Shown: piece by piece, positions 1-64,000 of the stretch
How the letters are laid out: each line of letters opens with the position of its first letter
Position numbering within the stretch: position 1 is the first letter of the stretch
Assembly: GCF_964204645.1 (NCBI RefSeq)
Contig: NC_134031.1
Location: 17,099,807 to 17,163,806, forward strand
Direction of reading: 5' to 3'
Origin: Tubulanus polymorphus
Taxonomy: Eukaryota > Animalia > Nemertea
Length of the DNA stretch: 64,000 nucleotides
Translations under genes and position numbers: made by a program
Notes under the pieces: generated by a model
Database searches by the model: none
The model's input: only the letters and a program-made list of their open reading frames with translations
What the model was told of the DNA's origin: nothing

Positions 1-520
1 GGATTTTGGGGTGGTTCTTAGGTTTCCCATGGCCCACCCGTATGAACCTTTCTCCGAAGTGAGTCTATCTAAACTCACGTAGAAAACAGTTTTTCTTCTT
101 TTTCTGGCATTCATGCATTGACGACTCGGCCCGGGCATTCTGTTTTCGGTCCTGGTCATCATTCTCCGCCCTTATCACAACTATATCGCTAAGAATCAAA
201 GACCAGGCGTGTACTTAGAGAGTGGAGAGTAATGGGTGAAGGCTCTGACCCATAGGGTTCAGTCCAACTTTCCGGACCGGGCGCTTTGTCCGGTTCGGGC
301 GTTAAAACTGCCACAATTCGGAGAGATGGAGATCGGATCGTTGAAGGAGGAATCCTTGAAGGATGTCTCGAGGGGATCAGGTCATCAGGTGTGTTCGGTC
401 GCGACTTCGTGGGCAGCATTTTCGGGTGCGTCCATCGAAGAGGTTTGTTGAGGAGCGTTCTGGAGTAGTCAGAATACCTTCGCTTCCTTTTATTTAAAAG
501 AGCTATCGGTGGTGGGCCCG
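1..520 (+). mobile_element. Decayed DIRS-type (tyrosine recombinase) retrotransposon fragment
   Basis: From position 2 the frame reads DFGVVLRFPMAHPYEPFSEVSLSKLT*KTVFLLFLA. ORF 236-451 and its continuation read ...LCPVRAL...GHQVCSVATSWAAFSGASIEEVC*GAFWSSQNTFASFYLKE. These follow DIRS recombinase motifs (W-D-L-x-x-V-L, PFEP, LTxKTxFLLALA, LCPVRAL, H-x-x-R region, W-x-S-x-x-T-F-x-x-F-Y), with stops and deletions. Confidence 0.8.
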
Positions 521-987
521 GCTCTCATTGCTCAGAGTGTGTGAGTTTTTATTTCGGGGTCAGCTCATTCCGATTTGCATTCCGTTCCTCCGTCGGATCC
601 GCTTGATCCGGATCAAAACGCTTGATGTTTGTTTTGTTTTCATTTTGGAACTTTGCAGCCTGTTGTACGGCAGCTGAGGCCCGGGGACTCTAGCCGGGTA
701 TTCGGTGGGGAGTGACACATTTTTGGGAGCCTTACTTACATTTTTGGGAGTGTTGTGGCTTATCCTTCTAAACTGTGCCCCACGTAACGCATCCTGAAGG
801 AAATAAAAAACATAATTTTCGGGAGTAAAATTTTATTTTATGACCACCCAGTTCTACGCATGAATATTCAATCACTTATCAAGGGTGTCATGATTTTCAT
901 ATATTCATATTTCCAAGGTACACCTTTCTTATTTCTTGAAAACAATTCCCGAGTTTTCTCTCTTTATTCTAGGACGAGTGGCAACCA

Positions 988-1697
988 CCATCTGACCATC
1001 ACAGGGGCATCGGATCAATACGCCCATCTGACCATCACAGGGGCATCGGATCAATACGCCCATCTGACCATCACAGGGCATCGGATCAATACGCCCATCT
1101 GACCATCCCAGGGCATCGGATCAATACGCCCATCTGACCATCCCAGGGCATCGGATCAATACGCCCATCTGACCATCACAGGGCATCGGATCAATACGCC
1201 CATCTGACCATCACAGGGCATCGGATCAATACGCCCATCTGACCATCACAGGGCATCGGATCAATACGCCCATCTGACCATCCCAGGGCATCGGATCAAT
1301 ACGCCCATCTGACCATCACAGGGCATCGGATCAATACGCCCATCTGACCATCACAGGGCATCGGATCAATACGCCCATCTGACCATCACAGGGCCTCGGG
1401 TCAATATACCCATCTGACAGGAACAGGAACCTATGGAGATATGACCATCACAGGGCCTCGGATCAATACGCCCATCTGACCATCACAGGGCCTCGGGTCA
1501 ATATACCCATCTGACAGGAACAGGAACCTATGGAGATATGACCATCACAGGGCCTCGGATCAATATACCCATCTGACCATCACAGGGCATCGGATCAATA
1601 CGCCCATCTGACCATCACAGGGCATCGGATCAATACGCCCATCTGACCATCCCAGGGCCTCGGGTCAATATACCCATCTGACAGGAACAGGAACCTA
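988..1697. repeat. Minisatellite, ~35-bp unit CCATCTGACCATCACAGGGCATCGGATCAATACGC
   Basis: Directly visible tandem units. The first two are 36 bp. The distal part has variant units with GGAACAGGAACCTA blocks. Confidence 0.97.
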
Positions 1698-1771
1698 CTA
1701 CATGGAGTTTGAAATGCTGCCGCTTATTCAGAGATCAGCTATAATTACCGAATATCAATGATTTCTGTCTA

Positions 1772-1880
1772 GTTTTACCGGCCGATATGTGTTAGCTTCA
1801 GATTACTGTTGTTCTGTTTGTGTTGATGGTTTTACCGGCCGGTATGTGTTAGCTACAGATTACTGTTGTTCTGTTTGTGA
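1772..1880. repeat. Two-copy ~57-bp direct repeat
   Basis: GTTTTACCGGCCGRTATGTGTTAGCTWCAGATTACTGTTGTTCTGTTTGTG starts at 1772 and again at 1829. Confidence 0.85.
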
Positions 1881-2766
1881 TGGTATATCGCATACCCATA
1901 AGAACATGACTTAGAAACATAATGCGATTCGTCTCATGAAGCTGTAATGTCAGTTTTTCTAGTAACAAAGCCTCCGTAGGGATTAAAACCCACTGTGTAC
2001 AAATATATATTATCTATCAAGAATCATTATCAAAATAAGTAAATGAAGGAATAACTAGAACAAAACGCACAAAATAACAAAACTTCTAAACCTTAGCACA
2101 AAATAACCAACTCTTTCTCTAGACTTTCTCAATTAACTTGTTCTTCCATCTATATTTTCTCAGTGTTCTAGTTATTTCTTCGACGCCTGATGATGATCTC
2201 TAAAGACTCCAAAACGTCGTGTATTTTGATTTTTAATTCTTTTGATTTAAAGTGGGTTTTAATCTTATTTAATTTCTAATGAAAATCGAAATTGAAAATC
2301 GATTATCCGCTTTCTGAGATTGATCAAGAGCAAAAAGATACTCGAGTTTGTATTTTGAACCCCAGAATCTATGTATGAATGTATAAACTTGTATAATATT
2401 GTATGGACCTATTTTTATTTTATATGACGATTCAAGAACCACTGTTCTGGTATAATATATTGTAAATTGACTTATTTTGTATGATGTGTCCCACAAGTCC
2501 CACAATAAAAAAGCAAAAAGTTGAAATAATTTCAACTGAGGATTTTCTATTATGGGACTTAGACATTGCATTGTTGTATTGTTTTATTTGAAATAAACAT
2601 CTATTTTCTGTGTTGTTTTAGTTATGATTACAGACGCCAGCAGTTTCTCAGACTCTGCTGCATCACATCCCACCCATTCAGTTTCACACGCACATTCAAC
2701 GTGTCTTCTATTGAAGAAAAAAGTTGAAATTTGATTAATCACATGTTTGTGAAACGGATTCAGGTA

Positions 2767-2883
2767 CAGTTGCACAGCCCTGACTTAAGAATTGTCTTAA
2801 GATATATTAAGATATATTTAAGATTGGTTATGGAACCAAGGCCTAGTCTTAGGCTGGTCTTAACCTTATAACGCATGCAACTG
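2767..2883. mobile_element. Short MITE-like foldback element
   Basis: Ends are CAGTTGCA (2767) and TGCAACTG (2883), with internal CTTAAG/TTAAGA palindromic motifs. No target duplication was resolved. Confidence 0.45.
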
Positions 2884-3024
2884 GTCCCCAGGGATTAAAT
2901 ACTGTTTGCTAAGTCTATGAAACTGCAGCATCTGAAACTGATTGAAACCCTCGCATTATAACCAAATCCTCCCCAGGGTACGGTGCACAAATGATTGACT
3001 TTTAAAAAACTCTCCCCGAACCCC

Positions 3025-3665
3025 TTCTTGCCCTGGTATGCGAGGGTTTTAATGATTCTTACCCTGGTATGCGAGGGTTTTATTGATTCTAGCCCGGGTA
3101 TTCGAGGGTTTCATTGATTCTAGCCCTGGTATGCGAGGGTTTTATTGATTCTATCCCTGGTATGCGAGGGTTTATTGATTCTTGCCCTGGTATGCGAGGG
3201 TTTTATTGATTCTTGCCCTGGTATGCGAGGGTTTTATTGATTCTTACCCTGGTATGCGAGGGTTTTATTGATTCTTACCCTGGTATGCGAGGGTTTTATT
3301 GATTCTTACCCTGGTATGCGATGGTTTCATCTAGCCCTGGTATGCGAGGGTTTCAATGATTCTAGCCCTGGTATGCGAGGGTTTTATTGATTCTTACCCT
3401 GGTATGCGAGGGTTTTATTGATTCTTACCCTGGTATGCGATGGTTTTATCTAGCCCTGGTATGCGATGGTTTTATTGATTCTAGCCCTGGTATGCGATGG
3501 TTTTATCTAGCCCTGGTATGCGATGGTTTTATTGATTCGAGCCCTGGTATGCGAGGATTTTATTGATTCGAGCCCTGGTATGCGAGGATTTTATTGATTC
3601 TAGCCCTGGTATGCGAGGGTTTTATTGATTCTAGCCCTGGTATGCGAGGGTTTTAATGATTCTTA
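3025..3665. repeat. Minisatellite, ~31-bp unit CCCTGGTATGCGAGGGTTTTATTGATTCT(T/A)(A/G), about 20 copies
   Basis: Directly visible. A few units are shortened (…GGTTTTATCTAG). Confidence 0.97.
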
Positions 3666-4458
3666 TCTTGATGGCGATTTTATCTTTAATTGATTAAAAA
3701 AGTAATCTGATTAAATGAAAAGTAATCTATTCTCAATTTATTCATTCAGGCCGATGAGGTTAAGGCCTACCGATCGCTCAGGAGCTGTCGCTTTGCGTGA
3801 GTTAAGGATCATATCGACGACTGAATAATGGAGATAAATATATTAAAATTTCACGTCATAGAAAATATTTGAACGAGACCATTGAAGAAGAGCCTATTTT
3901 ATTTCGCGGTAAAAAGTGTTTTCTTGTAATGGAACTGCCCCTGACACGTAAGGGGAGTATTATAGAAAGCATGCCAGTAGCTAATTTGTACTGACTGGTC
4001 TACCCCCGATAATTGACTATAGACTTTTTCATAATTTCAATTGACTGAAATGCAAAATACATTCATCAATATACTTCACATTGAAATGCATAATAAATAC
4101 ATTAATATGCTTCAAATCAAAATTCATAATACATCTGATGAATATTCACGAATTAAAAAGATTAATCGCCGGATTGTTTCATTAGAAGTCAAAGTGTGGT
4201 GTGGTTTTGCCAAGGTTTTTTAGGATCCGTTCTCAGAGATCTCTCACGAGGCAAAGTGGTGACAAAGAATGGGCGCCGTCCAAATTTCCTTATTTTCTCT
4301 AATTTCCAAATCGTAATTTTCTCACATGTTCAATCGCGCGTAGTTGGTTAATGCGGCCCGCATGTCAATCCACAAACGAGTCCAGAGCTGATATCCGTCT
4401 ATTCGCACATAATGAAATGTTCCGCGACTGTTACTGTTTTCGTGTCCACAGTCTAAAC

Positions 4459-7400
4459 ATGGCGGACGTTGCTCGAGAGGAGAAACTGGCCGCTGCCCGA
4501 AAAAAGGTTCAATATACATTGATATAGCTCTATCTTCTATCGAAGACAGTTATTTCACCTGAAAGAAAACAATATTCCGCTTATGAAAATACTTCCTTGT
4601 CGGAAACCATACAAATACTGTTCACCCTACATTAATTCGAAGTGTCAATATGTCAAATCAAGATGAAACTTAACCCTTTCGGCTTCTTCGTAATCATACG
4701 TTATATGTTGATAACCTTTTACGGTTGCCCTCTCCGGTATTTTGACGCGAGGGGACTCCCTCCTATTTAAGACTTTTCCCCTGCCTCAGTATATTAATCG
4801 CTGTGGCTACTCGTACGGGACTAGGATCTGTACGCTAATAACTGTCGCTGATTGGCCGATTAACGGCGCGCATGCGTACAGAGGTGCACGACTTAGAAAA
4901 TTCAAGGAAAGTTTGGAGAATAGAATTAGAGAAAAATAGCCGATAGAGCGAGACTCGAACCCGGGCCAGTAAATTACTAGCGCAGCATCATACCACTAGA
5001 CCACCGAGCTCGCTGACAGTCGGTCGAATGTTTTAACTACATATAGCCTCACCTTACCCTATCCCTTCCCGTACACATAATTCCAGAGTTATCCGACGGG
5101 TGCATACGAATAGCCTACGGAATTATTCGTTCGGGTCCGTACGAGTAGCCACTTCGAATATTAATAGTATAGTAATAGTACGAGTCGGTATAAACAAATG
5201 TCGCATGCCCGAACGGTTGTAACGAATATACTGGAACCCTTCTGCCGATAAGTTCCCTCCCTTCTTCATCATGTTGAAAATTCTCTGAATTTTACATATT
5301 CCATTCATTATGAGATCAGTGAGTCTCTAAACACTGACATGTCCTGACCCACTACTAGCTTGGTTTCGCGGGCATACGAACGCACCACGTCGTATTTTGA
5401 ATCTAAAGTAAATGGGGTCTAACTGCAGTTTGGGTCACCTTTCCACTGTGTGGCGCTAGTGTTATTAAAGAATAGTGTTATGGTAAGGTTAGGTACTTAA
5501 CCATTAGGGACACCTAAACTGTAGTCATACCGTAAATGGAAAAACTCCAAGCCACACTGACAGGACAAAACTGCATTCACTCCAAAAACTTTTCGATTAA
5601 ATGTACTTTGAGTGTACTCAGCCTTGGCACTGTCTTTCTATACTTCCGTTTCTCTTTCTAGCTCAAGCGATTTCGTAAAACTAAATCCGGTCAAAAACCT
5701 GCTGAAGACACGCCTCCTAAATCCCACAAGAAACGATCGGATACTGTTATTGAAAATGATATCAAAGACGTAAGATTAGTAGAGTAGGCTACACTTCATA
5801 AATCCCAATGCAGGCGACGCGGGGATAAGGCGCAAACAGGAGACGGAAACATGTTTCCGAGCGTTACCGAGAAACACAGTTTTGGGCATTACGTTTCTGA
5901 GACCAAACATTTGTTTCCGTGTTTCTGTGATTCCCTGCGTCGTCGCGTGCATTGGGCTTAAATCATACCTGAGATAAGCTGAGCTTTGTCTTAATCTTAA
6001 TGAATGTACAACTGGATTCTTACCGTTGTCTTACCTTCTTTCCATCCTCTACGTCTCGTGGTTTCTATGTAAAACATGTCTTTCTGTTAACTATAAATTC
6101 TAACTTCGTACGAAAGATTTGTCGACTTTCTATATCGATCAGTCATCATTCGATCCCAGGTCATTCTTCTCCGCTCGATTTATTCGATTTCAGTCCTAGT
6201 TTATTACTTATTACTCATTTTCAGATTGTCGTTGAAAATCACCTCGATGTGAATCATATTAGCGATGAAGTCGAAGAAAAAAATAAACTAAACAGGTAGG
6301 GTCTAGTCCGTTGGCCATCCAGAAAAGATTACCAACAGAAAAGGGTACTTATTCAAAAAGAAAATGGCACCGAAAACTAAGCATGCTCTATTAATCTCCA
6401 AACCTTTATTGACACAGCTGAACTTTCTGGGATATACGTTATTTCCGATGAATGGCACAACAAAAGTGGGTGGGAAACAATTCGGGATTGATTTTGAAAA
6501 AGCATTCAGACACGCCCCTTGACCCAGGTCCACAGTTGTGAGTTAGATAAATTTTGACTAGCATAGCCTATTGCTGTTAAAACATTTTCCTTTGATTTGT
6601 TTGACCCTAGTGTCTCAAACTTAACTGTGTTACTCAGGTCCTGGTTTGTATCTATGACTATGCCCGTGGGCAAGTTTGGTCTATTTTGAGGTAATTTTAA
6701 TCCATCTTTGTTTTCAGGGTAGAAACTACTGATGATGTATTTGAGTCGGGGGTTCTACAGCCGAACAACAGTGTATCTCCGCATCGTCACGTTGGTAGTT
6801 TACCCGTGAATGGAAACTCTGCAAACCACTCAGCTGATACTGAACTAAAAAACCGAAACGATTCGAATCCGAAGTCAAACGGAGGAACTTTAGTAGAATT
6901 AGACTCTAATGTTAGCAATTGTGATAAATCGGTCAATAACTCGCACATTTCCACTGCTGCTGCTGCTAAAACTCCTCCTAATTCACCGCATTCTGCAGCG
7001 GCTAGAGTAACATCTCCCTTTCAAAATCTAGGAAGGTAAGCTCGTGGAAAAAATGTTTCATTTGTAGAAGAACTAGCAGTTGTAGTTCGGATCTAGGCCC
7101 TATGACGAGTGAAATATATACCAGTAATTTTTGGTTGATACTGGTCAGAGTTGCACTAACTAGTACTGATATACAATTTTTCAGGACTACGCCATCTATT
7201 GAGGGAATGCAGCAACTTTCGCGTCAGATAAACGGCTTGTTATCTCAATCATCGTCGTATCTGAACGGCGGCGACGACGTCGAACCGGATCTGGATAATT
7301 CCCTCGCCGAACTCGAGGTAAGTTTGTCCGTCATATTTATGTCATGGCAATTTATGACTGAAGAAGCCGGTGCTATGCTAGTAAAACTAACTTATCCTGA

Positions 7401-10400
7401 CATAAACCTGACATAAATCTTTTTCTACTTTCTATAAACGCAGTTGGTAAATGTGAGTTTTTACTTAAAATCTGTAAATGGTTTAAGCTTTTTGGTCGAA
7501 GGTGAACTATTGATATGATCTTGAAATTCTCATTCATGGATGTTTATTTATGTTTCGTTTCTGTTGCAAGCCCCTCGTACAGTCTGTTTGTCCATGTGTC
7601 TTTCAGCTTTTTAATAGTCGGTTGATCTTGTTGAAACTTGGGCACAATGTTAGTATGGGGGTCTAGTTTTTTATTGCAAAGAATGGGCCGAGTGCATCAC
7701 CTAACGACAGAAGTAGGCACTAAAAACTGTTTTTCGGCGACATGATCTTGAACATGACCTCGTAACTAAGGAACAGGGCTAAAATTCAAAAAGTTTTCTT
7801 GACAAAATTTAGCTACTGGCCCTAGATACAATATATCCAAATTGTAATGGGGACCAATTCATGGTAATTTCGGAGTTCAAGCCTGAGCCAAAGATCTGTT
7901 GTCGCTTACAGCTAGTCATTCCTGTTTTTTCCAGACCAGAAACAAAGATTTAGCGGCTCAACTAGAAAAACATAACCAAACCAATCATCAGTTATCGTTT
8001 AGTTGCGAAGAACTGGTAAGAAACTGATTCTGAATTTACAGATGTTCATTCATGTTGTTCTATGAAATACGTATATGTACTTGAATTGAATTGCCATTTT
8101 GTAGAAAGGACAGAATGTTAAATTACAAGAGCAGATGATGAAAGAACGTCAACGCTTCGAGGAACAGTTACGAAAAGAGATTGGAGCTTTGAAAGAACAG
8201 TTGCAGGTAAGATTTTCTGATTCTAATTGCTGAGTTTTAAACTTCGGTCAGGGATTTAATATTATCGTAACAACATGGACAGAATATTTCACTAATGATT
8301 ATGGTGACATTACCAATCAAATCGACATATTTATTGATACCAGTTTTAAGACCATTTTCACCCTGTAATAGAATCGTCAAATTGCTAAGAATCATAATTT
8401 AAATGTTGTCTATTTGCGAAAAGTACTGAAAATGTTAACCTGTTTGTCTAGGTCCATATCCAGACGATTGGTATACTAGTAGCTGAGAAATCAGAACTAC
8501 AATCTTCATTATCTCAATCACAGAAATCTGCTCAACAGAGACTCGGTAAGGGATGGCTGTTAGGATTAGATTATGTATGTAGAAAGTGTTGACGTTCTTG
8601 AGTACATAAGAGATTCGAGTAAAATGTGGTTAGGCCGTATTAACTATTGTAGTTCCCACATTACTGGGAAATCGGAAAAACAAAGATTGTATTTTGCATA
8701 TGATAGATTTTCCTCTGATCTTGGAAGTGTTTGGAAAATTCCTTTTACGCTTCATGTTGCATAGTTCTGGGATATCGCTTGCTTGCCCGAGGACAACTTT
8801 CTTCAGCAATTTTTCTTTGAAAAATGACCAATGGAAGCCTGTAGAATTTTGAATTCATGTTGAACTAGGAACTATGTATCGTATATATCATGAGATGTTT
8901 TTATTTAAAATTATTGTTAAAAATTTATTTAGATGAATTGGAAGTTCTGTCTGGCCGGTTAAAAGCATCGCGACAACGTGTCGCCGATTTGGAGAAAACG
9001 TCGACCACATCAAATCAAAGCAGTAAAAAGTTTGAAAAGGTACCGACGATGATTATCCAATCAATGAGTATTTATATTTAGCGTAACAGAAGATGGATCA
9101 GTCATCAATTTATGTCTCATCTCATTAATTGTTGTTATTTATTATTACAGAATAGCAAAGAACTGTCGAAAGAAGTCGATCGCTTGAAAATAGAAATATA
9201 CAAAGTCAGGTAAGAGTGGCTTTTGCTGTCACTGTCTGTTAGTTCTAGGGTTCGTAGCGGTTAATGGAAAGTTGTGAAATTGAAAATGTCCAATTCCAGG
9301 CCTGGAGAGTCATAGAATTGACTTCAAAATCACTGAGGTTATGGAAAAAGTCTTGGAAGGAATTGAATTTCCGAATCTTGACGTGCAGTTTTTTGTAGGC
9401 CTGTACATTCTACGTGGGTTATTACGAATGATGTTTCCTGCTTTTCATTTTTTCAGCAAATCAAGTGAAGATTTACGACAACAGAATTCGGAATTACAGG
9501 AGAAATTAAACGGTAAAGTGTCGGAGTGCGCGAACTTGAACCAGACGGTGAAAGATGTGAAACACGAGCTCGGTATGAAAGACGTTCTCTTACAGCAGGT
9601 AAAGTTTCATTGCAAATAAAGACGAGGGCCCGGTCTCATCGTCCTCGCTTGCCAGGGTTTGATTGCCTTGTATCGGTAGAGCGAATTTGCTGGTGAAAGA
9701 CTGATTGGCTTAATACATAGACTGGTCGTCCCGAATGGCAAACTGTCCACCTAAGAAATCTTGGGCGGTGTAATAAACCAATGAAGGGTCTGTGGTCAGG
9801 TTTTCTATTGGCGTGAGCTTCAGCGGGAGGCAATCAAACCCTGTCAAGCAAGGATCGGTTTCGTGGACTGGGTATGAAAATAACTACTGGCTGTAAATCC
9901 TTAACCTGGGTGACAACCACCATAGATTGTAACAACTAAAATTTCTAAGTGTTTCTAGAGATTATTTTGTCCCCAAATCTCTGAAACTCAGCCCTGGCAT
10001 CGCAGAGTTTGAACGCTATAACTACTGTCTCATTGGATGATGTATTTTTTGCAGCTTTCTAATCAGACTGCGAATAGCAACGAATCGGCACAAATGGTGC
10101 AGTTATTGAACGCGGAGAAAGTCGAACTGACAAACCGCCTCGAAAACTACAATGAAGCATTCCAGAAATTAACCGCTGAACGGGACCAGATAGCTGTCCA
10201 GTATCAACAGTATATCGAACAGTTGAAACAGCGCGAGACTCAGTTACAGGAACAGGTATATTCCTTCCTTGAAAAAAAAAACCTAATGCCGGAGTTGAGA
10301 GTTTGAAAACGAAATACAGTCAAATTCGCTCAATTCAGCTGGGTTTAATCCAGATCTCGATCTAATCCGCCGCCAGGTTTAGAGACTGATGATATTAACT

Positions 10401-13400
10401 TTAACCCGGAATTGTAATTTTAGGTTGAATCTTTGATCGAAGAACGAGATCGAATGCAAAAACGACACGAAGAACTCGATGATATAATCTCACGGTTGAA
10501 CTACGAACTCGGTAATTAATTGATTACTAAACTACTACGTTAGGATATTGTATTCATATGTGTATTTCTTTTTAACCACGTAGCATTCAAGAATTTGGAA
10601 TTTGAAATTATGTATGAATATAGATATTCTGACAAGAAAATGATAATAGCAGAGATGCTAGTTTTCCGGAAATATCCGGAATTCCGGAAATTTAGGATCG
10701 CCGATGTCAATAAGACCAGGTCAAATACGGTAGTGGCTGGAATTGGAAAAAAGATATTCTTCTTCACCCGGATAGCGCGCGGCATAAGAAGGCAGCGAGG
10801 GATGTGAAGCACAACGAATGTCTGCCGTCGTATTTTCAGATGAAAGATGCCGATCGTCATACTGCATCTCCGGCGATGCAAAAACGCAAAATTTCTTCTG
10901 GGGGAGAATTTTTCAGACCCCCGTTCTAAATTCCGGAATTTTGGTACTTTGGCCCTAGCATCTCTGTAATAGGATAACTTGCTAAACGAAATAGTATTTT
11001 ATCAATAGTGAAATTCCTATGAACTTATTTGTCAGCTTTAATCTGTGCCTTGACGAATTTTCCCGCCCGATCTTCTTACAGCCAATCAGAATCCGTCCGC
11101 CGGCGAAGATCTACAGACGTTAGTTCAAGAGTTGAGCAGTCAGTTACAGAAGGTGAAACTCGACTACGAGGAATTGACCGCGAAATATCAAGCCCAAGTT
11201 CGCGATAATTCTCAGTTGAGCCGGTAAGTCAGTTAGACAAGAATAATCACTTAGCTAGAAATCAGGGAATTAAAGTCAATTAAAAGTGGTCACCCTGATG
11301 AGCTTCATGATGATTCATTAGTTTATTATCACTGACATGTACATTACGTGTGAATCATGAATAGAAATTATAGAAAAAAGGCCCAGCCCAAATTAAGACA
11401 TATAAGTCACTTAATAAATGAATAGAGTTAATGTAGATAAAATTTATACTTGAAATATTGTATTCAAAAGTGAATTTCTTTTTGACCATGCAGCGATCGA
11501 GAACATTTTGAATGTAAAAATTTGATGATCAGACAATATACTTCATGTGAATTGAAACTGTTTGTCAAGGTTAATATGTATTATATGCGTTGAACTTGGT
11601 TTTTCAAGGTTTGTCGACGAACGAGAAGTGCGAATTCAAGAACTCGAGAGCACGGTGGAGAAACTGTCGGAAAACTCGGTCGATCACAATCAGTTACTGG
11701 AGAATTTACAGAGCGATAAAATGGCTTTGAGTCGCGCGATGACGCAGAACAAAGAACTGAAAACGCAACTCGCCGAGCTTCAGAACGGTTTTGTGAAAAT
11801 GGTGAGAGATTCGTCGGTGAATACGCGGAGAGGATATCCACGCGAATTGTTCTATATTTTGTAAACGATGTTTTGAATTTTTTCGCAGAGTCACGAGAAT
11901 ATGGATTTATTAACTCAACTACAAAACGAGCAGCACGTGTCGAAGGAACTAGGAACTCGTTTGGGCCAGCAGGAAGATGAACTGAAAGAGATCAGGGAAC
12001 AGGTATGTACTTCAAAGTGTTTTCTTATTGCTGTAGGTACGTGTATATTTAAAACGATTCAACCGCAATTGAGGTATTGCGACATCGAGCTTCTCCAAAT
12101 CTCATCATAAAACCAATCAATCTAGTCCCAAATTAAGAATGAAAAATAAAAAGTTCAAAAAGTTTCCTTGAAATTTAGTTGATTCGACATTTCAACTTGC
12201 GAGAATATGTTCGAGATTAATTTAGTGATGATTTAGTTGTTCTTGAAGATAACTATTTGGATATAGTTGAATAAACTATAGCTCAAGAAAACTTTTTGGA
12301 CTCATTCTTGATAGTGTGGGGTTTTGTATCAGTTTTACAACATGGACGGTGTTTCATTAACGGTTGTCAATCAAGTCTTTGATACATTTTAGTTGAAATG
12401 ACCTTGTTGAATTTTAGTTGAAATGCCTGGATTATTTGAATGCGATTTCTACGTAGGTCGTTACGAAGGAGACGCAGTTGAGACATCTTCACGAAGAGCA
12501 GACGTTGCATAATAAACAGATGTTCCAAGCTGAACAACTCGAAGATCGAATACGACACTTCGAAGCTCAGGGACAACTCGTCGATACGCTTCAACGAGAA
12601 CTCAACTCAGCTCAGGTATTTGATTTACCATCCGAACCGCTGACTACATGAAACAAAACGTTAAGTGTAGAAAAAAACGCAATGCGAAATAAAACTAATA
12701 CTGGATTATTATGTTAATACTCAAATGCTATGAGCCAATTTCGAAACTGATTTATTATCCAAGAGTTGTAAAAATATAACAAGTTTACGATGTGATATGC
12801 GATGCCTGAAGCAGCTAGAATATAATCAGTGTGTTGTTGATTTTGGGGGAGAGACCCAAGTCGGAATTCACTTTGGAATCAGTGTTTTATGGAATGATAG
12901 CCGACTCTATGAGTCCTAGCATTTATATAGATGGGGTAGATTAATTAGTTTTACTTTGTATTATGGGTTCTTTCTTCAATCAGTCATTTGTCTATGGAAA
13001 CCAACCTGTATTTAGTGCCTTGGTTTGAAAATGTCATTCTCAATGCTTTCAGGATACTATAAATGCGCTTACCAGTCAAAATACGGAACTGAAGAATCTG
13101 CTGCGTCAAGCTAGCGAAGTTGACCAAAGTGAAAATGCCAGTGAGACTGACGCCAAACAAGCGGAAATGGTAAATACATGTAGATCTTTTCTAGGTGTTA
13201 GACGAGAAGATACACAATATCCGTGTATGATGATGACGAGAGAAATCCCACAATAACGAAGCCAAGATTGAAAAATTCTATATCAGAATGGTTATGTTTG
13301 AGGAGTGACATTTCGGCTAACAACTGTTAGCCATCATCAGGCGTACTCAAAGTACTAGGTGTATTTATGCCATTTGTTAACACTGGTCTATGCGTGTCTA

Positions 13401-16263
13401 TGTTCAGGTGCACGCCTTATCGGCTTCTGTCCGACAACTAGAAATGGAACGAAATGAAGTCCTGAATCAGTGTCGAGAGGAGACACGAATTCGACAAAGT
13501 TTGCAAGAAGAAATCATTCGACTTCAAAAGGAAAATGAGTTGCAAGGTACAGAATACTCGGCGTATGATAATGGATTAGATGATAATGTTAATTGAACCT
13601 AACATCTATATGAAATACCTACAAAGAAAGCTTAACCTAGTTTAATTGAAAGCTGTGATGAACAAATGGGTTTAGAGATTGATTTTTGACGAGGTTTGAT
13701 TGGACTAGGTAACTAATTCTGTATGGGGCAGAGTAGGAGAAGGCTCTATGCCAGGCTGAGACCGGATTAATACAGGGGATAACTAGCAGGCATTGATTGC
13801 ATGATCTTAAAACTAGTGGATGTTTCATATCGCACAGTTGACTAAATATTGAGATACAAGGCTCTTGAGGGATTTAGGGTTGAAATGTCGTAAAATAAGA
13901 AGCTGTTAACCAGAAGCTATGGGAAAGATTTACTTGGACCCGGTTCCGTAGTTGTGGTAGTCAGATTTAGTTAATTTTCAAAAGCCTTGGAACTACGCTA
14001 CCGGTACGGCAGTAGTGAAACGATTCATCGTTGAAATTGTTTTGCTTTTTTACGCAGCGCCGTCGATGTTGAACGGAACGTACGTCACGAAGGAACAGTT
14101 CGACGCGATGCAGGCGGCGATGAAGATGCTCGAGGACAAGTACACGTCGGTGATGCGCGATAAAGCCGATCTCGACGATCAACGCGATCAGTACGAACAC
14201 ATCATACTACAATTACAAACTGAAACCGATACGATCGGTGAGTAAACGAAAATACGCCGGTCAGCTCGATGTGAAAAATTGCGAGAAACGGATGTCTGCT
14301 TAAAGAATTGTGGAAACTTTTGAAAAATCGGTTAAAAATCATGAAAATTAGTGAACAATTCAACAGCTGTCACTTGTCAAGATGTTTTTATCCCCTTTTC
14401 ACGCCATATCCCGCGGAGATCATAATTTATACACAAGATATGTTAATTTTTAAGAAGCTTTAGCTTCTTTTTCATCCCTTAACCATCTGAGCGCCACTTT
14501 GATAATTGATGAGCACGTTCGAGGTTTCTTTTGGGTATTGAGGAAAAACTTATTGATATTTAATTTCTAGGCGATTACATCTCGTTGTACCATCAGCAGA
14601 GAGGGGTTCTACAGCATCGAGAACAAGAGAAAGAGGAATACATTGTTCGTTTGACTCGTGAACGTGAGGATATGCAGGTAACTAAACAGAGTTGGGGATC
14701 TATCATCATTTGGCAGGATTTAGGAAGCAGGTTTGTGCGTGGATATCCACTGCGGGCTTGCTAGTAGCTGATGAGGACGGGCTATTCGAGATAGGCAGTT
14801 CTGTCTGTAGTGGCTACACGGCTGAATGTTATGGGCCCCTACTCTAACATTGGGATTTTCCTTTAGGCAGGATATTTGCAAAGTAAAAAGGTTTTTAGGC
14901 TTCCATTCGAACCTGATGGCATCAATACTCTGCTGGGGCACGAAACCCTGTGCATGTACCTGCGCACTCGCGCTTATTACGCATGGCTGTGATGCCATCA
15001 GGTTCAAATCCCTCCCGATGGAGGATGGCGGAATCTTTATGAAAGCTTAATTATGCATTTGTCTGCCACGACATACTATTGCAACTCGTTTCATAGAATT
15101 TGTAAACCATTTTGGATGATTTCAGAGTAAACTCGGTGAACTTCAAGCGCTTGTGATGAAACTGCTGCAAGAACGCAATCAGTTGAATTCGTCGTATAAC
15201 AACGGCGGCGCCATTCTGGACAACCAAACTCTGTCGTTATCGGCTGTTGCAAACCACGATAACATCGCGAATAATATTCACGATAAATCATTCGGAAAAA
15301 CATTAGACAGCTCGCAACTTGACGGTAAATATCTTGATCAATAGTTCATAGAGTGCATTTCGCATTTGTCACAGTCTTTCCAATGATCTTCAATACATTT
15401 TGTAACTCACATGATTCTATTTCAGTTGAACTTCTAGTGTCTTCTTCAAAATCCACGAATAGCTATTGCGTTATATTCTAACAGGTTCATTTCACTCTTC
15501 AAACCAAACTACATTTCCATCATTTCAATTTATCCAATCCAGTGCCTCTTACTGATGTAGGCTACGCATGCATCTATCTCCACTCCATCCTAATTTTTTC
15601 ATCCAGTTTAGTAGATTAGATTTTTGGATTCTTCTGTATCTTGTCTTCTAGAATCATTAGGACTTTTCTTTCATAAGTAGAGTTGCCGGAATCTTTTTTC
15701 TCTGGTTTTAAGTTTTTATCACTTTTTACGAAAGTTTAACATAGTTTTCAGGTTTTTCAACTTAGTTTTTAACTGAAAATTTAGCAAATGGGCGACTTAA
15801 GATTTTGTCAGGACTGTTAGAATTGTTTTCCAGATACATGCAGAAAGCTTTCCCTTGAAACGGTTAGTTGCTTACCGGTAGTCATGATTTCAACTCGTGA
15901 ATAATTTTATTTCCAGATTGGCCGGATTATACGAGTTCAGGAACGGGTTCGGATAGCGATGTGAGCGAGGTTGAGGCGATCATCGCGACGCGCGGCGAAC
16001 CGATCTCCGTCGGTACGAACATCGAAACGGATTCCGCAGATCATCATCGCCATCATCCTTCTCAACATCATCATCATCATCATCACCAGGAGCAACTAAC
16101 GAAAAATACCGTAACGACTACGACCATTCCGCAAGACAACACCGCTTCGAAAATCATGCATTTAATTACGGAAATCGGGAACAAGACAAACTCTTCACTA
16201 GAGTTGGAATCGAGTCATATTGTACCTTGTAAATGCTGCCATGGACGTCTTCAAGTTGTGTAA
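4459..16263 (+). CDS. GOLGA2: Golgin subfamily A member 2 (GM130), multi-exon, complete copy
   Basis: Exon 1 (4459-4506) is MADVAREEKLAAARKK, matching the GM130 N-terminal KLAAAKKK motif. GT-AG exons follow at 5662-5769, 6225-6295, 6718-7035, 7185-7317, 7935-8015, 8105-8206, 8452-8546 and onward. Hallmark motifs: LKEQLQVHIQTIGILVAEKSELQ, LSRAMTQNKELKTQLAELQNGF, QLQTETDTIGDYISLY. The protein is coiled-coil throughout and ends PCKCCHGRLQVV*. Confidence 0.95.
4803..5152. mobile_element. Inverted-repeat-bounded element in GOLGA2 intron 1 containing a tRNA-like segment
   Basis: GTGGCTACTCGTACGG (4803-4818) is the reverse complement of CCGTACGAGTAGCCAC (5137-5152). The minus strand of 4939-5013 has Pol III A-box (GGTGGTCTAGTGG) and B-box (GGTTCGAGTC) motifs. 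Confidence 0.6.
5802..5958. mobile_element. MITE in GOLGA2 intron 2 (PIF/Harbinger-like ends); also present near 32218-32374
   Basis: Imperfect terminal inverted repeats CCCAATGCAGGCGACGCGGGGA ... TCCCTGCGTCGTCGCGTGCATTGGG, flanked by TAA/TTA. Confidence 0.55.
9629..9872. repeat. Intronic foldback repeat; also present near 36065-36308
   Basis: TCCTCGCTTGCCAGGGTTTGATTGCCT (~9642-9668) pairs with AGGCAATCAAACCCTGTCAAGCAAGGA (~9828-9854), 2 mismatches. Outer CCCGGTC/GACTGGG also pair. Confidence 0.6.
10650..10966. mobile_element. 317-bp MITE, 12-bp terminal inverted repeat, 6-bp target duplication; present only in copy 1
   Basis: TAATAG|CAGAGATGCTAG ... CTAGCATCTCTG|TAATAG. Copy 2 has a single TAATAG at 37082-37087 (empty site). 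Confidence 0.93.
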
Positions 16264-16288
16264 CGACACAACATCTCAATTGTAGATA

Positions 16289-16324
16289 TTATATATATAT
16301 ATATATATAGATATAGATATATAT
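16289..16324. repeat. (TA)n microsatellite in GOLGA2 3' UTR; shorter in copy 2 (~42424-42453)
   Basis: Directly visible just after the stop codon. Confidence 0.85.
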
Positions 16325-19300
16325 TTGGGTTATTTATTTATGGCGGTTTCGAGGACATTAATACATACCTCCAGCATTGATTGCTGCTTGAAAATTAGCG
16401 TTTGTTTTCGTGCCTTCGGGTGATTCTCCGATAATAAGGTACCGGCATCGCTTTACTGTGGCAAGCATGGATCCGCCAGGTTCGTTAGTGGTTAGCAGAT
16501 TACCGCGCTTCAATTTATTCTACATTGCAGTTACTTTTCTTATTGGTAAATCATTTTTCAGTGAAATCAATACCACACGCTGTGAGTGAGAAGGTGACCT
16601 CTATTCGATGACTTGTTTGATGATATTACGATTTAGGTGCCTAAAATTTCAACTCAATTTTCACTATGAATAACCCGGTATATTGTTTGACTATTGTTAC
16701 GCGTTGAATTAGTTCGAATTCATTGCAGGAAAATGTTTAGAAACGTTTTGATTCTGTGATACACCGGCAAATGACAGTATACGCTACAATGCAAACCAAT
16801 TAAAAATACACTTATTTTGTTTCATTCATTGCTGAATTTTTCAGTTCTGCTGTGGTTTGAAAGTATCATCGAAATTACGTAATTTTTAGAAAAACTAATG
16901 CTGTAGATTTATGAGTGGAAACTTTAGTTTAACGATGTTTATCGCGCAGACTACTGGCTTTTGAAATGAAAAAAAGTCTCGGCCTGGATCTGTGAATCCC
17001 AATTTCAATAAATGTCAGTAGATATAACCGAGATACTCTGCATCGATAAAACTATATGTGAAGCTTCCACTCACTAAAATTCATCGTATAATTTTCACTT
17101 TCCTTTTGGTTTGATTTTTTGTGATGCATGAATCTATTTTGTGCTTGTATATGATCTGTGTACAGTACTCGGAAGGGATCAATGGTGCTTTTCTAAAGCC
17201 GGTAGTTTTAGAATGATGTGCACCCATTTTGCGAGGTTTTTTTTTCTGAATGACCTAATACTGTAATATGCGCTGACATCAGGTTTCATTCGACATTGAC
17301 CGCATTATCGAAAGGGCTTTTTATTTGCATTTCGAGGAAATCCTATACACTATAAACTGTCTAGGCGGTTCAATTGAAAAGTCTATATTACCAATGTGTG
17401 CATTGTCGACACTAGGAAGTCGCATTGCCAGTTTTAGCTGTTGGTAACAGCTTGTTCATTAAACCTCCTGATATGAAAATCGTCATAAAACTTTGAATGA
17501 AAACAAAGTATTATGAAAATGACTGACGTATATATCATCAGATTTTTGGAAAACGCAATCCTCATTGAAACATTATTCTACTACCGCATTCTAAGCCTGT
17601 AATTATATAGGGTGTAAATGTTATCAAACTGTGATAGAAGAATCGAAATGAAGGACCTTTGAATAACAGATAAATAGACTCTGCTCGCTTCAGCCAGTTT
17701 ATTCCCTAAATTGTTTGCTAAAATAAAAGCGGAGTCTACTGTGTAAAAGCTGATTTATCCTTCTCCGAGATCTTTTCATCGGGGAAATTGTTCAATCCTT
17801 TCCTGATTATTATTATTATTATTAATATTAGTATGTTATTAGTTTATAAGTTATCTTTTTTGTACGTGCTGTGCTTATTCCGTAGAATGAGGACACCTCG
17901 ACGCGTGGTGTCACCAGAATTTCTACCCTTCGATCGGTTTGACTTCGAAACTATCGAAAACACGCGATTCTAGTGACGTCACGCGTCAACGTATCGATAT
18001 CCGATTATCGGTGTCCGGAGGAAGGAATCGATCGAAATTTAATGTTGTTAACCGATGTTACGTTTATTGTAAATACATAAGAACAAAATGATTTAATATA
18101 TGATTATATACCGGTATACGAAATGTACATACACATTCATCATTCTAGTCGCCTGCTTTGTACAGAAATTTGCTAATTTTTTTTTTTTTCGTCAAATTAC
18201 GCCGGTTGCAGTGTTCTCGGTAAAGTTTGGCCCTCGAAAAGAGTTAAGATTAGTTCAGTTCAAATGTTTAACACTCGAAGAGTGAAATGTTTACCGAGAA
18301 CCGTCCGACTGTGTCCAGCGGTATAAGGAAGTCTTGTATCGTTGAAATGTATGTCTGCAGAAATTATTTGTCCGCGCGTTTTGAAGTTGTCGGGGAGGTG
18401 TTAGGATATTTCTGGTGAAATGAAAAATAAAATACATTAACTCAATAATCTGACTGCGGGGTTTGTGTATGGTGATTTCCATCTTAACCATTTATTTGTT
18501 TGTTTCTAATAAAACACTGCTACGAAGTAGTAGTTTTTTGAGGTTTGATGTATTCTAGACAAATTACCCCCCATTTAATGCCGTAATCGCTCTAATTAGT
18601 AGTCGAATAAAACGCTCGAATCCGTGTAAAATGTAGATAAATGAAGAAGTCCCACGACTCGAATTTTATCATTCAAAATTCTATGGCGGGGACTTCTTTA
18701 TTTAATTACTTTAATGATTCGTACGAAAATTAGACGTGAATTTTCATCATCATATGTTCGATTTTCTTTTTCATCGGGCTTTTGATCTATATTTATGGGG
18801 CTGCGCTTTGAAAGCGCTATCTAACTTAATGGGAGTTTCTTTGTTGCCAAAAAACCAACACATTCATTGTCACTAATATTCATGTGTACAGGATAGTCTC
18901 GATCTATTCATACATACATTGTAAATTACGTTTCTGCTGTGTGGTGATCATCAAAAATAATCAAAAACACTCTTTGAATCTATATTTTTGTAATCGCTCG
19001 TAAATTTATTCAACTGTTTTTTCGCTGCCAAGTTAAAAGAATAAATGGATCAGCATTCAGATTTATTCTTAGTTATCCAGTACGATTAGTCGATTGTACG
19101 TTGAACATTGTATTTAAGGTATTGTGTATCAGATGAAGGGAGTATATTCAAATTGATTTGCCTCATAATAAATGAATTAGGTACAACATGAAAATTCGTT
19201 TCTTATTTCACTCATGAGTGGATTGAAAATCTGAATTGAGGACTGAGGAGTTTTTGATGGCCCAGTATGCCGGATTTGAGAGCTGCGACCAGTTTCATAA

Positions 19301-19587
19301 TGAATGTGAAACTTTTGATGAGCGGATGCAACAGTAATGTGTGCGGTCGAGTCTCGTGATGCCATCGGGTTCGAATCCCTGCCGATGAAATTTCAGCGGG
19401 AGTGTTGAATAACGTCATCATAATATTAAAGGTTTACCTTCACCCGAATCTACGAGCAATCATCTCAAATGATTGCTCGTAGTGGCATCAATGAAATCTT
19501 TCACTTTATTGTGATCGGATTTAATTGTTAATTATCCACTGATCAGGAATGTCAAAGAAATCACCTTTATCTAAGAACTATCGTTTA

Positions 19588-20283
19588 TCAAATTTCTTGT
19601 TGAGTAAGGAATATATGATCTGATCGTTCACTATCCGGAATTGCGGCTGATGTAAATCGCTCTTCTGGTTTCGCGATAGCAGCGGACGACGACGAAGTAC
19701 GTAGCGGCCGCATGCTCACTTTCATCGGCGGTAAAATCAATTGCGCCGAATGTTGCCGCACGAACCGGCGTTCGTCTGCTGTATCACCATCCTTCCTGAG
19801 ACTGCTTCCGAATATTTGCGAGTCGGTCATCGTACGATCGATGACTTCTAATTGTTTACGTTTGTTCAGTAATTCCCGTACGAACTTCCTCCGCCTAACC
19901 TCGGGTGACATGTCCCGAATTTCCGCGTGGATCAACGGATAAACGTCATAGTAGGTCGAGTTCGGGCCGTAACGGCCCAAATTACCCGTATTCGTTGGGT
20001 CGGCGGCGAAATGTTTGGCCACCCCGCGCAGAACGTTTTTGTAAGCGATATGATCGCGCATGTTCTCGCGTAAATGACCGGCAAGACCTGCGGATTTTTG
20101 CCGATAGAATTTCTCCTCTTGTTTTATGTGATACTTCCTCACGTCTAAGTGTTGTTGTTCGTTTTTGTTGAGAGCCACGACTTTATTACTTCTGGCGTTA
20201 CATTGTCGTTTAATCGACTCGATTTTCGATTCGTAATGATACGATCGATTGTAGTGGTCGAAAATCAGTTTACGACCCGGCAT
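19588..20283 (-). CDS. Uncharacterised basic protein, single coding exon, ~231 aa (probable start MPGRKLIFDHY)
   Basis: Long ORF intact in both copies. By eye there are 6 synonymous and 2 non-synonymous differences between copies, consistent with a real coding gene. No family recognised. Confidence 0.75.
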   Translation of the reverse strand: MPGRKLIFDHYNRSYHYESKIESIKRQCNARSNKVVALNKNEQQHLDVRKYHIKQEEKFYRQKSAGLAGHLRENMRDHIAYKNVLRGVAKHFAADPTNTGNLGRYGPNSTYYDVYPLIHAEIRDMSPEVRRRKFVRELLNKRKQLEVIDRTMTDSQIFGSSLRKDGDTADERRFVRQHSAQLILPPMKVSMRPLRTSSSSAAIAKPEERFTSAAIPDSERSDHIFLTQQEI

Positions 20284-21785
20284 CGTCGTGCAGATGATAA
20301 TCCACAAGAGTTGAACTAGAATCGAATTTGGCACCCCTTTAACGGTAAACCCACGTACACTAATCCAAAAGATAGACAAGTACCCTTTTGGGGGAATCCT
20401 TCCACACTAATGTCACCGAAAAAGGAAACTATCTCATCACTGTGCAGGGGCTTTCCATTAAATGCACACACATGTATATACGCATAGCTTTTCATTTTCC
20501 TTCTCAAATTATACTTACGCGCTATTCATCATTTGGTGTTGACAAAAGATCGACGCCGAAAAAAGCGCTAATTTCCCATTCCTGCACATTAGAGTGCGGA
20601 TGGCTATACAATTATGTCAGCGATATTGACTAGACGGTCCCACGGGTGTCGTAAAATATTTAATAATAAGCTGTCAGCTATTGAAAATTCATGGGAATCC
20701 GAAATATATCATAGACAAAACAATGTTTATACAAGCTCGGAACTTTACCTGACGACGCGGACGCGAAACAATCAACGATATCTCATGATATCAACGCAAG
20801 AATATCATATTCAATTCTCCGTTGCCTTCTCGATCCTCGCTTTAACTATGATCGCTGAATTTACCCAAAATAGTAATGAAACCAAACGCGGAAACTTTTG
20901 CAACTTCCCAATTCAGGCGAGATTCAATATTTTGATGATGTCTCTATTAATCCTTGTAATGGCTGTAGTAAATGCCAATAAGGTAAACATAGCGAAGCTC
21001 GGCAACTACACGGCAATTTCCATACCATTACATTAAAAATTACTTTTAATGAGAAAAAATTGCAGCTTCTTTCTACCAATGGAAACCGCCTCTTGTATAC
21101 CGGTACTTAACGAACTTAGCAAATATATTCAGGTTTCAAATGACTGTTTACTTAAGTTGTTTAAAAATACTCTCCAATGTTCTGGGGTGTTTCACCGGGT
21201 AGTGATTACGCATAGAGGGACCTACTCGGTTTGTCGCATCTGTCAATCACTTGCGATAGAGCTTTTGAAGAAAACGTCATACAATTGAAAAGAAAAACAA
21301 CTGGATATCTTGACCGGAGTCGTCAGGCGACAAATTATATATCCTACGGGCAAACTAGGTAAAAATTCACGGGAAACTAAACCCTGGGTTTATATAAAGT
21401 AGCGTCTTTCGTACGTCAAATAAAGGTCAGATATGAAATGGAATCGCCAGATGTTTTGTTTTACTGTCGTTGATTATTCTTTCAGAGATATTTTTTCTTA
21501 CTGTCCACGAAACTCGGATCAGGTTAACAAGTATTTCACGCATGCACTTTGCTTACTTGTCCCTCTTTCATTACCTCAACGTCTATCATTTTTCGAAGAA
21601 AAGTCCTTTCATTCTTGCCCCCCCCCCCCGCCAAAAAAAAATAAGTCCATTAGAATTAGAATATGGCTTCATAGCAACTGAATCAGTGAATGAGTATTGA
21701 AACAGAGAAATGAATATTGCTCGATGCAGGACCGCGACCTGTGGAGGACTGGCCTGTCTACGTCACGTATTAGTTGCATAGATAC

Positions 21786-21798
21786 GTGACCTAGCAAC
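21786..21798. promoter_or_regulatory. Candidate RFX X-box GTGACCTAGCAAC; second weaker site GGCTTCATAGCAAC at 21665-21678
   Basis: Resembles the GTNNCC-N(0-3)-RGCAAC X-box consensus, lies ~100 bp upstream of the ATG at 21900, and is present in both copies. Confidence 0.35.
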
Positions 21799-21899
21799 GT
21801 CTTCTTTGAGGAAAAACGCCCTGAGCCCAACTTCACCGTTTTCACACTAAATTGACGTAGAAGTAATAAATTCGGTATCATAATTTAAAAAAGTGTGTT

Positions 21900-22964
21900 A
21901 TGGATTGGAATTGGGGACAGAACTCCACCTGTGGCCGACCTCCAAGTCGCCAACTTCCCAGCACAGCGAGTGAGTATATACGCGACGAAGAATCTGAAAC
22001 GAAATTTGACCGAAAATAATTTAAAAAAAAATCAATGATCAATTCTTAATGAACAACTTATTGAATGTTACTGATAATGTTTAATGAAGGTTTTCGTCAC
22101 TTTCTTCGACGATGGCAGAAGCATCAACGCGTTCATGGTTTCGAATCGTTGTTGATGTTTATCAGAGAAATCTAATCGTCTTTTCATGATTTTCAATGAA
22201 ATCAAACAAAATATAATTAGACTAGTTGATGATACTGATGATACAAATATTGATATAAATCTTAGGTCAATACGTATTATCATCAGTCTTAATCATTGAT
22301 AAGAGCGGGCTACATCCGTATCGTTAAAGAAAAGTAAAATATTACCGCAATTCAAATTCATTTGCAAAATGATTTTCGATAATTTACAGAGAAAAATAAG
22401 AGTAAAGAAAATATTGACTGCAGTTCATTCACATTGACTTCGAAATTGAAACAACAAGAACCACTTTATATGCGATCAGTAGCAGGCTACAAAAACGCCA
22501 TTTTCAAAGATCCCGCCTGGAAACAATCAAAACTATTCCCGGGTATCGGTAACGGCAAGCGCAGAAGCCTCACGACTATATCGCCAACTGGTATGTATCA
22601 AATTACAAACAATATCAGCTCACGCGTAATAGATAATGCAACGACTGTATGACATATTAATATTACAGATTGCACTGGAGACATTAGACTGCCGCAAATT
22701 GATGCACGAATGAAGAAAAAGCAATCGAACAATGACTTGAACTGGGGTAGAAAATCTCGTGTGAACGTCTCACCAATTTATGACGACGACGAAGTGATTG
22801 CCCGACCAATCACTCCACCAAAACCAGTCGCTAAACCTTCCGCTTTGATTCCGCTGATCTTCGATAAGAGCTACACCGAGGCTATGAAAGAAAATGCGAA
22901 GAAAGATAAGGAAAAGAAGAATGGCCGCCGCAAGAAATCGAAGGCCAAGCGCGGAGTCACCTAA
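21900..22964 (+). CDS. Uncharacterised Lys-rich protein, 3 coding exons (21900-21969, 22390-22590, 22669-22964), ~188 aa
   Basis: GT-AG introns with matching phases join MDWNWGQNSTCGRPPSRQLPSTA-KKNKSKENIDC...SLTTISPT-DCTGDIRLPQIDARMKKK...KAKRGVT*. Intact in both copies. Confidence 0.65.
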
Positions 22965-24510
22965 ATCGCAGTAAATTTTCCAAACTTTCATTTTCACCTA
23001 TGAATGAAGATACACGAACATTCCGCACAAAAATAATGAAAAATCATACTTTTATTTACAGCAAACCATCGAAACAAACCAACAAGTCAACGCATTTTTT
23101 AGCATTTACCATATCAGATTATAATCATTGAAATCTTACGAAATTATCTGCATCGAACTGACATCAAATTGGATCGGCTACCTTAGATTTGCCGAGATAG
23201 GGAAACCTAAAAACGAGAAAGAAGAACAGCGAATTGGCGATAGAGGGAAACGAAAGGACAATCATTGCTAAAGATGTGTCGATATGAAAATTGTATTCCC
23301 GGACTAGCCTTGTGTAGCGAAGGAATGATCTTCCATTCGCGGAATGATTAGATATTTCCAGCTTGATTTACAAATCTGGACTCCAAACCCACGAGGGCCT
23401 GCGTGAGTTGAGCAATAAGATTGTAATGATTGCTGGATGATTTTGTGCAGTATGACTACGAGTTGAGACTGAAAGAGCGGCGGGAGCGTGAAAGCGAACG
23501 GAAATGTCAACCTGTTAAATGGATGTGAATTCTCTCTTTGGACTCGTTATTTGAGCGGAGGGAAACAAGTTTGGAATGTAACCAGTTTCTGTAGAGTCGA
23601 ATTGGGGCCTCAATTCGATTTTCTACTGTGGAACTGAGGGATGGTATATCTTATATGTCAGTTTGTTTTAGGGTTTTTGATGACGTGAATGTTCTGTTCG
23701 TAGTGACCCCGGTCTGTAAAAATTAACTGTTAGAATGTGTAAAAACAACGACAAATGCTTTAATTCAGAATCGAGTGTATGAATGTGGATTCTGGGCACT
23801 GTCCAGCAGGATCTGAGTGTACGAAAGTGGATCCTTGAAATGTAACATGGAATATTTGATATTATTTAACGGTTTTTAGGAGTGTTATATCTCGTGCTGT
23901 TGATTTTACGGTGTTTTGTTAATAATTCACGACGATCTAATTTTTTTTCGCTCTTTCCAAATTTATACGTGAATGTTTATTCGTCATCTTTCATTTTCAA
24001 ATATATAATCTTTTAAATGCGTTATGTAATGAATATTTTTGTTTGAGTTCGTGTGTTTTGAGAAAATTGTTTAAGTAAAATATACGAAAAACTTTTATGG
24101 CGAATGACTACAGCAAATGGGATTTACGTACAAACTATGTTTACTTGTTGGTAAACAGTATTACATTCGTTGTTTTACCCTATACCCATTATGTTTGTTT
24201 GTTTCTGTTGGAGAACTCATCTGAATTCTTGCCTGTCTCTACCCTGCTGCGTTCCCCTCTCGACTCCATCGTTCTCTATTTACCCGGTTAAAAATGATTA
24301 CTGCCGTTAATGGAGATGGTGTCAAACATTACAAAAAATCTATTTGCCCTATTCCAAGCATAGGATATTCAAATAATGTAGTGTATCCCAAATATTGGTT
24401 TTGTGAGACGAATGATTACTGTTCATGTGTCCACCGTCCTTGGAAGATCCTGCAGGTGACTGTTTAGTTGTCCTCAGCAGCGGACGCCAGATCAAAACGA
24501 CACAATCATC

Positions 24511-26275
24511 ATGTCAAATCTCTCAGGAATATTTATGATTTCGTTGATAAGCCTCTTTCATCATAAAGGTAAGTTTAAAGTTCTATTTCTAAACAAGCCA
24601 AATTATCATCCAGAATCCAGAATACAATCTATGGAAATCATTCACAATCAATGGTCATTAACGGTGGTTCAGTTAAGAAGGTTCAGACCACGACTTGTCT
24701 TAGAAAGTGTGTAATTATTTGTTTTATCTAAATTTCTTCATAAAGAAATCGCATCGTTAACCGACGAGGAACGTTGTACGGAAGATTTAACGTCGAGACC
24801 TAGGAATGTTTTGGCCAGGCCAGTTTTGAACCAAAGTGATACCGTTGAACTTAAAATGATGTTTGGTCTCGTTCAAATCATCGAAGTCGTAAGCTAAAAA
24901 TCTACTTAGATATCCTAATTAAATCGAACTATATTTTCTGTCAAATCCATTCGCTAATCAATCTTTTAGAACGAACGAAAGCAAGCTATCACACTAGGAT
25001 CCTACGTAGGAATGGTACGTTGAAAGTGCTTATTCGAACTTCTCTACTGAAAATGCAAAGGGGTCAGAATAATCTAAACATAGAAACCCAACTAACGCCA
25101 GATGTAAATAGTTAAGAGTTCTTGATGATTTCAGAGTTGGACAGATAGAACGTTAACGTGGAATGCTTCTTACTATGGCGGTGTCAAAACTGTGCATATG
25201 TTCTTAAAGGATATTTGGTATCCGGATGTAGTTGTTAGACTCGGGTATGACAGTGATATTGATGAGTGTCAACTAATGATTTATTTTCACCTTACAATAC
25301 ATCCAGATTTGGACGATGATATAATTTCAGAATTCCAATGGCGATTAGTTTACGAGACAGCGATGAAAACACCAGAGTTGTCGCCCATTGCAATGGAACG
25401 GTATTTTGGTGTCCTGCATTTCGGCTGAGTATGAGTACATCCTTTGACATGACGTATTTTCCTTTCGATTCTCACAACGTCACTGTTGAGTTTGAAAGTT
25501 GGACTTATAGCGCAGAAGAACTGAAGATGGTCGCCATGTACGATCAAGTGGAAACATCTTTGTTTGTCGCTAGTGAAGAATGGAAGCTTGTTAAGACGTA
25601 CACATACGAGACCGCATTAGCCATTTTTCCCTATCCGCGATGGGGAAGGTTTAGAGCGACATTTCTGATCAGCAGGAAGCCGGCTTATTACGTGATAAAC
25701 ATCGTCATACCACTGATCGCATTTTCCTTGCTGACTCAGATGGTTTTCTTATTGCCACCGGAATCAGGAGAGAAATTATCGTTAAGCGTAACAGTTCTCG
25801 TCACGTGTTCCGTTTTTCACTTGCTTCTCGCCGATCTGATACCCAGAACATCGAACCCACCGATTATAGGTATTTTGTTTAGCAATTCGTTCAAATGGAT
25901 CTCTCATTTACCGGCTCATTAGGTACAGCACGGATTCATGCATATAATCAGACAATTTATTTTATCTTCATTTCAGTTATCTATATTACATTCATGCTGA
26001 TGATGCTGATTTTATCGGTCATTCTCTCCGTCTGCGTTATACGCATTTCCTTCCGGAACAACTATCCCGTCCCTGATTGGTTGCGAAAGTTCGTTGACGT
26101 CATCAGTCGTAAAGCCGAAGATTCCACTGCACCGATGACGATGACCCATTCACGAAACGACGGCCGAGTCTGGATGCGTGTCGCAAAAACTTTGGACAGA
26201 TTAATGTTTATCATATATCTTGGCATCACTTGTTTAGTCACCATTTGCTGTTTCGGAGCATTGATGGTAAAATAG
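24511..26275 (+). CDS. nAChR-like pentameric ligand-gated ion channel subunit lacking the Cys-loop cysteines, paralog A1 (6 exons, 397 aa)
   Basis: Exons 24511-24568, 24746-24888, 24970-25014, 25135-25244, 25331-25869 and 25977-26275 total 1194 nt in frame. Motifs: RPVLNQSD, QIIEVNERKQ, WTDRTLTWN, IWYPD, YFPFD, SWTY, RKPAYY, ESGEK, four TM helices, WMRVAKTLDR. Confidence 0.93.
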
Positions 26276-27249
26276 ATATTGCAGGGAGTAAAACTGGCTC
26301 AATCGTAACTAATCAAAGATTTCAGTTCAATCCTTTTTCGAGTAGAGATAATTCCCAGAATTTTCATGAAATTCCCATCTTCCATCGAGGTAAAGCTTCC
26401 GCGATTGGAGCGGATGGAACATTAAAAATTACGATACACCAGCGTTCTTAACTTGCACTGTTCGGCTATGTAAACAGTAATCAATTAAAAGCTTTAAAGT
26501 AGGTCTACTTGTCACATCTCACTAAAGCCATATCTACATAAACACTCTCGAAAGAGATGAACTCAGGTAAAATGTATTTCGATGAAAGGGTTGATAGTCA
26601 AATCTTATTCATACATTCTCGTATTTTCTGTTTGACCTAAATCGCCCGGTAATACGTTCTTTTCAGTTTGTTAAAATCTCTACCAAAAATCCTATGATGT
26701 GTTTATTTGTAATTATTTTTACGAATAATCTTGTCTTTATTGATATCTATATTCGATCGTGCGTATTTTGAGAAAATTTGTCGATGGAAAATACATGAAA
26801 AAGCAAGGCACTAGAGCAAATTGGATTCACGTACAATCTGTTGATTTGTTAGTTATTTATTAATGATCTGTATAACATTCGTTGTTTTAACCTTATGAAT
26901 TATGTTTGTACGAGTCTCAGAGGACTCGTTTGAATTCTTGCTTGTCTCTCTTAATTGTGTGCGTCTGTCGTTGTCTATAATCCACTCGGTCAGAACATGA
27001 TTGCCGCGGATAATAGAGATGGTTTTGAACGTTGCAAAGGAATCCATCGTCCATACTCTATTTAAATGAAAATATTGTGGTATCGCGTGTTTGTATCAAA
27101 TATTGATTTAGTGTGATGAAATGAGAGTGTAGCAGAAATATATCTTTTAATGTCCACCATCCTTGATCCGACGTCCCTGTAAGTCATAAGTGTAGTTGCC
27201 ATTAGTCACCAGTAGCCAGCAGACGTTAAATCAGAATCATCCAATCACC

Positions 27250-29008
27250 ATGTCAAATCTCTCAGGAATATTTGTGATTTTATGGATTGGTCTCTTTCAT
27301 AAAGGTACGTAAGTTTTAGAGTTATTTCTGAGCAGGCCAAGTTAATCATCCAGAAAATTTCGTTATGGCGAAATCAACCAAAATCAATGATCATTAACGG
27401 GGGTACAACACGACTTGTCTTAAAAATGTGTGATTATATGTTTCACCTGATTTTTTTTATTATTAAGGAATTGCATCGTTAACCGACGAGGAACGTTGTA
27501 CGGAAGATTTAATGTCGAGACCTAGGAATGTTTTGGCCAGACCAGTTTTAAACCAAAGCGATACCTTTGAACTCAAAATGATGTTTGGTCTTGTTCAAAT
27601 CATTGATGTAGTAAGCTAGAAATCTACTCGAATATGATACTTATCTACTTACATTTTGCTATTTTCATTTCATCTGCTAATCAATCTTTCAGAACGAACG
27701 AATGCAAGCTATTACGCTGGGATCCTACGTAGGAATGGTACGTTGGAAATCCTTATTCGCGCCCTTTATTCCAAATGCGAAGGAAGCCAGAACAATCAGT
27801 ACAAATCAAAAACCAAATGCTTTGTTGATAGTTAGGAGTTCTTGCTATTTTCAGAATTGGACAGATAGAACGTTTAAGTGGAATGCTTCCGACTATGGCG
27901 GTGTCAATACGGTGCATATGTTCTTAAAGGATGTTTGGTATCCGGATGTAGTTGTAAGACTCGGGTATGACACAGTGATATTGATGAATGTTTAACTGAT
28001 GATGTATTTTCACCTAATCATACATCGCATTTATGACGATAGTATATAATTTCAGAATTCCAATGGCGATTAGTTTACGAAACAGCGATGAAAGCGCAAG
28101 AGTTGTCGTTTATTCCAACGGTACAGTATTTTGGTATCCTGGACTTCAGCTCAGTATGAGTACATCCTTTGACATGACGTATTTTCCTTTCGATTCTCAC
28201 AACGTCACAGTTGAGTTTGAAAGTTGGACTTATTGCGCAGACGAACTTAAGATGGTCGCCATGTACGATCGAGTGGAAACATCTTTGTTCGTCGCCAGTC
28301 AAGAATGGAAACTTGTTAAGACGTACACATACGGGACAGAATTAGACATACCCCCTTATGCCCGATGGAGTAGGTTTAGAGCGACATTTCTGATCAGCAG
28401 GAAGCCGGCTTATTACGTGATAAACATCGTCATACCGCTGATCGCATTTTCCTTGCTGACTCAGATGGTTTTCTTATTGCCACCGGAATCAGGAGAGAAA
28501 ATATCGTTAAGCGTTACAGTTCTCGTCACGTGTTCCGTTTTTCACTTGATTCTCGCCGATCTGATACCCAGAACATCGAACCCACCGATTTTAGGTATTT
28601 TGTTAGCAATTCGTTCAAATGGATCTCTCAATTACCCGTTATCAAGCTCATTAGGTACAGCAAGGATTCGTGCATGTTACCTAACAATTTTATCGTTCTT
28701 TTTTTCCAGTTATCTATATTACATTTATGCTGATGATGCTGATTTTGTCGGTCATTCTCTCCGTCTGCGTTATACGCATTTCCTTCCGGAAAGACTACCC
28801 CGTCCCTGATTGGTTGCGAAAGTTCGTCGACGTCATCAGTCGTAAAGCCGAAGATTCCACTACACCGATGACGATGACCCATTCACGAAACGACGGCCGA
28901 GTCTGGATGCGTGTCGCGAAAACTTTGGACAGATTAATGTTTATCATTTATCTTGGCGTCACTTGTTTAGTCACCATTTGCTGTTTCGGAGCATTGATGG
29001 TAAAATAG
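27250..29008 (+). CDS. nAChR-like Cys-less pentameric channel subunit, paralog B1
   Basis: Same exon layout and motifs as A1. ATG at 27250, stop at 29008. Confidence 0.92.
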
Positions 29009-29385
29009 ATATTGCGGGGAGTTAAACTGGTTCAATCGTAATGAAATCGTAGACAATGACAGTGACGAGAGACGAGTGTGTGTCTCATCCCCGTCGTTGT
29101 CTATAATGTACCTGCCCGGGTTAAACATCATTACTGCCGTTGATGGAGATAGTGTCGACCATTACAAATAAAACATATCATATCTACTCTATTCAAATGA
29201 ACTGTTGATGGTATTGCGTGTTTGTATCAAATATTAGTTTAATGTGATGAAATGAGCGTACGTGGCAGAAATATAACTTTTAATGTCCACCGTCCTTGAT
29301 CCGACGTTCATGCGGGTCATGGTTTATAGTTGCCATTAGTCACCAGTAAATACATCAGACGTTAAATCAGAACCATCCAATCACC

Positions 29386-31215
29386 ATGTTAAATCTTTCG
29401 GGAATATTTGTGATTTCGTTGATTGGTCTCTTTCATAAAGGTACTAAAGGTAAGTTTTAGATTTATTTCTAAACAGGCCAAGTTATATAATACAGAAAAT
29501 CTTTTTATGGAAATCATCCACAATCACTGGTCATTAAACGGGTGTTCAGATAAATGGTTTATCACGACTTGTCTTAGAAAGTGTGTAATTATTTGTTTTA
29601 TCTGATTTTCGTGATCAAGGAATTGCATCGTTAACCGACGAGGAACGTTGTACGGAAGATTTAACGTCGAGACCTAGGAATGTTTTGGCCAGACCAGTTT
29701 TAAACCAAAGCGATGCCGTTGAGCTCAATATGATTTTTGGTCTTGTTCAAATCATCGAAGTCGTAAGCTAAAAATCCACTAAAATATCCTATTTAGATCT
29801 GCTTACATTTTCTTTTGTCAATTTCATTTTTCAATGTTTTAGAACGAACGAAAGCAAGCTATTACACTGGGATCCTACGTAGGACTGGTACGTTGAGAAT
29901 CCTTATTTGAACTTCTTAATACTGAAAGTGCAAAGGGGTCAGAATAATCTAAACATAGAAACCCAACTAACGCCAGACGTAAATAGTTAAGAATTATTGG
30001 TGATTTCAGAGTTGGACAGATAGAACGTTAACGTGGAATGCTTCCGACTATGGCGGTGTCAAAACTGTGCATATGTTCTTAAAGGATATTTGGTATCCGG
30101 ATATTGTTGTTAAACTCGGGTAAGTCACAGTGATATTGACGAATGTTAAACCGATGATTTATTATCGTCCAAAAAATATCATCTTGTTTTTTGACGATGT
30201 TAAATTTCAGAATTCCAAAGATGATCAGTTTACGAGACAACGATGAAAGCACAAAAGTTATCGTTTATTTCAATGGAACGTTATTTTGGTATCCTGCAGT
30301 TCGGCTCAGTATGAGTACACCCTTTGATATGACGTATTTTCCTTTCGATTCTCACAACGTCACAGTTGAGTTTGAAAGTTGGACTTATAGCGCAGAAGAA
30401 CTTAAGATGGTCGCCATGTACGATCGAGTGGAAACATCTTTGTTCGTTGCCAGTCAAGAATGGAATCTTGTTAAGACGTACGCATACGTGGCTGAATTTA
30501 ACATACCCTCTTATCCTCGATTGGGTAGGTTTAGAGCGACATTTCTGATCAGCAGGAAGCCGGCTTATTACGTGATAAACATCGTCATACCGCTGATCGC
30601 ATTTTCCTTGCTGACGCAGATGGTTTTCTTATTGCCACCGGAATCAGGAGAGAAAATATCGTTAAGCGTAACAGTTCTCGTCACGTGTTCCGTTTTTCAC
30701 TTGCTTCTCGCCGATCTGATACCCAGAACATCGAAACCGCCGATTATAGGTATTTGATTAAGCAATTCGTTCGAATGGATCTCTCAATTACCCGTTATTC
30801 AGTATTCAGCTCTTTTGTTACACACGGCAAAAATTCGAGCATATCATCACACAATTTTATCTTATTCTTTATTTCAGTTATCTATATTACATTTATGCTG
30901 ATGATGCTGATTTTGTCGGTCATTCTCTCCGTCTGCGTTATACGCATTTCCTTCCGGAACGACTATCCCGTCCCTGATTGGTTGCGAAAGTTAGTTGACG
31001 TCATCGGTCGGAATTCCGCCGCTCGCGAGGCTCAAGGTGAAGTTCATGCAGCAGCCAAAGACTCTACTGCACCGATGACGATGACCCATGCACGAAACGA
31101 CGGCCAAGCCTGGATGCGTGTCGCAAAAATGTTGGACAGATTGATGTTCATCATTTATCTTGGCGCAACTTGTTTAGTCACTGCTTGCTGTTTCATAGCA
31201 TTGATGGTAAAATAG
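29386..31215 (+). CDS. nAChR-like Cys-less pentameric channel subunit, paralog C1
   Basis: Same exon layout. The M3-M4 loop is longer (NSAAREAQGEVHAAAKD). Exon 1 has two in-frame donor options 9 nt apart (AAG|GTACTAAAG|GTAAG). Confidence 0.92.
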
Positions 31216-32076
31216 ATTATGGTTGAATGTTGGTTCAATCGTTGTAGGTCAATTATCTATTTGATTCATAATCAAAGATTTATGTTCAATCTTTTCAAAA
31301 TTCGTAAAGTTAAAATTCATAATTCAAATTTCCCATCAAAGTAACGCGACGATTAGTGCGAATGGAACATCGAAATCATGATACTTCAGCGCTTGTTTTG
31401 CTTGCAGTGATCGGTTTTGTAAACAGTAACCATTTGTAAGCTACAAAGTTGGTCTATTCGTTGCATTTCACTAAAGCCATATTTACAGTAACTCTGCAGG
31501 AGTATTTACTTGATTTTTACACAGATTCATACAATGCACGATTCGTATTCAGATCAGCTACCAATTAAGCGACGTAAATATTAATAGTATAGTAATAGTA
31601 CGAGTCGGTATAAACAAATGTCGCATGCCCGAACAGTTGTAACGAATATACCGGAACCCTTCTGCCGATAAGTTCCCTCCCTTCTTCATCATGTTGAAAA
31701 TTCTCTGAACTGTACATATTCCATTCATTATGAGATCAGTGAGTCTCTAAACACTGACATGTCCTGACCCACTACTAGCTTGGTTTCGCGGGCATACGAA
31801 CGCACCACGTCGTGTTTTGAATCTAAAGTAAATGGGGTCTAACTGCAGTTTGGGTCACCTTTCCACTGTGTGGCGCTAGTGTTATTAAAGAATAGTGTTA
31901 TGGTAAGGTTAGGTACTTAACCATTAGGGACGCCTAAACTGTAGCCGTTAATGGAAAAACTCCAAGCCACACTGACAGGACAAAACTGCATTCACTCCAA
32001 AAACTTTTCGATTAAATGTACTTTGAGTGTACTCGGCCTTGGCACTGTCTTTCTATACTTCCGTTTCTCTTTCTAG

Positions 32077-35000
32077 CTCAAGCGATTTCGTAAAACTAAA
32101 TCCGGTCAAAAACCTGCTGAAGACACGCCTCCTAAATCCCACAAGAAACGATCGGATACTGTTATTGAAAATGATATCAAAGACGTAAGATTAGTAGAGT
32201 AGGCTACACTTCATAAATCCCAATGCAGGCGACGCGGGGATAAGGCGCAAACGGGAGACGGAAACATGTTTCCGAGCGTTACCGAGAAACACAGTTTTGG
32301 GCATTACGTTTCTGAGACCAAACATTTGTTTCCGTGTTTCTGTGATTCCCTGCGTCGTCGCGTGCATTGGGCTTAAATCATACCTGAGATAAGCTGAGCT
32401 TTGTCTTAATCTTAATGAATGTACAACTGGATTCTTACCGTTGTCTTACCTTCTTTCCATCCTCTACGTCTCGTGGTTTCTATGTAAAACATGTCTTTCT
32501 GTTAACTATAAATTCTAACTTCGTACGAAAGATTTTTCGACTTTCTACATCGATCAGTCATCATTCACATTTGATCGCGGGTCATTCTTCTCCGCTCCAT
32601 TTATTCGATTTCAGTCCTAGTTGATTACTTATTACTCATTTTCAGATTGTCGTTGAAAATCACCTCGATGTGAATCATATTAGCGATGAGGTCGAAGAAA
32701 AAAATAAACTAAACAGGTAGGGTCTAGTCCGTTGGCCATCCAGAAAAGATTTGATTACCAACAGAAAAGGGTACTTATTCAAAAAGAAAATGGCACCGAA
32801 AACTAAGCATGCTCTATTAATCTCCATTCCTTTACTGACACAGCTGAACTTTCTGGGATATACGTTATTTCCGATGAATGGCACAAAAGTGGGTGGGAAA
32901 CAATTCGGGATTGATTTTGAAAAAGCATTCGGACACGCCCCTTGACCCAGGTCCACAGTTGTTGAGTTAAATAAGTTTTGACTAGCATGGCCCATTGCTG
33001 TTAAAACATTTGCCTTTGATTTGTTTGACCCTAGTGTCTCAAACTTAACTGTGTTACTCAGGTCCTGGTTTGTATCTATGACTATGCCCGTGGGCAAGTT
33101 TGGTCTATTTTGAGGTAATTTTAATCCATCTTTGTTTTCAGGGTAGAAACTACTGATGATGTATTTGAGTCGGGCGTTCTACAGCCGAACAACAGTGTAT
33201 CTCCGCATCGTCACGTTGGTAGTTTACCCGTGAATGGAAACTCTGCAAACCACTCAGCTGATACTGAACTACAAAACCGAAACGATTCGAATCCGAAGTC
33301 AAACGGAGGAACTTTAGTAGAATTAGACTCTAATGTTAGCAATTGTGATAAATCGGTCAATAACTCGCACATTTCCACTGCTGCTGCTGCTAAAACTCCT
33401 CCTAATTCACCGCATCCTGCAGCGGCTAGAGTAACATCTCCTTTTCAAAATCTAGGAAGGTAAGCTCGTGGAAAAAATGTTTCATTTGTAGAAGAACTAG
33501 CAGTTGTAGTTCGGATCTAGGCCCTATGACGAGTAGCTATCTTTAGTGAAATATATACCAGTAATTTTTGGTTGATACTGGTCAGAGTTGCACTAACTAG
33601 TACTGATATACAATTTTTCAGGACTACGCCATCTATTGAGGGAATGCAGCAACTTTCGCGTCAGATAAACGGCTTGTTATCTCAATCATCGTCGTATCTG
33701 AACGGCGGCGACGACGTCGAACCGGATCTGGATAATTCCCTCGCCGAACTCGAGGTAAGTTTGTCGTCCGTCATATTTATGTCATGGCAATTTATGACTG
33801 AAGAAGCCGGTGCTATGCTAGTAAAACTAACTTATCCTGACATAAACCTGACATAAATCTTTTTCTACTTTCTATAAACGCAGTTGGTAAATGTGAGTTT
33901 TTACTTAAAATCTGTAAATGGTTTAAGCTTTTTGGTCGAAGGTGAACTATTGATATGATCTTGAAATTCTCATTCATGGATGTTTATTTATGTTTCGTTT
34001 CTGTTGCAAGCCCCTCGTACAGTCTGTTTGTCCATGTGTCTTTCAGCTTTTTAATAGTCGGTTGATCTTGTTGAAACTTGGGCACAATGTTAGTATGGGG
34101 GTCTAGTTTTTTATTGCAAAGAATGGGCCGAGTGCATCACCTAACGACAGAAGTAGGCACTAAAAACTGTTTTTCGGCGACATGATCTTGAACATGACCT
34201 CGTAACTAAGGAACAGGGCTAAAATTCAAAAAGTTTTCTTGACAAAATTTAGCTACTGGCCCTAGATACAATATATCCAAATTGTAATGGGGACCAATTC
34301 ATGGTAATTTCGGAGTTCAAGCCTGAGCCAAAGATCTGTTGTCGCTTACAGCTAGTCATTCCTGTTTTTTCCAGACCAGAAACAAAGATTTAGCGGCTCA
34401 ACTAGAAAAACATAACCAAACCAATCATCAGTTATCGTTTAGTTGCGAAGAACTGGTAAGAAACTGATTCTGAATTTACAGATGTTCATTCATGTTGTTC
34501 TATGAAATACGTATATGTACTTGAATTGAATTGCCATTTTGTAGACAGGACAGAATGTTAAATTACAAGAGCAGATGATGAAAGAACGTCAACGCTTCGA
34601 GGAACAGTTACGAAAAGAGATTGGAGCTTTGAAAGAACAGTTGCAGGTAAGATTTTCTGATTCTAATTGCTGAGTTTTAAACTTCGGTCAGGGATTTAAT
34701 ATTATCGTAACAACATGGACAGAATATTTCACTAATGATTATGGTGACATTACCAATCAAATCGACATATTTATTGATACCAGTTTTAAGACCATTTTCA
34801 CCCTGTAATAGAATCGTCAAATTGCTAAGAATCATAATTTAAATGTTGTCTATTTGCGAAAAGTACTGAAAATGTTAACCTGTTTGTCTAGGTCCATATC
34901 CAGACGATTGGTATACTAGTAGCTGAGAAATCAGAACTACAATCTTCATTATCTCAATCACAGAAATCTGCTCAACAGAGACTCGGTAAGGGCTGGCTGT

Positions 35001-38000
35001 TAGGATTAGATTATGTATGCAGAAAGTGTTGATGTTCTTTAGTACATAAGAGATTCGAGTAAAATGTGGTTAGGCCGTATTAACTATTGTAGTTCCCACA
35101 GTACTGGGAAATCGAAAAAAGATTGTATTTTGCATATGATAGATTTTCCTCTTATCTTGGAAGTGTTTGGGAAATTCCTTTTATGCCTCATGTAGCATAG
35201 TTCTGGGATATCGCTTGCTTGCCCGAGGACAACTTTCTTCAGCAATTTTTCTTTGAAAAATGACCCATGAAAGCCTGTGGAATTTTGAATTCATGTTGAA
35301 CTAGGAACTATGTATCGTATTTATCATGAGATGTTTTTATTTAAAATTATTGTTAAAAATTTATTTAGATGAATTGGAAGTTCTGTCTGGCCGGTTAAAA
35401 GCATCGCGACAACGTGTCGCCGATTTGGAGAAAACGTCGACCACATCAAATCAAAGCAGTAAAAAGTTTGAAAAGGTACCGGTGATGATTATCCAATCAA
35501 TGAGTATTTATATTTAGCATAACAGAAGATGAATCAGTCATCAATTTATGCCTCATCTCATTAATTGTTGTTATCTATTATTACAGAATAGCAAAGAACT
35601 GTCGAAAGAAGTCGATCGCTTGAAAATAGAAATATACAAAGTCAGGTAAGAGTGGCTTTTGCTGTCACTGTCTGTTAGTTCTAGGGTTCGTAGCGGTTAA
35701 TGGAAAGTTGTGAAATTGACAATGTCCAATTCCAGGCCTGGAGAGTCATAGAATTGACTTCAAAATCACTGAGGTTATGGAAAAAGTCTTGGAAGGAATT
35801 GAATTTCCGAATCTTGACGTGCAGTTTTTTGTAGGCCTGTACATTCTACGTGGGTTATTACGAATGATGTTTCCTGCTTTTCATTTTTTCAGCAAATCAA
35901 GTGAAGATTTACGACAACAGAATTCGGAATTACAGGAGAAATTAAACGGTAAAGTGTCGGAGTGCGCGAACTTGAACCAGACGGTGAAAGATGTGAAACA
36001 CGAGCTCGGTATGAAAGACGTCCTCTTACAGCAGGTAAAGTTTCATTGCAAATAAAGACGAGGGCCCGGTCTCATCGTCCTCGCTTGCCAGGGTTTGATT
36101 GCCTTGTATCGGTAGAGCGAATTTGCCGGTGAAAGACTGGTTGGCTTGATACATAGACTGGTGGCCCCGAATGGCAAACTGTCCACCTAAGAAATCTTGG
36201 GCGGTGTAATAAACCAATGAAGGGTCTGTGGTCAGGTTTTCTATTGGTGTGAGCTTCAGCAGGAGGCAATCAAACCCTGTCAAGCAAGGATCGGTTTCGT
36301 GGACTGGGTATGAAAATAACTACTGGCTGTAAATCCTTAACCTGGGTGACAACCACCATAGATTGTAACAACTAAAATTTCTAAGTGTTTCTAGGGATTA
36401 TTTTGTCCCCAAATCTATGAAACTCAGCCCTGGCATCGCCCAGAGTTAGAACGCTATAACTACTGTTTCATTGGATGATGTATTTTTTGCAGCTTTCTAA
36501 TCAGAGTGCGAATAGCAACGAATCGGCGCAAATGGTGCAGTTATTGAACGCGGAGAAAGTCGAACTGACAAACCGCCTCGAAAACTACAATGAAGCATTC
36601 CAGAAATTAACCGCTGAACGGGACCAGATAGCTGTCCAGTATCAACAGTATATCGAACAGTTGAAACAGCGCGAGACTCAGTTACAGGAACAGGTATATT
36701 CCTTCCTTGAAAAAAAAAACCAAACGCCGGAGTTGTGAGTTTGAAAACGAAATACAGTCAAATTCGCTCAATTCAGCTGGGTTTAATCCAGATCTCGATC
36801 TAATCCGCCGCCAGTTTTAGAGACTGGTGATATTAACTTTAACCCGGAATTGTAATTTTAGGTTGAATCTTTGATCGAAGAACGAGATCGAATGCAAAAA
36901 CGACACGAAGAACTCGATGATATAATCTCACGGTTGAACTACGAACTCGGTAATTAATTGATTACTAAACTACTACGTTAGGATATTATATTCATATGTG
37001 TATTTCTTTTTGACCACGTAGCATTCAAGAATTTGGAATTTGAAATTATGTATGAATATAGATATTCTGACGAGAAAATGATAATAGGATAACTTGCTAA
37101 ACGAAATAGTATTTTATCAATACTGAAATTCCTATGAACTTATTGGTCAGCTTTAATCGGAGCCTTGAAGAATTTTTCCCGCCCGATCTTTTTGCAGCCA
37201 ATCAGAATCCGTCCGCCGGCGAAGACCTACAGACGTTAGTTCAAGAGTTGAGCGGTCAGTTACAGAAGGTGAAACTCGACTACGAGGAATTGACCGCGAA
37301 ATATCAAGCCCAAGTTCGCGATAATTCTCAGTTGAGCCGGTAAGTCAGTTAGACTAGAAATCACTTAGCTAGAAATCAGGGAATTAAAGTCAATTAAAAG
37401 TGGTCACCCTGATGAGCTTCATGATGTTTCATTAGTTTATTATCACTGACATGTACATTACGTGTGAATCATAAATAGAAATTATAGAAAAAAGACCCAG
37501 CCCAAATTAAGACTTATAAGTCACTTAATAAATGAATAGAGTTGATGTAGATAAAATTTTCCTGCAGAATTTATACTTGAAACATTGTATTCAAAAGTGA
37601 ATTTCTTTTTGACCATGCAGCGATCGAGAACATTTTGAATGTAAAAATTTGATGATCAGACAATATACTTCATGTGAATTGAAACTGTTTGTCAAGGTTA
37701 ATATGTATTATATGCGTTGAACTTGGTTTTTCAAGGTTTGTCGACGAACGAGAAGTGCGAATTCAAGAACTCGAGAGCACGGTGGAGAAACTGTCGGAAA
37801 ACTCGGTCGATCACAATCAGTTACTGGAGAATTTACAGAGCGACAAAATGGCTTTGAGTCGCGCGATGACACAGAACAAAGAACTGAAAACGCAACTCGC
37901 CGAGCTTCAGAACGGTTTCATGAAAATGGTGAGAGATTCGTCGGTGAATACGCGGAGAGGATATCCACGCGAATTGTTCTATATTTTGTAAACGATGTTT

Positions 38001-41000
38001 TGAATTTTTTCGCAGAGTCACGAGAATATGGATTTATTAACTCAACTACAAAACGAACAGCACGTGTCGAAGGAACTAGGAACTCGTTTGGGCCAGCAGG
38101 AAGATGAACTGAAAGAGATCAGGGAACAGGTATGTACTTGAAAGTGTTTTCTTATTGCTGTAGGTATGCGTATTTTTAAAACGATTCAACCGCAATTGAG
38201 CTATTGCAACATCTAGCTTCTCCAAATCTCATCATAAAACCAATCAATCTAGTCCCAAATTAAGAATGAAAAATAAAAAGTTCGAAAAGTTTCCTTGAAC
38301 TTTAGTTGATTCGACATTTCAACTTGCGAGAATATGTTCGAGATTAATTTAGTAATGATTTAGTTGTTCTTGAAGATAACTATTTGGATATAGTTGAATA
38401 AACTATAGCTCAAGAAAACTTTTTGGACTCATTCTTGATAGTGTGGGGTTTTGTATCAGTTTTACAACATGGACGGTGTTTCATTAACGGTTGTCAATCA
38501 AGTCTTTGATACATTTTAGTTGAAATGACCTTGTGGAATTTTAGTTGAAATGACTGGATTATTTGAATGTGATTCCTACGTAGGTCGTTACGAAGGAGAC
38601 GCAGTTGAGACATCTTCACGAAGAGCAGACGTTGCATAATAAACAGATGTTCCAAGCCGAACAACTCGAAGATCGAATACGACACTTCGAAGCTCAGGGA
38701 CAACTCGTCGATACGCTTCAACGAGAACTCAACTCAGCTCAGGTATTTGATTTACCATCCGAACCGCTGACTACATGAAACAAAACGTTAAGTGTAGAAA
38801 AAAAAACGCAATCAAAATAAAACTAATACTGGATTATTATGTTAATACTCAAATGCTATGAGCCAATTTCGAAACTGATTTATTATCCAAGAGTTGTAAA
38901 AATATAACAAGTTTACGATGTGATATGCGATGCCTGAAGCAGCTAGAATATAATCAGTGTGTTGTTGATTTTGGGGGAGAGACCCAAGTCGGAATTCACT
39001 TTGGAATCAGTGTTTTATGGAATGATAGCTGACTCTATGAGTCCTAGCATTTATATAGATGGGGTAGATTAATTAGTTTTACTTTGTATTATGGGTTCTT
39101 TCTTCAATCAGTCATTTGTCTATGGAAACCAACCTGTATTTAGTGTCTTGGTTTGAAAATGTCATTCTCACTGCTTTCAGGATACTATAAATGCGCTGAC
39201 CAGTCAAAATACGGAACTGAAGAATCTGCTGCGTCAAGCTAGCGAAGTCGACCAAAGTGAAAATGCCAGTGATACTGACGCCAAACAAGCGGAAATGGTA
39301 AATACATGTAGATCTTTTCTAGGTGTTAGACGAGAAGATACACAATATCCGTGTATGATGATGACGAGAGAAATCCCACAATAACGAAGCCAAGATTGAA
39401 AAATTCTATATCAGAATGGTTATATTTGAGGAGTGATGTTTCGGCTAACAACTGTTAGCCATCATCAGGCGTACTCAAAGTACTAGGTGTATTTATGCCA
39501 TTTATTAACACTGGTCTATGCGTGTCTATGTTCAGGTGCACGCCTTATCGGCGTCTGTCCGACAACTAGAAATGGAACGAAATGAAGTCCTGAATCAGTG
39601 TCGAGAGGAGACACGAATTCGACAAAGTTTGCAAGAAGAAATCATTCGACTTCAAAAGGAAAATGAGTTGCAAGGTACAGAATACTCGGCGTATGATGTA
39701 ATGATAATGGATTAGATGATAATGTTAATTGAACCTAACATCTATATGAAATACCTACAAAGAAAGCTTAACCTAGTTTAATTGAAAGCTTTGATGAACA
39801 AATGGGTTTAGAGATTGATTTTTGACGAGGTTTGATTGGACTAGGTAACTAATTCTGTATGGGGCAGAGTAGGAGAAGGCTCTATGCCAGGCTGAGACCG
39901 GATTAATACAGGGGATAACTAGCAGGCATTGATTGCATGATCTTAAAACTAGTGGATGTTTCATATCGCACAGTTGACTAAATATTGAGATGCGAGGCTC
40001 TTGAGGGATTTAGGGTTGAAATGTCGTAAAATAAGAAGCTGTTATCCAGAAGCTATGGGAAAGATTTACTTGGACCCGGTTCCGTAGTTGTGGTAGTCAG
40101 ATTTAGTTAATTTTCAAAAGCCTTGGATCTACGCTACCGGTACCGCAGTAGTTAAACGTATTCATCTTTGGAATTGTTTTGCTTTTTACGCAGCGCCGTC
40201 GATGTTGAACGGAACGTACGTCACGAAGGAACAGTTCGACGCGATGCAGGCGGCGATGAAGATGCTCGAGGACAAGTACACGTCGGTGATGCGCGATAAA
40301 GCCGATCTCGACGATCAACGCGATCAGTACGAACACATCATACTACAATTACAAACTGAAACCGATACGATCGGTGAGTAAACGAAAATACGCCGGTCAG
40401 CTCGATGTAAAAAATTGCGAGAAACGGATGTCTGCTTAAAGAATTGTGGAAACTTTTGAAAAATCGGTTAAAAATCATGAAAATTAGTGAACAATTCAAC
40501 AGTTGTCACTTGTCAAGATGTTTTTATCCCCTTTTCACGCCATATCCCGCGGAGATCATAATTTATACACACGATATGTTAATTTTTAAGAAGCTTTACT
40601 TTCTTTTTCATCCCTTAACCAACTGAGCGCCACTTTGATAATTGATGAGCACGTTCGTGGTTTCTTTTGGGGATTGAGGAAAAAATTATTGATATTTAAT
40701 TTCTAGGCGATTACATCTCGTTGTACCATCAGCAGAGAGGGGTTCTACAGCATCGAGAACAAGAGAAAGAGGAATACATTGTTCGTTTGACTCGTGAACG
40801 TGAGGATATGCAGGTAACTAAACAGAGTTGGGGATCTATCATCATTTGGCAGAATTTAGGAAGCAGGTTTGTGCGTGGATATCCACTGCGGGCTTGCTAG
40901 TAGCTGATGAGGACAGGCTATTCGAGATAGGCAGTTCTGTCTGTAGTGGCTACACGGCTGAATGTTATGGGCCCCTACTCTAACATTGGGATTTTCCTTT

Positions 41001-42398
41001 AGGCAGGATATTTGCAAAGTAAAAAGGTTTTTAGGCTTCCATTCGAACCTGATGGCATCAATACTCTGCTGGGGCACGAAACCCTGTGCATGTACCTGCG
41101 CACTCGCGCTTATTACGCATGGCTGTGATGCCATCAGGTTCAAATCCCTCCCGATGGAGGATGGCGGAATCTTTATGAAAGCCTAATTATGCATTTGTCT
41201 GCCACGACATACTATTGCAACTCGTTTCATAGAATTTGTAAACGATTTTGGATGATTTCAGAGTAAACTCGGTGAACTTCAAGCGCTTGTGATGAAACTG
41301 CTGCAAGAACGCAATCAGTTGAATTCGTCGTATAACAACGGCGGCGCCATTCTGGACAACCAAACTCTGTCGTTATCGGCTGTTGCAAACCACGATAACA
41401 TCGCGAATAATATTCACGATAAATCATTCGGAAAAACATTAGACAGCTCGCAACTTGACGGTAAATATCTTGATCAATAGTTCATAGAGTGCATTTCGCA
41501 ATTGTCACAGTCTTTCCAATGATCTTCAATACATTTTGTAACTCACATGATTCTATTTCAGTTGAACTTCTAGTGTCTTCTTCAAAATCCACGAATAGCT
41601 ATTGCGTTATATTCTAACAGGTTCATTTCACTCTTCAAACCAAACTAAATTTCCATCATTTCAATTTATCCAATCCAGTGCCTCTTACTGATGTAGGCTA
41701 CGCATGCATCTATCTCCACTCCATCCTAATTTTTTCATCCAGTTTAGTAGATTAGATTTTTGGATTCTTCTGTATCTTGTCTTCTAGAATCATTAGGACT
41801 TTTCTTTCATAAGTAGAGTTGCCGGAATCTTTTTTCTCTGGTTTTAAGTTTTTATCACTTTTTACGAAAGTTTAACATAGTTTTCAGGTTTTCAACTTAG
41901 TTTTTAACTGAAAATTTAGCAAATGGGCGACTAAAGATTTTGTCAGGACTGTTAGAATTGTTTTCCAGATACATGCAGAAAGCTTTCCCTTGAAACGGTT
42001 AGTTGCTTACCGGTAGTCATGATTTCAACTCGTGAATAATTTTATTTCCAGATTGGCCGGATTATACGAGTTCAGGAACGGGTTCGGATAGCGATGTGAG
42101 CGAGGTTGAGGCGATCATCGCGACGCGCGGCGAACCGATCTCCGTCGGTACGAACATCGAAACGGATTCCTCAGATCATCATCGCCATCATCCTTCTCAA
42201 CATCATCATCATCATCATCACCAGGAGCAACTAACGAAAAATACCGTAACGACTACGACCATTCCGCAAGACAACACCGCTTCGAAAATCATGCATTTAA
42301 TTACGGAAATCGGGAACAAGACAAACTCTTCACTAGAGTTGGAATCGAGTCATATTGTACCTTGTAAATGCTGCCATGGACGACTTCAAGTTGTGTAA
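32077..42398 (+). pseudogene. GOLGA2: 5'-truncated GOLGA2 duplicate (exon 2 onward; no promoter or exon 1); reading frame and splice sites otherwise appear intact
   Basis: The duplication starts inside intron 1. The exon 2 acceptor is at 32076. No stop or frameshift was seen in the exons compared. Expression status unknown. Confidence 0.7.
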
Positions 42399-45300
42399 CG
42401 ACACAACATCTCAATTGTAGATATTATATATATATATAGATATAGATATATATTTGGGTTATTTATTTATGGCGGTTTCGAGGACATTAATACATACCTC
42501 CAGCATTGATTGCTGCTTGAAAATTAGCGTTTGTTTTCGTGCCTTCGGGTGATTCTCCGATAATAAGGTACCGGCATCGCTTTACTGTGGCAAGCAAGGA
42601 TCCGCCAGGTTCGTTAGTGGTTAGCAGATTACCGCGCTTCAATTTATTCTACATTGCAGTTACTTTTCTCATTGGTAAATCATTTTTCAGTGAAATCAAT
42701 ACCACACGCTGTGAGTGAGAAGGTGACCTCTATTCGATGACTTGTTTGATGATATTACGATTTAGGTGCCTAAAATTTCAACTCAATTTTCACTATGAAT
42801 AACCCGGTATATTGTTTGACTATTGTTACGCGTTGAATTAGTTCGAATTCATTGCAGGAAAATGTTTAGAAACGTTTTGATTCTGTGATACACCGGCAAA
42901 TGACAGTATACGCTACAATGCAAACCAATTAAAAATACACTTATTTTGTTTCATTCATTGCTGAATTTTTCAGTTCTGCCGTGGTTTGAAAGTATCATCG
43001 AAATTACGTAATTTTTAGAAAAACTAATGCTGTAGATTTATGAGTGGAAACTTTAGTTTAACGATGTTTATCGCGCAGACTACTGGCTTTTGAAATGAAA
43101 AAAAGTCTCGGCCTGGATCTGTGAATCCCAATTTCAATAAATGTCAGTAGATATAACCGAGATACTCTGCATCGATAAAACTATATGTGAAGCTTCCACT
43201 CACTAAAATTCATCGTATAATTTTCACTTTCCTTTTGGTTTGATTTTTTGTGATGCATGAATCTATTTTGTGCTTGTATATGATCTGTGTACAGTACTCG
43301 GAAGGGATCAATGGTGCTTTTCTATAGCCGGTAGTTTTAGAATGATGTGCACCCTTTTTGCGAGGTTTTTTTTTTCTGAATGACCTAATACTGTAATATG
43401 CGCTGACATCAGGTTTCATTCGACATGGACCGCATTATCGAAAGGGCTTTTTATTTGCATTTCGAGGAAATCCTATACACTATAAACTGTCTAGGCGGTT
43501 CAATTGAAAAGTCTATATTACCAATGTGTGCATTGTCGACACTAGGAAGTCGCATTGCCAGTTTTAGCTGTTGGTAACAGCTTGTTCATTAAACCTCCTG
43601 ATATGAAAATCGTCATAAAACTTTGAATGAAAACAAAGTATTATGAAAATGACTGACGTATATATCATCAGATTTTTGGAAAACGCAATCCTGATTGAAA
43701 CATTATTCTACTACCGCATTCTAAGCCTGTAATTATATCGGGTGTAAATGTTATCAAACTGTGATAGAAGAATCGAAATGAAGGACCTTTGAATAACAGA
43801 TAAATAGACTCTGCTCGCTTCAGCCAGTTTATTCCCTAAATTGTTTGCTAAGATAAAATCTGATAGAAGTAAGCAGCGGAGTCTACTGTGTAAAAGCTGA
43901 TTTATCCTTCTCCGAGATCTTTTCATCGGGGAAATTGTTCAATCCTTTCCTGATTATTATTATTATTATTAATATTAGTATGTTATTAGTTTATAAGTTA
44001 TCTTTTTTGTACGTGCTGTGCTTATTCCGTAGAATGTGGACACCTCGACGCGTGGTGTCACCAGAATTTCTACCCTTCGATCGGTTTGACTTCGAAACTA
44101 TCGAAAACACGCGATTCTAGTGACGTCACGCGTCAACGTATCGATATCCGATTATCGGTGTCCGGAGGAAGGAATCGATCGAAATTTAATCTTGTTAACC
44201 GATGTTACGTTTATTGTAAATACATAAGAACAAAATGATTTAATATATGATTATATACCGGTATACGAAATGTACATACACATTCATCATTCTAGTCGCC
44301 TGCTTTGTACAGAAATTTGCTAATTTTTTTTTTTTTCGTCAAATTACGCCGGTTGCAGTGTTCTTGGTAAAGTTTGGCCCTCGAAAAGAGTTAAGATTAA
44401 GTTCAGTTCAAATGTTTAACACTCGAAGAGTGAAATGTTTACCGAGAACCGTGCGACTGTGTCCAGCGGTATAAGGAAGTCTTGTATCGTTGAAATGTAT
44501 GTCTGCAGAAATTATTTGTCCGCGCGTTTTGAAGTTGTCGGGGAGGTGTTAGGATATTTCTGGTGAAATGAAAAATAAAATACATTAACTCAATAATCTG
44601 ACTGCGGGGTTTGTGTATGGTGATTTCCATCTTAACCATTTATTTGTTTGTTTCTAATAAAACACTGCTACGAAGTAGTAGTTTTTTGAGGTTTGTTGTA
44701 TTCTAGACAAATTACCCCCCATTTAATGCCGTAATCGCTCTAATTAGTAGTCGAATAAAACGCTTGAATCCGTGTAAAATGTAGATAAATGAAGAAGTCC
44801 GACGACTCGAATTTTATCATTCAAAATTCTATGGTGGGGACTTCTTTATTTAATTACTTTAATGATTCGTACGAAAATTAGACGTGAATTTTCATCATCA
44901 TATGTATTGAACTGTTTGGTTTTCTTTTTCATCGGGCTTTTGATCTATATTTATGGGGCTGCGCTTTGAAAGCCCTAACTAACTTAATGGGAGTTTCTTT
45001 GTTGCCAAAAAACCAACACATTCATTGTCACTAATATTCATGTGTACAGGATAGTCTCGATCTATTCATACATACATTGTAAATTACGTTTCTGCTGTGT
45101 GGTGATCATCAAAAATAATCAAAAACACTCTTTGAATCTATATTTTTGTAATCGCTCGTAAATTTATTCAACTTTTTTTTTCGCTGCCAAGTTAAAAGAA
45201 TAAATGGATCAGCATTCAGATTTATTCTTAGTTATCCAGTACGATTAGTCGATTGTACATTGAACATTGTATTTAAGGTATCGTGTATCAGATGAAGGGA

Positions 45301-45756
45301 GTATATTCAAATTGATTTGCCTCATAATAAATGAATTAGGTAATACATGAAAATTCGTTTCTTATTTCACTCATGAGTGGATTGAAAATCTGAATTGAGG
45401 ACTGAGGAGTTTTTGATGGCCCAGTATGCCGGATTTGAGAGCTGCGACCAGTTTCATCATGAATGTGTAACTTTTGATGAAAATTGAGCGGATGCAACAG
45501 TAATGTGTGCCGTCGAGTCTCGTGATGCCATCGGGTTCGAATCCCTGCCGATGATATTCCAGCGGGAGTGTTGATTGAATAACGTCATCATAATATTAAA
45601 GGTTTACCTTCACCCGAATCTACGAGCAATGATCTCAAATGATTGCTCGTAGTGGCATCAATGAAATCTTTCACTTAATTGTGATCGGATTTAATTGTTA
45701 ATTATCCACTGAACAAGAATGTCAAAAAATCACCTTTATCTAAGAACTATCGTTTA

Positions 45757-46452
45757 TCAAATTTCTTGTTGAGTAAGGAATATATGATCTGATCGTTCAC
45801 TATCCGGAATTGCGGCTGATGTAAATCGCTCTTCTGGTTTCGCGATAGCAGCGGACGACGACGAAGTACGTAGCGGCCGCATGCTCACTTTCATCGGCGG
45901 TAAAATCAATTTCGCCGAATGTTGCCGCACGAACCGGCGTTCGTCTGCTGTATCATCATCCTTCCTGAGACTGCTTCCGAATATTTGCGAGTCGGTCATC
46001 GTACGATCGATGACTTCTAATTGTTTACGTTTGTTCAGTAATTCCCGTACGAACTTCCTCCGCCTAACCTCGGGTGACATGTCCCGAATTTCCGCGTGGA
46101 TCAATGGATAAACGTCATAGTAGGTCGAGTTCGGGCCGTAACGCCCCAAATTACCCGTATTCGTTGGGTCGGCGGCGAAATGTTTGGCAACCCCGCGCAG
46201 AACGTTTTTATAAGCGATATGATCGCGCATATTCTCGCGTAAATGACCGGCAAGACCTGCGGATTTTTGCCGATAGAATTTCTCCTCTTGTTTTATGTGA
46301 TACTTCCTCACGTCTAAGTGTTGTTGTTCGTTTTTGTTGAGAGCCACGACTTTATTACTTCTGGCGTTACATTGTCGTTTAATCGACTCGATTTTCGATT
46401 CGTAATGATACGATCGATTGTAGTGGTCGAAAATCAATTTACGACCCGGCAT
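45757..46452 (-). CDS. Uncharacterised ~231-aa protein, copy 2
   Basis: Duplicate of 19588-20283 with two amino-acid changes (G>D, Q>K). Confidence 0.75.
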   Translation of the reverse strand: MPGRKLIFDHYNRSYHYESKIESIKRQCNARSNKVVALNKNEQQHLDVRKYHIKQEEKFYRQKSAGLAGHLRENMRDHIAYKNVLRGVAKHFAADPTNTGNLGRYGPNSTYYDVYPLIHAEIRDMSPEVRRRKFVRELLNKRKQLEVIDRTMTDSQIFGSSLRKDDDTADERRFVRQHSAKLILPPMKVSMRPLRTSSSSAAIAKPEERFTSAAIPDSERSDHIFLTQQEI

Positions 46453-48071
46453 CGTCGTGCAGATGATAATCCACAAGAGTTGAACTAGAATCGAATTTGG
46501 CACCCCTTTAACGGTAAACCCACGTACACTAATCCAAAAGATAGACAAGCACCCTTTTGGGGGAATCCTTCCACACTAATGTCACCGAAAAAGGAAACTA
46601 TCTCATCACTGTGCAGGGGCTTTCCATTTAATGCAAACACATGTATATACGCATAGCTTTTCATTTTCCTTCATTTTTCTTCTCAAATTATACTTACGCG
46701 CTATTCATCATTTGGTGTTGACAAAAGATCGACGCCGAAAAAAGCGCTAATTTCCCATTCCTGCACATTAGAGTGCGGATGGCTATACAATTATGTCAGC
46801 GATATTGACTAGACGGTCCCACGGGTGTCGTAAAATATTTAATAATAAGCTGTCAGCTATTGAAAATTCATGGGAATCCGAAATATATCATAGACAAAAC
46901 AATGTTTATACAAGCTCGGAACTTTACCTGACGACGCGGACGCGAAACAATCAACGATATCTCATGATATCAACGCCAGAATATCATATTCAATTCTCCG
47001 TTGCCTTCTCGATCCTCGCTTTAACTATGATCGCTGAATTTACCCAAAATAGTAATGAAACCAAACGCGGAAACTTTTGCAACTTCCCAATTCAGGCGAG
47101 ATTCAATATGTTGATGATGTCTCTATTAATCCTTGTAATGGCTGTAGTAAATGCCAATAAGGTAAACATAGCGAAGCTCGGCAACTACACGGCAATTTCC
47201 ATACCATTACATTAAAAATTACTTTTAATGAGAACAAATTGCAGCTTCTTTCTACCAATGGAAACCGCCTCTTGTATACCGGTACTTAACGAACTTAGCA
47301 AATATATTCAGGTTTCAAATGACTGTTTACTTAAGTTGTTTAAAAATACTCTCCAATGTTCTGGGGTGTTTCACCGGGTAGTGATTACGCATAGAGGGAC
47401 CTACTCGGTTTGTCGCATCTGTCAATCACTTAGATAGAGCTTTTGAAGAAAACGTCATACAATTGAAAAGAAAAACAACTGGATATCTTGACCAGAGTCG
47501 TCAGGCGACAAATTATATATCCTACGGGCAAATTAGGTAAAAATTCACGGGAAACTAAACCCTGGGTTTATATAAAGTAGCGTCTTTCGTACGTCAAATA
47601 AAGGTCAGATATGAAATGGAATCGCCAGATGTTTTGTTTTACTGTCGTTGATTATTCTTTCAGAGATATTTTTTCTTACTGTCCACGAAACTCGGATTAG
47701 GTTAACAAGTATTTCACGCATGCACTTTGCTTACTTGTCCCTCTTTCATTACCTCAACGTCTATCATTTTTCGAAGAAAAGTCCTTTCATTCTTGCCCCC
47801 CCCCGCCAAAAAAATAAGTCCATTAGAATTAGAATATGGCTTCATAGCAACTGAATCAGTGAATGAGTATTGAAACAGAGAAATGAATATTGCTCGATGC
47901 AGGACCGCGACCTGTGGAGAACTGGCCTGTCTACGTCACGTATTAGTTGCATAGATACGTGACCTAGCAACGTCTTCTTTGAGGAAAAACGCCCTGAGCC
48001 CAACTTCACCGTTTTCACACTGAATTGACTTAGAAGTAATAAATTCGGTATCATAATTTAAAAAGTGTGTT

Positions 48072-49136
48072 ATGGATTGGAATTGGGGACAGAACTCCCC
48101 CTGTGGCCGACCTCCAAGTCGCCAACATCCCAGCACAGCGAGTGAGTATATACGCGACGAAGAATCTGAAACGAAATTTGACCGAAAATAATTTTTAAAA
48201 AAATCAATGATCAATTCTTAATGAACAACTTATTGAATGTTACTGATAATGTTTAATGAAGGTTTTCGTCACTTTCTTCAACGATGGCAGAAGCATCAAC
48301 GCGTTCATGGTTTCGAATCGTTGTTGATGTTTATCAGAGAAATCTAATCGTCTTTTCATGATTTTCAATGAAATCAAACAAAATATAATTAGACTAGTTG
48401 ATGATACTGATGATACAAATATTGATATAAATCTTAGGTCAATACGTATTATCATCAGTCTTAATCATTGATAAGAGCGGGCTACATCCGTATCGTTAAA
48501 GAAAAGTAAAATATTACCGCAATTCAAATTCATTTGCAAAATGATTTTCGATAATTTACAGAGAAAAATAAGAGTAAAGAAAATATTGACTGCAGTTCAT
48601 TCACATTGACTTCGAAATTGAAACAACAAGAACCACTTTATATGCGATCAGTAGCAGGCTACAAAAACGCCATTTTCAAAGATCCCGCCTGGAAACAATC
48701 AAAACTATTCCCGGGTATCGGTAACGGCAAGCGCAGAAGCCTCACGACTATATCGCCAACTGGTATGTATCAATTTACAAACAATATCAGCTCACGCGTA
48801 ATAGATAACGCAACGACTGTATGACATATTAATATTACAGATTGCACTGGAGACATTAGACTGCCGCAAATTGATGCACGAATGAAGAAAAAGCAATCGA
48901 ACAATGACTTGAACTGGGGTAGAAAATCTCGTGTGAACGTCTCACCAATTTATGACGACGACGAAGTGATTGCCCGACCAATCACTCCACCAAAACCAGT
49001 CGCTAAACCTTCCGCTTTGATTCCGCTGATCTTCGATAAGAGCTACACCGAGGCTATGAAAGAAAATGCGAAGAAGGATAAGGAAAAGAAGAATGGCCGC
49101 CGCAAGAAATCGAAGGCCAAGCGCGGAGTCACCTAA
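48072..49136 (+). CDS. Uncharacterised Lys-rich ~188-aa protein, copy 2
   Basis: Duplicate of 21900-22964 with splice sites preserved. Confidence 0.65.
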
Positions 49137-49993
49137 ATCGCAGTAAATTTTCCAAACTTTCATTTTCACCTATGAATGAAGATACACGAATATTCCGCAC
49201 AAAAATAATGAAAAATCATACTTTTATTTACAGCAAACCATCGAAACAAACCAACAAGTCAACGCATTTTTTAGCATTTACCATATCAGATTATAATCAT
49301 TGAAATCTTACGAAATTATCTGCATCGAACTGACATCAAATTGGATCGGCTACCTTAGATTTGCCAAGATAGGGAAACCTAAAAACGAGAAAGAAGAACC
49401 GCGAATCTGCGATAGAGGGAAACGAAAGGACAATCATTGCTAAAGATGTGTCGATATGAAAATTGTATTCCCGGACTAGCCTTATGTAGCGAAGGAATGA
49501 TCTTCCATTCGCGGAATGATTAGATATTTCCAGCTTGATTTACAAATCTGGACTCCAAACCCACGACGGCCTGCGTGAGTTGAGCAATAAGATTGTAATG
49601 ATTGCTGGATGATTTTGTGCAGTATGACTACGAGTTGAGACTGAAAGAGCGGCGGGAGCGTGAAAGCGAACGGAAATGTCAACCTGTTAAATGGATGTGA
49701 ATTCTCTCTTTGGACTCGTTATTTGAGCGGAGGGAAACAAGTTTGGAATGTAACCAGTTTCTGTAGAGTCGAATTGGGGCCTCAATTCGATTTTCTACTG
49801 TGGAACTGAGGGATGGTATATCTTATATGTCAGTTTGTTTTAGGGTTTTTGATGACGTGAATGTTCTGTTCGTAGTGACCCCGGTCTGTAAAAATTAACT
49901 GTTAGAATGTGTAAAAACAACGACAAACGCTTTAATTCAGAATCGAGTGTATGAATGTGGATTCTGGGCACTGTCCAGCAGGATCTGAGTGTA

Positions 49994-51903
49994 GGCATCA
50001 GACCACAATTAGGTTAGTAGCTCGAAGATGCGTAGGGCCGGACCCCAAAAATAGTACCTAGAGTGAAGAAGAGGTCCCCCATAAATGTTGCCATAATTTC
50101 TGCAAATGGGATAGGTAACGAATTTCGGTTATATGTATGAAATCCATTGATCCTGAGAGACAGATCGATGATGAAATAAGGGATTCCCTGGACTTTTTTT
50201 GCTTGGAGTAAGGGTACCAAACACGGTGGGGGATTCCCTTAGATATTTGGCTCGGATGTACTGGCATACCTGTACTGGGATACCCCTCCTTTCTAAAGGT
50301 TTGATTATTTCAAAAGTTAGGTTGGGTACGTGGGGCGAAAACCACTTCAATGCGTAGCTAAGATGCTGGCCTATGAGCCATAAGCAGGATTTCCCCTGAA
50401 TTTACGCGCTTATATATGAACTAAACTCTCGAATTTCTTGTTTTTACTATAGGATATAGAAGATTTTGGAATAGTGGTCTGAGCTCTGACAGCCAATACA
50501 GCCAAAATAACAAATTTTGAAGTTTTGATGAAATTTCACAAATAATTTTTATCTTATACATCTTTTGCACATATAAGTCGTCTTGAGGCATTCATTGAGA
50601 CCTAATTCGCTGATTTTAATCAGTTTCATGGTAGGATTTGGTAATATTTTTGCTTGTAGAAGGCTAGAATCGCAGATTTCGGTCAATTTTTAGGCATGAA
50701 CCGTAAGATATTTTCTCGTAGGAGGCTCGGTCTAGGCTCATAAATTTATTTCATAAAGGCCATCCTTGCCTATGCAGAATAATCACATTAATTCAGCTTT
50801 CTTTGATTAAGTTATCTAGTTTGGCTGACTTTTTGGTGCCAGATACTGTCAGGAATTTAAGGGGTAGGGGAAATGCATATTTTCGTTGAAACCATGGCAA
50901 CCGAAAGGACATTGTCAGAGGCCAGTTGTGATATTTTTCCTAACTAGTACTGGTGACAACTACGCTTGGTATATGAAATTCGTCCCGGCCGAAGGCCTGT
51001 GGACGCAGTAGGGTGCATTCGAATTAGGCCTTCAGCGCAAGAAAACGCCAAATCTAAAGGTTTCAGCCCATTCGATGATGAAAATGGCATTTTTTTCAAA
51101 AAATGCTTAAAGATTGTGTTTCTGATTTTTATCCATAGCCATATATTTATATCCATCAGTGAAAAAAATCGATCAAGTATTCAGAAAATGTTGTATAATT
51201 GTTTTATTCATATTTTGAAATGAATGTTTGACTTAGATGATATTGATAGAAAACTTGGATTTTGTCGCATACGCGCGATTTGTGCATTAGCATGTATTTC
51301 CATGTGTAATTGGCCGAGAGCTATCGTATTGCGTTGTATAACTAGGGTGTCTCCACTCTTTCTAAAACTGTACAAAAACTAATGCTATTCTTAAGTTTGG
51401 GTACTAGTCAGGCATCAGACCACAATTAGGTTAGTAGCTCGAAGATGCGTAGGGCCGGACCCCAAAAATAGTACCTAGAGTGAAGAAGAGGTCCCCCATA
51501 AATGTTGCCATAATTTCTGCAAATGGGATAGGTAACGAATTTCGGTTATATGTATGAAATCCATTGATCCTGAGAGACAGATCGATGATGAAATAAGGGA
51601 TTCCCTGGACTTTTTTTGCTTGGAGTAAGGGTACCAAACACGGTGGGGGATTCCCTTAGATATTTGGCTCGGATGTACTGGCATACCTGTACTGGGATAC
51701 CCCTCCTTTCTAAAGGTTTGATTATTTCAAAAGTTAGGTTGGGTACGTGGGGCGAAAACCACTTCAATGCGTAGCTAAGATGCTGGCCTATGAGCCATAA
51801 GCAGGATTTCCCCTGAATTTACGCGCTTATATATGAACTAAACTCTCGAATTTCTTGTTTTTACTATAGGATATAGAAGATTTTGGAATAGTGGTCTGAG
51901 CTC
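49994..51903. mobile_element. 1910-bp non-autonomous element with two 493-bp terminal direct repeats, each bounded by short inverted repeats; 4-bp target duplication TGTA; present only in copy 2
   Basis: Repeats 49994-50486 and 51411-51903 appear identical. TGTA flanks both ends (49990-49993, 51904-51907). The empty site ...ATCTGAGTGTACGAAAG... is in copy 1 at ~23811-23827. Unit ends are GGCATCAGACCACAATT and AATAGTGGTCTGAGCTC. Confidence 0.92.
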
Positions 51904-52595
51904 TGTACGAAAGTGGATCCTTGAAATGTAACATGGAATATTTGATATTATTTAACGGTTTTTAGGAGTGTTATATCTCGTGCTGTTGATTTTACGGTGT
52001 TTTGTTAATAATTCACGACGATCTAATTTTTTTCGCTCTATCCAAATTTATACGTGAATGTTTATTCGTCATCTTTCATTTTCAAATATATAATCTTTTA
52101 AATGCGTTATCTAATGAATATTTTTGTTTGAGTTCGTGTGTTTTGAGAAAATTGTTTAAGTAAAATATACGAAAAACTTTTATGGCGAATGACTACAGCA
52201 AATGGGATTTACGTACAAACTATGTTTACTTGTTGGTAAACAGTATTACATTCGTTGTTTTACCCTATACCCATTATGTTTGTTTGTTTCTGTTGGAGAA
52301 CTCATCTGAATTCTTGCCTGTCTCTACCCTGCTGCGTTCCCCTCTCGACTCCATCGTTCTCTATTTACCCGGTTAAAAATGATTACTGCCGTTAATGGAG
52401 ATGGTGTCAAACATTACAAAAAATCTATTTGCCCTATTCCAAGCATAGGATATTCAAATAATGTAGTGTATCCCAAATATTGGTTTTGTGAGACGAATGA
52501 TTACTGTTTTTGTGTCCACCGTCCTTGGAAGATCCTGCAGGTCACTGTTTAGTTATCCTCAGCAGCGAACGCCAGATCAAAACGACACGATCATC

Positions 52596-54355
52596 ATGTC
52601 AAATCTCTCAGGAATATTTATGATTTCGTTGATAAGCCTCTTTCATCTTAAAGGTAAGTTTAAAGTTCTATTTCTAAACAAGCCAAATTATCATCCAGAA
52701 TCCAATCTATGAAAATCATTCACAATCAATGGTCATTAACGGTGGTTCAGTTAAGAAGGTTCAGACCACGACTTGTCTTAGAAAGTGTGTAATTATTTGT
52801 TTTATCTAAATTTCTTCATAAAGAAATCGCATCGTTAACCGACGAGGAACGTTGTACGGAAGATTTAACGTCGAGACCTAGGAATGTTTTGGCCAGGCCA
52901 GTTGTGAACCAAAGTGATACCGTTGAACTTAAAATGATGTTTGGTCTCGTTCAAATCATCGAAGTCGTAAGCTAAAAATCTACTTAGATATCCTAATTAA
53001 ATCGAACTATATTTTCTGTCAAATCCATTCGCTAATCAATCTTTTAGAACGAACGAAAGCAAGCTATTGCACTAGGATCCTACGTAGGAATGGTACGTTG
53101 AAAGTGCTTATTCGAACTTCTTTACAGAAAATGCAAAGGAGTCAGAATAATCTATCTGAGCATAGAAACCGAACTAACGCCGGACGTAAATAATTAAGAG
53201 TTCTTGATGATTTCAGAGTTGGACAGATAGAACGTTAACGTGGAATGCTTCCGACTATGGCGGTGTCAAAACTGTGCATATGTTCTTAAAGGATATTTGG
53301 TATCCGGATGTAGTTGTAAGACTCGGGTATGACACAGTGATATTGATGAGTGTCAACTAATGATGTTTTCTCGCCTTACAATTTGGACGATGATATAATT
53401 TCAGAATTCCAATGGCGATTAGTTTACGAGACAGCGATGAAAACACCAGAGTTGTCGCCCATTCTAATGGAACGGTATTTTGGTGTCCTGCATTCCGGCT
53501 CAGTATGAGTACATCCTTTGACATGACGTATTTTCCTTTCGATTCTCACAACGTCACTGTTGAGTTTGAAAGTTGGACTTATAGCGCAGAAGAACTGAAG
53601 ATGGTCGCCATGTACGATCAAGTGGAAACATCTTTGTTCGTCGCTAGTGAAGAATGGAAGCTTGTTAAGACGTACACATACGAAACCGCATTAGCCATTT
53701 TTCCTTATCCCCGATGGGGTAGGTTTAGAGCGACATTTCTGATCAGCAGGAAGCCGGCTTATTATGTGATAAACATCGTCATACCGCTGATCGCATTTTC
53801 CTTGCTGACTCAGATGGTTTTCTTATTGCCACCGGAATCAGGAGAGAAAATATCGTTAAGCGTAACAGTTCTCGTCACGTGTTCCGTTTTTCACTTGCTT
53901 CTCGCCGATCTGATACCCAGAACATCGAACCAACCGATTATAGGTATTTTGTTAGCAATTCGTTCAAATGGATCTCTCATTTACCCGTTATCAAGCTCAT
54001 TAGGCACAGCACGGTTTCATGCATATAATCAGACAATTTGATTTTCTTCATTTCAGTTATCTATATTACATTCATGCTGATGATGCTGATTTTGTCGGTC
54101 ATTCTCTCCGTCTGCGTTATACGCATTTCCTTCCGGAACGACTATCCCATCCCTGATTGGTTGCGAAAGTTCGTTGACGTCATCAGTCGTAAAGCCGAAG
54201 ATTCCACTGCACCGATGACGATGACCCATTCACGAAACGACGACCGAGTCTGGATGCGTGTCGCAAAAACTTTGGACAGATTAATGTTTATCATTTATCT
54301 TGGCATCACTTGTTTAGTCACCATTTGCTGTTTCGGAGCATTGATGGTAAAATAG
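52596..54355 (+). CDS. nAChR-like Cys-less pentameric channel subunit, paralog A2
   Basis: Duplicate of A1 with about 10 amino-acid differences counted by eye. Frame appears intact. Confidence 0.92.
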
Positions 54356-55329
54356 ATATTGCGGGGAGTTAAACTGGTTCAATCGTAACTAATCAAAGAT
54401 TTCAGTTCAATGCTTTTTCGAGTAAAGATGATTCCCAGAATTTTCATGAAATTCCCATCTTCCATCGAGGTAAAGCTTCCGCGATCGGAGCGAATGGAAC
54501 ATTAAAAATTACGATACACCAGCGTTCTTAACTTGCACTGTTCGGCTATGTAAACAGTAATCAATTAAAAGCTTTATAGTAGGTCTACTTGTCACATCTC
54601 ACTAAAGCCATATCTACATAAACACTCTCGAAAGAGATGAACTCAGGTAAAATGTATTTCGATGAAAGGGTTGATAGTAAAATCTTATTCATACATTCTC
54701 GTATTTTCTGTTTGACCTAAATCGCCCGGTAATACGTTCTTTTCAGTCTGTTAAAATCTCTACCAAAAATCCTATGATGTGTTTATTTGTAATTATTTTT
54801 ACGAATAATGTTGTCTTTATCGATATCTATATTCGATCGTGCGTATTTTGAGAAAATTTGTCGATGGAAAATACATGAAAAAGCAAGGCACTAGAGCAAA
54901 TTGGATTCACGTACAATCTGTTGATTTGTTAGTTATTTATTAATGATCTGTATAACATTCGTTGTTTTAACCATATGAATTATGTTTGTACGAGTCTCAG
55001 AGGACTCGTTTGAATTCTTGCTTGTCTCTCTTAATTGTGTGCGTCTGTCGTTGTCTATAATCCACTCGGTCAGAACATGATTGCCGCGGATACTAGAGAT
55101 GGTTTTGAACGTTGCAAAGGAATCCATCGTCCATACTCTATTTAAATGAAAATATTGTGGTATCGCGTGTTTGTATCAAATATTGATTTAGTGTGATGAA
55201 ATGAGAGTGTAGCAGAAATATATTTTTTAATGTCCACCATCCTTGATCCGACGTCCCTGTAAGTCATAAGTGTAGTTGCCATTAGTCACCAGTAGCCTGC
55301 AGACGTTAAATCAGAATCATCCAATCACC

Positions 55330-57086
55330 ATGTCAAATCTCTCAGGAATATTTGTGATTTTATGGATTGGTCTCTTTCATAAAGGTACGTAAGTTTTAGA
55401 GTTATTTCTGAGCAGGCCGAGTTAATCATCCAGAATATTTCGTTATGGCGAAATCAACCAAAATCAATGATCATTAACGGGGGTACAACACGACTTGTCT
55501 TAAAAATGTCTGATTATATGTTTCACCTGATTTTTTTTATTATTAAGGAATTGCATCGTTAACCGACGAGGAACGTTGTACGGAAGATTTAATGTCGAGA
55601 CCTAGGAATGTTTTGGCCAGACCAGTTTTAAACCAAAGCGATACCTTTGAACTCAAAATGATGTTTGGTCTTGTTCAAATCATTGATGTAGTAAGCTAGA
55701 AATCTACTCGAATATGATACTTATCTACTTAAATTTCGCTATTTTCATTTCATCTGCTAATCAATCTTTCAGAACGAACGAATGCAAGCTATTACGCTGG
55801 GATCCTACGTAGGAATGGTACGTTGGAAATCCTTATTCGCGCCCTTTATTCCAAATGCGAAGGAAGCCAGAACAATCAGTACAAATCAAAAACCAAATGC
55901 TTTGTTGATAGTTAGGAGTTCTTGCTATTTTCAGAATTGGACAGATAGAACGTTAACGTGGAATGCTTCCGACTATGGCGGTGTCAATACGGTGCATATG
56001 TTTTTAAAGGATGTTTGGTATCCGGATGTAGTTGTAAGACTCGGGTATGACAGTGATATTGATGAATGTTTAACTGATGATGTATTTTCATCTAATCATA
56101 CATCGCATTTATGACGATAGTATATAATTTCAGAATTCCAATGGCGATTAGTTTACGAAACAGCGATGAAAGCGCAAGAGTTGTCGTTTATTCCAACGGT
56201 ACAGTATTTTGGTATCCTGGACTTCAGCTCAGTATCAGTACATCCTTTGACATGACGTATTTTCCTTTCGATTGTCACAACGTCACAGTTGAGTTTGAAA
56301 GTTGGACTTATTGCGCAGACGAACTTAAGATGGTCGCCATGTACGATCGAGTGGAAACATCTTTGTTCGTCGCCAGTCAAGAATGGAAACTTGTTAAGAC
56401 GTACACATACGGGACAGAATTAGACATACCCCCTTATGCCCGATGGAGTAGGTTTAGAGCGACATTTCTGATCAGCAGGAAGCCGGCTTATTACGTGATA
56501 AACATCGTCATACCGCTGATCGCATTTTCCTTGCTGACTCAGATGGTTTTCTTATTGCCACCGGAATCAGGAGAGAAAATATCGTTAAGCGTTACAGTTC
56601 TCGTCACGTGTTCCGTTTTTCACTTGATTCTCGCCGATCTGATACCCAGAACATCGAACCCGCCGATTTTAGGTATTTTGTTAGCAATCCGTTCAAATGG
56701 ATCTCTCATTTACCCGTTATCAAGCTCGTTATGTACAGCAAGGATTCGTGCATGTTACCTAACAATTTTATCGTTCTTTTTTTCCAGTTATCTATATTAC
56801 ATTTATGCTGATGATGCTGATTTTGTCGGTCATTCTCTCCGTCTGCGTTATACGCATTTCCTTCCGGAAAGACTACCCCGTCCCTGATTGGTTGCGAAAG
56901 TTCGTCGACGTCATCAGTCGTAAAGCCGAAGATTCCACTACACCGATGACGATGACCCATTCACGAAACGACGGCCGAGTCTGGATGCGTGTCGCGAAAA
57001 CTTTGGACAGATTAATGTTTATCATTTATCTTGGCGTCACTTGTTTAGTCACCATTTGCTGTTTCGGAGCATTGATGGTAAAATAG
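55330..57086 (+). CDS. nAChR-like Cys-less pentameric channel subunit, paralog B2
   Basis: Duplicate of B1. Changes include TFKW>TLTW, SMS>SIS and FDSH>FDCH. Confidence 0.92.
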
Positions 57087-57463
57087 ATATTGCGGGGAGT
57101 TAAACTGGTTCAATCGTAATGAAATCGTAGACAATGACAGTGACGAGAGACGAGTGTGTGTCTCATCCCCGTCGTTGTCTATAATGTACCCGCCCGGGTT
57201 AAACATCATTACTGCCGTTGATGGAGATAGTGTCGACCATTACAAATAAAACATATCATATCTACTCTATTCAAATGAACTGTTGATGGTATTGCGTGTT
57301 TGTATCAAATATTAGTTTAATGTGATGAAATGAGCGTACGTGGCAGAAATATAACTTTTAATGTCCACCGTCCTTGATCCGACGTTCATGCGGGTCATGG
57401 CTTATAGTTGCCATTAGTCACCAGTAACTACATCAGGCGTTAAATCAGAACCATCCAATCACC

Positions 57464-59293
57464 ATGTTAAATCTTTCGGGAATATTTGTGATTTCGTTGA
57501 TTGGTCTCTTTCATAAAGGTACTAAAGGTAAGTTTTAGATTTATTTCTAAACAGGCCAAGTTATATAATACAGAAAATCTTTTTATGGAAATCATCCACA
57601 ATCACTGGTCATTAAACGGGTGTTCAGATAAATGGTTTATCACGACTTGTCTTAGAAAGTGTGTAATTATTTGTTTTATCTGATTTTCGTGATCAAGGAA
57701 TTGCATCGTTAACCGACGAGGAACGTTGTACGGAAGATTTAACGTCGAGACCTAGGAATGTTTTGGCCAGACCAGTTTTAAACCAAAGCGATGCCGTTGA
57801 GCTCAATATGATTTTTGGTCTTGTTCAAATCATCGAAGTCGTAAGCTAGAAATCCACTAAAATATCCTATTTAAATCTGCTTACATTTTCTTTTGTCAAT
57901 TTCATTTTTCAATGTTTTAGAACGAACGAAAGCAAGCTATTACACTGGGATCCTACGTAGGACTGGTACGTTGAGAATCCTTATTTGAACTTCTTAATAC
58001 TGAAAGTGCAAAGGGGTCAGAATAATCTAAACATAGAAACCCAACTAACGCCAGACGTAAATAGTTAAGAATTATTGGTGATTTCAGAGTTGGACAGATA
58101 GAACGTTAACGTGGAATGCTTCCGACTATGGCGGTGTCAAAACTGTGCATATGTTCTTAAAGGATATTTGGTATCCGGATATTGTTGTTAAACTCGGGTA
58201 AGTCACAGTGATATTGACGAATGTTAAACCGATGATTTATTATCGTCCAAAAAATATCATCTTGTTTTTTGACGATGTTAAATTTCAGAATTCCAAAGAT
58301 GATCAGTTTACGAGACAACGATGAAAGCACAAAAGTTATCGTTTATTTCAATGGAACGTTATTTTGGTATCCTGCAGTTCGGCTCAGTATGAGTACACCC
58401 TTTGATATGACGTATTTTCCTTTCGATTCTCACAACGTCACAGTTGAGTTTGAAAGTTGGACTTATAGCGCAGAAGAACTTAAGATGGTCGCCATGTACG
58501 ATCGAGTGGAAACATCTTTGTTCGTTGCCAGTCAAGAATGGAATCTTGTTAAGACGTACGCATACGTGGCTGAATTTAACATACCCTCTTATCCTCGATT
58601 GGGTAGGTTTAGAGCGAAATTTCTGATCAGCAGGAAGCCGGCTTATTATGTGATAAACATCGTCATACCGCTGATCGCATTTTCCTTGCTGACGCAGATG
58701 GTTTTCTTATTGCCACCGGAATCCGGAGAGAAAATATCGTTAAGCGTAACAGTTCTCGTCACGTGTTCCGTTTTTCACTTGCTTCTCGCCGATCTGATAC
58801 CCAGAACATCGAAACCGCCGATTATAGGTATTTGATTAAGCAATTCGTTCGAATGGATCTCTCAATTACCCGTTATTCAGTATTCAGCTCTTTTGTTACA
58901 CACGGCAAAAATTCGAGCATATCATCACACAATTTTATCTTATTCTTTATTTCAGTTATCTATATTACATTTATGCTGATGATGCTGATTTTGTCGGTCA
59001 TTATCTCCGTCTGCGTTATACGCATTTCCTTCCGGAACGACTATCCCGTCCCTGATTGGTTGCGAAAGTTAGTTGACGTCATCGGTCGGAATTCCGCCGC
59101 TCGCGAGGCTCAAGGTGAAGTTCATGCAGCAGCCAAAGACTCTACTGCACCGATGACGATGACCCATGCACGAAACGACGGCCAAGCCTGGATGCGTGTC
59201 GCAAAAATGTTGGACAGATTGATGTTCATCATTTATCTTGGCGCAACTTGTTTAGTCACTGCTTGCTGTTTCATAGCATTGATGGTAAAATAG
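57464..59293 (+). CDS. nAChR-like Cys-less pentameric channel subunit, paralog C2
   Basis: Duplicate of C1. Changes seen are RATF>RAKF and ILS>IIS. Confidence 0.92.
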
Positions 59294-59942
59294 ATTATGG
59301 TTGAATGTTGGTTCAATCGTTGTAGGTCAATTATCTATTTGATTCATAATCAAAGATTTATGTTCAATCTTTTCAAAATTCGTAAAGTTAAAATTCATAA
59401 TTCAAATTTCCCATCAAAGTAACGCGACGATTAGTGCGAATGGAACATCGAAATCATGATACTTCAGCGCTTGTTTTGCTTGCAGTGATCGGTTTTGTAA
59501 ACAGTAACCATTTGTAAGCTACAAAGTTGGTCTATTCGTTGCATTTCACTAAAGCCATATTTACAGTAACTCTGCAGGAGTATTTACTTGATTTTTACAC
59601 AGATTCATACAATGCACGATTCGTATTCAGATCAGCTACCAATTAAGCGACGTATGGCGGTTTGCAATAGCGCAGATTACAATAACGGATGCTATATTTG
59701 CTATAAGGCATTATATACAATCACGGAATCGCGGAATTTATGGTAATCCAGCCCATCAACTGGTTTATGAATATAGACAAGTCTTGAGCGATCGACGTTC
59801 CTTCTATAACCGCTGTTCTTAGGCGACATTATTTGTGAATTCTATATTCAATAACTCATTGCAACTTTAGTATTAATAAAAACATCAGAAAACATTCTCG
59901 TGGCGGAAATTTATCAGCTAATATCCGTAGCCTAGCAACTTA

Positions 59943-60467
59943 TTAAGTGGCGGGTGTTGAGTAGCAGCATTTCGATCTGACAGTAGCCACGAATCCGGCA
60001 ACGATAGCTATGATGACACTACTTACGAGGTTCAAAATGTAAGCTGGACTATAATGTATACTAAAAGCAAATGACACTACAGACATTATCGAAGCCAATA
60101 CGAGCGAAAGTATTCCCATAACCGTTACTGCGATGAGCAGCCATTTCTTCGGATTCTTCGCCGCGTAGAAAGCTACGATTCCCGTTCCGATGAAAAGCGG
60201 TCCTCCCCAGAATCCGTAATGAAACGAAGTCCATTCGGACACGAAAAATCTGACGAACGCGCTCAGGAACAGAAGACAGCCGAACACGATGAGCGGGAAC
60301 GAACACGATTTAAGTCGCCCTAATCTCATTCCGGGAGGTGGGAACTGCTCCTCGACAGGTGGTACTACGATAGCTACGGTGTGGCCGGTCTTCCCGCGAG
60401 CTGGCGGCCCGTATTGCCCTCTGGGTTCAGGCGGCCGGCGCACTGGTCGATATTTTTTCTTAGGCAT
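59943..60467 (-). CDS. MS4A/CD20-like four-pass membrane protein, ~174 aa
   Basis: Pro-rich cytoplasmic N-terminus, four hydrophobic segments, GFWGGPLFIGTG matching the MS4A TM2 WGG..FI.(S/T)G motif, and a CC after TM4. A splice acceptor (TAG) lies just upstream of the ATG at 60467. Confidence 0.7.
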   Translation of the reverse strand: MPKKKYRPVRRPPEPRGQYGPPARGKTGHTVAIVVPPVEEQFPPPGMRLGRLKSCSFPLIVFGCLLFLSAFVRFFVSEWTSFHYGFWGGPLFIGTGIVAFYAAKNPKKWLLIAVTVMGILSLVLASIMSVVSFAFSIHYSPAYILNLVSSVIIAIVAGFVATVRSKCCYSTPAT

Positions 60468-62983
60468 CCTATACGATAGAATGGAAATAAGAATTTTCAA
60501 AGGAAATACGTCGATTATTCATTCATTTGTTCAATACATAATAAAAGAAATGTTTTTACCTTTCTTTGATTTTAGTCACAGAATTTAGTCGGTGTGAAAA
60601 TGACAGATTCCTGTATTGCAGACGCCTATGTATGAAATTCTAACCCTGGTAATATAGGTCTATGCATTAAATTCAAATGTACCAGATTGCAATGTGTTGC
60701 ATAAATTCGCACCAATTTTTAAACTTTATTTTGACATCACTATTCATGATATATATATATATATACAAGCTTTGAATTCATCAGTCAACAACGTTGCTGT
60801 ACCAGAAGGACGCTATTGATTCTGTCATTATATGGAGGATAAAAAAGTATATATATAAATATCGAAACTACAATGCTAGACTTAATGGATTGGCGTATAT
60901 CATACTTAAAATCAATTGAATTCAAAATCACAGCACATAGTGTTACGCCATTAATTGGGCCTGATAGCTGTAAAATACAGGTAATGCATAGTAGATGAAA
61001 AATATAGAGGAAACACAAGACAAGATTGTAGTTTCAAATCCCAAAATCCGGATCGAAGTATAAGAGATGAAAAGTATGGAGATTGAAGTTTCAAATACCA
61101 AAATCCGGAACGTAGTTAACGTCGTGATAAAACGCAACATATTGAAAATAATGTTTGTCCCAACGTTTCTAGTCTATGTGCATATCCCTGGTGACGGATA
61201 CTGGAAAAACGTTTCTTTCAAAATATTTGGTTTATCATTTACAAAGCAAGATCTTCCATCGCATCGCATACGAAAAAAAAACGATATTCCAATTCTGATT
61301 GCTTTTATCTGGATCACGGAGTTCTAGATTAGATTTCTATCCAAATTGAACAGCAGCAGAAAAAAGAATGGAAGAAGTACTGTATCTATGTATAACGTAC
61401 GGTATATATTTCAACAAATGAATATATATATTTTAAGTAGAACATTTATCCATAATTCATAGACGGTGTGTATTGCAAATATATAGGAGATGAGGATTGG
61501 ATTCAAATAAATCATATTTACAAAGAATATATTCGTATATACGACATGCTATTTACATAAATTAGGTTTTTTTTTCAAAAATGATTTGACATCATTGAGC
61601 TAAATGATTTGACATACAAACTTATACAATGATATTTCTGAATATTGTATAAGACCTTTGGTGTCAGTCATACTCGAAGCCATGAGTAAGACTGAGGTTC
61701 TTCTTTCCACCTTTTTGTGTAATGCAAAGAATTGCAACCTTTCCCTGATCACTATAAGTCATTCCGTGAGATTAAGCCGAATTCTATTCGTTATATTTTG
61801 ATTTATGGTGAATTTATGAATACAGAGCAAAGCCTGAAAAATTCTATACATATATTTCAAATGTTTTTTGTCAGAACACTCAATAGCTCCTTTTGAGTTT
61901 ACATAATGTTCAGAATTCATTCATTTTGTTTCATCCAACGAGTTCGGACTATTGTTTTGTGAACTTTGACGGGGAGGCATTTGAATGGAATTCATGTATT
62001 TTTCGTGTTGTTAATGTTCCTACAATAACACGAATTATCAAGGTTAAAAACTCAACGACGTAAAAAGCGACTATAAACCCAGCTGAGTTACCCCCTTTGA
62101 CCTATCTGAAGATAATGTAATGACGTTGTAAACATTGAGTAAAGGCACAGCGGGCAAGATACAAATCAAGATTCAGTGTAATTGTATCATTAAATGATTT
62201 GTATAAAACCATTAGTGAAAAATAGCTTTTTCAGTGGAGCGTTAAATAAGTAATTTGCTTTAGAAATATTCTCGAACATCGAAAAGAATATTTTGAAATG
62301 ACGATTTGCAAAAAAAAATCAATTGGTGCATCAAATAGTAGAATTGTCATTTTTGGTCATTTGATGAATTTGCGATTTCTCAGAATATGCAAAAAAGAAT
62401 ATATGTTTTGTAACAGAATGGTTGTTTTCATCGAAATTCCCCGGAATTACTGAAACGTTTCGAGTACGGTAGTTCACGGCAGGCGGCGGCGGGTGGCACG
62501 CGTTTCTGAAGCGTTAAAACGAGCATGATTCGATTCTATAAAACTATTAATCTTTGTCAAATATTCATTCGACGATAAACTAATAAACAATGTAATATAT
62601 TACATTAGAATATGGATGCCAATATGGCGGGTTCATAATTCACTACTACGTATATGTACATATAGACTCAACTGAGTTCATAAACCTGTTTGCAATTATA
62701 AGGGATTGGTTTTTAGTATAGTAGTTGGTATAAACAACACGATCGAAATTGTTTGAAAAAATTGGTAGAATATATTCATTCAATTGATATCGTAGTTTAA
62801 TTTATGTACAGGCTAGGTTGGTGTAAGGCTATGTACAGTTATCACAGATTTGCTAGTTTCTAATCCGGTTAAGTGACAATAAAAATAATAATGTAGTAGT
62901 CTATTTCTAATGCACAAACAAATACTTTTCAATCATTGAAATATGAAATTGATCCAGGAATGATTAAGACAAAATCAATTGTG

Positions 62984-64000
62984 TCAATCGTGAGGGGGCG
63001 AAGACGAATAGATTCCGTTTGAAACAGGTGGATGTTGACCTTTGATGGGACCTTTTTGTACGCTGTTACGTCGTTTAAAACGCAACAGTTTACGAAACTC
63101 GGAGAAGACCGTGTCCTGGTGATGTATCGTTTTGAAAACGTCCAAACACTTCTGACGAAGTCCCTCGTCGTCGGACTGATAATCCTCCTCCTCGAACAGT
63201 CGTGACATCATTTGCTCGAATTCGACAGGTTCGTCGACTGTGCGGGCAGTATCTTCGCCGTCGGTGGTGTCGTAACGAGGTTTACTGGTAGAACCGGCGG
63301 CGTTGTAGCGAGGAGTTGTACCGTCCGATAGATACCCGCCCTCCTCAGTCGCAGTGTCTTCTAAATCGCCGAAATGATCGCTAGATCGAAACACGTCGCT
63401 ATACGTCGAGTTTAATCGATCGGGTCGTATAGATCCGTTGAAACCGGAATCGAAACTGCTCGTACTTTCCAACTGACCGCTTTTCATCATTCTAGGTGAT
63501 AAAAACTCGGATTCACTGAATGTCCTATCATTAGCAGTAGGCTGAGATAATGAGGCGCGAAGCTTCGGCGCAGTTGAGCTCTGGTAAGGCTGGAACGAAG
63601 CCGCGGAACGCGGAGTCAAAGGCGGAACTCGTTTCACTGCTGTAGGTGCAACTGACGTCAGCGTCAACGGTGATGGCAGTTTCTCCGGCTTATCATCGGG
63701 CGTATCAAACTCCAACGGAGATCTATAACTTCGGAACGGAGATGGAGGCTTAGTGTCTGATAACTTAGCTTCTGCTCTGCCGGCAGGCGAAGGCCTTCGT
63801 TCGGATTTCGACGATGGAGGCGTCATCCTGGAAATAAATTGTGCATCGTCAGTTCTCCCTGTATCGATATTTACGTCCGTGCTAGATGATAACCAAAGCG
63901 GTGGTATTAAAAGCGGTGAAGATCGGTTCGATGACGTTTTACGATTACCAGGTTCGTTTGATATCCGCGATTGCGGCGAAGTTTCCGGATTTCGTTGTCG
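62984..64000 (-). CDS. 3' terminal coding region of an unidentified Ser/Pro-rich protein (continues beyond the window)
   Basis: The frame of ORF 62984-63826 stays open to the window edge (RQRNPETSPQSRISNEPG...QFISRMTPPSS...). It is GC-richer than its flanks and is followed by a long AT-rich putative 3' UTR. Confidence 0.75.
   Translation of the reverse strand, partial: RQRNPETSPQSRISNEPGNRKTSSNRSSPLLIPPLWLSSSTDVNIDTGRTDDAQFISRMTPPSSKSERRPSPAGRAEAKLSDTKPPSPFRSYRSPLEFDTPDDKPEKLPSPLTLTSVAPTAVKRVPPLTPRSAASFQPYQSSTAPKLRASLSQPTANDRTFSESEFLSPRMMKSGQLESTSSFDSGFNGSIRPDRLNSTYSDVFRSSDHFGDLEDTATEEGGYLSDGTTPRYNAAGSTSKPRYDTTDGEDTARTVDEPVEFEQMMSRLFEEEDYQSDDEGLRQKCLDVFKTIHHQDTVFSEFRKLLRFKRRNSVQKGPIKGQHPPVSNGIYSSSPPHD

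Follow-up and report, generated by a model that had tools for sequence, protein, structure and literature searches.

The Cys-loop receptor superfamily takes its name from the Cys-loop disulfide, whereas its bacterial relatives fold without this bond. Vertebrate receptors from which the Cys-loop cysteines have been removed generally fail to reach the cell surface or to function (reviewed in PMC4795631), and it is therefore not guaranteed that the genes described here are functional. Metazoan pLGICs that lost the cysteines secondarily have been described in the anionic (GABA/Gly-like) clade of nematodes, a spider, and Oikopleura, and the only two Cys-less sequences of the cationic clade came from ciliates (PMC4795631). 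Among the nAChR-like genes of lophotrochozoans, 8 of the 141 LBDs of the oyster were noted in passing to be without the Cys-loop (Jiao et al. 2019, PMC6896357).

The genome of the ribbon worm Tubulanus polymorphus (Nemertea) contains seven intact Cys-less nAChR-type pLGIC genes, six of which lie inside a 64-kb window, the whole stretch of DNA analyzed here. Their gene structure, phylogenetic position, and predicted binding site are described below, and a function is proposed.

Organization of the Cys-less genes

The six genes of the window (g1-g6, Table 1) are all on the + strand and form two triplets (g1-g3 and g4-g6) inside a tandem duplication of 26-28 kb. Each gene consists of six exons (55/58, 143, 45, 110, 539, and 299/338 nt). 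All splice junctions are GT-AG, the reading frames are unbroken, and the spliced models predict proteins of 396-409 aa. The triplets are ~98% identical copies of one unit, and the six genes represent three distinct genes in two copies each. The first-pass annotation had advised a search for further paralogs, and the genome yielded one more intact Cys-less gene (L007), located 1.2 Mb from the window; the family thus has four really distinct sequences. A 13-aa insert is present within the M3-M4 loop of g3.

Self-BLAST paired 5157-10649 with 31577-37087, 10967-23821 with 37082-49993, and 23818-31576 with 51904-59654, all at ~98% identity. Unit 2 has an extra 1.9 kb at 49993-51905 with a perfect direct repeat of 496 bp at its borders, and the divergence between the two units is uneven (dS 0.007-0.059). 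Two ORFs in unit 1, at 19588-20379 (-) and 20614-21036 (+), showed no Pfam match.

The public gene model at this locus is a chimera spanning g1-g3 and gives the six-exon transcripts no clean support. The E2/E3, E3/E4, and E4/E5 junctions of g2 are those of the public model XP_074655702, and exons 4-6 of g3 correspond to P0020:362-689 of the public protein, barring one or two residue differences (tblastn).

Table 1. Positions of the Cys-less genes, their exons and loop codons, and the duplication units in the window
Feature	Position	Strand	Description	Basis or comparison
g1	24511-26275	+	Cys-less nAChR-type, 397 aa	intact spliced ORF, GT-AG junctions
g1 exons	24511-24568, 24746-24888, 24970-25014, 25135-25244, 25331-25869, 25977-26275	+
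g1 loop codons	T155 at 25437, V169 at 25479	+
g2	27250-29008	+	Cys-less nAChR-type, 396 aa	intact spliced ORF, Pfam match
g2 exons	27250-27304, 27468-27610, 27693-27737, 27855-27964, 28056-28594, 28710-29008	+
g2 loop codons	T154 at 28162, V168 at 28204	+
g3	29386-31215	+	Cys-less nAChR-type, 409 aa; loop A Lys	intact spliced ORF
g3 exons	29386-29440, 29620-29762, 29843-29887, 30010-30119, 30211-30749, 30878-31215	+
g4	52596-54355	+	g1 copy in second unit, 397 aa	protein 97.5% identical, dS 0.059
g5	55330-57086	+	g2 copy, 396 aa; loop reads FDCHN	99% identical
g6	57464-59293	+	g3 copy, 409 aa	99.5% identical
Tandem duplication unit 1	5157-31576	no strand	~18.6 kb without recognized gene, then g1-g3
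Tandem duplication unit 2	31577-59654	no strand	holds g4-g6

Replacement of the Cys-loop cysteines

The loop segment of the family was aligned position by position with its counterpart in human alpha4 (MSTSFDMTYFPFDSHNVTVEFESWTY). The first cysteine aligns with Thr and the second with Val, and C-x13-C becomes T-x13-V with exact spacing in all seven genes. All six genes of the window (g1-g6) share the motif T-(S/P)FDMTYFPFD(S/C)HN-V, which confirms the initial observation that both cysteines of the six genes are replaced without a change in spacing. By the strict definition of a Cys-loop receptor, which calls for a cysteine on either side of the beta6-beta7 loop at a spacing of 13 residues, none of the seven genes encodes one. 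The replacement is not a matter of chance, because the other nAChR-type large exons that the genome yielded, 21 distinct ones, keep C...C without exception. Of the positions with a conservation of at least 80% across 38 other nAChR-type sequences, only four are changed in the family: the two loop cysteines (C1 to T, C2 to V), a Gln (Q to H), and the 9' residue (L to V). All but the last of these changes lie inside the loop. The 9' Val was considered as a family-specific change and rejected, as two sister genes have the same residue. Both the T...V pair and an N-V-T sequon are conserved in the L007 and the g1-g3 lineages.

Channel core and predicted fold

Exon 5 matched the Pfam families PF02931 (E about 1e-15) and PF02932 (E about 1e-11), both of which were found with g1 exon 5, and M3 and M4 are encoded on exon 6. 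g1 aligned with human alpha4 at E 3e-30. The pLGIC hallmarks, YFPFD and the pre-M1 Arg (ISRKP), are present in all seven genes, and the -1' Glu of ESGEK, the 20' Asp, and the M2-M3 Pro are retained together with FPFD and the pre-M1 Arg. The sequence has the features of a cation-selective pore, namely ESGEK with E265/266 and the 20' Asp (ADLIP), with Val and not Leu at 9'. The nAChR-type features listed in the first-pass annotation (the RPV-N, ESGEK, and W-RVAK-LDR motifs and the exons of 45 and 110 nt) were all found, and canonical nAChR genes of T. polymorphus contain exons of these two lengths as well.

The searches and the folding were run on individual exons or on segments of P0020. The AlphaFold model of P0020:362-689, which covers exons 4-6 and leaves out exons 1-3, is a beta-sandwich with helices (pLDDT 88.6). 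Its best structural match was to chains of the alpha4beta2 nAChR (TM 0.84-0.86). Solved nAChR chains were matched at E values down to 5e-43, and the best were muscle and neuronal nAChR subunits. Both the Pfam domains and the modeled fold assign the genes to the pLGIC superfamily.

Phylogenetic position and independence of the loss

A maximum-likelihood tree was built from the ~180-residue exon-5 region only and rooted on lamprey alpha7. The seven Cys-less genes form one clade (support 100/100). Its nearest sisters are the Cys-loop-bearing genes L008 and L011 (98/90), followed by L009 and L010 (94/84) and then by genes of Lineus longissimus (99/96). The sister genes in the same genome keep the disulfide and are 39-44% identical to the Cys-less family, and the other members of the enclosing nemertean nAChR-like clade all keep it as well. 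Because the Cys-less clade is nested among these disulfide-keeping genes, the loss is secondary and took place inside the nicotinic-type radiation. The closest matches outside the family in an exhaustive search were nAChR-type, and almost all of them keep C...C. Of the anionic pLGIC genes in T. polymorphus, short exons are all that was recovered. Descent from the nAChR family is indicated by the nested position and the shared exon structure, in a tree that contains nAChR-type sequences without 5-HT3, anionic, or primary Cys-less sequences; of the phylogeny that had been advised, the placement among Cys-loop nemertean nAChR-like genes was obtained.

A single origin with the Cys-less clam gene XP_052778131 of Mya arenaria was considered and rejected by the AU test (p = 0.0012). 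The nested clade, this test, the GEK motif, and the nAChR-type exons bear out the earlier suggestion of an independent disulfide loss inside the nAChR lineage. Secondary loss as such has partial precedents in Cys-less nAChR-like genes of the oyster and of M. arenaria.

Binding-site loops

Loop A reads WYPDVVVRLG or WYPDIVVKLG, in which Arg or Lys replaces the canonical Tyr in all seven genes. Loop C has neither vicinal CC nor alignable tyrosines, and the Trp of loop B (ESWTY) is kept as the sole remaining canonical residue of the aromatic box. The alignment supports what had first been read in these three loops. GSYVG is also present in loop D as described, but the position of the canonical Trp has not lost its aromatic residue, as it aligns with the Tyr of GSYVG. 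The ACh aromatic box and the alpha-type Cys-Cys of loop C, by which ACh-gated nAChRs are recognized in sequence, are absent.

The Cys-loop-bearing sister genes also show Trp to Tyr/Phe in loop D, no Tyr in loop A, and no CC in loop C. Because the sisters share them, the ACh-box changes are mostly older than the Cys loss. Among them, only the replacement of the loop A Tyr by a basic residue (Arg or Lys) is specific to the Cys-less family. The first-pass annotation had tied the loss of the ACh site to that of the disulfide; this link is rejected, as the box changes are found in genes that keep the disulfide.

Divergence among the paralogs

Among g1-g3, dN/dS is 0.27-0.55, i.e., below 1. Comparison of L007 with g1-g3 gave a dN of 0.36 with saturated synonymous sites, from which no dN/dS ratio is obtainable. 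Variable sites are concentrated in loops E and C (29/64 versus 48/314 elsewhere; Fisher p = 5.6e-7), and omega is 0.38-1.04 in these loops versus 0.13-0.33 in M1-M3. The synonymous divergence of M1-M3 is only 0.045-0.077, which suggests gene conversion in this region, and the conservation of the pore may therefore be due in part to something other than selection.

Public sequencing runs

A run search yielded five runs, four of unstated kind and one guessed to be RNA, and spliced transcripts of the genes were not found among them. Contigs from three of the runs over 25250-31240 are short, cover exons, introns, and intergenic DNA, and have no splice joints. Their depth is highest over sequence common to the six copies, and we therefore read these three runs as DNA. 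The run of 2015, which is RNA by guess only, gave nothing over this region, and this is not evidence of silence. No record of sequencing contigs encoding P0020 was found.

Proposed evolution and function

Here, we propose that the genes probably encode functional subunits of pentameric cation channels, which belong to a ribbon-worm-specific nicotinic-type branch, whose loop works without the disulfide and whose ligand recognition has been tuned. In the ancestor of the seven Tubulanus genes, the cysteine pair of the Cys-loop would have been replaced by Thr and Val, the same polar/hydrophobic pair as in the bacterial relatives, and the neighboring Gln by His. The remaining gating and pore machinery would have been left unchanged, and because it appears untouched, the loop, though free of the disulfide, probably still folds and links binding to gating. 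Most of the ACh aromatic box would already have been dismantled in the wider nemertean clade before the Cys loss, and the Cys-less subfamily would later have gained Arg or Lys at the position of the loop A Tyr. Given the dismantled box and this basic residue, the agonist is most likely not acetylcholine. The recent tandem duplicates differ chiefly in loops E and C, which form the lining of the binding pocket, and the membrane helices have stayed nearly identical, probably in part via gene conversion. This pattern fits a tuning of ligand recognition upon a fixed channel core.

The products could alternatively be accessory or structural subunits that have no ligand site of their own and modify the channels of co-assembled Cys-loop-bearing sister subunits or other nAChR-type subunits, although we consider this rather unlikely. 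Like non-alpha subunits, they have no vicinal Cys in loop C and no Tyr in loop A; the M3-M4 loop is very short, and the family is small and adjoins related Cys-loop-bearing genes in the tree. However, the paralogs diverge most in loops C (principal side) and E (complementary side), as a working binding interface would, and the loop B Trp is conserved. Sister subunits that can be named as candidate partners are L008-L011, XP_074659147, and XP_074647547.

By analogy with the cephalopod chemotactile receptors (CRT1, PDB 8eis and 9e6b), the genes might form a chemosensory family that acts in a sensory epithelium and is gated by environmental molecules. Nemertean chemoreceptors would then have been derived from nicotinic receptors independently of those of cephalopods, and the disulfide loss and the basic loop A would reflect an interface re-engineered for non-cholinergic, perhaps anionic, environmental ligands. 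We regard both the sensory role and this independent derivation as doubtful. The cephalopod receptors are also nAChR-derived, have lost ACh-binding residues, and expanded in a single lineage, and the dismantled ACh box, the tandem duplication, and the pocket-loop omega of up to 1.04 extend the resemblance. Orphan lophotrochozoan nAChR-like receptors and the chemotactile receptors are precedents for non-cholinergic ligands (PMC10338036). On the other hand, the cephalopod receptors form a cephalopod-restricted clade with a shown sensory role and are described as intronless (preprint PMC13174522), whereas the Tubulanus genes have six exons. Just seven genes with four distinct sequences are not a large repertoire, and neither a spliced transcript nor an RNA run containing the genes was found among the five runs. 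Canonical nAChRs (E 5e-43) match the Tubulanus genes better than does CRT1, which is missing from their 60 best PDB matches but is listed among the matches of a Haliotis nAChR-like protein.

Gating by ACh or choline through the Trp of loop B and the Tyr of loop D is improbable. It is compatible with the cation-type pore, with the conservation of the loop B Trp, which makes the cation-pi contact, and with the aromatic residue (Tyr) found in loop D in place of the canonical Trp, but all seven genes carry a positively charged residue instead of the loop A Tyr, loop C offers neither the Cys pair nor alignable tyrosines, and Alpo4, which retains more of the box, does not respond to ACh (PMC10338036). 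That the genes are decaying or non-functional, their pseudogenization having begun with the disulfide loss, or that the second triplet is a falsely duplicated haplotype, is scarcely credible: the lack of transcripts among the five runs, the moderately high dN/dS, the ~98% identity of directly adjacent units, and the failure of the public annotation at the locus are in line with it, but all seven ORFs are intact, including that of the old paralog L007 in spite of its saturated synonymous sites (dN only 0.36), all other strongly conserved positions are kept, the divergence is non-uniform, unlike neutral decay, and a true duplication fits better with units that differ by indels, the 1.9-kb insertion, and their dS.

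As probable functional channel subunits, the Cys-less genes bear on the role of the bond itself. The subfamily arose from disulfide-bearing ancestors with almost no other change at conserved positions and has stayed intact across an old duplication. Together with the disulfide-bearing sisters, it provides a matched natural pair on what the disulfide is for and on which minimal changes (Thr, His, and Val) make it dispensable. With molluscs and annelids, nemerteans bring to three the lophotrochozoan phyla that have orphan nicotinic-like channels probably no longer engaged in cholinergic signaling.

Comparison with known systems

The primary Cys-less metazoan clade (Jaiteh 2016; schistosome LGICs, PMC9874803) also has no cysteines flanking FPxD and also occurs in Lophotrochozoa. 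It groups with protist channels and has no GEK or PAR, whereas ESGEK and the exons of 45 and 110 nt are found in the Tubulanus genes, whose nearest matches are nAChR-type; by this description of the clade, whose members are not in the tree, the Tubulanus genes fall outside it. The "secondary" Cys-less pLGICs (Jaiteh, Taly and Henin 2016, PMC4795631) are closer in that the cysteines were likewise lost within a Cys-loop clade and replaced by a polar and then a hydrophobic residue, as in bacterial channels. Unlike the metazoan cases of that study, the Tubulanus genes belong to the cationic, nicotinic-type branch. XP_052778131 of M. arenaria ("alpha-6-like") is also nAChR-like and has two tandem domains, both without the Cys-loop cysteines, but it groups with bivalve genes at a great distance from the nemertean clade, and its replacement residues (S...F) differ from T...V.

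The divergent lophotrochozoan nAChR-like orphans (Jiao et al. 2019, PMC6896357; Alvinella Alpo4, PMC10338036) are likewise nAChR-derived with a GEK pore. Like the Tubulanus genes, they encode proteins of ~400 aa with a short M3-M4 loop, have no vicinal Cys in loop C and no known agonist, and were multiplied by lineage-specific tandem duplication. The characterized orphans, including Alpo4, all keep the disulfide, whereas in Tubulanus a whole selectively maintained subfamily is without both cysteines.

Gene models and tandem organization

Scanning all six translated frames of the window located the loop FDMTYFPFD six times, always on the + strand, with three copies within 24.5–31.2 kb and three within 52.6–59.3 kb. 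The corresponding genes (g1–g6) were modeled with splice sites taken straight from the DNA and the public model XP_074655702 (P0020) as the guide. They have exon lengths of 55 or 58, 143, 45, 110, 539, and 299 or 338 nt in common, GT-AG at every junction, and unbroken reading frames encoding products of 396–409 aa. Exons of 45 and 110 nt also occur in other nAChR genes of the palaeonemertean T. polymorphus, canonical, alpha7-like, and sister ones alike, in agreement with their earlier description as nAChR features. The guide itself, XP_074655702.1 ("uncharacterized protein LOC141909216", 689 aa), is a chimera over g1, g2, and g3 at 24511–31215, in which g1 exon 5 is joined to g2 exons 2–5, and then g2 exon 6 to g3 exons 4–6.

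Both triplets lie inside one tandem duplication, so the six genes are three distinct genes in two copies. The dS values are uneven along the unit, being 0.059 for g1/g4 and ~0.007 for g2/g5 and g3/g6. A perfect 496-bp direct repeat (window 49993–50488 and 51410–51905) flanks an extra stretch found only in unit 2, which may have arisen by local duplication or by insertion of a mobile element with terminal repeats. The 18.6-kb stretch preceding each triplet contains no recognised gene, and the longest non-channel ORF (window 19588–20379, − strand, 263 aa) had no Pfam match. Self-comparison also revealed tandem-repeat arrays at window 988–1697 and 3025–3665, with periods of ~35 and ~31 nt and copies 85–90% alike.

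The search for further paralogs suggested in the first-pass annotation, performed on the whole 268-Mb genome with exon 5 as the query, gave 28 matches. Thr and Val occupy the two Cys-loop cysteine positions (T...V) in seven of them, namely the six genes in the window (C7:17099807–17163806) and one additional Cys-less gene, L007, at C7:15.87 Mb; the remaining 21 keep C...C. The public annotation of L007 is a truncated 265-aa protein (XP_074655687.1), although the gene at the locus is intact.

Positions of the Cys-less genes and the duplication units
Feature	Position	Strand	Description
g1	window 24511-26275	+	
g2	window 27250-29008	+	
g3	window 29386-31215	+	
g4	window 52596-54355	+	copy of g1
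g5	window 55330-57086	+	copy of g2
g6	window 57464-59293	+	copy of g3
L007, seventh Cys-less paralog	G000:C7:15871753-15875274	-	intact six exons, 406 aa, signal peptide + M4
Duplication unit 1	window 5157-31576		tandem with unit 2, ~98% identical
Duplication unit 2	window 31577-59654		tandem with unit 1, ~98% identical; unit size 26-28 kb

Loop, binding-site, and pore residues

Exon 5 carries the Pfam ligand-binding and membrane domains of pLGICs, and human alpha4 was its top match among solved nAChR chains (E 3e-30). In this alignment Thr and Val stand exactly opposite the two Cys-loop cysteines, bearing out the claim that both were replaced with the spacing kept. The Thr/Val pair mirrors the polar/hydrophobic pattern of bacterial channels (PMC4795631). 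An N-V-T glycosylation sequon straddles the replaced second cysteine (window 25476–25484 and the equivalent site in each gene); its counterpart in the human alpha4 loop (FPFDQQNCT) is N-C-T, and it is missing from the three sister proteins aligned.

Alignment with canonical subunits also upheld the earlier reading of the binding loops, with one correction, namely that the loop D Trp position is occupied by Tyr and so stays aromatic. At the loop A Tyr position the genes carry Arg (Lys in g3 and g6), loop C is without Cys-Cys, and the loop B Trp is retained. Conservation extends to FPFD, the pre-M1 Arg, ESGEK, the M2–M3 Pro, and W-RVAK-LDR in M4. Because the Cys-loop-bearing sisters share the binding-site changes, most of the acetylcholine box was gone before the cysteines were lost. 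The Arg/Lys of loop A is specific to the family and may argue further against a cationic agonist.

The pore 9' residue is Val in all seven Cys-less genes and in the sisters L008 and L010 (P0039 and P0038), and Leu in 84% of 38 other nAChR-type sequences compared. Substitutions at 9' in other receptors increase the open probability and slow desensitisation.

The predicted fold of g3 exons 4–6 (mean pLDDT 88.6) most closely resembled alpha4beta2, muscle, and alpha3beta4 nAChR subunits (TM 0.79–0.86). By sequence, this region matched muscle alpha1 at E 5e-43, with 5-HT3A further down at 8e-37; CRT1, a cephalopod chemotactile receptor, was absent among the best 60 matches.

Descent of the Cys-less genes

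Among 1.84 billion cluster representatives searched exhaustively with HMMER, P0020 and P0001 were the only close relatives; all else was of nAChR type and ≤43% identical, with both cysteines present in almost all of these matches. A maximum-likelihood tree (LG+C20, 1000 ultrafast bootstraps) was built from an exon-5 alignment of 66 rows and 179 columns, without 5-HT3, anionic, or primary Cys-less outgroups and rooted on lamprey alpha7, a true alpha7. The seven Cys-less genes form one clade (100/100), whose sister is L008+L011 (98/90). L009+L010 branch next (94/84), followed by a group including three Lineus longissimus proteins (99/96), and the Cys-loop is kept in all those relatives. With this root, the whole nemertean clade sits deep within the nAChR-type tree. 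The disulfide loss is secondary under any root except one on the stem of the seven, and that root is not parsimonious, as it would leave the nemertean genes paraphyletic with respect to all animal nAChRs. As the clade of seven includes no Lineus protein, the cysteine loss may be later than the split from the Lineus lineage, or the genes may be lost or unannotated in Lineus.

The clam protein XP_052778131.1 (P0033, Mya arenaria, "alpha-6-like") has two tandem nAChR-like domains, both Cys-less (S...F), and was placed in a bivalve clade. Constraining it into a single Cys-less clade with the nemertean genes was rejected (delta lnL 36.1, AU p = 0.0012), indicating at least two losses among lophotrochozoan nAChR-like genes. 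The nesting among Cys-loop-bearing genes and the rejection of a single origin with Mya both support the independent loss within the nAChR lineage proposed in the first-pass annotation. One of the two cysteines is missing in P0045 (Ruditapes) and in one domain of P0031 (Bulinus).

Constraint, divergence, and expression

The dN/dS values among g1–g3 are 0.27–0.55. Comparison with L007 gives a dN of 0.36, with saturation at synonymous sites; T, H, V, and the sequon are the same on each side of this old split. Of the positions with ≥80% conservation across the 38 nAChR-type sequences outside the family, just four differ in it. Three are in the loop (C to T, Q to H, C to V); the fourth, 9' Leu to Val, is also seen in two of the three sisters. 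Variable sites cluster in loops E and C (29/64 versus 48/314 elsewhere; Fisher p = 5.6e-7), with 17/34 in the loop E region, 12/30 in loop C, 0/27 in M1, and 2/30 in M2, and omega within the two loops is 0.38–1.04. Synonymous divergence among g1–g3 is 0.045–0.077 in M1–M3 (exons 5–6, e.g., 25677–26050), three to five times lower than in the extracellular part (0.10–0.33), so the uniformity of the pore is probably due in part to gene conversion between the tandem genes.

None of the RNA runs on record contains the Cys-less genes, and a 2015 run, RNA by guess only, gave no match to them. The contigs covering the locus are read as genomic DNA because they extend over introns and intergenic DNA without joints and their depth is highest where the paralogs have sequence in common.

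Most likely, the genes encode cation-channel subunits of nicotinic descent and make up a small subfamily, maintained by selection, that works without the Cys-loop disulfide. By analogy with the cephalopod chemotactile receptors, the genes might have a chemosensory role.

Comparison with known receptors

Jaiteh et al. (2016) described a primary Cys-less clade plus secondary losses, those in metazoans being confined to the anionic clade (PMC4795631). Jiao et al. (2019) found the loop missing from 8 of 141 oyster nAChR ligand-binding domains (PMC6896357). The schistosome Cys-less channels are without GEK (PMC9874803), whereas the Tubulanus genes have ESGEK. Alpo4, an orphan nAChR-like receptor, retains the loop (PMC10338036), in contrast to the Tubulanus seven, which have neither loop cysteine. 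The literature search found no paper on nemertean pLGICs. Against this literature, no maintained subfamily of metazoan nicotinic-type receptors lacking the disulfide had been described before the Tubulanus genes, which come from a phylum, Nemertea, so far unstudied for nicotinic-type receptor genes.
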